Assembly: GCA_016716605.1 (NCBI GenBank)
Contig: JADJWA010000001.1
Location: 2,349,342-2,413,341 of the forward strand
Source: Flavobacteriales bacterium
GTDB lineage: Bacteria > Bacteroidota > Bacteroidia > Flavobacteriales_F > PHOS-HE28
Reading direction: 5' to 3'
Length of the DNA: 64,000 bases
Part shown: positions 1 to 64,000 of the stretch, piece after piece
How the letters are laid out: each line of letters begins with the position of its first letter
Position numbering within the stretch: the first letter of the stretch is position 1
Program-made: the position numbers and the translations under genes
The notes under the pieces: generated by a model
Seen by the model: only the letters and a program-made list of their open reading frames with translations
Databases searched by the model: none
Told to the model about the DNA's origin: nothing

Positions 1-683
1 GCGTGCTGAAGAACTTCTCGGAGAAGTCGAGCAGCAATGCGGGGAAGTACCTGAAGGAGCTGGGCGTGGAGCTGCTGCTGAACAAGCGCGTGGTGAGCGG
101 CGATGATGACCACATCACCTTGGATGATGGCAGCGCCCTGGATACCAACACCGTGATCTGGGCGGCTGGGGTGAAGGGCGTGACCATTCCCGGATTGGAA
201 GCCGGCTTGAATGAGCGCGCGAGCCGATTCATGGTTGATCGCACCAATGCGATACAGGGCTTCAACGACATCCATGTGCTGGGCGACATGGCCTTGATGG
301 AAGAGCCCGCGTACCCCAAGGGACATCCGCAGGTGGCCACCGTGGCGATCCAGCAAGGCCGGCACCTGGCCAGGAATCTCATCCGCCGCGCGGAAGGGAA
401 GGAGCCCCTGCCGTTCAGCTATCGGGACAAGGGCAGCATGGCCGTGATCGGCCGGCGCAAGGCCGTGGTGGATATCGGCCAATGGAACTTCGGCGGCACC
501 ATGGCCTGGCTCCTGTGGATGCTGGTGCACGTGGCGCAGCTCGTGGGCTTCCGGAACCGCGCCGTGGTGCTCTTCAATTGGGGCTGGAAATACCTGAGCT
601 GGCGCAACACCATCCGCTTGATCGTGCGGCCCTACGTGCGCAAGGGCACCGCGGTGGCGCGGCCCTTCGTGGCGGTGGAGTAG
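1..683 (+). CDS. ndh: Type II NADH:quinone oxidoreductase (NDH-2), C-terminal fragment; 5' end lies outside the window
   Basis: Open frame from the window edge to the stop at 681-683. The translation (…VIWAAGVKG…HVLGDMA…) matches the second dinucleotide-binding and C-terminal membrane-anchor region of NDH-2. Confidence 0.7.
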   Translation, partial: VLKNFSEKSSSNAGKYLKELGVELLLNKRVVSGDDDHITLDDGSALDTNTVIWAAGVKGVTIPGLEAGLNERASRFMVDRTNAIQGFNDIHVLGDMALMEEPAYPKGHPQVATVAIQQGRHLARNLIRRAEGKEPLPFSYRDKGSMAVIGRRKAVVDIGQWNFGGTMAWLLWMLVHVAQLVGFRNRAVVLFNWGWKYLSWRNTIRLIVRPYVRKGTAVARPFVAVE

Positions 684-684
684 C

Positions 685-1989
685 GTGCGCCTCCGGCGCC
701 GGTCTACTTTCGCCCGCCTTCGCATGGACCGCCGACTCTTCATCCTCTGGTTCACCATCTTCATCGACCTGATCGGGTTCACGCTCTTCATCCCGGTGGT
801 GCCTTATTTCAGCGAAGCAGTTGGCGCGAGCGAGGATCTGGTGATGCTGAGCGCGGCGCTCTTCTCGCTCATGGTCTTCCTCTGCTCGCCCATCTGGGGC
901 AGCATGAGCGACCGCGTGGGGCGCCGTCCGGTGATCATGGTCTCCATCGTCATCACGGCCATCAGCTACATCGTCTTCTCTTACGCCACCAGCATCGTCC
1001 TGCTCTTCGTTTCGCGCTTCCTCACCGGCATCGGCAGCGGCAACATCGCCGCCGCGCAAGCCTACGTGAGTGATATGACCGAGCCGAAGGACCGCGCTAA
1101 GCGCATCGGGCTCATCATCGGCGCATCGTTCGGATTGGCCTTCGCATTCGGGCCCGCGATGGGTGGCTACGTCTTCCACCACATGGGCGGTATCGAGGCG
1201 GTGGGCTGGTTCGCCACAGGGCTGTGCCTGCTCAACCTCATCGGCGTGGTGTTCATGCTTCCTGAGTCATTGGCGAATCCCGATCGCGCGCGGCCCATCA
1301 ACTTCAAACCGGTGGCCAGCACCTTCCGCGCGCTCAGGGACCAGCGCTTCCGCGACATCTTCCTCATCGGATTCGTGTACATCACGGCCTTCAGCATGAT
1401 GAATGTGAGCATCGCTTTCCTCTGGATGCAGCGCTACCACCTCACGGTGGACCAGACGGGCCTCATGTTCAGCATGGTCGGCATCCTCAGCGCCGTTTCG
1501 CAGGGCGCTTTGGTGAGCGTGTTCCAGCGTTGGTGGGGCGAACGGCGCATGATGATCTATGGCTGCATCATGGTGGGGCTCGGCTTGGCGCTGATTCCCT
1601 TCGTTCCGGTGGGGGATCGCGCGGATGTGATCATGGGCGCGGATGGCCTGCCGGCCTCCATCGACCTCAGCCTTGCTTTCGTGCTGATGAGCCTTGTGCC
1701 GATGGTGCTCGGCGCCGTGGGCAATGCCTGCCTGAACCCGAGCCTGGTCTCGATCCTCAGTCGGAAATCAGGTCCCCATGAGCTAGGTGAAGTGATGGGC
1801 CAGAATCAGGGCTTCTCCTCACTGGGTCGCGTAGCGGGTCCTGCCATGGCCGGACCGCTGTATGCGTGGGGCGTGGATCTGCCCTTCATCGTGGGCGGCG
1901 TAGTCATGGTCGGCACCTTGGCGCTGGTGTTCCACTACCTCCGCACCAGCTACACGCCGCTGCACACCCCTTCCACGCTGGCCGATTAG
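685..1989 (+). CDS. MFS transporter (12-TM, efflux-type, motif A 'DRVGRRP')
   Basis: 434-aa ORF that is hydrophobic throughout and carries MFS signature motifs. The true start is probably the ATG at 724 (MDRRLF…), 12 bp downstream of a TACTTTCG promoter-like element. Confidence 0.8.
   Translation: MRLRRRSTFARLRMDRRLFILWFTIFIDLIGFTLFIPVVPYFSEAVGASEDLVMLSAALFSLMVFLCSPIWGSMSDRVGRRPVIMVSIVITAISYIVFSYATSIVLLFVSRFLTGIGSGNIAAAQAYVSDMTEPKDRAKRIGLIIGASFGLAFAFGPAMGGYVFHHMGGIEAVGWFATGLCLLNLIGVVFMLPESLANPDRARPINFKPVASTFRALRDQRFRDIFLIGFVYITAFSMMNVSIAFLWMQRYHLTVDQTGLMFSMVGILSAVSQGALVSVFQRWWGERRMMIYGCIMVGLGLALIPFVPVGDRADVIMGADGLPASIDLSLAFVLMSLVPMVLGAVGNACLNPSLVSILSRKSGPHELGEVMGQNQGFSSLGRVAGPAMAGPLYAWGVDLPFIVGGVVMVGTLALVFHYLRTSYTPLHTPSTLAD
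704..719 (+). promoter_or_regulatory. Candidate Bacteroidota -7 promoter element (CTACTTTCGCCCGCCT; TAnnTTTG-like)
   Basis: An identical 16-mer recurs at 17603-17618, and the 10-mer CTACTTTCGC recurs at 14461-14470. Each copy sits 12-27 bp upstream of a start codon. Confidence 0.45.
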
Positions 1990-2055
1990 ATTCGCCGCCC
2001 GCAACTCCACCATTCGCCATGTCGAGCGGAGCAACAACCCTCAACCCGAGATAGA

Positions 2056-2925
2056 ATGAGCGTGCTAGTCAACAAGAACTCGAAAGTGATCGTGCAAGGC
2101 TTCACCGGCAGCGAGGGCACCTTCCACGCTACGCAGATGATCGAGTATGGCACCAACGTGGTGGGCGGGGTAACGCCGGGCAAGGGCGGCCAGAAACACT
2201 TGGACCGTCCGGTTTTCGAGACCGTGAGCGAGGCAGTGAAGCAGACTGGCGCCAACGTGAGCATCATCTTCGTTCCGCCCGCCTTCGCTGCCGATGCGAT
2301 CATGGAAGCGGCTGAGGCCGGCATCAAGGTGATCGTGTGCATCACTGAAGGCATCCCCGTCAAGGACATGGTGGCCGCGCGCGAGTACCTGCACGGCAAG
2401 GATTGCACGCTCATCGGCCCCAACTGCCCGGGCGTGATCACGGCCGATGAATGCAAAGTGGGCATCATGCCGGGCTTCGTGTTCAAGAAGGGGAGCGTGG
2501 GCATCGTGAGCAAGAGCGGCACGCTCACCTACGAAGCGGCCGATCAAGTGGTGAAGGCCGGGCTCGGCATCACCACGGCCATCGGTATCGGTGGCGACCC
2601 GATCATCGGCACCACCACCCTGGAAGCCGTTCAGCTCTTCACCAACGACCCCGAGACCAAGGCCATCGTGATGATCGGCGAGATCGGCGGCGATCTGGAG
2701 ATCCAGGCCGCGCGGTGGATCAAGGCCAACTGCAAGAAGCCGGTGGTCGGCTTCATCGCGGGCGAGACCGCCCCGAAGGGACGCACCATGGGCCATGCAG
2801 GCGCCATCGTGAGTGGTGCCGATGAGAGCGCGGCGGCCAAGAAGGCGGTGATGCGCGAGTGCGGGATCCACGTGGTGGAGAGCCCGGCCAGCATCGGCGC
2901 CAAGGTGAAGGAGGTGCTGGGCTAG
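2056..2925 (+). CDS. sucD: Succinate--CoA ligase (ADP-forming) subunit alpha
   Basis: 289 aa with a CoA-binding N-terminus ([14 protein letters not shown]) and the conserved phospho-His loop region. The match is typical for SucD along its full length. Confidence 0.92.
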
Positions 2926-3015
2926 TCCAGCCTCGCATCGTGGTGCTGACGGCACGACACCTCAGCAGCGAATTGCCCTTGCAATGAGGGCGAGGAGGCA
3001 CCACCAAGCAGACCG

Positions 3016-3035
3016 ATTACCGGTTTTCTGGTATT
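3016..3035. promoter_or_regulatory. NarL/LuxR-type 7-2-7 inverted-repeat box (TACCGGT-TT-TCTGGTA), copy A
   Basis: Imperfect palindrome ATTACCGGTTTTCTGGTATT. It lies immediately upstream of the response-regulator gene. A near-identical copy is at 7589-7609. Confidence 0.5.
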
Positions 3036-3042
3036 TTCCCCG

Positions 3043-3747
3043 ATGCAGGCGGCATTGATTTTTGCCGCCATGCAGATGAAGATGAACACGTCGACCTTGC
3101 TGTTGGTGGATGATCAGTCGATGATGCTCGACGGCATTGAATCGCTGCTGGCCACGATGGATGAGGTGAAAGTGCTGGGCCGGTGCACTAACGGCAAGGA
3201 CGCGGTGGCCCAAGCGGAATTGCTGCGGCCGGACCTTGTGCTGATGGATGTGAACATGCCCGGCATGGACGGCATAGAGGCCACCAAGCGCCTGCTGAAG
3301 GTGAGCCCGTATAGCAAGGTGCTCATCTTGAGCATGTACGGCCACAAGGAGTTCGTTCTGGAGGTGATGGAAGCCGGTGCATGCGGCTACTTGCTGAAGA
3401 ATGCGGGGAAGCTTGAGCTCATGGAGGCCTTGCACATCGTGGCCACCGGCGGCAAGTACGTCGCGCGGGAATTGGCTGCGGTCATCGCGAACGGGGATCG
3501 CTTCAAGGACCGGCGTGGGGAGACACGCTATGGTGCCCTTTCCAAGCGCGAAGTGGACATCGTGCGATTGATCCTGCAGGAGCGCACTTCCCAGGAGATC
3601 GCCGAAACCCTATTCCTGAGCTCCGAAACGGTTGAGACGCACCGAAGGAACATTATGCATAAGCTTGACGTCCGCAATACCGCTGGCTTGGTGAAGTACG
3701 CCATGGAGCGGGGCTGGGGAAACAACAACGAGAGCACGAACCGATAA
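3043..3747 (+). CDS. LuxR/NarL-family response regulator (REC + HTH_LuxR)
   Basis: Receiver motifs LLLVDDQ and LVLMDVNMPGMDG are present, followed by a C-terminal LuxR HTH (LSKREVDIVRLILQERTSQEIAETLFLSSETVETHRRNIMHKL). Internal ATGs at 3070, 3076 and 3082 are alternative starts. Confidence 0.88.
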   Translation: MQAALIFAAMQMKMNTSTLLLVDDQSMMLDGIESLLATMDEVKVLGRCTNGKDAVAQAELLRPDLVLMDVNMPGMDGIEATKRLLKVSPYSKVLILSMYGHKEFVLEVMEAGACGYLLKNAGKLELMEALHIVATGGKYVARELAAVIANGDRFKDRRGETRYGALSKREVDIVRLILQERTSQEIAETLFLSSETVETHRRNIMHKLDVRNTAGLVKYAMERGWGNNNESTNR

Positions 3748-3758
3748 ACCAACGACCG

Positions 3759-4202
3759 ATGAGCTGGAACATCAATGATCCTGAGGCGGAAGTGAACGAA
3801 GAGTACCAGAGCAAGATCACGCATCCGAAGAACCAGTACTTCACCGGGGAGCGGGTGCTGGACCTTGAGAATCAGGTGATCACGTTGAAGTACGCGGAGC
3901 GCATCGGAGTGGACGAAGGAAGCGAGGATATTCAGCTGGGATTGGACCGTGCTGATGAAGAGGAGGATGAGCAATGGGTGCTCTATGTCGAAGTCGACCC
4001 GCCTGATCCGAAGTCCGAGAGCGCACGACGGAAGCCGGTGCGGATGTCAACTTCCGGCGGAGGCGGAGGCGATGAACAGCGCACGGTCGTGATCAAGAGC
4101 CCGGCTGAGGTGCGCTTGCGCGTTCGTTCAGCGAAGATCTCGTTCAAGCCGGCCATCAAGACCAAGCCGTTCCCCGATCCGGGCAAGCTCAAGCGGCCTT
4201 AG
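3759..4202 (+). CDS. Hypothetical acidic protein (147 aa), no recognisable domain
   Basis: Clean ORF with protein-like composition, 11 bp after the regulator stop. It has an acidic stretch (DEEEDEQ), a Gly5 run and a basic tail. Confidence 0.5.
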   Translation: MSWNINDPEAEVNEEYQSKITHPKNQYFTGERVLDLENQVITLKYAERIGVDEGSEDIQLGLDRADEEEDEQWVLYVEVDPPDPKSESARRKPVRMSTSGGGGGDEQRTVVIKSPAEVRLRVRSAKISFKPAIKTKPFPDPGKLKRP

Positions 4203-4216
4203 TCTTCCAAGCGGGT

Positions 4217-5512
4217 ATGAAGCATGCCGCGTTGATCGGCCACGCACTGCTCGCGGCCATGCCCTTGGTGTCGGTGCATGCCCAGATCAGCGAAAAGCCA
4301 ACCGGCGCATGCCTGCCGGACGCGATCGCATCGCTCTGTGATCGGTTGCTCCCGGCATCCGGGCATGTGCACATCACGGACGCTGATGGCAAGGTGCGTG
4401 CGTGCCCATGTGAACACCTACTTCGTGGCTCTCTGGATGAGCTGAATGCCCTGCGCGCCGTGCGAGACCGGCTGTCTGTGCAGCGAATGGATTCCCGCTG
4501 GAAGCATGCCACAACCGGGTCCAACCTTCCAGCGACGATCAACGACATTTTGATCGGGGTCGAGGAAGGCGAACCATTGGTGGAGGATACGAGCGTGTAC
4601 CTGGATGCGGCCTGGAGGTGCCCAGAGGAAAGCCGATTGCGACGGATCGTCACCGAGATCGCCCATCTGGAAACGATCGGTCGCGCGGTGACGGAGCGGT
4701 TCCAGTTCACGCTGGTGGTGCAACCGAACCCGGGCTGGGACGACCGTTTCATGCGCATCCTGCCCGCTGGCAGATCCGGTTGGTGGATCATCCGCATACC
4801 AGCGCCGTTGCTCTGGTCTCCGCACATGAGCGATGAGCTCCTGGTGTTCATGCTGCTTCATGAGATGGGCCATGCACTGGATGATTCCGAACCGGAACAG
4901 ATGATGGCATCGGAACTCATGTCGGATCACTGGGCAACAAGCGTTGGATTGACGGCCTATTACGGCGATGAGCGCGCTGCCGAGCTCCGCCCCCGCATCG
5001 CGCAGGATTTCCGTGAATATCACAAGGACATCTATACCCTCGAGACATTCGATCGGTCTTCCTGCGAAACCGGCCGCTTGAATGACTACCCACGACTCGC
5101 GTGCCGTTTGGAATGCATCCGTGACCCGCAGTGGGCCGCATCCGTGAGAGGTTCGGGTTTCACTTTCCCAGACTCGTGCTGGTCCACACGGCCATGTGGC
5201 CCGCGTTTCAATCCAGCTCGGGAGTGGGCGCGCGGTGATTGCTACCGTGCGGACGAGGGCGGAGGAAACCCCCTGGTCGGAGTGAGCGAACGGCTTGAAT
5301 CGCTCAACGAGCTGCATGGCGATCTGGATGGGAAGTTCTGTGAGCGACGCCCCGAACTTTGCGGGCTCAAGCAGCCGGAGCGCAACAAGCAGCTGGCGGC
5401 GGAGATCCGCTACTTGCGGATGCGAGAACGGCGCATCGAATCCCCGCTTGACCGATCGATCCGAAGACTGCGCAGGTTGAACACCGAGATTCTGCTCAAA
5501 GACAAGCCATGA
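4217..5512 (+). CDS. Hypothetical secreted Cys-rich protein with HExxH (HEMGH) zinc-binding-like motif
   Basis: N-terminal signal peptide (MKHAALIGHALLAAMPLVSVHAQ). The HEMGHALDD motif is present, and the stop overlaps the downstream kinase start by 4 bp (ATGA). It was chosen over the antisense shadow ORF 4418-5581. Confidence 0.5.
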   Translation: MKHAALIGHALLAAMPLVSVHAQISEKPTGACLPDAIASLCDRLLPASGHVHITDADGKVRACPCEHLLRGSLDELNALRAVRDRLSVQRMDSRWKHATTGSNLPATINDILIGVEEGEPLVEDTSVYLDAAWRCPEESRLRRIVTEIAHLETIGRAVTERFQFTLVVQPNPGWDDRFMRILPAGRSGWWIIRIPAPLLWSPHMSDELLVFMLLHEMGHALDDSEPEQMMASELMSDHWATSVGLTAYYGDERAAELRPRIAQDFREYHKDIYTLETFDRSSCETGRLNDYPRLACRLECIRDPQWAASVRGSGFTFPDSCWSTRPCGPRFNPAREWARGDCYRADEGGGNPLVGVSERLESLNELHGDLDGKFCERRPELCGLKQPERNKQLAAEIRYLRMRERRIESPLDRSIRRLRRLNTEILLKDKP

Positions 5513-7545
5513 TGCGTTGGTCCGCACGGTGCCTGGCGCTTGCCTTCGCGGCTCTTGCGCTTGCGCATCCATCCAGCGCACGCGATGCCTGGCCGTCGTT
5601 CGACCGCTTCACCACCTGCTTCAACCGCAACCAGCCTGATTCGCTCCGAGCGCTTGCTCAGGAATTGCGTGCTGCCAGCGATCCGTATGATCGGCACCTC
5701 GGCATCCTTGCGCTGGCCGGTGCCCAATTCCGCACCGATGACCTCGCGACATGCACGCGTACGCTCGATAGCCTCGAACGGGTCGTCGCACGAGATGCTT
5801 TGGCCGTTCGCGCGGTGGCCCAGCGCATCCGCTCCATGCTCATGAGCGCCGTGGGCGATCCGGAGCGTGGCGTGCTTGAGGCTGATCGCGGTCTCGCCTT
5901 GTTGAAGGGTGGGAAGCTGCCCGAGGAAGAAGTGGCCTTGATGGTCGTGCGCGCGGAGGCCCTCACGCAGCTGGATGATCTTGATGCCGCGCTCCATCAA
6001 TTCGCCGAAGCACAACGCCTCACTGCTGAGGTGAACTACCTCCGTGGCGAATGCCTGGTGCGCATCGGCTTAGGCAACATCCGCTACAAGCAGGGGCGCT
6101 ATGATGAGGCCTGGCAGGACTACCTGCGAACCTTCACCGTCGCATCAGCCAACGGTTTCGATAAGGTGGCCCAGAGCGCCTTGGGCAACCTGGGTGGCGT
6201 GGCCACCATGACCGGCAAGTACGACCTCGCCGTGCACCTCTACGACAGCCTGCTCACGCTGCTCGGCCCACGGAGCGCGGAATTGCGCGCGCGCCTGCAC
6301 GGGCAGAAGGGCTACGTGCTGATCGAGATGGAGGACTACTCTGCAGCGGTGCAAAGCTGCAAGCGCTCCATCGCGCTTTCCGACTCCATCGGCGATCTGC
6401 GAGGCAGCACCGATGTCTCGCATGACCTGGCTTATGCCATGTGGCAGCTCGGTGAACGCGATGGTGCGATGCGCTTGATGCACCAAATGCTCGCAACAGC
6501 GGTCCAGCGCAACTGGGCCGAACAGCAGCAGTACATCCACCTGGATCTGCACGACTGGTACAAGGAACTGGGCCGCAGTGAACAAGCGCTCCTGCACATG
6601 AGCCGCTACAGTGCGCTGTCCGATTCCCTTTCGCGTGTCCGTTTCTCGCAGCAGATCGCGCATTCGGAGATCGCCTTCGAGACGGAACGGAAAGAGCATC
6701 GGATCGCGGAGCAGGACCAGGCCCTGCGGATTGCCGAAGCAGAGGATCGCCGTAAATCCATGCAGCGCAACCTGTCCATAGCATTGGTCGCCGTGCTGCT
6801 GGTGGTCGCGGTGGTGCTCTGGCGGAGCCTTCGCATCCGCAGGAAGCTCGCCGCGCATGAGCGGGAGCTGCACGCCCAACGGGTTGACGAGCTCATGCAC
6901 CAGCAGGAGATCAAGGCCATCAATGCCATGCTGGAAGGGCAGGAGAAGGAGCGCGACCGCGTGGCCAAGGACCTGCACGACCGGTTGGGCAGCATGCTCA
7001 GCGCCATCAAGCACCAGGTCGGTGCACTGGAGCATGAGGTGCAATTGGTGCGTGCGGATCAGGGCACGCAATACACCAAGGTGAATCGCATGCTCGATGA
7101 AGCGGTGGGCGAAGTGCGCCGCATCTCGCACGACATGATTGCCGTCACGCTCTCGCGTTTCGGTTTGGGCAAGGCGCTGGAGGATCTCTGCGACACCGTG
7201 CGCATCAGTGGCCGCCTTGGGGTGGAGTTGCGGGTCTTCGGACTGGAGCAGCGCATGGACCGCTCGCTGGAGATCGTGGTGTACCGCATGGTGCAGGAAC
7301 TGGTGAGCAACGTGCTCAAGCATGCACAGGCCACCGAGCTGAGCGTGAACGTGACCCGCGAGCCGGGTCGATTGAGCGTGATGGTGATCGACGATGGCAA
7401 GGGCTTCGATGCCCAGGCCCAATCCGCAGGCATCGGCCTCGGCAACGTGCGTGCGCGTGCCGCCGCCATTGGTGCAGTTGTGCGCGTGGACAGCACACCC
7501 GGCAAAGGCACCACGGTGAGCGTGGAGTGCCCGATCGTGGAGTAG
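5509..7545 (+). CDS. TPR-repeat sensor histidine kinase (HisKA_3 H-box + HATPase_c)
   Basis: Signal peptide, then about 400 aa of TPR-like repeats and one TM helix (LSIALVAVLLVVAVVLW). The H-box is ERDRVAKDLHDRLGSMLSAI, NarX/DesK type. The C-terminus has ATPase G-boxes (GIGLGNVRARAAAIGAV). Confidence 0.85.
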   Translation: MMRWSARCLALAFAALALAHPSSARDAWPSFDRFTTCFNRNQPDSLRALAQELRAASDPYDRHLGILALAGAQFRTDDLATCTRTLDSLERVVARDALAVRAVAQRIRSMLMSAVGDPERGVLEADRGLALLKGGKLPEEEVALMVVRAEALTQLDDLDAALHQFAEAQRLTAEVNYLRGECLVRIGLGNIRYKQGRYDEAWQDYLRTFTVASANGFDKVAQSALGNLGGVATMTGKYDLAVHLYDSLLTLLGPRSAELRARLHGQKGYVLIEMEDYSAAVQSCKRSIALSDSIGDLRGSTDVSHDLAYAMWQLGERDGAMRLMHQMLATAVQRNWAEQQQYIHLDLHDWYKELGRSEQALLHMSRYSALSDSLSRVRFSQQIAHSEIAFETERKEHRIAEQDQALRIAEAEDRRKSMQRNLSIALVAVLLVVAVVLWRSLRIRRKLAAHERELHAQRVDELMHQQEIKAINAMLEGQEKERDRVAKDLHDRLGSMLSAIKHQVGALEHEVQLVRADQGTQYTKVNRMLDEAVGEVRRISHDMIAVTLSRFGLGKALEDLCDTVRISGRLGVELRVFGLEQRMDRSLEIVVYRMVQELVSNVLKHAQATELSVNVTREPGRLSVMVIDDGKGFDAQAQSAGIGLGNVRARAAAIGAVVRVDSTPGKGTTVSVECPIVE

Positions 7546-7588
7546 CTGGCAGGTTTCGCAAGTCGCTGCATCGCAGAGGCTTGCAGTG

Positions 7589-7609
7589 AATTACCGGTTT
7601 TCTGGTATT
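7589..7609. promoter_or_regulatory. NarL/LuxR-type 7-2-7 box, copy B (AATTACCGGTTTTCTGGTATT)
   Basis: The core is identical to the box at 3016-3035. It lies between the kinase stop (7545) and the giant adhesin start (7697). Confidence 0.5.
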
Positions 7610-7696
7610 GTGGTGGGATAGGGGCGCGGCGTGCTTTGTTCTCGTCCTGGTCGAGCACCGATTCGTGGTGCTTGACTAGCATCAAAAGCACCAACG

Positions 7697-10600
7697 ATGT
7701 CCCCACTCTACGCACGCTCCTTCCGCATCCTGATCATCGCAGTTTGCCTCCTTAGCGCATGCGTGCCCGTGGGCACGGAGGACCACATGCCTGAACGGAC
7801 CCCTCTGAAGTCGGTCGCACAAGCAGAGAGGCCGACGCCGTGGCTTCCGATCCTGGGCGCGGCTTCCTTCCAGCCCGATGGCCCGCAACTGCCCGAGTTA
7901 GAAGGCGCGGGCAACGCGGCTATCCCCGAATACTGGTATGCCAGCATCCAAGCCGATATCGCCGCCAGCGAGTACCACATCAACTGGCGTGAGGACCTGG
8001 GAGCGTACCAGAGTCCCAACCGCGCTCAGGACCTGCGGATCACCTACCGCCACGATGGCTTCCGCGTGCAACCCCGTGTCGATGGCGAGGCATGGGAGGT
8101 GGAGCTCACCCTGGATCGCATCGGTAAGCCGGGCGATTGGTCAACCCCGTCTGACTCAGCATCCATGAGGGCTGAGGGTACTACGCTTGTCGTAGACCAT
8201 GGCAACTTCACCATGGATTACCAAAACCGCGAGGAGGGGATGCGGCAGAACTTCGTAGTAAAGGACCGGCCGCGGGGGTATGGCAGCCTGGAGGTGCGGA
8301 TCAGGGCGACCAGCGAGTTGAAGGCCATCGACCAAGGGGGGGGGCACATTGCTTTCTGCGAAGCTGTGAACAACGGCTCGAGTTACACGCCAAGCGTCTG
8401 GTACAAGGACTTGCATGTGTGGGACGCTCAAGGCGATACGCTCGAAGCTTCTATGCACTTGGAGGGGGAATACATCGCTGTTACTGTAGTGGAGGAAGAT
8501 GCGGCCTATCCGATCACCATTGACCCCATTGTGACAAGCGCACCATGGATCGCGAATGGCTTGGTGCATAATCAGCAGTTCGGCTTTAGTGCAGTAATGG
8601 ATGGCGACCTGAACGGAGATGGGTACGATGATGCCATCATTGGGGCACCTGGCTACGCGAGCAGCATCACGGCCGGTCGGGTGTATGTCTATCACGGGTC
8701 ATATAGCGGGCTGCCATCAATTGCAACACTTACGCTCAATCCCACGGCAGGTACGAGCTGGTTCGGGAACAGCGTGGCATATGCGGGCGATGTGAACAAT
8801 GATGGATTTGACGATGTGATTATCGGTGCGGAAGGCTACAGCAATGGCCAGGCCAATGAAGGGCGGGCGTACGTCTACTATGGATCTGCGGCTGGGCTTA
8901 TCACGGCAGCCCCATGGACCGTCGAGAGCAATCAAGCGGGAGCCAATCTCGGTTCTAGTGTTGCAAGAGCGGGCGATGTGAACAACGATGGTTATGACGA
9001 CATCATCATTGGTGCAGAGGGATACAGCAATGGCCAAGCTGGTGAAGGTCGCTCATTCGTTCACCTTGGGTCCGCTGCTGGTGTTCAAGCCGCAGCAATA
9101 TGGTTCGCAGAAAGCAACGTAGCCTCCTCTAGGTTTGGATGCAGCGTTTCCTCCGCTGGAGATGTGAATGGAGATGGGTTTGACGATGTGGTCATTGGGG
9201 CATTGCTTTATAACAACGGTCAAGCAGGTGAAGGAGGGGCGTTTGTCTTTCACGGCTCGGCTCTTGGGCCATCGGCGACCCCGAATTGGAGCACTGAATC
9301 CAACCAGGTGAACGCATACATGGGCATCGATGTGAGCTGGGCAGGTGATGTGAACGGCGATGGATTCGATGATATCCTCGTTGGGTCAAGTGGATTCAAC
9401 GGCGGGCAAGCAGGTGAGGGTCGCGCTTCCGTTTTTCACGGGTCGGCGTCTGGTCTATCGGCCTTGGCGTCATGGACAATGGAGACCAATGTCGTGTTTG
9501 ACAGTTTCTCAAGTACGGTTGAAGGCGTTGGTGATGTGAACAGCGATGGATTCGCCGATGTATTTGTCGGATCCATGACGAGCGGAAAGGCGCGGATATA
9601 CGGCGGCTCAGCTGCTGGTCTCATGATCGTGCCGATATGGTCCGAGCCTTTCGTTTACTCGAATTTCGGTGCAAGTGGTGGATCCACAGGCGATGTGAAC
9701 GGAGATGGGTTCCTCGACCTCATTATTGGCACGGGCATTTATCCACATTCTAACACGCACGGAACTGCATTTGTCTTCATGGGTGGCCTGAACGGGTTCG
9801 GCTCAACGCTGGCCTGGTTCGAGGATGCGAATCAGACGAATGCGGGTTTAGGATTTTCTGTCAGTAGCGCGGGCGATGTCAACGGTGATGGCTTCAGCGA
9901 TGTCATCATTGGTGCACCCAGTTATGACCTCGGTCAGCTCGACGAAGGAGTGGCGTTTCTCTATCACGGATCAGCGAATGGCCTGTCTGGCGCGCCGATT
10001 CGAATACTACAGGGAAATGTGGCGAATGCGCGGTTCGGCGGTTGGGTTTCCACGGCTGGTGACGTCAATGCGGATGGATTCGCTGATGTGATCATCGGGG
10101 CCCCGCACTGGAACGGCTTGCAGGGGCGTGTTTACCTGTACTTGGGCTCATCGGCAAGTGTTCCGCTGGTCGAATCGTGGACGTACTCACCGGCAGCTGG
10201 ATTGATCTATTTCGGATTAAGGGTCTCTGCTGCTGGCGACATTGATGGGGATGGGTACAGTGATTTTCTTGTGGGCACTTTACCTGGTGCCTTTTATGTA
10301 TTCGAAGGCACTTCCACAGGAGTCCCTGGCATACCGACCGTAGTTAGCGGAGCAGGAATCGCCTTGTCTGGGGCAGGCGATGTGAATGGGGATGGTTACA
10401 GTGACGTGATAGCAGGTTGCGGATATTGCGGTGTTCCGATCAACTCAGGGTCGGCTTCGGTTTATTTGGGGTCGCCTGCGGGTCTTTCGGCCGTTGCCTC
10501 CTGGACGAACACGATGGGGCAGATCAACTCGTACTTTGGGATAAGCGTGAACTCCGCTGGAGATGTGAATGGTGACGGATATTCAGATGTTGTCATTGGA

Positions 10601-13309
10601 GCTTACGGCTATAGCAATGGACAGGCTGGCGAAGGATCCGCCTTCATCTTCCATGGGTCTTCAACAGGGTTGCCGGTGAACCCTGATGTAAGCATCGAAT
10701 CGAACCAGAGTGGGGCAAGTTTAGGCTGGGGCGTTGCATGCGCAGGAGACGTGGATGGCGATGGTTATAGCGAAGTGGTGATCGGTGCCCCGTACTTTGA
10801 TGCAGGCCAGCTCAATGAAGGCGCCGTGTTCATCTATCGTGGTGGATCTGCAGGTCTTGCGACCACAGCATTCTGGTCGGCCGAAAGCAACCAGAGCAAT
10901 GCGAACTTCGGCTGGAGCGTCTCAAGCGCCGGCGATGTCAATGGCGATGGGTACAGCGACATCGTGACGGGCACTCCATTTTATGATCGTGGCCAGGCAG
11001 ATGAGGGTGCGGCATTCCTCTATCACGGCAGCGCCTCCACACTTGCCGCTCAGGAAAGTTGGACCGCAGAGTGCGACCAGGCGAATGCGCAATATGGTTG
11101 GAGTGTCGCTACTGCTGGTGATGTGAATGGCGATGGGTTCAGTGATGTTCTCGTCGGAGCACCGCTTTTCGATAATGGCGAAGTAGATGAGGGAAGGGCC
11201 TTCATCTACAATGGCTCGCTTGCCGGTCCTGCAAGTTCCCCATCGTGGATCAATGAAGGTAACCAAGCAGGTGCCCGGTATGGTCATTCTTTGGCTGGGG
11301 CGGGGGATGTCAATGGTGACGGCTACAGTGATGTCATCATCGGGGCACCCCAGTATGACAATGGAGAGGTCGACGAAGGGCGAGCGTATGTTTATCTGGG
11401 CAGTGCAAGCGGCGTCGCTTTGCCCGCTTCGTGGACCACCGAAAGCAATCAAACCGGTGCGCAGCTCGGCTATAGTGTCGCGAGCGCTGGTGATGTCAAT
11501 GGTGACGCCTTCAGCGAGGTCATAGTTGGGTCACCATACTACGACAACGGCCAGATTGATGAGGGTATGGTGCAAGTATATCATGGTTCGCTAGTCGGCC
11601 TTTCCATTCTGCCGAATTGGTCGGCAGAGAGCAACCAAGTTGGGGCTCGCTTCGGGGAGAGCGTGGCAGGAGTCGGTAGCTTGAACAACGACCCTTTTGG
11701 AGACGTGGTCATCGGCGCCCCGGGCTGGGATAATGGCCATGTTGATGAAGGCAAGGCATACGGCTATCACGGTTCCATCGTCGGGCTGGCGGCTATTCCT
11801 GCTTGGCAAAGTGAGGGGCAGACCACGAACAGGCGATTCGGGCAGAGCGTCTCAAGTGTTGGCGATGTGAACGGTGATGGATTCAATGAGGTCCTGATTG
11901 GCGGTGCGAACGGTTCTTGGATCTATCACGGTGGAACTGCGGGAATAAGCCTGAGCCACACTACAACTGCACCTGCGTTCACCAGCAATGCGAGTTTACC
12001 CTTCGCAGGAAACCGTTGCGCCGGCGCGGGCGATGTGAACGGCGATGGTTATAGCGACGTGGTAACAGGGGAAATCACTTTCGACAACCCTCAGGTTGAT
12101 GAAGGGAGAACGATTGTGTCGCACGGTTCTCCCGGAGGTATTGGCCTGCTCCCAAATTGGGCCATGGAAAGCAATCAGGCGGGATCCGGTTTTGGGATTG
12201 CGGCCAGCAGTGCAGGCGATGTGAACGGTGACGGTTATGGTGATGTGATCGTAGGCGCCCACCTTTACGACAATGGTCAAGCGGATGAGGGTAGGGCGTT
12301 AATCATCTACGGGAACAATGGGACCGGATTAAGGCACAATATGCGCCTATACAACAACGATCTTGCTGCACCAATTAGTTCCGCCAATACCACTTCCGGT
12401 ACATTCGGGGCAGGCCTCTACGCGAAGCCCTTCCTTGGGAGCCAGTTCGTCAGGAGCGTATGGGAAACAAGGCTTCACGGCCAGGCATTCAGCAGTGGAG
12501 CTGGTCGGATCACGAACAGCACTGCGTCTACGGCTCAGCAAGTTGCAAGCGGCTCATCGGGAACCGGCGGGACTGAACGAAAAGATGTGGTCACCAAGCT
12601 ATCGGGCGGGGGGCCAGTGAACGCCACCCGCGTTCGCGCACGGCTCCGATACAGCATGGCCACCGCCATCACGGGCCAGGTGTTCGGCCCGTGGCGCTAC
12701 ATGCCCGGCTTCCACGACGGCCACGGCACGCACAACAACATTCCGCTTCCAGTGGAGCTTTTGTACCAGCAGGCAACCTGCGAGAGCAAACAGGTGCTGC
12801 TCGAATGGGCCACCGGCAGCGAACTCAACAACAGCCACTTCGTGGTGGAGCGGAGCGAGGAGGGCACGGAGTGGAAGGACGTGAGCGTGGTGCCGGGTGC
12901 CGGAACCAGTTTGCAATTGATTGAATACCGGTGGACAGATGATGATCCCTCGAATGCACAAGTGGTTTACTACAGGCTACGCCAGGTTGATCTGGATGGG
13001 CGTGAGGAAGTCTTCCAGATGATTCCTGTGGCGAATTGCGGCGGTAGCAGCGCAGTGATCACGGCCTACCCGAATCCGGCAACAGACCTGCTGCACGTTT
13101 CCATCAACGTTGCCGAAGCCATCGACGGCGGTCGCTTGGAATTGCGCGATGCCATGGCGCGTCCGGTCTACAGCAAGATCCTATCGGTTGAGGCTGGGCA
13201 GAGCACCATCCAATTCGACATGAGCGGGCTGGCGTCCGGGTCCTACCTGCTTCAGCTTACCGATGCGCGCGGCGCCACCGTGGACAAGATCCACGTGGTG
13301 AAGCTGTGA
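7697..13309 (+). CDS. Giant FG-GAP-repeat (integrin-alpha-like) surface protein with T9SS type-A C-terminal sorting domain
   Basis: 1870 aa. The N-terminus is lipoprotein-like (LLSAC). There are about 21 repeats of …AGDVNGDG(F/Y)xDV(I/V)IGAP…G…EGRAYVY.GS. The C-terminus is …YPNPATDLLHV…GSYLLQLTD…KIHVVKL. Confidence 0.85.
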   Translation: MSPLYARSFRILIIAVCLLSACVPVGTEDHMPERTPLKSVAQAERPTPWLPILGAASFQPDGPQLPELEGAGNAAIPEYWYASIQADIAASEYHINWREDLGAYQSPNRAQDLRITYRHDGFRVQPRVDGEAWEVELTLDRIGKPGDWSTPSDSASMRAEGTTLVVDHGNFTMDYQNREEGMRQNFVVKDRPRGYGSLEVRIRATSELKAIDQGGGHIAFCEAVNNGSSYTPSVWYKDLHVWDAQGDTLEASMHLEGEYIAVTVVEEDAAYPITIDPIVTSAPWIANGLVHNQQFGFSAVMDGDLNGDGYDDAIIGAPGYASSITAGRVYVYHGSYSGLPSIATLTLNPTAGTSWFGNSVAYAGDVNNDGFDDVIIGAEGYSNGQANEGRAYVYYGSAAGLITAAPWTVESNQAGANLGSSVARAGDVNNDGYDDIIIGAEGYSNGQAGEGRSFVHLGSAAGVQAAAIWFAESNVASSRFGCSVSSAGDVNGDGFDDVVIGALLYNNGQAGEGGAFVFHGSALGPSATPNWSTESNQVNAYMGIDVSWAGDVNGDGFDDILVGSSGFNGGQAGEGRASVFHGSASGLSALASWTMETNVVFDSFSSTVEGVGDVNSDGFADVFVGSMTSGKARIYGGSAAGLMIVPIWSEPFVYSNFGASGGSTGDVNGDGFLDLIIGTGIYPHSNTHGTAFVFMGGLNGFGSTLAWFEDANQTNAGLGFSVSSAGDVNGDGFSDVIIGAPSYDLGQLDEGVAFLYHGSANGLSGAPIRILQGNVANARFGGWVSTAGDVNADGFADVIIGAPHWNGLQGRVYLYLGSSASVPLVESWTYSPAAGLIYFGLRVSAAGDIDGDGYSDFLVGTLPGAFYVFEGTSTGVPGIPTVVSGAGIALSGAGDVNGDGYSDVIAGCGYCGVPINSGSASVYLGSPAGLSAVASWTNTMGQINSYFGISVNSAGDVNGDGYSDVVIGAYGYSNGQAGEGSAFIFHGSSTGLPVNPDVSIESNQSGASLGWGVACAGDVDGDGYSEVVIGAPYFDAGQLNEGAVFIYRGGSAGLATTAFWSAESNQSNANFGWSVSSAGDVNGDGYSDIVTGTPFYDRGQADEGAAFLYHGSASTLAAQESWTAECDQANAQYGWSVATAGDVNGDGFSDVLVGAPLFDNGEVDEGRAFIYNGSLAGPASSPSWINEGNQAGARYGHSLAGAGDVNGDGYSDVIIGAPQYDNGEVDEGRAYVYLGSASGVALPASWTTESNQTGAQLGYSVASAGDVNGDAFSEVIVGSPYYDNGQIDEGMVQVYHGSLVGLSILPNWSAESNQVGARFGESVAGVGSLNNDPFGDVVIGAPGWDNGHVDEGKAYGYHGSIVGLAAIPAWQSEGQTTNRRFGQSVSSVGDVNGDGFNEVLIGGANGSWIYHGGTAGISLSHTTTAPAFTSNASLPFAGNRCAGAGDVNGDGYSDVVTGEITFDNPQVDEGRTIVSHGSPGGIGLLPNWAMESNQAGSGFGIAASSAGDVNGDGYGDVIVGAHLYDNGQADEGRALIIYGNNGTGLRHNMRLYNNDLAAPISSANTTSGTFGAGLYAKPFLGSQFVRSVWETRLHGQAFSSGAGRITNSTASTAQQVASGSSGTGGTERKDVVTKLSGGGPVNATRVRARLRYSMATAITGQVFGPWRYMPGFHDGHGTHNNIPLPVELLYQQATCESKQVLLEWATGSELNNSHFVVERSEEGTEWKDVSVVPGAGTSLQLIEYRWTDDDPSNAQVVYYRLRQVDLDGREEVFQMIPVANCGGSSAVITAYPNPATDLLHVSINVAEAIDGGRLELRDAMARPVYSKILSVEAGQSTIQFDMSGLASGSYLLQLTDARGATVDKIHVVKL
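8560..12330 (+). repeat. About 21 tandem FG-GAP units (roughly 180 bp / 60 aa each) inside the giant CDS
   Basis: The GDVNGDG-centred motif was counted in the translation. The units have diverged at the nucleotide level. Confidence 0.8.
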
Positions 13310-13348
13310 GCCCTCGAGCGATCAACGGAACAGGAACGAACAAACCCC

Positions 13349-14374
13349 ATGGCCATGAACACACCCTTACGCGCTCTCTCATTCGCATTCGCGAGCGTCT
13401 GCGCGACAACCCTCGCCGCCCAGCCGACCTTGACCAGCTCCAACTACGTTCCGGTTTTCGGCATGGAGCGGGAGTATGAATGCGCCTCGATCGCTGATCC
13501 CGGTCCGGTCGGTGCCGATGCGATCTGGGATTTCTCCACCGTGGATCCGTTCTTCGACTGGGACATGAGCTATTACGATCACACGCAGGATCAGTACGCC
13601 GCCGATTTCCCCAACGCTACGCACGGCGGTAACGCAGTGCATGCCGATAACTTTTATTATGCCGCAAGTGCCACGGGCATCGAGATGCTCGGCTTCAAGT
13701 ACTACGACGCCGGGCTCAACCAGCCCTTCTTCGACCTGGCAACGGATCCCCTGCTGTTCCTGCCCTTCCCATGCGCATACGGCACAGCATGGGATGATGA
13801 TGGTGCGGGCACGTACCGTACTTATGAGACGGCCGGAGTGCGCACCTACGTGGCGAACATCACCGGAGAAGCAACCGGTTATGGCACGCTCATCCTGCCC
13901 AACGGCACCTACAATGATGTGCTGCGCGTGGATTGGGTGCGTTACATCAACGTGAACAACCTGGAGGTCGGCTACGAATGGACGATGTCATCGTTCTACC
14001 TGGCAGGTTTTCCGCTCCCTGTGGCGGAATGGGAGCGCAAGAAGACCTGGATCCTTGGAGAACTCCTGGATGATCCGTTGGAAGGCAAGTTCTGCTGGTT
14101 GCTCGATCCTGCGATGCAACTCGACAAGGATGAAGCGCCTTTCGCTTTCTCCGTCACCCCGAACCCGGCCGAGGACCAGGTCGTGGTGCAACTCGGGGTG
14201 GTGGACCCAGCCGCTGTGGTCAGCATCTCGGATGCGGCTGGCCGGTTGGTGATGCAGCGTCCGGCATCGGGCGATCGGTTGGTGCTGGACATTGCTGACC
14301 TGCAACCCGGCGCCTACCAGCTTTCCGTGATGACAGCCGGCACAGCGCAGGCGCGACAGTTCATCAAGCTGTAA
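13349..14374 (+). CDS. Hypothetical secreted protein with T9SS C-terminal sorting domain
   Basis: Signal peptide (MAMNTPLRALSFAFASVCATTLAAQ) and an aromatic-rich body. The C-terminus is …FSVTPNPAEDQVVVQL…GAYQLSVMT…QFIKL. Confidence 0.6.
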   Translation: MAMNTPLRALSFAFASVCATTLAAQPTLTSSNYVPVFGMEREYECASIADPGPVGADAIWDFSTVDPFFDWDMSYYDHTQDQYAADFPNATHGGNAVHADNFYYAASATGIEMLGFKYYDAGLNQPFFDLATDPLLFLPFPCAYGTAWDDDGAGTYRTYETAGVRTYVANITGEATGYGTLILPNGTYNDVLRVDWVRYINVNNLEVGYEWTMSSFYLAGFPLPVAEWERKKTWILGELLDDPLEGKFCWLLDPAMQLDKDEAPFAFSVTPNPAEDQVVVQLGVVDPAAVVSISDAAGRLVMQRPASGDRLVLDIADLQPGAYQLSVMTAGTAQARQFIKL

Positions 14375-14460
14375 GCAGTCCGGTCAGGACCGTGCGGGAG
14401 GCTCCCGCTCCTCGTCACGATCCGTAATGATCGGGCCCGATTCCCATGCACTTGCGGGCG

Positions 14461-14470
14461 CTACTTTCGC
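14461..14470 (+). promoter_or_regulatory. Candidate -7 promoter element CTACTTTCGC upstream of acnA
   Basis: Same motif as at 704 and 17603. It lies about 20 bp upstream of the acnA ATG. Confidence 0.4.
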
Positions 14471-14491
14471 GGCCGCAAATCCAGCCTATTG

Positions 14492-16765
14492 ATGAGCCAG
14501 ATCTTCGACTTGGAAATGATCCGCGCGGTCTATGGCCGCTACCCCGCCCGTATCGCCGCTGCCCGCAAAGCGGTTGGTAAGCCGCTCACCCTCTCGGAGA
14601 AGATCCTCTACGCCCATCTGTGGGACGGCGATGCGAAGACCGCCTTCGGCCGCGGCAAGGATTACGTCGATTTCGCGCCCGACCGTGTGGCCATGCAGGA
14701 CGCCACCGCGCAGATGGCCTTGCTGCAGTTCAGCACCACCGGCCGGAAGACCGTTGCTGTGCCCAGCACCGTGCATTGCGATCACCTGATCCAGGCGCGC
14801 GTGGGCGCGAAGCAGGATCTGCAGGACGCGCTGCTGAAGAGCAACGAGGTCTTCAACTTCCTCGAGAGCATCAGCAACAAATACGGCATCGGCTTCTGGA
14901 AGCCGGGCGCCGGCATCATCCACCAAGTGGTGCTGGAGCAGTACGCCTTCCCGGGCGGCATGATGATCGGCACCGACAGCCATACGGTGAACGCCGGTGG
15001 CCTGGGCATGATCGCCATCGGCGTGGGCGGTGCCGATGCCTGCGACGTGATGAGCGGCCTCGCTTGGGAACTCAAATGGCCCAAGCTCATCGGTGTGAAG
15101 CTCACCGGCAAGCTCAGCGGCTGGGCCAGTCCGAAGGATGTGATCCTGAAGGTGGCGGGCATCCTCACCGTGAAGGGCGGCACGGGCGCCATCGTGGAGT
15201 ATTTCGGCCCCGGCGCCGAGAGCATGAGCTGCACGGGCAAGGGCACCATTGCCAACATGGGCGCGGAGATCGGCGCCACCACCAGCACCTTCAGCTACGA
15301 CGACTCGATGAGCCGCTACCTGAAGGGAACCGGCCGCGCGGAAGTGGCCGCCATGGCCGATGCGATCAAGGAGCACCTGCAAGGCGATCCGGAGGTCTAT
15401 GCCGATCCGGCGAACTACTTCGATCAGGTCATCGAGATCAACCTGAGCGAATTGGAGCCCCATGTGAACGGTCCCTTCACGCCGGACCTGGCGCACCCCA
15501 TCAGCGAGTTCGCCGCAGCCGTGAAGAAGAACGGCTGGCCCGCCAAACTGGAAGTGGGCCTCATCGGATCATGCACCAACAGCAGCTACGAGGACCTTAC
15601 CCGCAGCGCCTCGCTCGCGCAGCAGGCCATCGACAAGAAGCTGAAGGCGAAGAGCGAATTCACCATCACGCCGGGCAGCGAAGTGGTCCGCTACACCGCT
15701 GAGCGCGATGGCCTGCTGAAGACCTTCGATGCCATGGGCGGCGTGGTGCTCGCGAATGCCTGCGGCCCATGCATCGGCCAGTGGGCGCGCCACACCGATG
15801 ACCCGAACCGGAAGAACTCGATCATCACCAGCTTCAACCGCAACTTCGCGAAGCGCAACGATGGCAATGCCAACACGCACGCCTTCGTCGCCAGTCCGGA
15901 GATCGTCACTGCGCTGGCCATCGCCGGAGATCTCACCTTCAATCCGCTCACCGATTCGCTGATCAACGAGGAGGGCGTGAGCGTGAAGCTTGATGAGCCG
16001 AAAGGCCTGGAGTTGCCCCCGAAGGGCTTCAGCGTGCAGGACCCCGGCTACAAGGCCCCCGCCGCCGATGGCAGCGCCGTGAAGGTGGAAGTGAAGCCCG
16101 ACAGCGAGCGCCTTCAGCTCCTCGAGCCCTTCCCCGCGTGGAACGGCAAGAACATCTCCGATGCCGTGGTGCTGATCAAGGCCAAGGGCAAGTGCACCAC
16201 CGACCATATCAGCATGGCCGGTCCTTGGCTGCGCTACCGCGGCCACTTGGACAACATCAGCAACAATACGCTGATCGGTGCCACCAACGCCTTCAATGGA
16301 GAGACCGACAAGGTGAAGAGCCAATTGACCGGCGAATACGGACCGGTACCGGCCACCCAGCGCGGCTACAAAGCCGCTGGCGTTCCCAGCATCATCGTGG
16401 GCGACCACAACTACGGCGAGGGCTCATCGCGTGAGCATGCCGCCATGCAGCCGCGCCACCTCGGCGTGAGCGCCGTACTGGTGAAGAGCTTCGCGCGCAT
16501 CCACGAGACCAATTTGAAGAAGCAGGGTATGCTCGCCCTCACCTTCGCCAACGAAGCCGATTACGACAAGATCCAGGAGGACGACCGCATCGACTTCACG
16601 GACCTCACCGCCTTCGCGCCGGGCAAGCCGCTGACCCTTGTCTTCAAGCACAAGGGCGGCAGCAGCGACACCATCGCCTGCAACCACACCTACAATGCCC
16701 AGCAGATCGAGTGGTTCAAGTCTGGCGGCGCGCTGAACATCATCCGGGCGCAGCAGAAGGGCTGA
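14492..16765 (+). CDS. acnA: Aconitate hydratase (aconitase A type)
   Basis: About 757 aa. The Fe-S ligand motifs IGSCTNSS and [10 protein letters not shown] and the [15 protein letters not shown] swivel-domain signature are present. The ORF table starts at TTG 14489; the ATG at 14492 is preferred. Confidence 0.92.
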
Positions 16766-16782
16766 GCTCATTCGCCATCTGA

Positions 16783-16812
16783 AATGAAGAAAGCCCCTCC
16801 GAAGAGGGGCTT
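16783..16812. terminator. Bidirectional rho-independent terminator between convergent acnA and the OMP gene
   Basis: Hairpin AAAGCCCCTC-CGAA-GAGGGGCTTT followed by TCCTTTG. Confidence 0.6.
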
Positions 16813-16835
16813 TCCTTTGTCACTGATCAACTCGA

Positions 16836-17495
16836 CTAGTTGTCCCAGCCGAAGAACCACATGAACGAGAGCTGATTCCCGGTATTCAGCGTGATCGTGG
16901 CGGCTTCGAATTCGGTATCGTCATCCTTGCTGATGTCCGTGAGGCCAAGGAAGCCGCGATACCCTACGCCCCAGCCGGCTTCGTTGATGTAACCAAGGCC
17001 GTAGGTCCAGCCGAAGTCCGTGCCGTTCAGGTAATCCTTGTACTTCTCCTTGATCTGATTTCCGCTCCCGTCAACGCTGTCGAATTCGCTTTCTCCATCA
17101 ACACTGGCACCGAGCAGGAATGCGAGGTAGGGTCCGGTCTCGAAGTACAGGCCGAAGTTCAAGCGGTAGCGCGCCTGGATCGGGACGCTGAGGTAGCTGA
17201 TGGAATAGGGCAGTGTTTCCGTGCCCCCGTTCGCATTGATCGTCTCGTACTTAGCGCCTTGGCCGCTGTACAGCAGCTCAGCGAGAATGGAGAAATTCCC
17301 ATTCCGACCTAGCCCGTAATTGGCGATTCCGCCCAGGTGCAGCCCGAGTTTGCTCTTGCTCACGTAACCGCTCTCGTTGCTTGGAAGATTGGTGATGTTC
17401 AACCCGGCCTTCGCGCCGAACTTCAGGCCCTCGCCTTGGGCCATTGCACCGGTGCCGATGGCCGCAGCGCTGAGGATGGTAAGCAGTCGTTTCAT
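16836..17495 (-). CDS. Outer-membrane beta-barrel protein (OMP_b-brl / opacity-porin-like)
   Basis: 219 aa from the MKRLLTILSAAAIGTGAMAQ signal peptide. The body is alternating amphipathic with aromatic girdles and a C-terminal aromatic residue. The ORF-table start at 17588 looks like a spurious extension. Confidence 0.65.
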   Translation of the reverse strand: MKRLLTILSAAAIGTGAMAQGEGLKFGAKAGLNITNLPSNESGYVSKSKLGLHLGGIANYGLGRNGNFSILAELLYSGQGAKYETINANGGTETLPYSISYLSVPIQARYRLNFGLYFETGPYLAFLLGASVDGESEFDSVDGSGNQIKEKYKDYLNGTDFGWTYGLGYINEAGWGVGYRGFLGLTDISKDDDTEFEAATITLNTGNQLSFMWFFGWDN

Positions 17496-17602
17496 GTGTT
17501 GTGATTTGTGTTTGGGCGGGCAATATAGGCTAGTCGTCTGTGCAGATGCACTGAGCTTGGGCACGGTGCTTGCCAAGCGCGCCCCCATCTTACGGGCACG
17601 CG

Positions 17603-17618
17603 CTACTTTCGCCCGCCT
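17603..17618 (+). promoter_or_regulatory. Candidate -7 promoter element (GCTACTTTCGCCCGCCTC)
   Basis: 16-mer identical to the one at 704-719. It lies 20 bp upstream of the OmpA-family gene ATG at 17639. Confidence 0.45.
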
Positions 17619-17638
17619 CGCATCTAAAGCACCAGCAC

Positions 17639-18802
17639 ATGCGCCATTTCACCATCGTTCTCGCATTCGCCGCCCTCAATTCCGCCTTGGCCCAGCCCAT
17701 CGACACCGCCCGCACCTGGGTGGTGAACGGCGACTTCGAGCAGTGGGAGGGCAAATCGAAGCTCAAGCGCCCGGGCGGCATCCAGTACGCCAAGGGCTGG
17801 AGCAGCGCCACCAGCAAGAAGGCCGACCTTTTCAGCGAGGTGGCCACGGTGGAGAGCACGGTGAGCACCCCAAAGAACTTCGCCGGCGAGCAGATGGCCC
17901 TGAGCGGCAGCAACTACGCCGGCGTGCGCTGGTGGAGCTACCAGAACAAGGAGCCGCGCACCTATATCCAGTCGCAGCTCAAGAGCAAGATGAAGAAGGA
18001 TTCGCTTTACTGCGTGCGCTTCTACGTGAGCCTCGGCGATCTGAGCAAGTACGCCACCGGCGAGCTCGGCGCCTGGTTCAGCAAGGACAAGACGGAGAAA
18101 GACGATCCCGCCAGCCTCACGTACGAGGTGACCGTGCCTAGCGTGCGCACCAAGATCTACAACGACATGTTCAGCTGGCAGGGCGTATGCGGTACCTACG
18201 AGAGCAAGGGCAACGAGGAGTGGATGATCATCGGGAACTTCGCCGCCACCGAGAAAACGGACAACACGAAGTCCAAGCGGCCCAAGGGCGAGACGCGTCC
18301 GCAGGTCTTCAGCGCCTACTACTACATCGACAATGTGGAGGTATATCCGGTGAAGAACCGCAATTCCTGCTCCTGCGAGCAGCTCAAGGATGCCGAGAGC
18401 GAGTACATCTTCAGCCGCAAGGGCGTCACCCCTCCCGGCCTGAAGCCGAAGGATCGGGCCGAGCGCCAGACCATTTATTTCAAGCGCTTCCAGCGCAACA
18501 TCGATCCCAGCATGGAGCCCTGGCTGGAGGACATCAAGAAGGCCATGACCGAGGATCCCGCCATGCGCATCGAGCTCACCGGCCACTTCGACGCCACCGA
18601 GATGGACCGCACGCGCATCCGCCCCGACCTGGCCGAACTCTCGAAGGAGCGCGCCGAGGCCGTTCGCGATGCGCTGGTGGAGATGGGCATCGATGCCGGG
18701 CGGATCACAGTGAGCCACAAGGATGCCAGCGAACCAGCCGATGACAGCGGCAACGAGGTGGGCATGAGCAAGAACCGGCGCGTTACCGTGGTGGTGAAGT
18801 AG
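17639..18802 (+). CDS. OmpA-family protein (N-terminal domain of unknown function + C-terminal OmpA peptidoglycan-binding domain)
   Basis: Signal peptide MRHFTIVLAFAALNSALAQ. The C-terminus (IELTGHFDATE…RAEAVRDALVEMGI…NRRVTVVVK) is OmpA_C-like. Confidence 0.75.
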   Translation: MRHFTIVLAFAALNSALAQPIDTARTWVVNGDFEQWEGKSKLKRPGGIQYAKGWSSATSKKADLFSEVATVESTVSTPKNFAGEQMALSGSNYAGVRWWSYQNKEPRTYIQSQLKSKMKKDSLYCVRFYVSLGDLSKYATGELGAWFSKDKTEKDDPASLTYEVTVPSVRTKIYNDMFSWQGVCGTYESKGNEEWMIIGNFAATEKTDNTKSKRPKGETRPQVFSAYYYIDNVEVYPVKNRNSCSCEQLKDAESEYIFSRKGVTPPGLKPKDRAERQTIYFKRFQRNIDPSMEPWLEDIKKAMTEDPAMRIELTGHFDATEMDRTRIRPDLAELSKERAEAVRDALVEMGIDAGRITVSHKDASEPADDSGNEVGMSKNRRVTVVVK

Positions 18803-18825
18803 GGGGCGTGAATGCCTTGGTGCGA

Positions 18826-18857
18826 GGTGCTAAGGTGCAGTGGTGCTAAGGTGCAAC
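18826..18857. repeat. Upstream arm of ~30-bp imperfect inverted repeat flanking the four-helix-bundle gene (tandem GGTGCTAAGGTGCA x2)
   Basis: The reverse complement of 19381-19412 matches this arm at 24 of 30 positions. Confidence 0.6.
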
Positions 18858-18931
18858 GGTGCGCTTGGCGTTGGCCGGGGACAGAAAGTCGTTCGCGGTG
18901 TGATTGCTAGCTTGCGTAAAAGCCCACGCAC

Positions 18932-19288
18932 ATGGCAGCCTTCAAGGACTTCGAGGAGATCGTCGCTTGGCAACGAGCAATCGACCTCAGTGCTTCGGTC
19001 TACCCACGGTTCAAAGACCATCGGGATTTCGGTTTCCGAGACCAGATCCTTCGGGCCAGTGTTTCCGTGGCGAACAACATCGCCGAGGGATTCAACAGCG
19101 GCTCGAACCGGAAGTTCCGCTTTTACCTGACCATTGCCAGAAGCTCGTGCGATGAAGTGCGTTCGATGGTGATCCTGGCCGAGCGGATCGGTTACTTGAA
19201 GAGGGAAGAGGTCGAGGTGCTTCGGACGGAGTGCATGCGGTTGAACGGAACCATCCTTTCGCTGATCAAATCCATGCGGGTGGACTGA
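18932..19288 (+). CDS. Four helix bundle protein (PF05635/TIGR02436; 23S-rRNA-IVS protein / DGR Avd-like)
   Basis: 118 aa with characteristic N- and C-terminal motifs (…FEEIVAWQRAIDL…ILRASVSVANNIAEGF…FYLTIARSSCDEV…). This family is highly recognisable in Bacteroidota. Confidence 0.85.
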   Translation: MAAFKDFEEIVAWQRAIDLSASVYPRFKDHRDFGFRDQILRASVSVANNIAEGFNSGSNRKFRFYLTIARSSCDEVRSMVILAERIGYLKREEVEVLRTECMRLNGTILSLIKSMRVD

Positions 19289-19380
19289 ATCAAGAGCTGG
19301 GCGGAGTGACTGGAGCCTTTGGCATATTAAGCTGGCTGGCCCTGATGAACGAATAGGATTAAGGCCCATCCAAGGCCGTT

Positions 19381-19412
19381 GTGCACCTTGGCACCCTGGC
19401 ACCTTGGCACTG
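19381..19412. repeat. Downstream arm of inverted repeat (GTGCACCTTGGCACCCTGGCACCTTGGCAC; 8-bp tandem units)
   Basis: Reverse complement of the 18826-18857 arm. It overlaps the 5' region of the next gene. Confidence 0.6.
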
Positions 19413-19423
19413 GAGCACCGTAC

Positions 19424-20788
19424 ATGAGCACGAAGAACGACCCCAAGGTCATCCGCGCATGGACCTTCTACGATTGGGCCAACTCAGTCTATTCGCTCAC
19501 GATCACGAGCGCGGTGTTCCCGATCTTCTATGCGGCCATCACCAAAGGCGAGGAAGGGGAAGATCTGGTGCTGAACAGCGCCATCGGCATCCCTGCTCAG
19601 TCGCTCTATTCGTATGCCCTCTCGGCGGGCTTCCTGATCGTGGCGGTGATCGCCCCCTTGCTCAGCGGCATCGCCGACAGCCGCGGCAACAAGCTCGCAT
19701 TCCTCAAGGGGTTCTGCTACCTCGGCGCAATGTCCTGCGCGGGCCTGGCTTTCTTCACCCTCGAAGGCATTTGGTGGGGCCTGGGCCTTGTGGCGCTTGC
19801 CTGCATCGGCTTCAGTGGCAGCCTCGTGTTCTACGATGCCTTCCTTGTTGATATCGCCGGCAAGGACCAACACGACAAGGTGAGCGCGCGCGGTTACACC
19901 ATGGGCTACATCGGTAGCGTGATCCTGCTCGTCATCAACCTGCTCATGGTGATGAAGCCCGATTGGTTCTCCCTGCCGAAGAGCATCACCATCGGCGATG
20001 TGACATACGGCGGCGTGCCAGCACGGGTCACCTTCATCACGGTCGGCCTCTGGTGGGCGGGCTTCGCGCAGATCGCTTTCCGTCGCCTGCCCAAGCGCAC
20101 GCCCGCAGCCGATGGCCGCGATGGCGTGCTCTGGAGCGGCTACCGTGAATTGCGCAAGGTGTGGCGGCAGCTCATGTCCACAGTAAGGCTGAAGCGCTAC
20201 CTGCTGGCCTTCTTCGTCTTCAACATGGGCATCCAAACGGTGATGTACCTCGCCGTGATCTTCGCCGAGCACGAGATCAAGACCGTGGACGAGTACGGTG
20301 AAGTGGCACCCATTGCACCGGAGAGCCTCATCATCAGCATCCTTCTCATCCAGCTGGTCGCGGCCCTCGGTGCTGCGCTCTTCGTGCGGCTCAGCGCGCG
20401 CTTCGGGAACATCCGCGCCCTGGCCATCGGCGTGGCGGTGTGGGTAGGCATCTGCACGGCCGCCTACTTCACGCGGTGGACGCATGAGTTCTACATCCTG
20501 GCAAGCTGCGTGGGCCTGGTGATGGGCGGTTGCCAAGCACTGGCCCGCAGCACCTACGCCAAGTTCCTGCCAGAAACGAATGACACGGCCTCCTACTTCA
20601 GTTTCTACGACGTGAGCTACTACGTGGGCACTGTGCTGGGCACCATGATCTTCGGCGTGGTGTTCCAGCTCACCAATGACCTGCGCAACACGGCGATCGC
20701 GTTGTGCACCTTCTTCATCCTAGGCCTTGTGTTACTGCTGCGCGTGCCGAAGGAGGAGGTGCGAATCTCAGAGGCCGGAGTGGCCTGA
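19424..20788 (+). CDS. MFS transporter, UMF1/Atg22-like family
   Basis: About 454 aa from MSTKND, with 12 predicted TM segments. The N-terminal region (…WTFYDWANSVYSLTITSAVFPIFY…) is typical of bacterial Atg22-like MFS permeases. Confidence 0.75.
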   Translation: MSTKNDPKVIRAWTFYDWANSVYSLTITSAVFPIFYAAITKGEEGEDLVLNSAIGIPAQSLYSYALSAGFLIVAVIAPLLSGIADSRGNKLAFLKGFCYLGAMSCAGLAFFTLEGIWWGLGLVALACIGFSGSLVFYDAFLVDIAGKDQHDKVSARGYTMGYIGSVILLVINLLMVMKPDWFSLPKSITIGDVTYGGVPARVTFITVGLWWAGFAQIAFRRLPKRTPAADGRDGVLWSGYRELRKVWRQLMSTVRLKRYLLAFFVFNMGIQTVMYLAVIFAEHEIKTVDEYGEVAPIAPESLIISILLIQLVAALGAALFVRLSARFGNIRALAIGVAVWVGICTAAYFTRWTHEFYILASCVGLVMGGCQALARSTYAKFLPETNDTASYFSFYDVSYYVGTVLGTMIFGVVFQLTNDLRNTAIALCTFFILGLVLLLRVPKEEVRISEAGVA

Positions 20789-20798
20789 GGCATCTTCC

Positions 20799-21620
20799 TC
20801 ACCCCAGCGCAACATCCAATATCATCATCACGATGAAGCCGCCGATGAAGCCGAGGGTGGCGATGTCGGTGTACTTATCCTGCTGCGTCTCGGGGATCAC
20901 CTCCTCCACCACCACGTAGATCATGGCGCCAGCGGCGAAGGCCAGCGCATACGGCAGCACGCTCTGCATATGGATCACGGCCACTGCCCCGATCACGCCG
21001 GCCACCGGTTCCACGATGGCGCTCAGCTGCCCGTACCAGAAGCTGCGCAGCTTGCTCACGCCTTGGCGGCGCAGGGGCATGCTCACCGCGAAGCCTTCCG
21101 GGAAGTTCTGCAGGCCGATGCCGATGGCCAGCGCCACCGCGCCGCCGATGCTGGCTTCGGGCATGCCCGCCGCCACGCCGCCGAAGAGCACGCCGACTGC
21201 CAGTCCCTCTGGGATGTTGTGCAAGGTGATCGCCAGCACCAGCAGGGTGGTGCGGTGCCAATTGGTATGCGGGCCTTCGCTGCGGCTGGGGTCGAAGTTG
21301 ATGTGGAGGTGGGGCAGCACCTTGTCCAGGGCGAAGAGGAAGAGGGCGCCGGCCGCGAATCCGATGGCGGGCGCGAGCCACGGGATGTTGCCGAGGCGCT
21401 CGCTGATCTCGATGCTGGGCGTGAGCAGGCTCCAGAAGCTGGCCGCTACCATCACGCCGCCGGTGAAGCCCAGCATGCCATCGAGCCATTTGCGCGAGGC
21501 ATTGCCGAAGAAGAAGACCAGGCCAGCGCCCGCTGCGGTGACGAGCCATGTAAAGGCGGTGGCTAGGAAGGCGCCCAGCACCGGGTCGATTCGCCCGAAG
21601 AAGTCGAGGATGTCGTTCAT
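20799..21620 (-). CDS. zupT: ZIP-family divalent metal (Zn/Mn) transporter
   Basis: 273 aa. It has the HNIPEGLAVG ZIP signature and eight TM helices. Confidence 0.85.
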   Translation of the reverse strand: MNDILDFFGRIDPVLGAFLATAFTWLVTAAGAGLVFFFGNASRKWLDGMLGFTGGVMVAASFWSLLTPSIEISERLGNIPWLAPAIGFAAGALFLFALDKVLPHLHINFDPSRSEGPHTNWHRTTLLVLAITLHNIPEGLAVGVLFGGVAAGMPEASIGGAVALAIGIGLQNFPEGFAVSMPLRRQGVSKLRSFWYGQLSAIVEPVAGVIGAVAVIHMQSVLPYALAFAAGAMIYVVVEEVIPETQQDKYTDIATLGFIGGFIVMMILDVALG

Positions 21621-22273
21621 GCGGATTCAACTTGCAGATGGTGGCTCACGTCCTTGCTAAGGCTGAAGGCGGCGCCGCGCTGCGGTTTCACATCCATGCT
21701 GCCATCGAAGGCATGCACCTCCTGGATCGCGAGCTCGCTGCCGATGCGCAGGCCTTTGGCGTCGAGCAGGCGCAGCAGGCCATCGGTGGTCTCGCTCACG
21801 GCGGCGATGCGCACCTGCTCGCCTGCCTTGCACGCGTCGAGGCGCTTGGTCCGGCGCTCGCGGATGCGGCCGTTACGGTCAGGGATGGGATCGCCATGAG
21901 GGTCAAAGGCCGGCTTGCCGAGGTAGGCATCGAGCTTGTCGGTGAGCTTTTCGCTGGCCACGTGCTCGAGCTGTTCGGCCACTTCGTGCACCTCGTCCCA
22001 GCCGAAGCCGAGGCGGTCCACCAGGAAGGTCTCCCAGAGCCGGTGCTTGCGCACGAGCTGCAAGGCGAGGGCCTGTCCCTTGGCCGTGAGCTTCACGCCG
22101 TAATAGGGCTCGTGCTTGAGCCAGCCCTTATCCGCGAGTTTCTTGAGCATGTCCGTGACGCTGCTCGCCTTGGTGCGCAGGCGCTCGGCGATGTCCTTGT
22201 TGGAGGCGCGGTCGGCCTCCTGCAAGAGGGCGTACACGGCCTTGATATGGTCCTCTTCGCTGCGGGTGAGCAT
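21617..22273 (-). CDS. DtxR/MntR-family metal-dependent transcriptional repressor with C-terminal FeoA/SH3-like domain
   Basis: The N-terminal HTH (…DHIKAVYALLQ…ASSVTDMLKKLADKGWL…) and the dimerisation/metal-site region are present. The gene overlaps zupT by 4 bp, so the two form an operon. Confidence 0.85.
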   Translation of the reverse strand: MLTRSEEDHIKAVYALLQEADRASNKDIAERLRTKASSVTDMLKKLADKGWLKHEPYYGVKLTAKGQALALQLVRKHRLWETFLVDRLGFGWDEVHEVAEQLEHVASEKLTDKLDAYLGKPAFDPHGDPIPDRNGRIRERRTKRLDACKAGEQVRIAAVSETTDGLLRLLDAKGLRIGSELAIQEVHAFDGSMDVKPQRGAAFSLSKDVSHHLQVESA

Positions 22274-22334
22274 GATTCTGCGTCAAAAGTAGAAAAAAAA
22301 TTAGACAGGACTAAATTCGTGATAGATTCGCGGC
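22274..22334. promoter_or_regulatory. AT-rich divergent promoter/operator island between the mntR-like gene and the TonB-dependent receptor gene
   Basis: The local AT-rich sequence, in a 62% GC context, is GTCAAAAGTAGAAAAAAAATTAGACAGGACTAAATTCGTGATAGATTCG. It includes an A8 run and three ATTCG direct repeats with about 11-bp phasing. Confidence 0.45.
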
Positions 22335-24569
22335 GTGATTCGCTGGTGGATAACCTCCTTCTTCGCGCTGGTCGCCGGGCAGGCCCTTGGCCAATGCGGG
22401 GTGAGGGGCGCCGTTCGCTCGGCAGAAGGACCCTTGCCTTTCGCGAGCGTGGCGGTGGAAGGGACCTCGCGCGGGACAGCGGCGGGCGCCGATGGCCGAT
22501 TCGAGTTGAGCGATATGCCATGCGGAAGCGTGCGGCTGATCTTCTCTGCCGTCGGCCACGCCCGAACGGCGAAGGCCTTCACCCTGGGTAACGGAACGCT
22601 TGATGGGGGCACGATCACCTTGGCCGCGACGAGCAATGAGCTTGACGAGGTGGTGGTCACGGGAACGATGAAGGAAGTGAGCCGCAGCGAGAGCCCGGTG
22701 CCGATCGAGGTGATCACGCCGAAGCTCTTCCGGCGCAATCCATCGCCCGCGCTCTTCGATGCGATCGGCATGGTGAACGGCGTGCGGCCGCAGATCAATT
22801 GCAGCGTGTGCAACACCGGCGACATCCATATCAACGGCATGGAAGGGCCCTACACCATGGTGCTCATCGATGGCATGCCCATCGTGAGCGGACTGAGCAC
22901 CGTGTATGGGCTGAGCGGCATCCCGCTGGGATTGATCGAGCGCGTGGAGGTGATGAAAGGACCGGGCTCGGCGCTCTACGGCAGCGAGGCCATGGGCGGC
23001 ATCATCAATGTTATCACCAAGGACCCTGCGCTGGCGCCTCGGCTCACGGCCGATGCGTTCACCACCGGCTGGAATGAGGTGAACGTTGATGCCGGCGTGC
23101 GATCGGGCAGAGCCGAAGGCCGCTTGAACAACCTCTTCGGCGTGAATGCCTTCTGGTACGATGACCCGCGCGATGAGAATGGGGACGGCTTCACCGACCT
23201 CGCCCTCAGCAAGCGCCTCAGCCTATTCAATAAGTTGAATCTCCGCAGGCCGGAACGACGCGTGGCGAGCGTAGCTGCGCGATACGTGCGCGAGGACCGC
23301 TGGGGCGGACAGATGGATTGGACGCCCGCCTTCCAAGGAGGCGACAGCATCTACGGCGAGAGCATCCTCACCGATCGCGTGGAGCTGATCGGGCAGTATC
23401 AGCTGCCCATCAAGCCGAAGGTGCTCGCACAGTTGAGCTTCAACCGGCACTTCCAGGACAGCTACTACGGCACCACGCGCTACACCGCTGATCAGCGCAT
23501 CCTATTCGGGCAGGCGTACTGGCAGCAGCGCATCGGCGCACAGCATGATTTGACCGCCGGAGCGGCGTACCGCTTCACCTACTATGACGATGGCACGCCA
23601 GCGACCCCATTGCCGCAACGTTCGCCATTGCCAGGCCTCTTCCTGCAGGACGAATGGCGCTTCGCCGATGCGCAGACCCTGCTGCTCGGATATCGCATCG
23701 ACCACGATCGTGTGCATGGGCTCGTGCATTCGCCACGCCTAGCCTACAAGTTCGCGCCGAGCGGGCGGTGGGCGGTGCGTGGCAGCTTCGGCACCGGATT
23801 CCGCGTGGTGAACCTCTTCACCGAGGACCACGCCGCCCTCACCGGCGCGCGCGAGGTGCTCATTACGGAGGAGCTCCGGCCTGAGCGTTCGCTCAATGGC
23901 ACGCTCAACGTGGTGCGCAGGTGGACCGGAGAGCGAAATGCACTCAGCCTCGATGGGCAGGTTTTCTACACATGGTTCAGCAACCGCATCGTGCCCGATT
24001 ACGATACCGACCCCGACCGCATCCTCTACGCCAACCTCGATGGTCATGGGGTATCCCAAGGCGCGGCGCTCACCGCCGAAGCCCGCATCGGCAAGTGGTT
24101 CCAGTTCATGGCAGGCATCACGTACATGGATGTTTACAATGAGGTCAGGGATGCGGATCGGGCGGTGATGCGGGTCGATCAGGTCTTCGCGCCGGATTGG
24201 TCGGGCACCTTCTCGGCGGGCATGAACCTGCCGAAGCGCTTCACGATCGATCTCACCGGCCAGTGGTACGGCCCGATGCGCTTGCCCGTGCTGCCTGACG
24301 ATTATCGGCCGGAATACAGCCCGACCCATGCCATCGCCAACGTGCAAGTGAAGAAGGTGCTGGGCGATGGGCTCGAATTCTATGGCGGGGTGAAGAACCT
24401 GTTCGATTTCGTGCCGCGCGACCCGCTGATGCGCCCCCATGACCCCTTCGATGCCAGCGCCAACGACCCGGTGGACAATCCCAACGGTTACAGCTTCGAT
24501 ACGGCGTACATCTACGCGCCCCTGCAGGGACGACGCTGGTTCCTCGGGCTGCGGTTCACGCTGGGGTGA
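22335..24569 (+). CDS. TonB-dependent receptor (carboxypeptidase-regulatory-like N-domain + plug + 22-strand barrel)
   Basis: 744 aa with a GTG start and a signal peptide. The plug region has TonB-box-like motifs, and the C-terminus is aromatic-rich. Confidence 0.85.
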   Translation: MIRWWITSFFALVAGQALGQCGVRGAVRSAEGPLPFASVAVEGTSRGTAAGADGRFELSDMPCGSVRLIFSAVGHARTAKAFTLGNGTLDGGTITLAATSNELDEVVVTGTMKEVSRSESPVPIEVITPKLFRRNPSPALFDAIGMVNGVRPQINCSVCNTGDIHINGMEGPYTMVLIDGMPIVSGLSTVYGLSGIPLGLIERVEVMKGPGSALYGSEAMGGIINVITKDPALAPRLTADAFTTGWNEVNVDAGVRSGRAEGRLNNLFGVNAFWYDDPRDENGDGFTDLALSKRLSLFNKLNLRRPERRVASVAARYVREDRWGGQMDWTPAFQGGDSIYGESILTDRVELIGQYQLPIKPKVLAQLSFNRHFQDSYYGTTRYTADQRILFGQAYWQQRIGAQHDLTAGAAYRFTYYDDGTPATPLPQRSPLPGLFLQDEWRFADAQTLLLGYRIDHDRVHGLVHSPRLAYKFAPSGRWAVRGSFGTGFRVVNLFTEDHAALTGAREVLITEELRPERSLNGTLNVVRRWTGERNALSLDGQVFYTWFSNRIVPDYDTDPDRILYANLDGHGVSQGAALTAEARIGKWFQFMAGITYMDVYNEVRDADRAVMRVDQVFAPDWSGTFSAGMNLPKRFTIDLTGQWYGPMRLPVLPDDYRPEYSPTHAIANVQVKKVLGDGLEFYGGVKNLFDFVPRDPLMRPHDPFDASANDPVDNPNGYSFDTAYIYAPLQGRRWFLGLRFTLG

Positions 24570-24603
24570 AGGCGCCCCGTTGAACAGCCGCTGTGGCCTG
24601 CGT

Positions 24604-25401
24604 TCAATCCTGCCGCTGCCAGTTGCGCTCGATCACCTCCAGCAATTCGTTGTGGATGGCGCTGTTGCTGGCCAGGATCTCCTCGTCGAATACTGGATCC
24701 TTGCTGGGGCGGAATCCGGTGACCTTGCCGCCAGCCTCGCGCACCAGCAGCACGCCAGCAGCCACATCCCAGCTATTGAGGCCATACTCATAGAAGGCCT
24801 CGAAACGGCCGCAGGCCACGTAGGCGAGATCGGCGGCTGCGCTGCCTAAGCGGCGGATGCCGCGCGTGCGGTGCATCAGCTCCCGCAGCAGATCCATGTA
24901 CTCCTGCTCATGGCCGAAGTCGTCGTATGGGAAGCCGGTGGCGAGCAGGCTGTCCTGCAAGGTGCTGCGCTCGCTCACGCGGATCGGCAGGCCGTTGAGA
25001 TAGGCCCCGCCGCCGCGCCAGGCCGTGAAGCGCTCATCGCGCGTGACCTCGTGCACCACGCCCAGCAGGGGCTCGGTGCCATCGAGCAAGGCGATGCTGA
25101 TGCAATAGCACGGCACGCCATGCACGAAGTTGGTGGTGCCATCGAGCGGGTCGATCACCCAGTTGAATCGCTCAGCCTGCTCGCCGCTCCCTTCTTCGGC
25201 GATGAAGCCTGCATCGGGAACGAGCTTCTCCAGCCCTTCTACCAGCCGGTCCTCGCTCACATGGTCCACATGGGTCACGAGGTTGTTGGCGCTCTTGGCG
25301 CTCACCCGTGCCTCGGTGAGCTTGCCCGATTCACTGCGGATGAACGAAGCGACATCAACGCTGAGCGCCGCGACCTGGTCCGTGAGCTTTCGAAGGTCCA
25401 T
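24604..25401 (-). CDS. suhB: Inositol monophosphatase family protein
   Basis: The WVIDPLDGTTNFVHG metal-binding motif and the second motif WDVAAG are present. Confidence 0.85.
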   Translation of the reverse strand: MDLRKLTDQVAALSVDVASFIRSESGKLTEARVSAKSANNLVTHVDHVSEDRLVEGLEKLVPDAGFIAEEGSGEQAERFNWVIDPLDGTTNFVHGVPCYCISIALLDGTEPLLGVVHEVTRDERFTAWRGGGAYLNGLPIRVSERSTLQDSLLATGFPYDDFGHEQEYMDLLRELMHRTRGIRRLGSAAADLAYVACGRFEAFYEYGLNSWDVAAGVLLVREAGGKVTGFRPSKDPVFDEEILASNSAIHNELLEVIERNWQRQD

Positions 25402-25446
25402 TCTCGTGGTTGTCTGTGTTCTGATGAGGCTATTCGAGCCAAGGGC

Positions 25447-26634
25447 TCAGGATGCGGCTGTGGTTGTGTTCCGGCGTCGCAGCCAGATGAGCCCTGCGAT
25501 CCCGGCGACCATCAGCGCGGAGGAGATGATCTCCGCCTGGGTGATGCTGCCCAGCACCGGTTCGTTCACCCTGATCTTCTCAATGAAGAAGCGCTCGAGG
25601 CCGTTGAGGAAAAGGAAGAGGAAGAAGATGCTGCCCGCTGGTTTCAACCGTTTGCGCAGGCCCCACAGCACGCCGAAGAGGAGCAGGCACATGATGGTCT
25701 CGTAGAGCGGCGTGGGATAAACGCCCGGTTCCAGATGCGTGCAATAGCCCTCGAAACAGGTGCCGTCGGTGATCGGCACGCCCTCGTATCCGCCGCGCTG
25801 CGGTCCCGTGACCGCATTCACGTTGTTCGGATAGTCGTAGCTCCACAGCCACGAGGGCATCCACGAGGGAGCGGGGTTCGTGTTGGCCACGCCCCAGTCG
25901 CCATCGCCGCTCACCTGGCAGCCGATGCGGCCAATGGCGTATGCGAGCATCACTCCGGGGGCTGCGGCATCGGTTCCGCTCCACGCAGGGATGCCGTTCC
26001 TGCGGAAGTAGCGGATCACCATCGCCCCTGCCACGATGAGCCCGCCGTACATGGTGAGCCCGGTGATGATATCATCGCCGGCGGGATCGGTGAGGAACGA
26101 GATGAATTGATCCGGATACTCGAGCCAATGGAAGAGCTTGGCGCCGATGAATCCCCAGATGGCTGCGGTCATGGTGATGTTGCCCGCGTGGTCCTGCGGC
26201 TGCACCAGCACTTGCTCGGTGCGCGGCTCGGCGAGCTTCGCTTTCTCCTTCGCGCGCCAGCGGAGCCAGGCCAGCAGCGCCCCCACTACGATGCCGCCGA
26301 TGAAACTGCCTTGGCCGCTGAGCAGGAAGCCCGGGAAGTCGGCGAGCACCTCCGAGGCGTTGCCGATGAAGTAGAGGCCTTTCCAGCCGAGGAGGAAGCC
26401 GAACAGGCCCTGGCCGACGAGTTCGCCGATGGTGGCTGGCTTGCCGATGGTGACCGTGCGCGTGGTCGGCTTCAGCAAGCCGAGGCCGGCCATGCGCCGC
26501 AGTTCCAGGCCCAGGGTCCAACTAGCGAAGATGAAGGCCACGGCCACGAAGAAGCCGAAGCTGTTGAGCGGGCGCAGGAAGGGGAGATCGACGCCGAAGA
26601 GGTCGAAGAAGGCGTGGTACAGGGTGGGGTACAT
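25447..26634 (-). CDS. lgt: Prolipoprotein diacylglyceryl transferase
   Basis: Lgt signature GRIGCQVSGDGDWGV plus multiple TM helices. The start was chosen at MYPTLYHAFF. The ORF table extends it to 26724 across the mtaB stop. Confidence 0.78.
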   Translation of the reverse strand: MYPTLYHAFFDLFGVDLPFLRPLNSFGFFVAVAFIFASWTLGLELRRMAGLGLLKPTTRTVTIGKPATIGELVGQGLFGFLLGWKGLYFIGNASEVLADFPGFLLSGQGSFIGGIVVGALLAWLRWRAKEKAKLAEPRTEQVLVQPQDHAGNITMTAAIWGFIGAKLFHWLEYPDQFISFLTDPAGDDIITGLTMYGGLIVAGAMVIRYFRRNGIPAWSGTDAAAPGVMLAYAIGRIGCQVSGDGDWGVANTNPAPSWMPSWLWSYDYPNNVNAVTGPQRGGYEGVPITDGTCFEGYCTHLEPGVYPTPLYETIMCLLLFGVLWGLRKRLKPAGSIFFLFLFLNGLERFFIEKIRVNEPVLGSITQAEIISSALMVAGIAGLIWLRRRNTTTAAS

Positions 26635-26638
26635 CAGG

Positions 26639-28036
26639 TCAGATGCTGGTTGAGGGTTGGAGGTTGAGCAGGTTGTGGGTTGAGCCCCAACTGACTGCCT
26701 CGCCTTCAACATGGCCATCGCCATCGAAGCGGATGAGCTTCATCGGAACGACGTTGTTCGCCATGGATGCTCTGTATGGCATCGTCACGCGCAGGTAGTT
26801 GTCGGTGTAGCCGAGCATGCGGCCATCGACCTCTTCCGCCTCGAAGAGCACGTTGCGCACGCTGCCCACATGGCGCTCGTAATGCGCGCGCTGAAGCTTG
26901 CTTCCGAGGATGCGCAGCTGCTTGGTGCGCTCCCGCCGGGTCTCCATTGGCACGATGTCGTCCATGCGCACGGCGGTGGTGTTGGCACGTTCGCTGTAGG
27001 TGAACACGTGCAGGTAGTCGATGGCCTGCGCGCGGATGAAGGCGTGGGTCTTCAGGAACTCCTCATCCGTTTCGCCGGGCGTACCGGTGATCACATCGGC
27101 GCCGATGCAGGCGTGGGGGAGGAGGGACTTGATGCGCGCGACGCGATCGGCATAGAGGGCGGTGTCGTAGCGGCGGCGCATGCGCTCCAGGATCACGTCG
27201 CTTCCGCTCTGCAAGGGCATGTGGAAATGCGGCATGAAGCGCTCGCTCTCCGCTACGAAGCCGATGACGGAATCGCTGCACAGGTTGGGCTCGATGCTGC
27301 TGATGCGGAAGCGGGCGATTCCTTCCACCTGGTCAAGCGCTTCGATGAGCCCGAGGAAGTCTTCGCCATGGCCACGTCCGAAATCGCCGGTGTTCACGCC
27401 CGTGAGCACGATCTCCTTCACGCCGGTTGCCGCAATCTTCTCAGCAATGGCCACCACCTCCGCGATGGTGCCACTGCGGCTTCGGCCGCGGGCGAGTGGG
27501 ATGGTGCAGAAGGAGCAGAAGTAGTCGCAGCCGTCCTGCACCTTGAGGAAAGTACGGGAGCGGTCACCTGAATTGTAGGAGGGGATGAACTTGCGTGTGT
27601 CCTTAATGGGTGAGAAGATCGCTTCGCCTAACGGCTCGCGATGACCGGCTTCGGCTGATGACAGACGCCGGTCGATGTGCGCGGCCAGATCGAACTTCTC
27701 ATTCGCGCCGAGCACGAGGTTGACGCCCGGGATGGCGGCGATCTCGGTCGGCTTCAGTTGGGCGTAGCAGCCCACAACGGCGATGAAGGCCTCGGGATTG
27801 ATCCGCTGGAAGCGCCGCACCCATTGGCGGCATTCTTTATCGGCATTCTCGGTGACGCTGCAAGTGTTGAGAACGAAGACATCGGGGCGCTCTTCCACTT
27901 TCACGCGCGCATAGCCTGCCTCATCCAGCGACCGTGCCAGGGTGCTGGTCTCGCTGAAGTTGAGCTTGCAGCCCAGGGTGTGGAAGGCGACGGTGCGAGG
28001 GGAACTCAAGGCGGCAGGGGCAGGCGCAGGAGGCAA
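26639..28036 (-). CDS. mtaB: Radical-SAM tRNA methylthiotransferase, MtaB-like (MiaB/RimO family)
   Basis: N-terminal MTTase domain (VAFHTLGCKLNFSETS…NTCSVTENADKECRQ), radical-SAM CxxxCxxC motif (CSFCTIP) and a C-terminal TRAM-like domain. Confidence 0.82.
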   Translation of the reverse strand: MPPAPAPAALSSPRTVAFHTLGCKLNFSETSTLARSLDEAGYARVKVEERPDVFVLNTCSVTENADKECRQWVRRFQRINPEAFIAVVGCYAQLKPTEIAAIPGVNLVLGANEKFDLAAHIDRRLSSAEAGHREPLGEAIFSPIKDTRKFIPSYNSGDRSRTFLKVQDGCDYFCSFCTIPLARGRSRSGTIAEVVAIAEKIAATGVKEIVLTGVNTGDFGRGHGEDFLGLIEALDQVEGIARFRISSIEPNLCSDSVIGFVAESERFMPHFHMPLQSGSDVILERMRRRYDTALYADRVARIKSLLPHACIGADVITGTPGETDEEFLKTHAFIRAQAIDYLHVFTYSERANTTAVRMDDIVPMETRRERTKQLRILGSKLQRAHYERHVGSVRNVLFEAEEVDGRMLGYTDNYLRVTMPYRASMANNVVPMKLIRFDGDGHVEGEAVSWGSTHNLLNLQPSTSI

Positions 28037-28174
28037 TTGTTCCGGCGCAGGTGTTCGTGGCGCGCGAAGGTAACGGGCTGCTGTTCAAAGGACTTTGCTA
28101 GGTTTAGGCATCCAAATTAAAAGCAGGCGTCTGCCAAGCATGCTCACGGCCCGCTGTGGGCAAAGCCAAACTCA

Positions 28175-30421
28175 ATGAAAGCACTCTTACGCGGAATCTT
28201 CCTGCTCCACCTCGCCCTGCTCTTGGCGTCATTGGATGCCCTGGCCATTACAGCGAACATCTCCGTGCAGACCTATCCTACCTGCAATTACCCCAGTGGG
28301 CAGTTGCTGGCATGGGCCACTGGGGGCGTGGGCCCATACACCTATATGTGGAGCACGGGTGAAACTACCGCCACCATCAGTGGTGTCACCCCGGGCTCGT
28401 ACTCGGTCACGGTGACCGACGCGCTGAGCGATCAGGCGACCGCGAACATCGATCTGGTTGGGCAGCCTTACGCCCTAACCGATCTTGGGAATGGCGGCCC
28501 GGAGGGGCTCTGCAATGCGATCACTGGTGTGGTGGTTGATGGACCGGGCATTGACACGTGGGGAGAGCCATACATGGGTCCCTTGCCCTATACCGTCAAT
28601 GGCCAGATGCTGCAGGAGTACATCTATTACGACTTCTTCGGCTCCTTGCCGCTGGATACATTCTATGTAGGCACGTGGTCGGCTGCGGGACAGTACGGAA
28701 CAGGCTTGAACTACACCTTCACCGATGGGGGCGGATGCTCGGGCACGCTTTACGAGTACATCGGCTATCCGGTCGAGTGGCCGGACCTCACCATTCTCGA
28801 CATTGAAGGCGCTTGCGCCAATGGGAGCAATGGGTCAATCACTTTCCAAACAGGCTTGGAGGGGCATAGCCAATCCACGCAGGTGAAGATCCAGGACTTC
28901 AACTTCAACCATATCGCCACTTTCGGGGCAGGCAGCCAGACGTACACGAACACCTATGCCTTGCTCCCTCCTGGCGATTACTTCCTCACGCAGTTCATGA
29001 GTGAATCGGACTTCCTGGTGAGCAGCGGCTGCCAGCAGACCACGCCATTCACCATCCCGGATCTGGGCAATGGCTGCGCGAACGTCCGGGGCGCGCCCTT
29101 CATGGACAACAACGAGGACTGCGCGCGCCAAGGGAATGAGCCTATCGTGCCTGGCGTGGTGCTCGAGATCCTGCCGGGGCCGACGTACGTGCTGAGCAAT
29201 AGCAATGGCTACAGCGTGAACCTGCCGAATGGCGCGTACACGATCGAGCAGCAGAGCGCCATCCTGGATGTGCATTGCAGTGGCGCGCCGATCCCATTCA
29301 CCCTCGCGGGCAGCCAGGCCCCGGTCACGGTGAACATACCCGACACGGCACTGGTACCGATGGATGCGGCCATCAGCATGGCCAGCGGTGCCGCACGGCC
29401 GGGCTTCGAGCTCGCATGCACCGCGCGCATGACCAACCTCACGCTGGCCAGCACGGGGAGCAGCACGCTCACGGTGACCTTCGACCCATTGCTGGGCTAC
29501 ATCTCGTCCACCCCTGCGGGCAATGTGGTCGGCAATACCATCACCTGGAGCATCCCTGCCTTCAGCTCATTCCAGGAGCGCGTGGTCCACATGCGCTTCC
29601 AAGTGCCGCCGGACATCATCCTGCTGGGCACAGACCTGCTCTTCGGCGGCAGCTTCGCCACTGGCAATGCCGATGCTGTGCCAGCGAACAACAGCGCATC
29701 GCTCATCACCACCATCACCGGCAGCTACGACCCGAACGACAAGACGGCGCGCACCAGCAGCGCATGGAGCGACGAGCTATTCTACATCGATGTGGATGAA
29801 TGGATCGACTACACCATCCGCTTCCAGAACACGGGCACGGATACCGCCTTCAATGTGGTGATCACGGACACGGTGCCGCCTGAGCTGGACCTGGCCACCC
29901 TCGTGGTCGGCGCGTCATCGCATCCCAACTCACTCTCCATCCGCGATGGCCGGGTGCTGCGATGGGCTTTCTACAACATCCAGCTGCCCGATAGCAACGT
30001 GAATGAGCCGCGCAGTCACGGATACGTCTCTTTCCGCATTCGTCCGCACCTGCCCATCGCGCCGGGCACCGTGATCGAGAACACCGCCAACATCTTCTTC
30101 GACTTCAACCCGCCAGTGATCACCGAGCCGAGCGTGTTGATGGCGGAGTACAGTACCGAAGTTGAGCCGAATAGAGCAACACCAGGACTCTACGTGTTCC
30201 CGAACCCAGCTACAGATCACCTCACCGTGGGCGGAATGGGTACGACCGATGTGATCAAGGAGATCCGATTGCGCGCAGTGGACGGCCGCATGTTGCGGAC
30301 TATCAATGTAGTTGGTAGCTCAGCGCGTCTGGAGGTGACTGACCTTTCCGCCGGCCTCTACGTGTTGGAGGTCATCTTGGTGACCGATAAGCGATGGACG
30401 ACCACGATCATCAAACCTTGA
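28175..30421 (+). CDS. Array paralog 1: secreted SprB-repeat / DUF11 protein with T9SS type-A CTD
   Basis: Signal peptide; SprB repeat (…GGVGPYTYMWSTGETTATISGVTPGSYSVTVTD…); C-x-V-x-G-x-F-D-N-D-C prealbumin-like module; two DUF11-like modules (ARPGFE…, SYDPNDK…DEWIDYTIRFQNTGTDTAF); and a CTD (LYVFPNPATDHLTV…LYVLEV…IIKP). Confidence 0.85.
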   Translation: MKALLRGIFLLHLALLLASLDALAITANISVQTYPTCNYPSGQLLAWATGGVGPYTYMWSTGETTATISGVTPGSYSVTVTDALSDQATANIDLVGQPYALTDLGNGGPEGLCNAITGVVVDGPGIDTWGEPYMGPLPYTVNGQMLQEYIYYDFFGSLPLDTFYVGTWSAAGQYGTGLNYTFTDGGGCSGTLYEYIGYPVEWPDLTILDIEGACANGSNGSITFQTGLEGHSQSTQVKIQDFNFNHIATFGAGSQTYTNTYALLPPGDYFLTQFMSESDFLVSSGCQQTTPFTIPDLGNGCANVRGAPFMDNNEDCARQGNEPIVPGVVLEILPGPTYVLSNSNGYSVNLPNGAYTIEQQSAILDVHCSGAPIPFTLAGSQAPVTVNIPDTALVPMDAAISMASGAARPGFELACTARMTNLTLASTGSSTLTVTFDPLLGYISSTPAGNVVGNTITWSIPAFSSFQERVVHMRFQVPPDIILLGTDLLFGGSFATGNADAVPANNSASLITTITGSYDPNDKTARTSSAWSDELFYIDVDEWIDYTIRFQNTGTDTAFNVVITDTVPPELDLATLVVGASSHPNSLSIRDGRVLRWAFYNIQLPDSNVNEPRSHGYVSFRIRPHLPIAPGTVIENTANIFFDFNPPVITEPSVLMAEYSTEVEPNRATPGLYVFPNPATDHLTVGGMGTTDVIKEIRLRAVDGRMLRTINVVGSSARLEVTDLSAGLYVLEVILVTDKRWTTTIIKP

Positions 30422-30426
30422 GAACA

Positions 30427-32670
30427 ATGATACCGACCCCTCCAGCCAAGGTCCTGCGTGGTTTGCTTGCGAGCATGTTCATGATCGGTGTTGTTCAGTT
30501 GCAGGCGATCATTGTGAACATCCAGATCACTGCGCACGAGAATTGTTCGTATGCCGATGGAGCCGCGCAAGCAAACGTGAGCGGAGGAGTGCCGCCATAC
30601 ACCTACCTCTGGAGCACGGGAGCCACCACGGCGTCCGTGATCGGACTGAGTGCAGGCCCGATCTCCGTGACCGTGACGGACAGCCAGAGCGACGAGGCCA
30701 CCGCCAACCATACCGTGACCTCTGGGGGGTACCAAATAGTGGCCACCAGCGGTGGTAGTCTGTGCCCTGGTGATCCGTACGGCGGCTACTTGCTCTTCGG
30801 CGGAGTGCCGAATGGCGCCGTCACATTCAGCACACCGTATTTCACGGGCATTTATATGGGTGAACCCATTTACTCCGCGTACTACACCGGCCCGTATGGT
30901 TACAACCCCATCGAACTGCAGTTCATGGATGCGAACGGATGTGCGGGTGTGCTTAGTAGCGGATACAGGCTGGGGCAGCCTACCTGGACCACACCAGTGA
31001 TACTTGATATTCAAGGTGCATGTGCTGGTGGGGCCAACGGGTCTTTACTGGCCGTATTGCAACATAGTCCGACCTATGCACGGACGTGGCATCAACTGAC
31101 CGATGGTGCGGGGACGCTCTTCGGCCCGAATGGAACGATCGTCGGTACGGGTGGAGGTACGTACGGACATTTCGCAACCGAGGCGAACGACCTCGTTCAG
31201 ACCTGGACAGGACTTGCAGCTGGGGATTACTGGTTGACGCAGGTTGCCAACTTCGCCCCGTTCTCCGGATGGATGCCCGGCGGAGGCTGCGGGGATTCGG
31301 TGATGGTGACGATCCCCGATCTGGGCCTTGGTTGCGGTAATGTGAATGGCACGGTGTATATGGACTACAACGAGGATTGCGTGATGGGCGCTGCGGGTTC
31401 AGAAACGCGCGTCCCTGGTGCGCTGCTCGAGTTCCAACCCGGTCCTTATTACACCACAGCGAATGGCAACGGTGCATACAGCATCAACCTGCCGAGTGGG
31501 CCTTACTCCGTGCAGCAGATCGCTGCCGACATCGCGCAGCATTGCCCGGCGCCACCTGCGCCGGTGAACGTGACCGGCACACAGACCTTGAACATCGCGG
31601 ACACTGCCTTGGTAACCATGGACGTGCAGGTGATGATGGCGAGCGGTCCGGCTAGACCGGGCTTCGAGTTGCGTTACACGATCGGCACGACCAACCTCAC
31701 ACCAGCAGCAAGCGGTGCAACGAGTACCGTCATGACCTTCGATCCTGCGGTCGCATTCCTTATTTCCACTCCCGCACCAAGCAGCGTAGTGGGGAACACG
31801 ATCACCTGGAACCAGGCTTCGTTGGGCGCCTTTGTGGAGCGTAGCATCCAGGTTCGCTTCCAAGTGCCGCCTGATGTAGGCCTGATCGGCACCGTTCTGA
31901 ACAGCACGGTCACCGTTTCCACAGCGAACACCGATGCCGTTCCTGCGAACAATGCAGTCGGGCATGCGGTAACGATCACTGCCAGCTTCGATCCGAACGA
32001 CAAGCAGGCCAATACGAGCTCACGCTACAGCGATGAGCTCTACTACATCGATGTGGACGAGTTCATCGACTACACCATCCGCTTCCAGAACACCGGGAAC
32101 GACACGGCCTTTACCGTCATCATCACGGACACGTTGCCGACAACGCTTGATCCCGCGTCCATCATCTGGGGAGCCGCATCGCACAATGTGATGCGCAGCC
32201 TGGTGGGGCAGGGGGTATTGAAGTTCATCTTCCCGAACATCCTGCTGCCAGACAGCAATGCGAACGAAACAGCCAGTCACGGCTTCGTGTCGTTCCGGAT
32301 CAGGCCGCACCTTCCCTTGCTACCCGGCACGGAGATCATCAACATAGCGAACATCTACTTCGACTTCAACCCGCCGGTGATCACCGAGCCGAGCGTGCTA
32401 ACGGCGGAGTTCAGTACGGGAACGCAGCGGCAGTCACTTGAAGCCATTCGCCTGCTGCCGAATCCAGCGAACGACCAGCTGTGGATCTCTTCGGATGGGA
32501 CCATCTATATGATCACCATCATCGCAGCCGACGGAAGAGAGGTTCTGCGCCGCAGAATGCGAACGACCAGCGGGACGATCGATGTCTCAGGACTTCGGGC
32601 AGGTTCGTTCTTCCTCGTTGCCATCTTGGATAATGGGAGCATCGCTCACGAACGCTTCATCAAACAATGA
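30427..32670 (+). CDS. Array paralog 2 (same architecture)
   Basis: Same domain order as paralog 1. The ATG lies 5 bp after the paralog 1 stop. The ORF-table start at 30394 overlaps the upstream gene and was rejected. Confidence 0.85.
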   Translation: MIPTPPAKVLRGLLASMFMIGVVQLQAIIVNIQITAHENCSYADGAAQANVSGGVPPYTYLWSTGATTASVIGLSAGPISVTVTDSQSDEATANHTVTSGGYQIVATSGGSLCPGDPYGGYLLFGGVPNGAVTFSTPYFTGIYMGEPIYSAYYTGPYGYNPIELQFMDANGCAGVLSSGYRLGQPTWTTPVILDIQGACAGGANGSLLAVLQHSPTYARTWHQLTDGAGTLFGPNGTIVGTGGGTYGHFATEANDLVQTWTGLAAGDYWLTQVANFAPFSGWMPGGGCGDSVMVTIPDLGLGCGNVNGTVYMDYNEDCVMGAAGSETRVPGALLEFQPGPYYTTANGNGAYSINLPSGPYSVQQIAADIAQHCPAPPAPVNVTGTQTLNIADTALVTMDVQVMMASGPARPGFELRYTIGTTNLTPAASGATSTVMTFDPAVAFLISTPAPSSVVGNTITWNQASLGAFVERSIQVRFQVPPDVGLIGTVLNSTVTVSTANTDAVPANNAVGHAVTITASFDPNDKQANTSSRYSDELYYIDVDEFIDYTIRFQNTGNDTAFTVIITDTLPTTLDPASIIWGAASHNVMRSLVGQGVLKFIFPNILLPDSNANETASHGFVSFRIRPHLPLLPGTEIINIANIYFDFNPPVITEPSVLTAEFSTGTQRQSLEAIRLLPNPANDQLWISSDGTIYMITIIAADGREVLRRRMRTTSGTIDVSGLRAGSFFLVAILDNGSIAHERFIKQ

Positions 32671-34856
32671 TCATGCGCCTCTTCCCGGTCGTTTTCGCGA
32701 TGCTCACCTTCCTTGGTGGGCATGCGATGTTCGTACAAGTGAATACCGTGATCCCTGAAACCTGCGGCAACAGCAATGGCCGGGTGGATGTTCAGGTGGG
32801 CGGAGGAGTGGAGCCGTATTCGTTCTCCTGGTCCAACGGTGCCACCTCGGAGGATCTGATGGACGTGCCGGGGGGCACCTATACCCTTACGGTCACGGAC
32901 GACCTGGGCGCACAGGCGAGTGAGCAAGTGACCGTACAGAGCTATGGGTTCCTGCCCTATCAGGAGGGAGGACAGTACTACCCGCTTCCGGATGGCATGG
33001 GCGGTATGATCTGGGGCGGCGCTTGCGCAGGCCAATGCAACGGCCAAATGGCCATGCCGCTGGAACTGTTCGGTGGCACGCCCCCCATTACGATTGATTG
33101 GAACGCGTCAAGCAACATCTCATGGGTGGGCATGACCCAGGACCTCATGCCCATTTACGGCGGCTTCTGTTTGGGCGAAACGGTGTCCTACACATACTCC
33201 GACGCGCTCGGATGCACTGGCTCCGGCTCGCACACCATCATCGGCGTGGACAGCGTGCCAAGCATTGCAGCGGTGCATGGCGCGTGCGCGGGCGGTGCCA
33301 ACGGCCGTGTCGAGATCCACTGCCAACAGATGCCATGGGTGCCGCCTACGATGAGGATCTTCCGGAATGGGAACCAGGTGGCCGCGCCGACCTATCCGTG
33401 GAACGCGCCACAGACGATCCAGGTGCAGGGTCTGCTCGCTGGCGATTACGAGCTCCGCATGGACTGGTACGGCGCCTGTCCGGCCGTTGTGCCGTTCACC
33501 GTTCCTGTGCTGACCGTGCCCTGCGGCACAGTGAGTGGGACGAACTTCCTCGATGACGATCAGGACTGCCAGCCGGGTGCGGGCGAGATCCGAATGCCTT
33601 ATCAGGTGCTCAACATCCAGCCAGTGGATGAGTGGGTGCTCACCGGAGGGAATGGCGAGTTCTTGTTCGCGCTGCCCAACGGCAACTATACGCTGGAGCA
33701 TACAGCACCTGGCATCGTGCCGCTGTGCCCATTGCCGCAGCCGATACCCTTTGCCGTGAATTCCAACGCCTCGGTGATCCAACTGGCTGATAGCAGCACG
33801 CTGCCCCTTGACATCGCCCTATACGCGGGTGGTGGTGTGGCACGGCCGGGTTTCACAACGACCCACCAGTTAACCGTAAGGAATCTCAGCGCGAAGCTCA
33901 GCGGTGCGGTGCAGGTAGTGCTCAACCATGATCCAGTGCTCAATTACCTATCGGCTTCGCCTACCCCGACCTCCGTCGCTGGCAGTACCCTCACATGGGA
34001 TCTGCCTCAGCTCACGGCCTTCGCTCAGCTTGGCATCTGGGTGCAGTACGATGTGCCTGTGGCCACAGCCCTCGGCACCGTGCTCGCTTCTTCCATCACG
34101 GCTGCTTGTGCCCTCGCGGACAACGACCTCTCGAACAATGCCATCGGTATCACGCAGGTGGTGACGGGCAGCTATGACCCCAATGACAAGACCGCGCGCA
34201 CAAGCTCGGGTTGGAGCGATGCGCTGTACTACCTGGATCAGGATGAATGGATCGACTACACGATCCGCTTCCAGAACACCGGCACCGATACGGCCTTCAC
34301 CGTGGTGATCACCGATACGCTCGCTGCGGAATTCGACATGGCGAGTTTTCATCAGGGCACGGCCTCGCATGCCTTCGATGTGGCATTCATGCCGGGCCGT
34401 GTGGTGGAGTGGACCTTCACTGATATCCTGCTTCCGGACAGCAATGTGAATGAGGCGGCGTCGCATGGACTGGTATCGTTCCGGATCCGACCCGTGCAAC
34501 CGCTATCGCCCGGCATCGTGATCGAGAACATCGCCAACATCTATTTCGATTTCAACCCGCCGGTGATCACCGAGCCGAGCGTGCTGGTGGCGGAGTTCTC
34601 CACAAGCGTGACGGAGCAGCATGGAAGCGGGCTCATGCTTGCACCGGTACCTGTGAGCGATCAGCTCTCGATTTCCAGTGCTCGGATGATCGAGCGGGTC
34701 AGCATCCTTGCCACCGATGGCCGCATGGTGAAACAAGCGAACCTGCGCGCGAGCAACGGTGGCATCGAAGTGAAGGAACTCACCAGCGGGGCTTATTTGC
34801 TGATCGCTGAATTCACCAACGGAACAACAGCACGCGAGCGATTCGTAAAGCACTGA
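32667..34856 (+). CDS. Array paralog 3
   Basis: Its start overlaps the previous stop (ATGA). It carries SprB, DUF11 and T9SS CTD motifs. Confidence 0.85.
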   Translation: MIMRLFPVVFAMLTFLGGHAMFVQVNTVIPETCGNSNGRVDVQVGGGVEPYSFSWSNGATSEDLMDVPGGTYTLTVTDDLGAQASEQVTVQSYGFLPYQEGGQYYPLPDGMGGMIWGGACAGQCNGQMAMPLELFGGTPPITIDWNASSNISWVGMTQDLMPIYGGFCLGETVSYTYSDALGCTGSGSHTIIGVDSVPSIAAVHGACAGGANGRVEIHCQQMPWVPPTMRIFRNGNQVAAPTYPWNAPQTIQVQGLLAGDYELRMDWYGACPAVVPFTVPVLTVPCGTVSGTNFLDDDQDCQPGAGEIRMPYQVLNIQPVDEWVLTGGNGEFLFALPNGNYTLEHTAPGIVPLCPLPQPIPFAVNSNASVIQLADSSTLPLDIALYAGGGVARPGFTTTHQLTVRNLSAKLSGAVQVVLNHDPVLNYLSASPTPTSVAGSTLTWDLPQLTAFAQLGIWVQYDVPVATALGTVLASSITAACALADNDLSNNAIGITQVVTGSYDPNDKTARTSSGWSDALYYLDQDEWIDYTIRFQNTGTDTAFTVVITDTLAAEFDMASFHQGTASHAFDVAFMPGRVVEWTFTDILLPDSNVNEAASHGLVSFRIRPVQPLSPGIVIENIANIYFDFNPPVITEPSVLVAEFSTSVTEQHGSGLMLAPVPVSDQLSISSARMIERVSILATDGRMVKQANLRASNGGIEVKELTSGAYLLIAEFTNGTTARERFVKH

Positions 34857-34862
34857 CCGATC

Positions 34863-37043
34863 ATGACCAAAGCATTACTCGGAACCACATTCCTACTCGC
34901 GAGCGCACAGGCCTTCGCGCTCACCGTGAATCTGCAAGTGCTGAACGAGACCTGCACCTATGCGAATGGGTCTGTGTATGCATCCGTCTCCGGCGGGGTG
35001 CCGCCCTATACCTACCTCTGGGGCGGCGGTGAGACCACGGAAGGAATAACCAACCTGAGCCCAGGTACCTACAGTGTTACCGTTACCGACTTCGTGGGCA
35101 CGCAAGTGACCGAGCAAGCCACCGTGATCAGCGTGGACTACGGAGCGTTCGACTACAACTTCCCGCACGCCTATTGCCCCGGCCAGAATTACCATGAGTT
35201 CTTCTTTCCCCCCCAGCCGACTGGGGTGCCAGCCGATGTGAGCCCCTGGTCCGCTTCGCAGGGGTTCATTGATGTGGTGCCGCCTCCGGCAGGTCCGGGC
35301 AACTATTACCTGAATCCCGGCCCGATCCCTCCAGGTAGCGGACAGATGGTGACCTTTTGGGATGTGAACGGATGCACCGGTACATTGAGCTTCACGGCGG
35401 GGTACCCGATCACTTCATGGCCCAGTTTCGCCGTGGTGGACGTGCAGGGCTCGTGCGCCAACGTGGCTTCGGGCCAGGTCACTTTCACCACTACTCCCGA
35501 ACCGACGACCGATACGTACTACATACTGAAATCCGAAGGGAGCAATGAGTTTGAGGGATGGGCGAACAATTTCCAATCGGTTGCTCCCAATGTGTATGCA
35601 TTCGTCGGCTTGGAACCCGGGAACTATTACCTGATGCACCGTCTGGGTATTACGCTTTCGTTGCTCCAGGGCGCTGGCTGTGCCTCGGACAGCATCTTGG
35701 TAACGATACCTGACCTGGGGCCCACTTGCGGCAGCATTTCCGGCAGCACCTACATGGATTACAACAGCGATTGCCTGGACACCGAAGCGAACGCTTCGAA
35801 CGTGGTAGTGGAGATCCAGCCGGGTCCCTATTACACCACCAGCGGCGGCAGCTATTTCGTGGTGGTGCCGAACGGCAGCTATACCATGACCACCAGCGCA
35901 CCTGCCATCGCACAGAGCTGCCCCGCAGCAGCCACTGTCAACGGCAACACGGCGATCGCCAACATCGGTCACCAGCCCACGATCCCGTTGGATGTGGCCA
36001 TCAGCCTGGCATCCGGCCCAGCGCGCCCCGGTTTCGAGCTGCACTACACCATGCACGTGGAGAACCTCTCGTCCTCATCGAGCGGTGCCACCACCACCAC
36101 GCTCACCTTCGATCCAGGGCTGACCTTCATCAGTGCAACGCCAACACCGGTGGTCAGCGGCAATACGCTCACCTGGAACCAATCGGCGCTCAGCCTCTTC
36201 CAGGACCGTGACTATTTCATCCGCCTGCAAGTGCCGCCGGATGTGGGCTTGATCGGAACGGACCTGCTCGCAAGCGCCGGAGTCTCCACGGCGAACACCG
36301 ATGGCGAGCTAAGCAATAACACCGCTTCTGCCGCGATCACGGTCACGGGCAGCTACGACCCGAACGACAAGACCGCATTCACCAGCACGCGCGCGAGCGA
36401 GTCTCTTTATTTCATCAATGAGGACGAGTGGATCGATTACGTGATCCGCTTCCAGAACACGGGTACGGATACGGCCTTTAACATCGTGGTCACGGACACG
36501 TTGCCACCCACCTTGGACCCAGCGACGATCTCACTGGTCACTGCATCGCACCAGCACACGTGGAACGTGCAAGGGCAAGGCACGCTCAAGTTCATATTCC
36601 CGAACATCCTGCTGCCGGACAGCAACGTGAACGAACCGCAGAGCCATGGGCTCATCAGCTTCCGCATCCGACCGCACTTGCCCATCGCTCCTGCCACTGT
36701 GATCGAGAACATCGCCAACATCTATTTCGACTTCAACCCGCCGGTGATCACCGAGCCCAGCGTTCTGGTGGCGGAGTTCAGCACGGGGATGGAGGAGATG
36801 AGCACGGACCACCTTCAAGTCTACCCCGTTCCGGCGCGAACACAATTGAACGTTCATTCGACCACACTGCTGACGCGGCTGTCGATCCTGACCTTGGATG
36901 GGCGCATGGTCCGCGAAGAGCCGATACAAGGACACCGCGCCTTGGTGGATCTGCAAGGGCTTCCTTCGGGTGCCTACCTCCTCCGGGTCACGGACACTGA
37001 AGGCAACCAGTTGCACCATTCATTCCTCATCGAGCACGAATAA
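34863..37043 (+). CDS. Array paralog 4
   Basis: 6-bp gap before the gene. Same architecture. It contains an in-frame C7 tract at about 35208-35214. Confidence 0.85.
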   Translation: MTKALLGTTFLLASAQAFALTVNLQVLNETCTYANGSVYASVSGGVPPYTYLWGGGETTEGITNLSPGTYSVTVTDFVGTQVTEQATVISVDYGAFDYNFPHAYCPGQNYHEFFFPPQPTGVPADVSPWSASQGFIDVVPPPAGPGNYYLNPGPIPPGSGQMVTFWDVNGCTGTLSFTAGYPITSWPSFAVVDVQGSCANVASGQVTFTTTPEPTTDTYYILKSEGSNEFEGWANNFQSVAPNVYAFVGLEPGNYYLMHRLGITLSLLQGAGCASDSILVTIPDLGPTCGSISGSTYMDYNSDCLDTEANASNVVVEIQPGPYYTTSGGSYFVVVPNGSYTMTTSAPAIAQSCPAAATVNGNTAIANIGHQPTIPLDVAISLASGPARPGFELHYTMHVENLSSSSSGATTTTLTFDPGLTFISATPTPVVSGNTLTWNQSALSLFQDRDYFIRLQVPPDVGLIGTDLLASAGVSTANTDGELSNNTASAAITVTGSYDPNDKTAFTSTRASESLYFINEDEWIDYVIRFQNTGTDTAFNIVVTDTLPPTLDPATISLVTASHQHTWNVQGQGTLKFIFPNILLPDSNVNEPQSHGLISFRIRPHLPIAPATVIENIANIYFDFNPPVITEPSVLVAEFSTGMEEMSTDHLQVYPVPARTQLNVHSTTLLTRLSILTLDGRMVREEPIQGHRALVDLQGLPSGAYLLRVTDTEGNQLHHSFLIEHE

Positions 37044-37051
37044 CCGCCGCC

Positions 37052-39301
37052 ATGAAACAACTCAACGCATTCGTCTTCTGCGCGCTGATCAGTTCGCCCG
37101 CGCTTTCCGTCACGGTGACCATACAGATGTACATACCGGCATTCTGCACGTACCCGACCGGATCGATCTACGCGCAGCCGCAAGGCGGGACGGAGCCTTA
37201 CACCTATTCCTGGAGCACGGGCTCCACGGACTCGTGGCTGAACGATCTGGTAGCGGGCACTTACAGTGTCACCGTAACGGACGCGAACCTGGAACAGGCC
37301 ACCGCGGAATTCACGCTCACGGCCTCTCCTTTTGAAGCGTGGGTGGATGGCATGGTCGGCTGCCCGGACCAAATGCTCGGCCCTCCATTCCGGATGCTCG
37401 GACAGGCTAGCATTTACAATACGGGCGTTCCTCCATTGACCTTGTCCGGGAATTATGTCTCGGATGTGATCGATGGTCCGAATGGCTACGCCGCCTTGTA
37501 TGTGGGCAACTTCGATATGTGGCCTCCTGCTGGCACACCGCTCTCCATCGCTTTCACCGATGCCAATGGTTGTCCGGGAACGATCTACGGGCAGGTTCCG
37601 CAGCCGCCTGCGCACCCTGATCGGCAAGTGCTCATGGTGGATGCTGCGTGCGCCGCCGAATTCAATGGCAGCGCTCTGGTGCAGGTGGATGAAGCGCCCA
37701 ACGATGACCCCTACCTCTTGCGGCTCATCCGTGATGGTGCGGACGCCGGTGATCTCCAGACACAGTCCACGATTGGCCAGATGTTCGGCCAGATCCCGCA
37801 CAACATTTTGCGTCAGAATCTCGCACCGGGGGAGTACGCGTTGGTCTCGTCGCCGAGATTCGAGGACTCCGCTTACGAATGGCTTGAAGGGTACTTCTTC
37901 GTATCCGAGGATTACTGCACGGACACCGTGTGGTTCACCGTGCCTGAGATGCCGGGACCCTGTGGCACGCTGAAGGGCACCGTCTATATGGACGATAACC
38001 AGGATTGCATCATGGCGGGCCTCGAGACGCGCGTGCCGAACGAGGTGATGCTGATCGAACCTGGAGGCTACACTGCGATGTCCGGGGCCAATGGATACTA
38101 CCAGGTCAACCTGCCCACCGGGTCCTACACGGTCGAACAAGCTTCTGCCGTGCTCGACGAGCATTGCATCGGAGGGCCGATCCCATTCAACCTGGGAAGC
38201 AACGGGCAATCCGTGACGCAGAACATGGGCGATACGGTACTCGTGCCGCGTGACATTGAGCTTTTCATCGGTTCAGGCCCGGCACGCCCTGGCTTCAACT
38301 ACAACCTGTGCCTGCACATCCATCACGAGACGCTCGGCGGAACCGGCACGCTCACCGTGTCCTGCACCTTCGATCCGGCGCTCACCTTCACCAGTGCCAG
38401 CCCGACGCCCGTGGTGAACGGCAACACCCTCACCTGGACGCTCGCGCAGCTCATCTCATTCGGCAATCGGCACATCAACGTGAACCTGCAGGTGCCGCCG
38501 AACCCGGCCTTGATCGGCACCGAACTCATGCACAGCGCCACGGCGAGCATCGCGCAGCCCGAAACGAACCTGACCAACAACAGCGCGGTGCATCTGCGCA
38601 CCGTGACCGGCAGCTACGACCCCAATGACAAGCTGGCCACCACCAGCAGCCAGTTGAGCGACGCGCTCTACTACATCGATCAGGACGAGTGGATCGACTA
38701 CACCATCCGATTCCAGAACACGGGAACGGACACGGCCTTCAACGTGGTGATCACCGACACGCTGCCGCCGACGCTCGATCCCGGCACCTTCGAGCTCGGG
38801 CCGCGCTCGCACAGCTGCATCACGCAAATGGCTGGTCAAGGCATCGTGCGCTTCATCTTCAACAACATCCAGTTGCCGGACAGCAACGTGAACGAGCCTG
38901 CTTCGCATGGCCTTGTGCAGTTCCGGATCAAGCCGCACCTGCCTATCGCGCCCGTCACGGTGATCGAGAATATCGCTAGCATCTTCTTCGACTTCAACCC
39001 ACCGGTGATCACCGAGCCGAGTGTGTTGGTGGCGGAGTTCAGTACACGCGTACAGGAAGAGGGTCAAGAGGAGCTTCGAGTCTTCCCGAACCCAGCGAGC
39101 GATGAACTCACCGTGATGCTGAGCGAACCAGCCAATGGCCACATTCGGGTCATGGAGATGGATGGACGAGTGGTGACGGAACAGCGGATGACCGGTCCAA
39201 GTGTCACGTTGGATGTTTCACGCCTTTCCACCGGCGCGTACATGCTGGAAGTACTTGAAGGATCGGGTGGGCGGAGGCTTTCGCGTTTCGTTCGACAGTA
39301 A
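37052..39301 (+). CDS. Array paralog 5
   Basis: Same architecture, with the CTD …LRVFPNPASDELTV…AYMLEV…FVRQ. Confidence 0.85.
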   Translation: MKQLNAFVFCALISSPALSVTVTIQMYIPAFCTYPTGSIYAQPQGGTEPYTYSWSTGSTDSWLNDLVAGTYSVTVTDANLEQATAEFTLTASPFEAWVDGMVGCPDQMLGPPFRMLGQASIYNTGVPPLTLSGNYVSDVIDGPNGYAALYVGNFDMWPPAGTPLSIAFTDANGCPGTIYGQVPQPPAHPDRQVLMVDAACAAEFNGSALVQVDEAPNDDPYLLRLIRDGADAGDLQTQSTIGQMFGQIPHNILRQNLAPGEYALVSSPRFEDSAYEWLEGYFFVSEDYCTDTVWFTVPEMPGPCGTLKGTVYMDDNQDCIMAGLETRVPNEVMLIEPGGYTAMSGANGYYQVNLPTGSYTVEQASAVLDEHCIGGPIPFNLGSNGQSVTQNMGDTVLVPRDIELFIGSGPARPGFNYNLCLHIHHETLGGTGTLTVSCTFDPALTFTSASPTPVVNGNTLTWTLAQLISFGNRHINVNLQVPPNPALIGTELMHSATASIAQPETNLTNNSAVHLRTVTGSYDPNDKLATTSSQLSDALYYIDQDEWIDYTIRFQNTGTDTAFNVVITDTLPPTLDPGTFELGPRSHSCITQMAGQGIVRFIFNNIQLPDSNVNEPASHGLVQFRIKPHLPIAPVTVIENIASIFFDFNPPVITEPSVLVAEFSTRVQEEGQEELRVFPNPASDELTVMLSEPANGHIRVMEMDGRVVTEQRMTGPSVTLDVSRLSTGAYMLEVLEGSGGRRLSRFVRQ

Positions 39302-39313
39302 CAACCACTAGTC

Positions 39314-41587
39314 ATGAAGAACATTCCGAGCCGTGTCCGCTGGTGCATCGTATGGAGCTGTGCGCTCCTGTTCGCCAGCATAGATGGGCAGGCGCTCACT
39401 GTGAGCCTTCAAGTCATCCAGGCCGACATCTGCGGGCAGGGCGCCGGTATGCTTGAGGCCAGCGCTTCGGGTGGCACGGAGCCTTACCAGTATGATTGGT
39501 ACCGGATCGTGAACGAGATCCCCGAGGTGTACTGCTTGGACTGTGGTGCGAACATCCAGGACCTGCCGGGCGACAACACCTACAAAGTGGTCGTGACGGA
39601 TGCCCTTGCCCTGATGGCCGAGCAGACCGCATCCATCAGCGTTGATATGTTGTGGGGAATGACGGATTATTTGAACGTATTCGCGTACGTGGCTGGCGAG
39701 CTTCCCTATATGAAGGTGTACGTGGGGGGGGCATGGGGGCAACTGGGACCTGGAAGCAGCGCAGTGGTTGAAGTGACCGGCGCGGATCTCTACGAGGAAC
39801 CTGTTTTCCCGGGTTCCGGGCTCGGGAACTGGTGGTTCAGGCCCAATGCTCCTTCCGGCATGGTCACGGTCACTTACACGTTCACCGGTGGCCAGTGCGT
39901 CGCTCAAGAAGCTTTCACTGTGCCTCCGCCGGTCGTGATCCCCGATATGGTGGTACTGGACGTTCAAGGCTCATGCTCCAACGCAGCGACAGGGAGTGTG
40001 ACCATAGCGCTCAGCAATGGTGTTACAGGGCAAAGCACACTCCTGCCATGGCTTGGTGGGGCCTATTCGCCACCCGGCCAGTACGTTCCGGTCCTTCTGA
40101 ATGGGACGACCGTCACGCTGGAGAATTTGTATCCCGGAGTGGATTCGTTCTTCGTGTCCGGCAATCTCAATTCCGCGTCACCCGGCAACCTGGGCTTTCC
40201 GTATGGTTGCGTCGGCTCCGTCCAATTCACGATCCCGAACCTTGGACCTACTTGCGGTCGTGTTCAAGGCAAGGTCTTCATGGACAACAACCTCGATTGC
40301 GCCATTCAAGGAGTTGAACCGGGCGTACCGGATGTGGTGTTGGAGGTGGTTCCGGGGCCGTACTATTCCAATACGGGCAGTAGCGGTCAGTACCAATTGC
40401 ACCTCCCGAACGGCAGCTACTCAGCGGCGCTCATCAGCAGCGTCGTGGAAGAGCAGTGCACGGGCTCTGCCATTCCCTTCACCATCGCCGGTAACACGGC
40501 CACCGTGAACATGCCGTCCATATCGCTGGTACCCTTGGATGCGAACATCGCCCTTGCCGGCGGTGCAGCACGGCCTGGCTTCGAGTACCACGTGGGACTC
40601 GCTACGCGCAACCTGACACCAGCGCCGAGCGGTGCTATTACCGTTACTATGGACTTCGACCCTGCGCTGGGCTTCATCAGCGCTACGCCAGCACCCACCA
40701 CGGTGCTGGGTAATACGCTCACATGGGATCAGCCGGAGTTCACGCCCTTTCAACAGCGTTCCATTCAAGTGCGTTTGCAGATCCCACCGGATGTCGGTCT
40801 CATCGGTACCGATCTGATCACCACGGCCAGTGTTGCAACACTCAACGCCGATACTGATCCTTCCAACAACACGACCACATTGGTGCGAACGGTCACGGGC
40901 AGCTTCGACCCCAACGACAAACTCGCGCGGACGAGCAGTGGCCAGAGCGCTGCTCTCTACTTCATCGATCAGGACGAGTGGATCGATTACACCATCCGCT
41001 TCCAGAACACCGGCACGGATACCGCCTTCCACATCATCGTTACCGATACGCTGCCCGGGACACTCGATCCTTCAACGCTGGTGATCGGCGCCGCATCGCA
41101 TCCGTTCACCTGGCAGCTCCGCGAGCAAGGCACATTGAAGTTCAGGTTCTTCGACATCCTGCTTCCGGACAGCAACGTGAACGAAGCCGCGAGCCATGGT
41201 TTCGTTTCGTTCCGCATCCGTCCGCGCATGCCCGTGTTGCCGGGTATGGTGATCGAGAACACCGCCAACATCTACTTCGACTTCAACCCGCCGGTGATCA
41301 CCGAACCGAGCGTGCTGGTGGCGGAGTTCAGTACGGGGGTGGCACAGCAGCGGAGCAGTGCGATCTCCTTGGCACCGGTGCCTGCGAGCGATGAGTTGAT
41401 CGTGACCAGTGGCGATGCAATGTCGAACGTGTTGATCCTGGCCGCCGATGGCCGTGAGGTGATGCGCATGAGCGCGCGATCACCGCACCTACGCATCGAC
41501 CTGAACGGTTTGAAGAGCGGGGCCTACCTGCTCATAGCGGAACTCCAGCACGGAACAACGGCGCGCGAGCGCTTCATCAAACAATGA
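39314..41587 (+). CDS. Array paralog 6
   Basis: Same architecture. It contains an in-frame G8 tract at about 39724-39731. Confidence 0.85.
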   Translation: MKNIPSRVRWCIVWSCALLFASIDGQALTVSLQVIQADICGQGAGMLEASASGGTEPYQYDWYRIVNEIPEVYCLDCGANIQDLPGDNTYKVVVTDALALMAEQTASISVDMLWGMTDYLNVFAYVAGELPYMKVYVGGAWGQLGPGSSAVVEVTGADLYEEPVFPGSGLGNWWFRPNAPSGMVTVTYTFTGGQCVAQEAFTVPPPVVIPDMVVLDVQGSCSNAATGSVTIALSNGVTGQSTLLPWLGGAYSPPGQYVPVLLNGTTVTLENLYPGVDSFFVSGNLNSASPGNLGFPYGCVGSVQFTIPNLGPTCGRVQGKVFMDNNLDCAIQGVEPGVPDVVLEVVPGPYYSNTGSSGQYQLHLPNGSYSAALISSVVEEQCTGSAIPFTIAGNTATVNMPSISLVPLDANIALAGGAARPGFEYHVGLATRNLTPAPSGAITVTMDFDPALGFISATPAPTTVLGNTLTWDQPEFTPFQQRSIQVRLQIPPDVGLIGTDLITTASVATLNADTDPSNNTTTLVRTVTGSFDPNDKLARTSSGQSAALYFIDQDEWIDYTIRFQNTGTDTAFHIIVTDTLPGTLDPSTLVIGAASHPFTWQLREQGTLKFRFFDILLPDSNVNEAASHGFVSFRIRPRMPVLPGMVIENTANIYFDFNPPVITEPSVLVAEFSTGVAQQRSSAISLAPVPASDELIVTSGDAMSNVLILAADGREVMRMSARSPHLRIDLNGLKSGAYLLIAELQHGTTARERFIKQ

Positions 41588-43800
41588 GGACCATGACCTT
41601 GCAGCAGACCCGAAGTGCCGCCACCATGGCTGCTATCTGCCTCGCGTTCGTCTCGAATGCTGCCACGGCGTACATCACCGTGATGAAGCCGGAGACTTGC
41701 GGCAACTCGAACGCCGAGCTTTCCTGCAACATCAGCGGCAGCGGAGCGGTGGCGCCCTATACCTACTTGTGGAGCAACGGTTCCACCACGCAGATGCTCA
41801 CCGGCGTACCGGGAGGCGCTTACTCGGTCACCATAACCGATGCGGTGGGTACACCGTTCACAGCGAACGCCACAGTGGAGAGCCTGAGCGCGCTACCCTT
41901 CGATGGTGATATCAACTACTATCCGAGCTACGGCTCGTTCTACGACATAACAGGCTTCACGGGCGGGGCGTGCGCGGGGCAGTGCAATGGAATGCTCAGC
42001 ATGCCCATGGTCTCCTTGGGCGGCACGGCTCCTTTCACCGTTGATTTTAGCGTGGCTGCGAACTATGAGGGGCTCGACACCTATGGCTTCCCGTATTACT
42101 CCGGCTTCTGCGCAGGTGAGTTCGTGACCTATACCATCACCGATGCGTTCGGCTGCCAGGGCTCCGGTTTGTTCACGGTACACACCACCGACGAGACCGC
42201 ACTGCCGTCATTGAACGGGGTCGAAGGTGCTTGCGCCGGATCTGACATCGGAAGTATCTCCCTTTACCAGGACTGGGGATATTCCAGGTTCCAGCTCTAT
42301 TCCAACAGCACGGGCAACCCTATTGGCAACGAAGTGGAACTCGTTGAATTCACCCCGCACGAGTACGAGGATCTGCCTCCAGGGGATTACACCTTGCAGG
42401 CATACCCCATGTTGGGCCAGTGCCTGTTCACGCCGGTTTTCAACGTTCCCGACCTGGGTCCCGGCTGCACGACGGTGGAAGGCAATGCGTGGTTCGATCA
42501 GGATGGCGACTGCGTGTGGGATGGTGGCGAGGTGGGCGTGCCGGGGAGCGTTATGGTGATCCAGCCCGGAACGCAATACGCGATCACGGGAGGCAATGGG
42601 CACTACAGTTTCAATCTGGCAGCGGGCAATTACACCATCGCGCAGACCAACCCCACGCTTGTTCCCTATTGTCCGGTAACGCAGCCCGTGCCTTTCACGG
42701 TGAACGGGCCCATCGCCAACATCGATTGGGCCAACAACAGCACCGCACCGCTCGACCTGCGCGCGAACATCAACTCCACATGGGCACGGCCGGGTTTCTC
42801 GCACAGGATCTCTGGCGGTGCGGCCAACAACACGGTGCAGGCCACGGGAGCCGTGGAGGTTATCATGACGATCGACCCGACGCTGGACTTCGTGAGCGCC
42901 ACGCCGACACCGACCTCGACCGCAGGCAACGTGTTCACCTGGCAGATCGCCGAGTTGGACTACTTCGGCGCGCAGGGTTTCATCATCTGGACGACTGTGC
43001 CTGTTGGCACGCCGCTGGGCACGGTGCTCAACCATAGCATCAGTGTTTCCAGTGCGAACACCGACACCTACGTGGCGAACAACACGGATAGCGAGACAAG
43101 AGTGGTATCGGGCAGCTACGACCCGAACGACAAGACCGCTGCGACCAGCTCGCACCTGAGCGATGCTCTTTATTTCATCAACGAGGACGAATGGATCGAT
43201 TACACCATCCGTTTCCAGAACACGGGCACGGCGGAGGCTTTCTTCATCACCATCACCGATACGCTGCCGGAGGAACTGGACATGACAACGTTCCAGATGG
43301 CCTTGGCCTCGCATGCACACACCTACACTTTCAAACCCGGTCGCGTGGTGGAGTGGTTCTTCGATGCCATCAACCTTCCGGACAGCACGACGGACCTTGC
43401 CGGAAGTCAGGGCTTCTTGAAGTTCAGGATCAAGCCTGTGCAGCCTTTGCTAGCAGGAACGGTTCTCACCAACACAGCGAACATCTACTTCGACTTCAAT
43501 GAAGCGGTGATCACCGAGCCGAGCGTGCTGGTGGCGGAGTTCAGTACGGGGGTGGAGGAGGTGAGCACAACCAATTTGCGGCTTTCGCCGGTGCCGGTCA
43601 TTGATCAGCTGAATATTGCTTCGTCCAACGAGATCCGATCGGTGCGGATCGTGGCTGCTGACGGGAGAGATGTGGCCCAGCGGACGGTCTGGGCATCCGT
43701 CGCCAGCATCGACGTCTCTATGTTGAATGCAGGCGCTTACCTGCTCATCGCTACCATGATCGACGGAAGTGCCGTACGCGAGCGCTTCCTTAAACCTTGA
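41584..43800 (+). CDS. Array paralog 7
   Basis: ATGA overlap with paralog 6. Same architecture. The pre-CTD block varies here: FDFNEAVITEPSVL instead of FDFNPPVITEPSVL. Confidence 0.85.
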   Translation: MRTMTLQQTRSAATMAAICLAFVSNAATAYITVMKPETCGNSNAELSCNISGSGAVAPYTYLWSNGSTTQMLTGVPGGAYSVTITDAVGTPFTANATVESLSALPFDGDINYYPSYGSFYDITGFTGGACAGQCNGMLSMPMVSLGGTAPFTVDFSVAANYEGLDTYGFPYYSGFCAGEFVTYTITDAFGCQGSGLFTVHTTDETALPSLNGVEGACAGSDIGSISLYQDWGYSRFQLYSNSTGNPIGNEVELVEFTPHEYEDLPPGDYTLQAYPMLGQCLFTPVFNVPDLGPGCTTVEGNAWFDQDGDCVWDGGEVGVPGSVMVIQPGTQYAITGGNGHYSFNLAAGNYTIAQTNPTLVPYCPVTQPVPFTVNGPIANIDWANNSTAPLDLRANINSTWARPGFSHRISGGAANNTVQATGAVEVIMTIDPTLDFVSATPTPTSTAGNVFTWQIAELDYFGAQGFIIWTTVPVGTPLGTVLNHSISVSSANTDTYVANNTDSETRVVSGSYDPNDKTAATSSHLSDALYFINEDEWIDYTIRFQNTGTAEAFFITITDTLPEELDMTTFQMALASHAHTYTFKPGRVVEWFFDAINLPDSTTDLAGSQGFLKFRIKPVQPLLAGTVLTNTANIYFDFNEAVITEPSVLVAEFSTGVEEVSTTNLRLSPVPVIDQLNIASSNEIRSVRIVAADGRDVAQRTVWASVASIDVSMLNAGAYLLIATMIDGSAVRERFLKP

Positions 43801-43803
43801 ACC

Positions 43804-46026
43804 ATGCGTGCTTTCTCCCTTCTCGCCTCATTCGCCTTGGCGACCGGTGCATCCGCGTTCAACATCCAGTTGACACCCTATCCCGAGACATGCGGTAACG
43901 GCAATGGATACGTGACCGTGTACATCGATGGGCCGGCGATGGAACCGCTCACATATGCTTGGTCGGACGGGTCAGATGGTCCGGAGCTCATGAATGTGGG
44001 CGCTGGCACCTACAGCCTCACCGTCACTGACTTCTTTGGTGAATGGGCGACCGCCCAGGTGACCGTGATCAACCAGCCAGGGCTCACCAGCATCGGCGGT
44101 GGGCAAGTGAGTTATGGCGTTGATGATCTGTTCGGCCACACCGGCGTGGCCTGCCCGGGAGCGTGCAACGGAGCCCGCTATATGTACTTTTTCGACGGAA
44201 CGGCTCCATACACCGTGACATGGTCGGACCCATCCGTCACCTTCTACGCCAACTTCTTGGGCATGCCTGTTTTCACGGATTTCTGTTCCGGGACCGTGTA
44301 TGACTACACCGTGACGGACGCCTTCGGTTGCCCTGGAAGCGGCAGCTTCATCGACACCTTGATCAACCCGGCCTATCCATCGGAGATCACTTTGGTTGAA
44401 GGTGCGTGCGGCGGTGGGGCGAATGGAGCGATCGAGATCTGGATCAACCCGGCATGGTTCGATGGTGGCGGGAATTGGCTATCGCTTTGGCAGGGTGGGG
44501 TGGACATCACCTTGCAAGTGGGCTATCAATTCCTCGGTGGCAACATAATCCGTTATTCTGCATTGGCGCCTGGTGCCTATGAGTACCGGCGGATCGCTGG
44601 CTCACCAGGATTGCCGTCTGAGTGCATGGAGATCATTCCTTTCGTGATCGAGGACCTCGGTTCAGCTTGCGGGAATGTTTCGGGCACCTTGTTCATCGAT
44701 CATGACCAGGATTGCATACAGGGTGCGAACGATCCTGGCGTGCCCTTCAGAGTCCTGAACATCGAGCCCGGGTCGGAACTGGCCATTACCAGTACGCACG
44801 GGGAGTACTCCCGGAATCTTCCGCTCGGTTCATACACCCTGGCGCCGAGCGGATCCGATCTCTATCCGCTGTGCCCATCCTCTTCGCCAGTCCCATTCGA
44901 CTTGACCGTTCCTGTTCCGCTGGCGGTGCTAGACCTGGCGGACAGCAGCCTGGTCGATCTGGATCTGGAGACGTTCATTTCAGCTGGTCCGGCCAGGCCG
45001 GGATTCGTTCATCAAGTGCAGGGGCAGGTGCGCAACATGAGTGGGCAGCTATCCTCATCAGTGGATGCCACCTTCACCTTCGACCCATCGCTGTCGTTCA
45101 TCGGCGCCGCGCCGACACCGACAAGCGTGGTGGGTAACGTGATCATATGGAGCGACCTGCCGCCGATGGTCGGCTTTGACATGCTCGACTTCTCCGTCGT
45201 ACTGCAGGTTCCACCGGATCCCGGACTGCTCGGAACCGCCATCACACACGTTCTCGAAGCGACGCAATCGTTCACAGAAGCCGATCCAGGCAACAACATG
45301 GCAACTTGGAACGATGTGATCACGGGCAGCTACGACCCCAACGACAAGCTCGCTCGGACCAGCAGTGGCCAAAGTGACTCGCAGTACTTCATTGCACAGG
45401 ATGAATGGATCGACTACACGATCCGGTTCCAGAATACGGGAACGGATACGGCCTTCACGGTCGTGATCACCGATACGCTTTCAGCATGGCTGGACATGGC
45501 CACGTTCGAGCAGGGCGCGGCATCGCACGGGTTCAGCATCCGGTTCAAACCCGGGAGGGTGGTGGAATGGCGCTTTGCCGGCATCGCGCTTCCCGATAGC
45601 ACCACAGACGAGGTAGCGAGCCATGGATTCGTCACCTTCCGCATCTGGCCGCAATTGCCATTGTTGCCCGGCACCGTGATCGAGAACATCGCGAACATTT
45701 ACTTCGACTTCAACCCGCCGGTGATCACCGAGCCGAGCGTGCTGGTGGCGGAGTTCAGCACGGGGGTGAATGATGCATTGCCTTCTGAAGCATTGCTGAG
45801 CCCGAACCCTGCGATGGACCGTGTGCGCTTGAGCGAGGCATCGGTCGCGGCCAAGGTGCTCCGGTGGGAAGTCGTTTCCTCTTCGGGTGCGACCTTGGAA
45901 CAAGGCAGCGGCCCCATCCCCGCGTCGGGGATCGCCATCGGGCACTTGGAGGATGGCGCATACTTCCTGCGCATGCACACGGTGAATGAGACCCGCAACG
46001 AACGCTTCATCAAGATCGGCCAATGA
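43804..46026 (+). CDS. Array paralog 8
   Basis: 3-bp gap before the gene. Same architecture. Confidence 0.85.
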   Translation: MRAFSLLASFALATGASAFNIQLTPYPETCGNGNGYVTVYIDGPAMEPLTYAWSDGSDGPELMNVGAGTYSLTVTDFFGEWATAQVTVINQPGLTSIGGGQVSYGVDDLFGHTGVACPGACNGARYMYFFDGTAPYTVTWSDPSVTFYANFLGMPVFTDFCSGTVYDYTVTDAFGCPGSGSFIDTLINPAYPSEITLVEGACGGGANGAIEIWINPAWFDGGGNWLSLWQGGVDITLQVGYQFLGGNIIRYSALAPGAYEYRRIAGSPGLPSECMEIIPFVIEDLGSACGNVSGTLFIDHDQDCIQGANDPGVPFRVLNIEPGSELAITSTHGEYSRNLPLGSYTLAPSGSDLYPLCPSSSPVPFDLTVPVPLAVLDLADSSLVDLDLETFISAGPARPGFVHQVQGQVRNMSGQLSSSVDATFTFDPSLSFIGAAPTPTSVVGNVIIWSDLPPMVGFDMLDFSVVLQVPPDPGLLGTAITHVLEATQSFTEADPGNNMATWNDVITGSYDPNDKLARTSSGQSDSQYFIAQDEWIDYTIRFQNTGTDTAFTVVITDTLSAWLDMATFEQGAASHGFSIRFKPGRVVEWRFAGIALPDSTTDEVASHGFVTFRIWPQLPLLPGTVIENIANIYFDFNPPVITEPSVLVAEFSTGVNDALPSEALLSPNPAMDRVRLSEASVAAKVLRWEVVSSSGATLEQGSGPIPASGIAIGHLEDGAYFLRMHTVNETRNERFIKIGQ

Positions 46027-48245
46027 CCAGGAACAGGACCCTCTCCTTCGCGCTCGCACTATTCGGATCGTTACGCATCGTAGCACTGCAAGTGGATGTG
46101 ATCAACCCCGTCCAATCAGCGTGCGGCTATCCGACTGGCATCATGGAAGCCTTGATCAGTGGCGGTGTTCCGCCGTACACGATCGCGTGGAACACGGGCG
46201 CCACCACAGAGATCATCACGGGTCTGTTGCCCGGCACCTACAGCGTAACGGTGACGGATTTCGTGGGTACGCAGGCTTTCGGGCAAGGCGATGTGGGCGT
46301 GACCAACATGCAGCAAGGCGGACAGACGTACGCCAACCTCGCGCATTGCCCTGGAGGATTTCCCATGGCGGAGCTCACGCTGTTCAATCAAGCCCAATAC
46401 GGTGCATACATCTGGGGTGCGCCACCGTTCACGATCACCGGACCCGCAGAGGTCCAAGGTGTTTCCGTGGTGCAATGCACGAATTGCTCCGGCATGGATT
46501 CCCTGGTCCGTGTTGAGATGAACGTTCCCTCGGGATCCTTTCAGACGATCACCTGGGAGGATGCGAACGGCTGCCCCGGCGAGAGCCAGGTGGTCATGAG
46601 CACGGAGGCGGTGTGGCCCAGTGTCTTTGTGTACGACGTGCAGGGATCGTGCGCAGGCGGCAACAACGGGACCTTCGCTTTCTCGGTCAGTCCGCTATCG
46701 TCTCAATTGATGACCCTGCGCATCTACCGGCCGAGCGGCAACTTGCTCTCGTCGGTTCCTATCGGACCAGGCACGGCCGGTGCGCATGGCCAGCTTTCTC
46801 CGGGGACCTATGTGCTGAAGGTCGTTGCCGAGACCAACGGTCCTTTCGATGATGAGCTCTGCTGGGACCAGACCGTCGCAGTGATCGACGACTTGGGCAA
46901 CGGCTGCGCGAATGTGAACGGTCCGGTCTTCATCGATGGCAATGCCAACTGCACCTGGCAGTTCAACGAGAACAAGATCCCGCAGGCCATCGTGGAGTTC
47001 ACGCCCGGGCCTTACTATGCCACCTCGAACGCCATCAGCGGCTACAGCACGAACCTGCCGCTCGGCACCTACGACCACACGGTGATCCATCCCGGTGCAC
47101 AGCAGGAATGCCCCGGTCCCTTCACGTTGGATGGCTCACAGAGCAGCGTGACCAGGCCGATCGGCTGTTCATCGCTTTTCCCGCTGGATGCCCAGGTGAC
47201 CGGATGCAACGGACCGGCACGACCCGGCTTCCAGCTCTTGTATGGGCTGAACCTTCGCAACAACACGGCTGCGAACGCAGGTGCCAGCACGCTCACCTTC
47301 GAGTTCGATCCGGTGCTGAGCTTCGTTTCGGCATCGCCCACGCCGTCGTCGGTGGTTGGCAACACCGTCACATGGAGCCTGACTGGCATTGGCGCTTATG
47401 CGAGCACCTATCGCTTCGTGCATTTACAGGTGCCACCGGACATCGGTCTCATCGGCACCACGCTCAATGCCACAGCCACGGTTTCCACCACGAACACCGA
47501 TGCTGTTCCGGCCAACAATGCGTGGACATCGCAGCAAACCGTCACGGCCAGCTACGACCCCAACGACAAACTGGCAAGCACCAGCACCGGCCAAAGCGAT
47601 GAGGTGTACTTCATCGATCAAGATGAATGGATCGACTACGTGATCCGATTCCAGAACACCGGCACGGACACCGCTTTCCATGTGGTGGTCACCGACACGC
47701 TGCCATCCACTCTTGATCCAGCCACCATCGAGGTGGGCGCGGCCTCGCACGCGATGAACTGGAACCTCACCGGCCATGGCATCCTGCGGTTCAACTTCCC
47801 GAATATCCTGCTGCCCGATAGCAACGTGAACGAGCCCGCGAGCCACGGATTCGTGGGCTTCCGCGTTAGGCCTCGATTGCCGATCGAGCCAGGCACCCTC
47901 ATCGAGAACATCGCCAACATCTATTTCGACTATAACCCGCCGGTGATCACCGCGCCGAGCGTGCTGGTGGCGGAGTTCAGCACGGGGGTGGGGGAGGCCC
48001 GTGCGCAGGAGCTGGTTCTGATGCCCAACCCGACGAATGGCGAACTGCAGGTGCAGTTGCCTGAGCAAGGACATGACGGAGGTACCATCCGCATACTTGC
48101 CATGGACGGACGTGCTGTGCTTGAACTGCGGTCCAACGATAACCGAACCCTTCTGGACCTTTCCGGTCTTGGCGCTGGACCTTACCTGTTGGAATGGACC
48201 AGTATCGGCGGTACACGGGTGCTGAGGCCCTTCGTGCGACAATGA
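46023..48245 (+). CDS. Array paralog 9
   Basis: ATGA overlap with paralog 8. Same architecture. Confidence 0.85.
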   Translation: MTRNRTLSFALALFGSLRIVALQVDVINPVQSACGYPTGIMEALISGGVPPYTIAWNTGATTEIITGLLPGTYSVTVTDFVGTQAFGQGDVGVTNMQQGGQTYANLAHCPGGFPMAELTLFNQAQYGAYIWGAPPFTITGPAEVQGVSVVQCTNCSGMDSLVRVEMNVPSGSFQTITWEDANGCPGESQVVMSTEAVWPSVFVYDVQGSCAGGNNGTFAFSVSPLSSQLMTLRIYRPSGNLLSSVPIGPGTAGAHGQLSPGTYVLKVVAETNGPFDDELCWDQTVAVIDDLGNGCANVNGPVFIDGNANCTWQFNENKIPQAIVEFTPGPYYATSNAISGYSTNLPLGTYDHTVIHPGAQQECPGPFTLDGSQSSVTRPIGCSSLFPLDAQVTGCNGPARPGFQLLYGLNLRNNTAANAGASTLTFEFDPVLSFVSASPTPSSVVGNTVTWSLTGIGAYASTYRFVHLQVPPDIGLIGTTLNATATVSTTNTDAVPANNAWTSQQTVTASYDPNDKLASTSTGQSDEVYFIDQDEWIDYVIRFQNTGTDTAFHVVVTDTLPSTLDPATIEVGAASHAMNWNLTGHGILRFNFPNILLPDSNVNEPASHGFVGFRVRPRLPIEPGTLIENIANIYFDYNPPVITAPSVLVAEFSTGVGEARAQELVLMPNPTNGELQVQLPEQGHDGGTIRILAMDGRAVLELRSNDNRTLLDLSGLGAGPYLLEWTSIGGTRVLRPFVRQ

Positions 48246-48276
48246 TGATCCTGATGCGAAACCTGGTTGAATTACC

Positions 48277-50973
48277 ATGATGAACAAGATCCTCTTGAGC
48301 ATTATCTGCTTGGTCGGCCACCTGACCGCAGCAGCCGTTACCGTGAATATCTCGGTGAACTGGCAACCGCTGTGTACCGGCGCCAATGGTGAATTGAGCG
48401 CGTATGCAAGTGGAGGGGTGGGTCCATACACGTTCCTGTGGTCGAATGGGGCAACCAGCGAGACGATATCGAACCTGGAAGCCGGTACCTATAGCGTTAC
48501 CGTGACCGATGGCAACAGCGACCAAGCGACAGATGAGATCGAGTTGACCTCCATCGACTACTCGGACCCCAACTATTCGGGTTGGGGCACCAGGCCGTAT
48601 TGTCCCGGGGTGTATCCGGATGCGCCGTTCATCATCATCGTACCCGAGCTGAGCATGGTTCAATGGGGTCCACCACCGTACTTCCTGAACGGCGAGTTCA
48701 TGGATGTGGTCAACCCGTTCGAAAATTGGACGAACTACCTGGGCGCCGTGCCGGGAACTCCCGGGGTCACCTACAACATAACCTTCCAGGATGGCAATGG
48801 ATGCACGGGCCAATGGCCTGTAACTCCTGTTGGTCCGGTCCAATGGCCGGTGCTGGGGATCCTCAATATCCAGGGCTCCTGCGACAACTTCGACACAGGC
48901 AGCATCACGATCGCTTACGGCGGCACCAACGCCACCGAGACCAGTTACACGCTGGAGAATGTGAGCATCCAACAGATGATAGTGGCGCCTGGCAATGGGC
49001 AGTGGTTGGGGCCGAACCCCGGTACGATACAGCTCAACGAACTCCCTCCGGGTGATTACCGCTTCAGGCAGCGCATCATCGGACTGTGGGAAAGCCCCGA
49101 GTGTTACGATGAGCTCTTGTTCACCATTCCCGACCTGGGTCCCACTTGCGGCAGAGTGCAAGGACAGGCCTTCGTGGATTACAACGAGAACTGCACCAGG
49201 CAGTCGAACGAACCGTTCGCGCCGGGGCAGATCATTGAAGTGTTGCCGGGGCCCTATTACGCGACCACGGCCGGGTCGGGAGCGTATTCGCTGATACTCC
49301 CCTTCGGCAACTACACCTTGACCCAGCAAAGCACCCAGCTGGCCGAGCATTGTGCCGGTGGCCCGATCCCCTTCACCATCGCCGCATCACCGAACATCGT
49401 CACCCGCAACCTGCCGGACACCTCGTTGGTGGGCCTTGATGTGCAAGCCATGCTCAGCAGCGGTGCTGCCCGGCCTGGGTTCGAATTCCAGTACGCCATC
49501 AACGTGCGCAACCTGACCCCAGCGGCAAGCGGCGCCACCACGGTCACGTTCACCTTCGACCCCACCCTTACTTACCTCTCCGCCACGCCCACCCCCAGCA
49601 GTGTAAGCGGCAACACCATCACGTGGAACCAAGCCCAACTCACGGCATGGCAGTCGCGCAGTTACACCATCAGCTTCCAGGTACCGCCCGATGTGGGACT
49701 GCTGGGTTATGAATTGATGGCCACGGCCAACGTTTCCACCACCAATTCAGACGGCAACCCGGCCAACAACAGCGCCACCAACCTGCGCACCATCACCGGC
49801 GCATACGACCCCAATGACAAGCTCGCCTATACCAGCAGCGGCAGCACCGATGTTTGGGATATCAACGACGACGAGTGGATCGATTACACCATCCGCTTCC
49901 AGAACACCGGGACGGACACGGCCTTCCATGTGGTGATCACCGACACGCTGCCTGCCAATCTTGATCCGGGAAGCATCGTCATGGGAGCTGCCTCGCACAC
50001 GTTCTCGTGGGAATTACACGGCGAAGGAACACTGAAGTTCTACTTCCCGAGCATCCTGCTGCCCGACAGCAACATCAACGAGCCGCGCAGCCACGGCCTC
50101 GTCGGTTTCCGTATCCGCCCGCGATTGCCGCTATTGCCCGGCGATGAGATCGAGAACATCGCCAACATCTACTTCGACTTCAACCCGCCGGTGATCACCG
50201 AGCCGAGCGTGCTTGTAGTGCCTCTGCCAGGCGCGCTGGTGGCACCGCGCGTGCTGCTCGGTGGCCCATACGTGCAGGCCACGCAGCGTATGAACGATGG
50301 CCTGCGCACCGCTGGCCTGGTTCCGCTCGCCGAACCATACAGTGCACTCGGCTACAACCATGTCGGCGGTGGGGGAGAGAGCGTTGCACCGGCCGTGCTG
50401 GCAGTCACGGGCGACAACGCCATCGTGGATTGGGTGGTGGTTGAACTGCGCAGTGCCACGTCGCCCTATTCGGTGCTGGCCACGCGCAGCGCATTGGTGC
50501 AGCGCGATGGGGATGTGGTGGCCACGAATGGTACCGGTCCGATCACGTTCAGCCAGGGGAATGGCAACTACCGGATCGCCATCCGGCACCGCAACCACTT
50601 GGGGGCCATGACCAATGCCGCTGTGACCTTGAACACGAGCACGGCCACGCTGGTGGACCTTTCGGTTCCGGCCACGGCCACCTATGGCACCAGCGCGCGC
50701 AAAGCCGTGGGCACCCGCATGGTGCTTTGGAGCGGTGACATCAATTTTGACGGAATCGTGAAGTATGTCGGCTCAAACAATGACCGTGACCCCATCCTGA
50801 CTGCAATAGGGGGCAGCACGCCCACCACGGTGGTGAGCGGCTCCTATCATGGGACGGACGTGAACCTCGATGGACAGCTGAAGTACGTCGGAACGAACAA
50901 CGACCGCGACATCATCCTGCAGACCATCGGGGGCTCGGTGCCTACCGCGGTCCGACATGAGCAACTGCCTTAA
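48277..50973 (+). CDS. Array paralog 10: same N-terminal/DUF11 body, but the T9SS CTD is replaced by a ~250-aa tail with two D-x-N-x-D-G-x-V-K-Y-V-G Ca-binding-like repeats
   Basis: 898 aa. It is colinear with paralogs 1-9 up to …FDFNPPVITEPSVLV. After that it diverges (VPLPGALVAPRVLLGGPY…DINFDGIVKYVGSNNDRD…DVNLDGQLKYVGTNNDRD…). Confidence 0.8.
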   Translation: MMNKILLSIICLVGHLTAAAVTVNISVNWQPLCTGANGELSAYASGGVGPYTFLWSNGATSETISNLEAGTYSVTVTDGNSDQATDEIELTSIDYSDPNYSGWGTRPYCPGVYPDAPFIIIVPELSMVQWGPPPYFLNGEFMDVVNPFENWTNYLGAVPGTPGVTYNITFQDGNGCTGQWPVTPVGPVQWPVLGILNIQGSCDNFDTGSITIAYGGTNATETSYTLENVSIQQMIVAPGNGQWLGPNPGTIQLNELPPGDYRFRQRIIGLWESPECYDELLFTIPDLGPTCGRVQGQAFVDYNENCTRQSNEPFAPGQIIEVLPGPYYATTAGSGAYSLILPFGNYTLTQQSTQLAEHCAGGPIPFTIAASPNIVTRNLPDTSLVGLDVQAMLSSGAARPGFEFQYAINVRNLTPAASGATTVTFTFDPTLTYLSATPTPSSVSGNTITWNQAQLTAWQSRSYTISFQVPPDVGLLGYELMATANVSTTNSDGNPANNSATNLRTITGAYDPNDKLAYTSSGSTDVWDINDDEWIDYTIRFQNTGTDTAFHVVITDTLPANLDPGSIVMGAASHTFSWELHGEGTLKFYFPSILLPDSNINEPRSHGLVGFRIRPRLPLLPGDEIENIANIYFDFNPPVITEPSVLVVPLPGALVAPRVLLGGPYVQATQRMNDGLRTAGLVPLAEPYSALGYNHVGGGGESVAPAVLAVTGDNAIVDWVVVELRSATSPYSVLATRSALVQRDGDVVATNGTGPITFSQGNGNYRIAIRHRNHLGAMTNAAVTLNTSTATLVDLSVPATATYGTSARKAVGTRMVLWSGDINFDGIVKYVGSNNDRDPILTAIGGSTPTTVVSGSYHGTDVNLDGQLKYVGTNNDRDIILQTIGGSVPTAVRHEQLP

Positions 50974-51182
50974 GTGAAGAATTGACCGGCACAAGCAACC
51001 ATTTCCTTGCCGCCCGTCATTGGAGTGCTCTTACCCAAAGACCCGCACCATGGACCGCACCGTGCCTTCGGCAAGCAAGACCCGCACCTCGGACCGCTCC
51101 GCCCTGATCCGCACCAGCATGCTCCTCTTCGCCCTGCTGGCCGTGGCCTCGTTCGCGCTCGCCCGCGTAGTGGCCTAGCCCC

Positions 51183-52145
51183 TCACGGGAGCCTCGGCTC
51201 TGGCAGCCAGCCGCGCCGCTCCAGCGTATCGATCAGCGCTGCATTGAACAGCTCCACGCCCGCCTGATTCAGGTGCCCCTTCGTGAAGAAGTGAAGGCTG
51301 TCTGAGAGTTCCACCTTCCCGTTCATGTTGATGTACCGCCCGCTCGCTGCCATGCGCCGTTCGAATGCGTCGTGGTCCGAGAAGCCGTTCTCATAATACC
51401 AGCGGGTCATCGGCGCCTCAACGAGGATCACCTCCACGCCTTCCTCGCGCAGAGCTTTCAGCATCCGCTCAAAGGCATTCCATTGTATCGGCAGCGGTTC
51501 CACCGGCTCGCGTTTCAGGCTCCCCTTCGGATCGAAGTTCCCCGACCTGCGCTCCACGAAGCCGCCATCGATGTAGGCATCCATGCCGCGGACCCGCGCT
51601 TCCGGCAGCCGTTCATCGGCACCAGTGGCTTGCCTCACCAGGCCATAGGCGAGGGCGTTCCATGTGAGCACATCGCGCAAGCGCAGCGCCATGCCTAGAG
51701 TATGCGCGTCGATCGGCCGGTTGGCGATCATATCGATTGCGGACTCGATGCCGTCAGACCGGAAGGGGTTCGGATGCACTTCCACGATGACCAGCTTCGG
51801 CTTCAACCGGGACAGATGGGCCATCGCCAGCAACTCCGATTGCAGCAAGGATTGCGCGGAGGAGCCGAGGTTGAAGGACGTGTAGCCATGCTCCAGCCAG
51901 AAGCGCGGATCGAAGCCTCGGTAGGCGTGCGAACTGCCCATGAACACGATATCGACGGGTGGATGCTGAGCGAGTTCCTTCATCCGTGTGCGCTGGTGGC
52001 CGTATCCATTCAAGGGGTAACGGATATTCGGCGTGTAGGCATTGGGCAATGCGACGCTGAATAGGGTGAGCAGCACCGGGTAAAGGGCCGCGGTGAACAG
52101 GCCGAAGCCCAGCACGCGCAGCAGGAAGGGGAGGAGGGCGCGCAT
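51183..52145 (-). CDS. Hypothetical periplasm-facing partner protein of the MBOAT acyltransferase (DltD/AlgJ/AlgX-like SGNH-type, tentative)
   Basis: 320 aa with an N-terminal TM anchor. It overlaps the MBOAT stop by 1 bp, an arrangement typical of MBOAT plus accessory-protein pairs. Confidence 0.5.
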   Translation of the reverse strand: MRALLPFLLRVLGFGLFTAALYPVLLTLFSVALPNAYTPNIRYPLNGYGHQRTRMKELAQHPPVDIVFMGSSHAYRGFDPRFWLEHGYTSFNLGSSAQSLLQSELLAMAHLSRLKPKLVIVEVHPNPFRSDGIESAIDMIANRPIDAHTLGMALRLRDVLTWNALAYGLVRQATGADERLPEARVRGMDAYIDGGFVERRSGNFDPKGSLKREPVEPLPIQWNAFERMLKALREEGVEVILVEAPMTRWYYENGFSDHDAFERRMAASGRYINMNGKVELSDSLHFFTKGHLNQAGVELFNAALIDTLERRGWLPEPRLP

Positions 52146-53584
52146 CAGAACTGGAAGTAGATGAAGGGCACTTCGCCCACGGCCATGTAGATGCCAATGA
52201 CCGCGATCAGCAGCGCATAGAAGCCCCAGCGAAGCGGCCAGGGCCAGCGCATTCCCTGGCGCTCCAACGCGAACTGCTGCTCACGTCCGATCCATTCGAT
52301 CAGCACGAAGAAGCCGATGAGCCACGGGAGCGGCGCGTATTCGAAGACGGGCCGGTGGAAGAGGGAAGGAGAGAGCATGCCCGCGAGATAGTCGAAGGCC
52401 TGATCGAGATCCGCCGCGCGGAAGAAGACCCAGGCGATGCAGGTGAGCAGGAAGGTGAACCCGATCCGCAAGGCCTCGCCCGGCGTGGGGAGCCTGCGCC
52501 CGGCAGCAACGATCTCCAGGTGCTGGCGGTTGGCCCCGCGCAGCAGCAATGGCAGGAAGTACAGCGCATTCAACGCGCCCCACGCGATGAAGGTCCAATT
52601 GGCACCGTGCCAGAAGCCGCTGACGAGGAAGATGATGAAGGTGTTGCGCACCGCCATCCACCGGCCGCCCTTGCTGCCGCCGAGCGGGATGTACAGGTAG
52701 TCGCGGAACCAGGTGCTGAGGCTGATGTGCCAGCGGCGCCAGAATTCCGCCATGTCGCGCGAGAAGTAGGGGAAAGCGAAGTTGCGCATGAGCGAGAAGC
52801 CGAAGAGCCGTGCGCAGCCGATGGCGATGTCGCTGTATCCGCTGAAGTCGCCGTAGATTTGGAAGGCGAAGAGCACCGCGCCGAGCAGGAGCGTGCTGCC
52901 GCCCATGGCTTCATGTTGCCCGAAGATGCGGTCCACCTCCAGCGCGCAGTTGTCGGCGATCACCAGCTTCTTGAAGAGGCCCCAGAGCATCTGGCGCAAT
53001 CCGTCGGCGGCCTTGGCCCGGTCGAAGCGCTGGAGCACGGCGAATTGCGGCAGCAAGTTGGTGGCGCGCTCGATCGGTCCGGCAACGAGCTGCGGGAAGA
53101 AGCTCACGTACGCCGCGAAGGCCACCGGATCCCGCGATGGTGCGAGCTGCCTCCGGTACACATCGATCGAGTAGCTCAGGGTCTGGAAGGTGTAGAAGCT
53201 GATGCCGACCGGGAGGATGATATCGAGCCGTGCCGCCGCGATGGGCATGCCCAGGAAGGTGAAGGCGCTGGCGAATTCAGCGGCGAAGAAGTTGAAGTAC
53301 TTGAAGAAGCCCAGCAGGCCGAGGTTCACCACCAGGCTCGTGGCGAGCAGGGCCTTGCGCCTTGAAGGCTCTTCCGCGCGATCCAAAGAACGGCCCACGG
53401 CATAGTCCACCACGGTGCTGAAGGCGAGCAGGGAGAGGAAGCGCCAATCCCACCAGCCGTAGAACACATAGCTGGCTGCCAGCAGGATCAGGTTGCGGCG
53501 CGCGAGGCTCGTGCCGCCGGCCAGCCAATAGAGCAGGAAGACGACCGGCAGGAAGACGGCGAAATCGAGCGAATTGAAGAGCAT
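52145..53584 (-). CDS. MBOAT-family membrane-bound O-acyltransferase (AlgI/DltB-like)
   Basis: 479 aa and multi-TM. The conserved His lies in …FLVSGFWHGANWTF…. The N-terminus MLFNSLDFAVFLPVVFLLYW is typical of AlgI/DltB. Confidence 0.85.
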   Translation of the reverse strand: MLFNSLDFAVFLPVVFLLYWLAGGTSLARRNLILLAASYVFYGWWDWRFLSLLAFSTVVDYAVGRSLDRAEEPSRRKALLATSLVVNLGLLGFFKYFNFFAAEFASAFTFLGMPIAAARLDIILPVGISFYTFQTLSYSIDVYRRQLAPSRDPVAFAAYVSFFPQLVAGPIERATNLLPQFAVLQRFDRAKAADGLRQMLWGLFKKLVIADNCALEVDRIFGQHEAMGGSTLLLGAVLFAFQIYGDFSGYSDIAIGCARLFGFSLMRNFAFPYFSRDMAEFWRRWHISLSTWFRDYLYIPLGGSKGGRWMAVRNTFIIFLVSGFWHGANWTFIAWGALNALYFLPLLLRGANRQHLEIVAAGRRLPTPGEALRIGFTFLLTCIAWVFFRAADLDQAFDYLAGMLSPSLFHRPVFEYAPLPWLIGFFVLIEWIGREQQFALERQGMRWPWPLRWGFYALLIAVIGIYMAVGEVPFIYFQF

Positions 53585-53729
53585 GCCCGGCGGAATGCGA
53601 TGATGCGGCCAAAGATGGCCGAAAGCCCCGGGATCAGGCTAGGCGAGAATGGGGGCGTGGGCCGGGGCGGGCCTCGGCCCACCCCCCACCCTAAAGGGGA
53701 GATTCCCAATAGGCTCTTACTTTCGGACC

Positions 53730-54134
53730 ATGCCTGCCGTTGAACGCGTATGCCTGGAGTGCGGGGAGAAGATCGCGGGGCGCACCGATAAGCGCTTCTG
53801 CAGCGATGCCTGCCGCAACCTTTATCACTACCACACCAACAACGCGCCCATCAACTATGTGCGCAACGTGGTGAATGCCTTGAAGCGCAACCGGCGGATC
53901 CTATCCGAGCTGAACACCGGGCCGGAGGGCAAGACCAAGGTGCATCGCGACAAGCTGATCGAGAAGGGCTACACCTTCACCTACCACACCAACACGCACC
54001 GCACCAAGGCTGGCAATACCTACGTGTTCTGCTTCGAGCAGGGCTTCCTGGAACTGGGCGAGAATTGGTTCATGCTGGTGCGCCGCGACGAGTACCTGGA
54101 GCGCTCTGGCGACATCGCGCGCCGGGAGAACTGA
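53730..54134 (+). CDS. Hypothetical zinc-ribbon protein (CxxC…CxxxC)
   Basis: 134 aa from MPAVERVCLECGEK…CSDACRN. A TACTTTCG -7-like element lies 5-10 bp upstream. Confidence 0.55.
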   Translation: MPAVERVCLECGEKIAGRTDKRFCSDACRNLYHYHTNNAPINYVRNVVNALKRNRRILSELNTGPEGKTKVHRDKLIEKGYTFTYHTNTHRTKAGNTYVFCFEQGFLELGENWFMLVRRDEYLERSGDIARREN

Positions 54135-54139
54135 GCCGG

Positions 54140-54265
54140 TCAGCTCGCGGCCCAGATCAGCAGCACGATCATGCCCAGGATCATCAGGGCGAAGAGCACA
54201 GGGCCGCCGATCTCGTTCTGTTCGGCCTCTTCAGGGAAATGACCTTCGAATTGGTGGTCGCTCAT
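54140..54265 (-). CDS. Small hydrophobic protein (41 aa), tentative
   Basis: MSDHQFEGHFPEEAEQNEIGGPVLFALMILGMIVLLIWAAS has a single TM helix. Confidence 0.3.
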   Translation of the reverse strand: MSDHQFEGHFPEEAEQNEIGGPVLFALMILGMIVLLIWAAS

Positions 54266-54347
54266 GGCGCGGTCCGGGTATGGTCCGGGTCGGTGCCAAA
54301 TATAGACGCGGCCGCGAACAGCCATTGCGAGCCTGGAGGCCGGCGCC

Positions 54348-54539
54348 TCAGTTTAGGCTGAAGGTGGGCTGGCGAAGCACCATGCGGGCGATCACGGGAC
54401 TCTCGTTGGCGCGCATGCGGCTGATCAGGGCATGCACTTGCTCGTCAAGTTCGCGGTCGCTGAGTTTCGCCAGGTCCTTGTACACGGGCAAGCTGCTCTT
54501 GCTCTTCAGGATGAGCGCTATTTTATACGTGCGTGACAT
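54348..54539 (-). CDS. Small hypothetical protein (63 aa)
   Basis: MSRTYKIALILKSKSSLPVYKDLAKLSDRELDEQVHALISRMRANESPVIARMV… has protein-like composition. The upstream ORF-table extension is R/G/P-rich and looks like GC-rich noncoding sequence. Confidence 0.35.
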   Translation of the reverse strand: MSRTYKIALILKSKSSLPVYKDLAKLSDRELDEQVHALISRMRANESPVIARMVLRQPTFSLN

Positions 54540-54789
54540 GGTTCCAGGTAGTAGACGAAGTACAGGCCTATGGGGATGCCTTGCGCCCAAGCCGGAACCA
54601 CCCGATTCGAGGAAAGGCCGTGACCGCAAGAGGAAGGGAGCTAGCGCGACGGGGAACCCGCCGCCGCCTCGATCCGGGGCTCGATGACCATGGTCCATGG
54701 CTCCTCCCTGCAGTAGGGCGATCCGTGAATGGGTGGGCTTCCGGGCTAGCCGCGCTCGCCCGTGCCGCGCTTGGCCCACCTGGTTGAAG

Positions 54790-54816
54790 AAAAGCCCTGA
54801 TGACATCGTCATCAGA
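54790..54816 (-). terminator. Rho-independent terminator downstream of tRNA-Pro (minus strand)
   Basis: Hairpin CTGATGAC-ATC-GTCATCAG. On the minus strand it is followed by GGCTTTTCTTC. Confidence 0.55.
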
Positions 54817-54828
54817 GCTTGGCTCTTG

Positions 54829-54903
54829 TCGGGGTGAGTGGATTCGAACCACCGACCTCGTCGTCCCGAACGACGCGCGCTAACCGGGCTGCGCTACACC
54901 CCG
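54829..54903 (-). tRNA. tRNA-Pro (anticodon CGG), 75 nt, no encoded CCA
   Basis: Folds by hand into a cloverleaf: acceptor CGGGGTG/CACCCCG, D-arm GCGC…GCGC, anticodon stem CGTCG/CGACG with loop TTCGGGA (G37), and T-arm GGTGG-TTCGAAT-CCACT. Confidence 0.85.
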
Positions 54904-54937
54904 AACTGGAAAGGGGGCCAAATATAGACGGGGGCGC

Positions 54938-55624
54938 TCAGGCCTCGAAGGTGTAGCCGATCCCTTTCACGGTGCGGATGCGGTCGTCGCCGATCTTCTC
55001 GCGCAGTTTGCGGATGTGCACGTCGATGGTCCGGTCGCCCACGAAGAGCTCACTGCCCCACACCTCGTTGTAGATGGCCTCACGCTTGAACACCTTGCCG
55101 GGCTTGCTCATGAGCAGCACCAGCAGCTCGAATTCCTTCTTCGGAAGGTGCATTTCCTGCTCACCCACCTTCACCACCACCTTCTCCAGGTCCACCCGCA
55201 CCCCGTTGGCCTCGATGTACTGCTGGTCGGGCCTTTCGGAGCTGGTGCGCTTCAGCAGGGCCTTCACCTTGCTCACGAACACCTTGGGCCGCAAGGGTTT
55301 GGTGATGAAATCATCCGCGCCGGCCTCAAAGCCCGCGATCTGGGTGTAATCCTCCCCGCGCGCCGTGAGGAAGGTGATGATCGTGTTCTTGAATTCGGGC
55401 AGCTGCCGGAGCTGATTGCAAACCTCCACGCCGTCCATGCCGGGCATCATGATATCCAGCACGATCAGATCGGGCCGCACGGCCTTGGCCACCTTCATGG
55501 CATCGTGCCCGTTCGATGCACTGGAAACCGCGAAGCCTTCGCGCTCGAGATTGTACTTCAGCAGTTCGATGATATCCGGCTCATCGTCCACCAGGAGTAC
55601 TTTGGGATTGAGTGTTCCAGCCAT
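54938..55624 (-). CDS. OmpR/PhoB-family response regulator (REC + winged-helix)
   Basis: Receiver motifs KVLLVDDEPD and LIVLDIMMPGMDG are present, with a C-terminal winged helix (…VHIRKLREKIGDDRIRTVKGIGYTFE). The ATG (MAGTLNPKV) was chosen as start; a TTG at 55666 is an alternative. Confidence 0.85.
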   Translation of the reverse strand: MAGTLNPKVLLVDDEPDIIELLKYNLEREGFAVSSASNGHDAMKVAKAVRPDLIVLDIMMPGMDGVEVCNQLRQLPEFKNTIITFLTARGEDYTQIAGFEAGADDFITKPLRPKVFVSKVKALLKRTSSERPDQQYIEANGVRVDLEKVVVKVGEQEMHLPKKEFELLVLLMSKPGKVFKREAIYNEVWGSELFVGDRTIDVHIRKLREKIGDDRIRTVKGIGYTFEA

Positions 55625-55755
55625 GTGCGGATTGCTGGCGGCAAAGGTGCCGGGTGAGGTCGGCAACCGTGTTAAGGCGCGATCAAATGTAGGTTAAGGC
55701 CCTTGGGTGCTCCAGCGTCCTTGGTGGTGCGCTCGCGCTACATTCGCGGCCATAA

Positions 55756-55828
55756 GCGGGAGTAGCTCAGTTGGTAGAGCATCAGCTTCCCAAGCTGAGG
55801 GTCGCGGGTTCGAATCCCGTTTCCCGCT
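55756..55828 (+). tRNA. tRNA-Gly (anticodon CCC), 73 nt, discriminator U
   Basis: Acceptor GCGGGAG/TTCCCGC, D-arm GCTC-AGTTGGTA-GAGC, anticodon stem TCAGC/GCTGA with loop TTCCCAA, and T-arm GCGGG-TTCGAAT-CCCGT. Confidence 0.85.
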
Positions 55829-55831
55829 CAA

Positions 55832-55858
55832 GGCCCCAATCTGTTTGGGGCCTTTCAA
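55832..55858 (+). terminator. Rho-independent terminator after tRNA-Gly
   Basis: Hairpin GGCCCCAA-TCTG-TTTGGGGCC followed by TTTCAATT. Confidence 0.6.
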
Positions 55859-55916
55859 TTCAAAAAAGGGACCCAAGCCCTCCTAGTCAGGCCATGCATC
55901 CTATTGGCGACCAACG

Positions 55917-56603
55917 GTGCGAACGCTTGAACGCATGAAATCGATCCAAGGTCGCCATTCGCGCTTCGCACCACTGCTGCTGGTGCTCCACCTGCTGGCT
56001 GCTTGCTCATCCGCCAATTCAGAATCCATCATCCATCCCGACATGAATCCCGCTCCCGCAACCAACACCGATACCATCACCCTCGGCGCCGGTTGCTTCT
56101 GGTGCGTGGAAGCCGTGTTCAGTGAATTGAAGGGCGTGCTCTCCGTGACCAGTGGCTACATGGGCGGCCACGTGAAGAACCCCGGCTACAAGGAGGTCTG
56201 CGCCGGCACCACCGGGCATGCCGAGGTGGCGCAGCTTGTCTTCGATCCTTCCATGGTCACCTTATCAGAGATCCTCGAGGTTTTCTGGCAGACGCACGAC
56301 CCCACCACGCTCAACCGGCAGGGCGCTGATGTGGGCACCCAATACCGTTCGGCCATTTTCTGGCACACCGGAGCGCAACGCGACGTGGCCGAGGACCTCA
56401 AGAAGCGGCTCGATGCCAGCGGCGCATTCCCTGCGCCGATCGTGACCGAGGTTATCGAAGCCAGCATCTTCTACAAGGCCGAGGATTACCACCAGGATTA
56501 CTACGCGCTGAACGGTTCGCAGGGCTATTGCCAGATGGTGATCCGCCCCAAGCTCGAGAAGTTCCGCAAGGTCTTCGCCGATAAGCTGAAGCAGCCCAAG
56601 TGA
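55917..56603 (+). CDS. msrA: Peptide-methionine (S)-S-oxide reductase, secreted/lipoprotein form
   Basis: Active-site motif GAGCFWCVEAVF is present. The N-terminus looks like a lipoprotein signal (LLAACSS). The ORF has a GTG start, and an ATG at 55935 is an alternative. Confidence 0.88.
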   Translation: MRTLERMKSIQGRHSRFAPLLLVLHLLAACSSANSESIIHPDMNPAPATNTDTITLGAGCFWCVEAVFSELKGVLSVTSGYMGGHVKNPGYKEVCAGTTGHAEVAQLVFDPSMVTLSEILEVFWQTHDPTTLNRQGADVGTQYRSAIFWHTGAQRDVAEDLKKRLDASGAFPAPIVTEVIEASIFYKAEDYHQDYYALNGSQGYCQMVIRPKLEKFRKVFADKLKQPK

Positions 56604-57088
56604 GCGAAGTCACAATGCCGCACCGGGAGCCAAGGGATCTTCGCGGCATGTCGAAGCGCAGCGCGGCGTACAGCATCTTCCGGTTCAAATGCCCGCATTG
56701 CCGGGAGGGCGAATTCTTCGTGGACCGTAATCCGTACCACCTCTCGACGGTGGGCGATGTGCGCGAAGCATGTCCGGTGTGTGAGCGGAAGTTCACGCCG
56801 GAGCCGGGTTTCTATTACGGCGGCATGTACGTGGCCTACGCGCTCGCGGTGGCCACCGGGACCAGCATTTTCGTGGCCACGCTCGTGCTCTGGCCTTCGG
56901 CATCGGTAGGTGCGAAGGCCGGGTCGGTGGCCGTCGGCCTGGTGGTCCTTGGCCCTTGGCTCTACGCCGTTTCGAAGACCACCTGGGCCAATCTCTTCAT
57001 GCGCTACAAAGGCGTTGCCATCACCGAGGCCGAGCATCGCTATGCCGCTGGGCGGACCAATGCTTCCGATGGGCCTTCCCGCGGGTGA
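56600..57088 (+). CDS. DUF983-like zinc-ribbon membrane protein
   Basis: CPHC…CPVC precedes two TM helices. The start overlaps the msrA stop (GTGA). Confidence 0.55.
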   Translation: MSEVTMPHREPRDLRGMSKRSAAYSIFRFKCPHCREGEFFVDRNPYHLSTVGDVREACPVCERKFTPEPGFYYGGMYVAYALAVATGTSIFVATLVLWPSASVGAKAGSVAVGLVVLGPWLYAVSKTTWANLFMRYKGVAITEAEHRYAAGRTNASDGPSRG

Positions 57089-57094
57089 CCGCGC

Positions 57095-57832
57095 TCACTC
57101 GTAGTTCACCTCCATCGTCTCGCCTTCCGCCCCCTCGATGGGCATCTGCTCGGCATCGATCATCTGTCCTCCTCCGCCTGGGTCCATATAGTCGTTGATC
57201 AGGAAGACCACCTGATCGGGAATCTTATCGGAGTGCGCGCCCACGTCGCTGTATTCGGAATGCTCGCCCACCAGGTCCATGATCCGGTCCGATGGCAGGC
57301 GCTCGCTCAAGGGCGGCCCCATCGCGGTCTGGCGGTTCTGCCATTCCACCATCACCAGGTAGCGCGGGTACTTCATGCCGGCGCGCATGCGCTTGAGGAA
57401 ATCGGTCTTGTCCTGGATGCCCACGAAGCGGTGGCCGATGAAGGCCATGTCGGCTTCTTCATTCTTGATCCCTGGATCCCCCACCGGCACGGCACGGATG
57501 CGCAGGCGGTCGTCGCCGAGGCCCATCTCCTTCTTCTTCGCTTCGAGCGCCGCTGCCTTGTCCGCATCGTTCACCACCGCGATGACGTTCGCGCCGGCAG
57601 CGATGAACTTGAAGGTCCAGTAGCCATCATCGGCGAAGAGGTCGGCGATCGTGAGGTGCGCGATGTTGCCCATCATGCCGATCAGCACCTCGGGCTTCTG
57701 CCAGGCATCGCGCGGGGTGGCGTTGGGCACCGGCGCGGTGCTCTGCTGGTCGGCGGTGACGGTGGTGGGGTCATCGGTGCTGCCGTTGCATGAGGCGAGC
57801 AGGGCAATGGAGCAGAGTGCGGCGAATCGCAT
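57095..57832 (-). CDS. Hypothetical lipoprotein
   Basis: Lipobox LLASC after MRFAALCSIA. The ORF-table start at 57856 is an alternative. No confident domain was recognised. Confidence 0.5.
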   Translation of the reverse strand: MRFAALCSIALLASCNGSTDDPTTVTADQQSTAPVPNATPRDAWQKPEVLIGMMGNIAHLTIADLFADDGYWTFKFIAAGANVIAVVNDADKAAALEAKKKEMGLGDDRLRIRAVPVGDPGIKNEEADMAFIGHRFVGIQDKTDFLKRMRAGMKYPRYLVMVEWQNRQTAMGPPLSERLPSDRIMDLVGEHSEYSDVGAHSDKIPDQVVFLINDYMDPGGGGQMIDAEQMPIEGAEGETMEVNYE

Positions 57833-57987
57833 GGCAATGTTCGTTCGGGGCGCCAAATTAGAGCGGGGCCAAGGGCAATCGTTCCTTCTTCGGTGCCAAG
57901 AGGGTCCGTGCCCGTTGCTCGAGTATCCCGCTGCGTGCGTCCACCGATGGTCAGGGATGAGGACGGATTCCGGTCTGTGGGAGGGTC

Positions 57988-58037
57988 GATGCGCAAGCCA
58001 GCGGCATCAGGCAGCACGTCTTCTGGCCTTGCGCATC
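57988..58037. promoter_or_regulatory. 12-bp-arm inverted repeat (GATGCGCAAGCC…GGCCTTGCGCATC) upstream of the MarR gene; TTGCGC recurs three times
   Basis: Palindromic arms seen directly in the sequence. It lies about 90 bp upstream of the MarR ATG and is a candidate operator or RNA hairpin. Confidence 0.35.
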
Positions 58038-58128
58038 CGCGGTTCTCGGAATCGGCCAAAGCGCAGGAATGGTTGCGCGAATTGAGAGCGGATGCCCGCC
58101 TACATTCGCTGACGCAAGCCGAACCACC

Positions 58129-58608
58129 ATGCCGGGCATCGATCGCGAGCTGAAGAGCCGGTTCACCAGTGAGCAGCAGAAGGCCATGCTCAACCTGCTG
58201 TCCACCGCCAATTGGATCCGCTCGCTCCAAGCCCTGCGCTTCAAGCCCTACGGCATCAGTGCACAGCAGTACAACATCCTGCGCATCCTGCGCGGCGCCA
58301 TGGATCCAGCCCATGCGATTGAGTCCGAAGGCGGTCGCATGAAGGCGCAGAGCATCAAGGAGCGCATGATCGACCGCGCGCCCAACGCCACCCGCCTCAC
58401 CGACAAGCTCATTGCCAAAGGACTGGTGAAGCGTGAACGCTGTGATTCGGACGGCCGGGTGATCTATGTGCGCATCACGCCCAAGGGCCTCGCCTTGCTC
58501 GCGCGCATCGATGCCCAGGATCAAGGCGGATTCGAGGATCTCCTGAAAGGCCTGAATGAGGCCGACGCCCTATCGATCAACCGCATCCTCGACGCGTGGC
58601 GCGGGTGA
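58129..58608 (+). CDS. MarR-family transcriptional regulator
   Basis: Winged HTH region …QQYNILRILRGA…RLTDKLIAKGLVKRERCDSDGRVIYVRITPKG… is present. The start is at MPGIDREL. Confidence 0.8.
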   Translation: MPGIDRELKSRFTSEQQKAMLNLLSTANWIRSLQALRFKPYGISAQQYNILRILRGAMDPAHAIESEGGRMKAQSIKERMIDRAPNATRLTDKLIAKGLVKRERCDSDGRVIYVRITPKGLALLARIDAQDQGGFEDLLKGLNEADALSINRILDAWRG

Positions 58609-58721
58609 GCTCGCCCTCCATGGTCAAGTTCAGATGAGATTGATTGCGGACGCCAGGCGCTCTCCTGACGCGCGCTCTTGCAAAGGGCCGGCAACGCGCT
58701 TCAACCTTCAGGCTTGGAGCC

Positions 58722-60029
58722 TCACGGCTTCCGTTCCTCGTTGATGGGCCGCTCCCAGAGCAACTGCCCTTCGGCGTCGAATACGCGGATCGTCATCACC
58801 CGCTCCTTGCGCTTGCCACTGAAGCTGAGCGTGGCGAAGTTCCGCTGCTCCACCAAGGTGCCCTCCACTCGATGCACGTTGGTCTCCTTCGGCCTATGGA
58901 CCCCGCTGGTGAGCGGTGAGCAGGTGAGGTCGTACAGCTTGCGCCCATCCTTCAGCTCCATGGCGCTCAGTTCCGTGAAGTGGCGGTCGCCGGTTAAGAA
59001 GACCACGCCGCGGATACCATCTTCCTCGATCCGCTTCAGGAGACGGTCGCGTTCGGCTGGATAGTTGGCGTAGGTCTCATAGATGGCCGCGCTGTTCAGC
59101 ACCTGGCTGCCTATGGCCACCACCTTGAACGCGGCATCACTGTACTTGAGGGCGCGGATGAGCCAATCGATCTGCGCCTCGCCGAGCAGCGCCGTGGGCG
59201 ACGTCTTCAGATTGGCGGGGGTCCGGTGCGTGCGGTCATCGAGGAGGAAGAAATCGGCATCGGCGTAGCTGAAAGAGGTGACCGCACCTGTAACGCCCGG
59301 CGCACCGCAGGTCGGATTGGGCCAGAAAAGGTCGAAGCATTCCAGCGCGACGGCGCCGTTGATCCAGGAGCCATCGGCATCGTTGGGCCCGAAGTCGTGA
59401 TCGTCCCAGATGGCGTAGTGCCCGCCGATGCGCAGGAGCTGCTGCAATTCCGGGGTGGAACGCGTGTGGGTGTATCGGTGCAGGTAGCCGCTGCGTGTTC
59501 CCCAATCCGGTTCCCGCAAGTAGATGTTGTCGCCGAGCCAGAGCATCGCCTCCGGCTGTTTGGCGGCAATGGCGCCGAAGATCCCATAGCCGCCACCATA
59601 GGGTGTGCCCGGACGATCGTAGTCGGGCTCGTTGATGTACGCGCAACTTCCTAGCGCCACGCTGAAGGCCGGTGGGTCGCCCCGGTGCTTCCACAAGGGC
59701 TGCGTCCTGAATGAAAGTGCCTCGGTCAGGGCGGGTTCGCCGTTCACGATGGGCCGATAGCGGTAATCCGTGCCCGGCACCAAACCGTCGAGGTTGAAGT
59801 CGAGGCAGTGGGCCTGCCAACTCTCGCTATCCAGCACGGGTGTGCGCATCACGCTATCCGGACTGCTCGCCTTCCAATATTCCATCAGCGCAGAGCAGGG
59901 CCCTTGGCATTGCATCCATACCGCAGCGGCCAGCATGTCCACATGGCCGAGCATGGGACCATTGATGGGGGGCTGGGCGCACACGGTTCCGCTCGTGAGC
60001 AGCACGATCGGGAAAGCGATTCGGCGCAT
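58722..60029 (-). CDS. PhoD-like alkaline phosphatase / metallophosphoesterase
   Basis: Signal peptide; GDNIY and WDDHDFGPND metallophosphatase motifs; and a PhoD-like N-terminal domain. Confidence 0.78.
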   Translation of the reverse strand: MRRIAFPIVLLTSGTVCAQPPINGPMLGHVDMLAAAVWMQCQGPCSALMEYWKASSPDSVMRTPVLDSESWQAHCLDFNLDGLVPGTDYRYRPIVNGEPALTEALSFRTQPLWKHRGDPPAFSVALGSCAYINEPDYDRPGTPYGGGYGIFGAIAAKQPEAMLWLGDNIYLREPDWGTRSGYLHRYTHTRSTPELQQLLRIGGHYAIWDDHDFGPNDADGSWINGAVALECFDLFWPNPTCGAPGVTGAVTSFSYADADFFLLDDRTHRTPANLKTSPTALLGEAQIDWLIRALKYSDAAFKVVAIGSQVLNSAAIYETYANYPAERDRLLKRIEEDGIRGVVFLTGDRHFTELSAMELKDGRKLYDLTCSPLTSGVHRPKETNVHRVEGTLVEQRNFATLSFSGKRKERVMTIRVFDAEGQLLWERPINEERKP

Positions 60030-60256
60030 GGGGGCAAGGTAGGAGGGCGATCGGGCGTGCCACTGCTGGGAGCAGGGGCATCGCAACTGAATCGCGTGGT
60101 TCGTTCAGGTTCATCCTCGGCCTTGGACTGCCCCGCAACAACTCAGCAGCCTCGCGTAGGCCGTGTCGCATTCGGGCGAACGCTGAAGGAGCCGTTGCGA
60201 TGGTGTGGCCAAGGGAGCAGCACCTGCGCGAGCAACGGGTACATTCGCCCCCAATC

Positions 60257-60269
60257 TGGAATGATTCCA
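60257..60269. promoter_or_regulatory. Perfect 13-bp palindrome TGGAATGATTCCA, 8 bp upstream of the LuxR-type regulator start
   Basis: Palindrome seen directly in the sequence. It is a candidate operator or start-proximal element. Confidence 0.4.
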
Positions 60270-60276
60270 AAGAGGA

Positions 60277-60960
60277 ATGAAGCGAATCAAGCTCGTACTG
60301 GCGGATCCTGGCGAACTCACCCTTGTAGGGCTGCGGTGCATTTTCGATTTGGTCGAGGATGTTGAGGTGCTCGGCTCAGCGCGCGACCCGATTTCGCTCA
60401 AGGCTTTGCTGGTGAGGCATCGTCCTGATGTGGCGCTGATCGATCCGGGTTCCTACGCATTCGCCGCACGCGACATCCGCGAAGGCTTGAAGCGGTCACC
60501 CCGTACGCGATTCGTGGCCATCACCAACGAGCCTTCGGCCCTGATGCTGATGAGCGCCGTGAAGGCGGGCGCCACCGCGTACGTGAAGAAGGATTGCGAC
60601 CTGCAGGAGATCCGCGATGCTGTGCAGGCCGCTGCCGAAGGCAAGCGTTTCTTCTGCGGCAAGGTGCTGGAGACCTTGCGCCGTGCAGGGCACGACGCGG
60701 ATCGATTCACAGAGGAGCCCATGACCTGCGCGCCGATGGTGCTCAGCAAGCGCGAGTGCGAGGTGATCGGGCTGATCGCCGAGGGGAGATCCTGCACGCG
60801 GATCGCGGAGCAGCTGCATCTGAGCGCGCACACGGTGATCACCCACCGCAAGAACATCATGCAGAAACTGGGCGTGAACAGCACAGCCGCCGTGGTTCTC
60901 TTCGCCGTGAAGAACGGCTTGGCCAGTCCCAATCACTTCCTTTTCAACGAGGGGATCTAA
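60277..60960 (+). CDS. LuxR/NarL-family response regulator with atypical receiver (acidic pair replaced: LVLADPG)
   Basis: Receiver-like N-domain with Asp at DVALIDPGS. The C-terminal LuxR HTH is LSKRECEVIGLIAEGRSCTRIAEQLHLSAHTVITHRKNIMQKLGV. No kinase gene is adjacent. Confidence 0.82.
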   Translation: MKRIKLVLADPGELTLVGLRCIFDLVEDVEVLGSARDPISLKALLVRHRPDVALIDPGSYAFAARDIREGLKRSPRTRFVAITNEPSALMLMSAVKAGATAYVKKDCDLQEIRDAVQAAAEGKRFFCGKVLETLRRAGHDADRFTEEPMTCAPMVLSKRECEVIGLIAEGRSCTRIAEQLHLSAHTVITHRKNIMQKLGVNSTAAVVLFAVKNGLASPNHFLFNEGI

Positions 60961-60983
60961 GGGCCCTGTCACAACTTCGCCGC

Positions 60984-61853
60984 ATGCGGGAGCTCATTGC
61001 GGAGATCGGGGGAAGCTCATCGCGATGGGCGCTGCTGCAAGGCGCGGGCAACGATGCAGTGGTGCCGTTCCCCGGCGAATCGATGCCAGGGTACAATCCG
61101 GTGAGCGGCGATGCGGCCGTTTTCGCGCAAGGCATTGAGGCCTATCTGCAGGGCCGGCTGCCGGGAGCGCTGGAGGCGGATCGAATCTCCGCATATGGCG
61201 CCGGATGCGGTACTCCTGAGCGCGCCGCGCGCATGGAATCGGCGCTGCGCCAGCTCTGGCCATCGGCCCGGATCGAGGTGCGCACCGATCTGGAAGGGGC
61301 GGCGCGCGGCCTTTGGGGCGCCGATCAAGGGCTGATCATGGTGCTGGGCACCGGTTCGAGCGTGGGCTGGTGGGATGGCTCCGCGCTTCACCAGCCGTTC
61401 CCATCACTGGGCTATGTGCTCGGCGATGAAGGCAGCGGCGCTGACATCGGGCGTGCGCTCCTACAGGATGCCTTCTACCGACGCATGCCCGAGGCGCTTC
61501 GCGAGCAGCTCTTCGGCCCGGATGGCCCCGATCTGCGTGAGGTGCTCGATGCCGTTCATCGTTCGGCCTTTCCCTCGCGTGCGTTGGCCGCCTACACGCA
61601 GAAGCTGGCACCCTTGTCCGATGGTCCGTACGTGCGCGAGCTGGTCATGTCGCGCTTCCAGGCCTTCATCGAGGCCTTTAAGCCGTTCCATGGGCATGAC
61701 CAGACCGCTGTGGTGCGCGCCACGGGATCCGTGGCATGGGGCTTCAGCCCGATCCTTTCGGCCTGCCTGCTCGATCACGGGATGGAACTGCTGGGCGTTG
61801 AGCGTGATCCGCTCAGCGGGCTGGTGCGGTGGCATCGGGGGCGGACCGGCTGA
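60984..61853 (+). CDS. BadF/BadG/BcrA/BcrD-type ATPase (N-acetylglucosamine-kinase-like)
   Basis: Motifs LIMVLGTGSSVGWWDG and GYVLGDEGSGADIGRALL are present. The ORF table (60594 start) fuses it with an out-of-frame overlap of the upstream gene. Confidence 0.75.
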   Translation: MRELIAEIGGSSSRWALLQGAGNDAVVPFPGESMPGYNPVSGDAAVFAQGIEAYLQGRLPGALEADRISAYGAGCGTPERAARMESALRQLWPSARIEVRTDLEGAARGLWGADQGLIMVLGTGSSVGWWDGSALHQPFPSLGYVLGDEGSGADIGRALLQDAFYRRMPEALREQLFGPDGPDLREVLDAVHRSAFPSRALAAYTQKLAPLSDGPYVRELVMSRFQAFIEAFKPFHGHDQTAVVRATGSVAWGFSPILSACLLDHGMELLGVERDPLSGLVRWHRGRTG

Positions 61854-64000
61854 TCGGCTTCATCAAGCGTTGAAGTCGCGCGAACGCCGCCGCATTCACT
61901 GGCCCGTGCACCGATCGGAGCACCCGTTCGCGCTCGACCCGGGTAAGGTGCCAGCTCAGGGATATGCGCTCATCCGCATCGTGCCAGAGCTGCACATCGA
62001 TCACTTCGAGCGGAGCGCGGCCCGCGGGGTCGAGGAGCCGGAGCATCAGGTCGTAATCCTGGTCCTGAACGCGCACGAAGTTGTCGTACACGCTGCCGAT
62101 GGGGTCGATCGCGCGTCCCAGCAGCGAACCGCTGCTCGCCTGAACCTCGAGCTGCTTCTGGGTGTCGCGCAGCTGAAGGAGCACCACGCCGCTGGTGTTC
62201 GCCTCGATCCAAGCCTTGAATGCGCTCAGCCAGGCCATGGTCACCCGGTAGCCGTAATTGTCGCGGACACCGGCGTCCATCACGCGCATGGGCGGCTGGC
62301 TCGGCAGCGTGGTCACGGGCGTGATGTACGGGAAGCTCGCGCTCATGCGAAGCGCGCTGCTGAGCTTGAGGCTGTCCGGGGCGTGTTCGGCGAATAGCCT
62401 GCGGAATTCGATGGCTTCGGCCTGGCTCTCGGACTGCACGCGGGCCTGAGGGGCTATGCTGGTGAGAAAGGCGGCGTCGTGGGCGGCGATCACCAAGCGA
62501 CGCCCATCGTTGATGCTGGTGGGGCTCACTACGAGGAGCGGTGTGCGCCCCTGGCGCTCGGCCTCGGCCATGGCACCCAATCGGATATCGAGCATGCCGC
62601 GCGTGTGCGTATTGAGCCTGCGCTCGAAGGCGGTGGCGCGGTCGCGCGTGTAACGGTGCCCGCCATAGCTGAAGCTGCGGTAGCGGATGAACATGTCGTT
62701 GGTGACGAAGCTGAAGGCCACCGGATTGAGCATGTCGCCGCTGATCTCGTCGAGCACCGCGTGACTGAAGCGCTCGTTGGCGCCGCGCCCGCGCTCGGCC
62801 CACTCGAATTGGCGGTAGTATGCCGCGCCGATCAGCCCGCCCGAGGAACCGGTCATCAGGGCGGTGCGCTGCATCAAGGTGCCGCCCAGGATGCTGTCCG
62901 CAACCTGCAGGCTGCGGTAGGTCCAGAGCATGCTGCGAAGGCCTCCGCCGCTGGTGTTGATGATCAAGAGCTTCGGCTTGCCGGTGGCATCGGCGAAGCG
63001 CATGTTGGCGGCCTTCCAGCGCTCGAGCACGTCGATCATGGCACGCGCGTCGCGACCGGCGGCAGCGGTGTCGTTCGCAAGGCCGGTGATGACCGAACGC
63101 TCGTACCGGGCAGGCGCAGCGCCATAGTCGAGGCCGTAGGCATGCGTGTCGTACAGGAAGCGCTCGGTGCGGTGGCTGATGAAGTTGATTCCGATGATCA
63201 CGGCGATGATCACCGTGCCGGTCCATCCTTGCAACCAGCTGAAGAGGGCGCTCACCAGCATGAGCACGATGGTGAAGAGCAGGAAGGCGCTGGCCCCAGC
63301 GGGAATGGCGAAGAGCGCGACCTCGCTGAAAGCACCGAGCAGGATGAATGTGAGCACCAGCACCAGTTCGAAGATGGTGCCGTTGATGTGGTTCTGCCAG
63401 AGCACGTCGCGGAGGAGCTCCTGGTCATAGTGGGCGCTGCTGCGAGCCAGCATGATCCGGAGCCGGGGCGTGAGGTAGGTCTCCACGCGCCATTTCTCGG
63501 CTCGTTGCTGGCGTCGCAGCCAGCGCATGGCCTTGCGGCGCTCGCTCTTGCGCACCGGCGGTGCATCGTGCTGCGGCCCCAGGATGTCCATGAGCGGCTC
63601 CTCCGGCCGGTACTCGTCGGCGGGGCGGCCAAGCAGCTTCACGATGTCGGTATTGGTGCGCGTGAAGTAGAGGAGGGCCAGTCCGAGGAAGCCGAGCATG
63701 CCCGCCATGAAGCCCAGCAGGTGCAGCAGCACGCGCGGCATGGGCACCAGCTCCTGGGTGTATTGGAAGCGTGCCGCGCACCAGAGGTAAGTGAGCACGA
63801 AGAGCGCCGGGATGAGGGCGTTGTTGACGTTGAACTTGAGGAAGGGCCGCGCGATGGTGGCGATGAAGGGGAAACGGTACGCATGCATCACGTAGCTGTA
63901 CAGGTTGAAGGCCGTGATGAACCCGCCGAGGGCGAAGCCGGTGATCAGGTGCGAGAGGAAATCGACCCGGCCGAAGTATTCCGGGAAGAGGAAGAGGTAG
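61813..64000 (-). CDS. Patatin-like phospholipase family membrane protein; 5' end probably beyond the window
   Basis: Oxyanion motif NTSGGGLRS and GxSxG motif TGSSGG are present, preceded by N-terminal multi-TM segments. The frame stays open and hydrophobic (…FGRVDFLSHLITGFALGGFITAFNLYSYV-MHAYRF…) from 63891 to the window edge. Confidence 0.75.
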   Translation of the reverse strand, partial: YLFLFPEYFGRVDFLSHLITGFALGGFITAFNLYSYVMHAYRFPFIATIARPFLKFNVNNALIPALFVLTYLWCAARFQYTQELVPMPRVLLHLLGFMAGMLGFLGLALLYFTRTNTDIVKLLGRPADEYRPEEPLMDILGPQHDAPPVRKSERRKAMRWLRRQQRAEKWRVETYLTPRLRIMLARSSAHYDQELLRDVLWQNHINGTIFELVLVLTFILLGAFSEVALFAIPAGASAFLLFTIVLMLVSALFSWLQGWTGTVIIAVIIGINFISHRTERFLYDTHAYGLDYGAAPARYERSVITGLANDTAAAGRDARAMIDVLERWKAANMRFADATGKPKLLIINTSGGGLRSMLWTYRSLQVADSILGGTLMQRTALMTGSSGGLIGAAYYRQFEWAERGRGANERFSHAVLDEISGDMLNPVAFSFVTNDMFIRYRSFSYGGHRYTRDRATAFERRLNTHTRGMLDIRLGAMAEAERQGRTPLLVVSPTSINDGRRLVIAAHDAAFLTSIAPQARVQSESQAEAIEFRRLFAEHAPDSLKLSSALRMSASFPYITPVTTLPSQPPMRVMDAGVRDNYGYRVTMAWLSAFKAWIEANTSGVVLLQLRDTQKQLEVQASSGSLLGRAIDPIGSVYDNFVRVQDQDYDLMLRLLDPAGRAPLEVIDVQLWHDADERISLSWHLTRVERERVLRSVHGPVNAAAFARLQRLMKPISRSAPDATAPAR

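Follow-up and report, generated by a model that had tools for sequence, protein, structure and literature searches.

A tandem array of ten paralogous genes in an uncultured environmental Flavobacteriales bacterium raises two questions: why do proteins sharing ~40% amino-acid identity overall carry a short tract of almost identical DNA, and why does the last of the ten leave the family sequence just there? The array lies in a 64,000-nt stretch of DNA, called the window below. The genes are tightly packed, with overlapping stop and start codons in several neighbouring pairs, and all ten genes, like all ten copies of the conserved tract, are in direct orientation (ORF list, string match). The genes were delimited from the ORF list and their translations, and the array as a whole with Pfam as well.

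28175-50973, + strand: tandem array of ten paralogs, p1-p10
28175-30421, + strand: p1
30394-32670, + strand: p2
32667-34856, + strand: p3
34863-37043, + strand: p4
37052-39301, + strand: p5
39314-41587, + strand: p6
41584-43800, + strand: p7
43804-46026, + strand: p8
46023-48245, + strand: p9
48277-50973, + strand: p10

Translations and Pfam matches revealed a shared layout of a signal peptide, an SprB repeat, a variable head, DUF11/CLIPPER, DUF7619 and a tail, and the products of p1-p10 are secreted surface proteins. The DUF7619 model (PF24595) matched all ten paralogs at 135-146 bits, against a cut-off of 27. DUF7619 has been placed among the CnaA-like domains with a Lys/Asp/Asn isopeptide triad (PMC12617251). 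Its fold is CnaA-like and related to DUF11/CLIPPER, with a predicted Lys-Asn isopeptide bond. Neither the ten paralogs nor 191 homologs vary at the Lys of DPNDK, the Asp of ITDT or the Asn of IEN/FDFN; the putative bond-forming Asn of the paralogs (IEN or FDFN) was picked by spacing only.

The tails divide the array into nine genes and one. A T9SS type A C-terminal domain (CTD) of 80-90 amino acids, fitting PF18962/TIGR04183, terminates p1-p9. Its PF18962 score exceeds the Pfam cut-off in p1-p5 and p9, and the domain is recognizable below the cut-off in p6 (18.2 bits), p7 (26.2 bits) and p8 (17.8 bits). Neither PF18962 nor TIGR04183 was found in p10, and a search downstream of this gene found no relic of a CTD.

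45763-46026, + strand: p8 tail, linker and T9SS type A CTD, an exchangeable cassette (PF18962, TIGR04183; tail replaced in relatives)
47985-48245, + strand: p9 tail, on the same evidence as that of p8
50215-50970, + strand: p10 tail, a 252-aa C-terminal module in place of the T9SS CTD (homologs, AF2, fold matches)

Between head and tail, all ten paralogs contain a block of roughly 70-90 nt that encodes IENIANIYFDFNPPVITEPSVLVAEFSTG. Rather than being just a linker, it makes up roughly the final 22-28 codons of DUF7619. The PF24595 match stops at the block, at model position 127-129 of 133, and in the CTD-bearing copies the AEFSTG linker motif comes after DUF7619. The copies are listed here together with what they correspond to in two related genomes, L001 and L002.

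30074-30157, + strand: p1 block (sequence comparison)
32335-32418, + strand: p2 block (string match, sequence comparison)
34521-34604, + strand: p3 block, where the L001 ortholog changes to an unrelated CTD
36702-36785, + strand: p4 block (string match, sequence comparison)
38963-39046, + strand: p5 block, the crossover site of the L001 chimera of p5 head and p7 CTD
41252-41335, + strand: p6 block (string match, sequence comparison)
43465-43548, + strand: p7 block; p7 of the window is the nearest sequence to the tail of both the L001 and the L002 chimera
45679-45762, + strand: p8 block, IENIANIYFDFNPPVITEPSVLVAEFST, covering the DUF7619 3' end and the AEFST motif
47901-47984, + strand: p9 block (sequence comparison)
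50149-50214, + strand: p10 block, ending after ...EPSVL (GTG CTT), without the AEFST part

An earlier note on this DNA had described a 62-nt string as nearly identical among paralogs, including at synonymous positions. This description was borne out, and for all ten genes, with 87-89% identity and a dS of about 0.4. The string occurs in every paralog (expected by chance 0.00), with one to five mismatches at starts 30092, 32353, 34539, 36720, 38981, 41270, 43483, 45697 and 47919. The p10 copy, which starts at 50167, has ten mismatches, all within its final 15 nt. As also described before, p10 keeps the block and then departs: it follows the family through ...GAGCCGAGCGTGCT (50213/50214), and unrelated sequence begins after GTG CTT (50214). 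The note also placed the block in what may be the region of cleavage and attachment. The second conserved block that had been proposed around SYDPNDK is real as well, with a lower codon identity of 0.63-0.72, and it is a weaker second joint. Between them, the two blocks hold the invariant residues that they share with CnaA-like isopeptide domains, namely the Lys of DPNDK and the Asn residues of IEN and FDFN (PMC12617251).

45328-45456, + strand: second block of p8, SYDPNDK...RFQNTGTDTAF, the start of DUF7619 with the predicted isopeptide Lys
47550-47678, + strand: second block of p9
49801-49926, + strand: second block of p10

The main block differs from the rest of the gene at the nucleotide level. 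Between pairs of paralogs, nucleotide identity averages 0.87-0.89 within the block, but only 0.47 for the heads, 0.43 for the CTDs and 0.66 for the remainder of DUF7619. Synonymous divergence (NG86/JC) is about 0.41-0.48 in the block, whereas it reaches 1.7 in the head, 1.0 at the start of DUF7619, 1.4 in its middle and 2.0 in the CTD. Since values elsewhere are thus 1.0-2.0, the dS profile along the genes is not flat and has its trough in the block. For about 33 of the 45 paralog pairs the longest exact run falls in the block, where such shared runs measure 19-50 nt. At identical residues, codon usage predicts a codon identity of 0.45-0.54; the block shows 0.79-0.84, and the other regions agree with expectation. 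A GENECONV-style maximal-run permutation test returned 'significant' runs only because columns polymorphic solely through p10 cluster there, and these runs were discarded, the test being invalid under site-rate heterogeneity.

Comparisons with related genomes revealed chimeric copies, which support the reading of the block as a joint. In L002, the head and DUF7619 of p10 are joined to a p7-like T9SS CTD, and the crossover maps to a tract of about 23 nt within the block over which p10 and p7 do not differ. L001, which has no p6, carries the p5 head with a p7-like CTD. Up to the block end, p3, p8 and p9 share more than 95% identity with their orthologs in L001, L002 and a third genome, L003 (about 85-90% in L003); past this point the sequences are unrelated. 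Among 42 gene pairs from related Flavobacteriales with at least 85% identity immediately upstream of the block, only 8 have similar tails. Across 52 genomes, the concordance of adjacent 240-nt segments is 0.76-1.00 upstream and 0.19 across the block. In 27 of 28 pairs the change point lies +65 to +115 nt from the block start, at the block's 3' end. Gene pairs are not independent of one another in phylogeny, and we put the number of independent events at about 20. Each crossover is localized only to the identical tract, because BLAST and change-point ends mark where identity stops. The breakpoints are thus clustered and donor-like sequences can be identified, as in mosaic genes, with evidence that is all comparative and mostly from MAGs, some of which carry frameshift errors. 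Among the paralogs of the window, similarity between heads does not correlate with similarity between CTDs (Mantel r = 0.03, p = 0.43) but does correlate with similarity between DUF7619 domains (Mantel r = 0.38, p = 0.016).

We suggest, with a probability of about 0.8, that the block is a joint at the end of DUF7619 where homologous recombination swaps heads and C-terminal tails. Protein constraint and an additional, family-wide constraint on silent sites would ensure that almost any two paralogs have their longest near-perfectly matching DNA tract in the block, so that recombination between misaligned or non-allelic copies would resolve there. We infer that the mechanism is RecA-type homologous recombination, which could proceed by unequal crossing-over or by patch conversion. 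It would pair variable heads with different tails, add or delete units of the array, swap type A T9SS CTD cassettes and occasionally trade a CTD for a 250-aa X-dockerin-like module, as in p10. A single shuttle, PorV, reportedly serves all type A CTDs (PMC12618676), and CTD-for-CTD swaps may therefore be neutral by-products without function.

Such a joint does not by itself say why silent sites in the block are conserved. The earlier note had proposed a recombination or gene-conversion joint; tail exchange at the block stood, while conversion among the ten copies failed as the cause of their near-identity. Ongoing conversion within this array that homogenizes the block is an unlikely explanation, even though the mosaic structure shows recombination at the block and codon identity is slightly higher within genomes (0.76-0.82) than between them (0.73-0.78), or, over the widest ranges, 0.73-0.82 against 0.71-0.78. 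That excess is only about 0.03, so a simple homogenization model does not explain the silent-site conservation. Codon identity between the block of the window and those of distant genomes is 0.81-0.82, matching the 0.80-0.88 within the window, and because conservation is equally strong between distant genomes, it does not stem from recent intra-array conversion. Neutral concerted evolution would let the blocks of separate genomes drift apart, yet codon identity in the block stays at 0.71-0.78 even for pairs with only 30-50% identity in the rest of the domain, and a very divergent gene (P0104) uses the same block codons. Variants private to p1, p5 and p7 indicate that the block is not fully homogenized in the window either.

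The silent-site constraint is regional, family-wide and site-specific, as would be expected if the block contained a selected nucleotide-level element such as an mRNA structure, a protein-binding palindrome, a Chi-like hotspot or an sRNA target. Of 191 copies, 105 contain a perfect 12-bp palindrome, CGGTGATCACCG, and the E. coli Chi octamer GCTGGTGG lies within the block. We nevertheless regard such an element as somewhat less probable than conversion within the array. Five block regions were folded and were not more stable than shuffled sequences (z -1.5 to +1.2), with no stable conserved fold. The silent positions of the palindrome lack the compensatory covariation of a functional hairpin or binding site. 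The Leu codon in the Chi-like octamer is the least conserved codon of the block (CTG 0.57), and no block 8-mer is over-represented in 0.9 Mb outside DUF7619 genes. Open +3 and antisense-aligned frames span the entire domain, which is the expectation at 61% GC, and no overlapping ORF is specific to the block. Scans for Rfam families, promoters and terminators found nothing relevant.

Protein constraint and codon bias alone, with p10 diverging merely at a domain boundary, are less probable again. The block is indeed the most conserved peptide segment (amino-acid identity 0.82-0.88), it holds the invariant Asn residues of the predicted isopeptide domain, and most of its codons are common GC-ending ones. 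However, codon usage, whether plain or conditioned on the next nucleotide, fails to reproduce the block codon frequencies: given the next nucleotide, GCG is used at 0.91 against 0.29 expected, CCG at 0.81-0.88 against 0.38, and GTG at 0.96 against 0.62. The preferences are also specific to the site, with GCC at Ala174, GCG at Ala193, and the rare codons AGT and GGG favoured at 196 and 198. Outside the block, residues that are just as invariant have no preferred codon (D101, GAC/GAT 0.44/0.56; K59, E147 and H119), and the clustering of breakpoints at the block is left unexplained. The raised GC3 of the block, about 0.9, suggests recombination-associated bias or selection. Instead of ordinary codon bias, GC3 and silent-site conservation together probably reflect either selection or a biased conversion that accompanies recombination.

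Finally, it is highly improbable that the chimeric genes are metagenome assembly artefacts, with contigs mis-joined at the block: although the comparison genomes are all MAGs and L001 and L002 contain frameshifts, exact shared runs of at most 50 nt are too short to mislead long-read 'tig' assemblies (L001, L002, L005, L012, L017, L030, L041 and others) or those built with k of 127-141, the discordance recurs across many independent genome pairs, and p8-p9-p10 agrees with the window in L070 and L001 independently. Two dedicated variation systems were also dropped, an invertase shufflon and a diversity-generating retroelement, because the copies are all in direct orientation, share ~40% amino-acid identity and have no recombinase or reverse transcriptase gene in the part of the flanks that was scanned.

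Homologous recombination at the end of DUF7619 thus remains our preferred reading, and the tail of p10 shows what may be exchanged there. The tail is a widespread, unannotated 250-aa module and not a one-off swap. We found 1780 homologs, one of which (P0035) bears a cohesin domain. DUF7619 is followed by a p10-type module with the same junction at at least 20 related loci, and similar heads bear module-type or CTD-type tails with the junction always the same. The exact p10 sequence returned no record on lookup. The tail matched nothing in Pfam, including the dockerin model, or in NCBIfam at E-value cut-offs up to 10, and nothing among PDB sequences in a profile search with an E-value cut-off of 1. 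The tail, modelled with AF2 at pLDDT 92.5, is a beta-sandwich and then two dockerin-like DxNxDG...NDRD repeats, which are seen in the sequence, and it ends in ...EQLP. In Foldseek, its top hits 4u3s_B, 4wi0_B and 2b59_B had probabilities of 0.96-0.98, with E-values of only 2e-3 to 3e-2 and TM scores of 0.3-0.57. The modelled fold resembles an X-module-dockerin.

These best structural matches are the type II X-module-dockerins of cellulosomal scaffoldins (2b59, 4u3s, 4wi0); the p10 tail resembles them in its beta-sandwich and in the pair of repeated, Ca-loop-like DxNxDG segments that lies at its extreme C-terminus. Unlike these, the p10 tail gave no sequence match to the dockerin Pfam model, and its host is Gram-negative. 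It is possible, but doubtful, that the silent sites of the block are kept because it serves as an inherent signal for recombination, a universal joint across the lineage through which adhesin heads are reshuffled between T9SS type A CTD attachment and an undescribed X-dockerin-like anchor present in more than 1,700 proteins.

Cassette-type surface variation by homologous recombination at conserved flanks is known from Neisseria pilE/pilS and Borrelia vlsE. As in those systems, variable cassettes are flanked by conserved nucleotide tracts that serve as the recombination substrate. In contrast to them, the array consists of ten full-length genes with signal peptides, with no sign of an expression site fed by silent donors or of a dedicated recombination factor, and the events are evident on an evolutionary timescale and not within one clone. 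A closer likeness is found in the T9SS surface proteins of Porphyromonas gingivalis, where the adhesin modules of Kgp, RgpA and HagA undergo domain rearrangement and allelic exchange (PMC5266723). In both cases, Bacteroidota T9SS cargo genes share near-identical segments, and adhesin or C-terminal modules recombine between paralogs and strains in a combinatorial, modular fashion. Unlike in P. gingivalis, ten genes stand in tandem here, their joint is the region of the terminal strand of DUF7619, a predicted isopeptide domain, the exchanged unit is the secretion/anchoring tail itself, and silent sites of the joint are conserved throughout the family in different genomes.

The array therefore shows, in a concrete and mapped case, how T9SS-secreted surface proteins diversify in large families, with heads and secretion/anchoring tails as separate cassettes joined at one short conserved DNA tract. 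When such arrays are annotated, orthologous heads should not be taken to mean orthologous tails; the finding also bears on how the gene content of MAGs is compared. Silent-site conservation that is equal within and between genomes, together with raised GC3 at a demonstrated hotspot, provides a small natural test of biased gene conversion versus selection. The comparison also exposes a large unannotated family of C-terminal modules that appears to be an alternative to the T9SS CTD, and it bears on where to seek fast surface variation in the abundant Flavobacteriales of wastewater and soil.

The ten surface-protein paralogs (p1-p10) are packed head to tail and span 726-898 codons each, as judged from ORFs and translations. 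Pfam searches identified an N-terminal SprB repeat, DUF11 and DUF7619 (PF24595, 135-146 bits) in all ten. The T9SS type A sorting domain (PF18962/TIGR04183; hereafter the CTD) forms the end of p1-p9, while Pfam and TIGR scans did not find it in p10, where 252 extra residues occur instead. Neighboring genes overlap or are separated by spacers of at most 31 nt, and from this gene order p1-p10 look like one unit of transcription with coupled translation. A TonB-dependent receptor, a radical-SAM enzyme, an MBOAT protein and an FG-GAP T9SS cargo flank the array, and the GC content of the window is 61%. Nothing suggests that the short ORF downstream of p10 is a real gene.

Features of the array and its surroundings
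7697-13309: FG-GAP repeat protein of 1,870 aa, T9SS type A cargo, 5' of the array
13349-14374: T9SS type A cargo gene (341 aa), 5' of the array
28175-50973, + strand: ten-gene array p1-p10
30394-30421, 32667-32670, 41584-41587, 46023-46026: ATGA-type stop/start overlaps of neighboring paralogs, 4-28 nt
50215-50970, + strand: p10 tail module, 252 aa, ending ...EQLP
51050-51178, + strand: short ORF (MDRTVPSASKTRTSDRSALIRTSMLLFALLAVASFALARVVA) whose product has a single hydrophobic helix, in the gap that separates p10 from the converging gene (51183-52145)
54829-54903 (- strand) and 55756-55828 (+ strand): tRNA genes 3' of the array, the sole Rfam matches in the window

We determined how strongly silent sites are conserved along the paralogs. 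A codon alignment of all ten gave a same-residue codon identity of about 0.40-0.48 almost everywhere, which equals the codon-usage expectation and shows that silent sites are saturated. The exception was the near-identical tract reported in the earlier note (the block, IENIANIYFDFNPPVITEPSVLVAEFSTGV), which lies at the 3' end of DUF7619, just before the CTD or tail; identity there indeed rose to 0.79-0.84 versus an expected 0.45-0.54. The 62-nt string by which it was described is present in all ten paralogs against a chance expectation of zero, with one to five mismatches outside p10 and ten in p10, all within the last 15 nt. The second conserved block, SYDPNDK...RFQNTGTDTAF at the DUF7619 start, is also real (0.63-0.72). 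The proposed check of dS along the genes (NG86/JC) gave a profile that was not flat, with values of 1.7 in the variable N-terminal head, 1.0 and 1.4 at the start and middle of DUF7619, 0.41-0.48 in the block and 2.0 in the CTD. The longest exact run common to two paralogs, 19-50 nt in length, lay in the block for about 33 of the 45 pairs. As noted previously, p10 leaves the family here: it matches its paralogs through ...GTG CTT (50214) and is unrelated 3' of that.

The earlier note had further proposed that the block is a recombination joint at which C-terminal modules are swapped. We compared adjacent 240-nt segments in related loci, and concordance collapsed across the block.

Concordance between adjacent segments (of pairs with identity ≥85% in the first segment, the fraction reaching ≥80% in the second)
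Upstream segments A-B, B-C, C-D and D-E: 0.85-1.00
Over the DUF7619 start (E to D): 0.76
Through the block and on into the tail (E to F): 0.19 (8/42)

In 27 of the 28 discordant pairs, the maximum-likelihood change point lay +65 to +115 nt past the start of the block, out of a searched range of about 430 nt. These pairs span many different genome pairs, and we estimate some 20 independent events. Breakpoints are sharply clustered at the block. The trough in silent-site divergence coincides with the end of DUF7619. Within the window, similarity between heads did not correlate with similarity between CTDs (Mantel r = 0.03, p = 0.43) but did with that between DUF7619 domains (r = 0.38, p = 0.016).

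Close relatives contained the chimeric copies that a comparison of strains had been proposed to reveal. Locus L070 (~92% identity) is colinear with the window from the p7 3' end through p8, p9 and p10 into the flank. Colinear segments in L001 (92-94%) stop at block boundaries: a gene with a p5 head runs into a p7-like CTD, with p6 and the p7 head absent, and the p3 ortholog is >95% identical up to ...GAGCCGAGCGTGCTG, after which an unrelated CTD follows and then p4 as normal. L002 (84-92%) carries a 741-codon gene that is p10-like (80-100%) until the block and p7-like (73-88%) beyond, with the crossover between CCGCCG and GTGCTGGTG in a tract of ~23 nt where p10 and p7 are the same. The L002 copy of p8 diverges directly after ...GCGGAGTTC, and the p9 ortholog of a fourth relative, L003 (79%), directly after ...AGTACGGGTGT. 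The comparison genomes are MAGs, several of them long-read assemblies with frameshifts; exact shared runs of at most 50 nt are too short to produce assembly mis-joins.

Two other irregularities were observed in these loci. L001 lacks ~400 nt at 12057/12058 relative to window positions 48079 to 48481, a stretch that runs from the last part of the p9 CTD through codon 68 of p10. The junction lies away from the block, and the missing sequence may have been truly deleted or lost through an error in long-read assembly. In the p8/p9 region of L070, a called 966-aa product (1601-4501) with two DUF7619 matches and a CTD probably arose when two array units were fused by read-through or a frameshift.

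We infer that the exchanges arise by homologous recombination. Exact runs of 19-50 nt are in the size range generally needed for RecA-type recombination. Unequal crossing-over of misaligned array units would yield a chimera together with deletion or duplication of units (compare L001 and L002), and patch conversion could replace a tail as in the L001 p3 ortholog. A shufflon is not indicated, since every copy lies in direct orientation and the flank ORFs scanned encode no recombinase.

We also asked whether gene conversion within this array explains the silent-site conservation of the block. The comparison used 68 related loci, every one from a Flavobacteriales MAG (53-66% GC), from which 191 DUF7619 domains of 52 genomes were aligned by codon.

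Codon identity in the block
Within the window: 0.80-0.88
Window versus distant genomes: 0.81-0.82
Any two genomes: 0.77-0.82

When pairs were grouped by how far the remainder of the domain had diverged, identity in the block was 0.71-0.78 between and 0.73-0.82 within genomes, compared with 0.54-0.59 at other conserved columns. Because the two are about equal, the silent-site constraint is family-wide. Even P0104, a module homolog with a very divergent DUF7619, retains identical block codons. Neutral concerted evolution predicts much higher identity within than between genomes. The within-genome excess was only ~0.03, so the block's conservation is not mainly due to recent conversion within the array, and classical concerted evolution was rejected. 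The effect is regional, with GC3 reaching 0.88-0.93 in the block and 0.83-0.88 in the SYDPNDK block against 0.65-0.80 elsewhere, a pattern present in all 52 genomes. Raised GC3 and silent-site conservation appear tied to the hotspot, the link being either GC-biased conversion that eliminates S>W changes or selection acting on the tract.

GC bias alone does not explain the site-specific choice of G or C, with GCC at Ala174 and GCG at Ala193 of the 191-domain alignment, nor the preference for the rare codons AGT and GGG at positions 196 and 198. Ordinary codon bias fails too, since the top block codons lie far above usage conditioned on the next nucleotide (GCG 0.91 vs 0.29; CCG 0.81-0.88 vs 0.38; GTG 0.96 vs 0.62). 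Such preference is absent at invariant residues outside the block, for example the putative catalytic Asp (GAC 0.44) and Lys. Scattered conserved columns elsewhere (56, 118, 166) do show site-specific preference (Ser118 TCG 0.68 vs 0.16 background), which suggests that ancestral G/C third positions are partly retained family-wide.

At the protein level, Pfam places the SYDPNDK block at the beginning of DUF7619 and the block at its end. DUF7619 appears in a 2025 survey among the CnaA-like intramolecular isopeptide domains, as a relative of DUF11/CLIPPER with a Lys/Asp/Asn triad, namely Lys657, Asp695 and Asn764 in L7WFS8 (PMC12617251). From residue spacing, the predicted triad here would be the K of DPNDK, the Asp in ITDT and one of two invariant block Asn, in IEN or FDFN. 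These putative residues, including both Asn candidates, are invariant in the ten paralogs and 191 homologs. They account for the amino-acid conservation of the block but not for its silent sites.

Nucleotide-level elements were likewise sought. RNA folding revealed no stable structure in the block, and no block-specific alternative reading frame, over-represented 8-mer or Rfam family match was found. A perfect 12-bp palindrome, CGGTGATCACCG (45719-45730 in p8, corresponding site in other paralogs), encodes PVIT and contains GATC and a BclI site; it occurs in 105 of the 191 DUF7619 copies, across which its silent positions did not covary. The E. coli Chi octamer GCTGGTGG lies inside GTG CTG GTG GCG (45745-45752 in p8, equivalent sites in other paralogs). 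In 0.9 Mb of related sequence the octamer shows no over-representation elsewhere, and no codon of the block varies more than its CTG.

The p10 tail had 1,780 homologs in Flavobacteriales MAGs (E ≤ 1e-3) and no Pfam, NCBIfam or PDB-sequence match. In all 12 homologs inspected in full the module is at the extreme C-terminus, ending ...QLP, and passenger domains in the match list vary (delta-60 repeats, PKD, subtilase, Kelch, cohesin and others). Its confident AlphaFold (AF2) model (pLDDT 92.5, pTM 0.90) best matched X-module-dockerin chains of type II cohesin-dockerin complexes (probability 0.96-0.98, E 2e-3 to 3e-2, TM 0.44-0.57 on target). The predicted fold is thus similar to that of a type II X-module-dockerin. 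Two DxNxDG...NDRDxIL repeats are visible in the sequence of the module's last 70 residues, and a cohesin domain accompanies the module in one homolog, P0035.

DUF7619 is fused to the module in at least 20 fetched loci, always after EPS(V/I/L)L, and p10 orthologs bear the module in L001, L070, L025 and L028. The architecture is therefore old and widespread. The C-terminal swap proposed for p10 is not a recent event in the window, and no CTD relic was found 3' of the gene. The proposal holds in that tail type, as read from these sequences, is exchangeable between CTD and module at the block: the p10 ortholog of L002 bears a CTD, module-type tails occur on p10-like, p6-like and p9-like heads, and CTD-type tails on 31 p10-like heads.

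The closest described case is in P. gingivalis, where adhesin modules of T9SS cargo are rearranged combinatorially and by allelic exchange (PMC5266723). More generally, exchange at the block resembles cassette recombination at conserved flanks. Since the same PorV shuttle is reported for all type A CTDs (PMC12618676), replacing one CTD with another may be a neutral by-product of array dynamics. A swap between CTD and module would alter the protein's mode of display.
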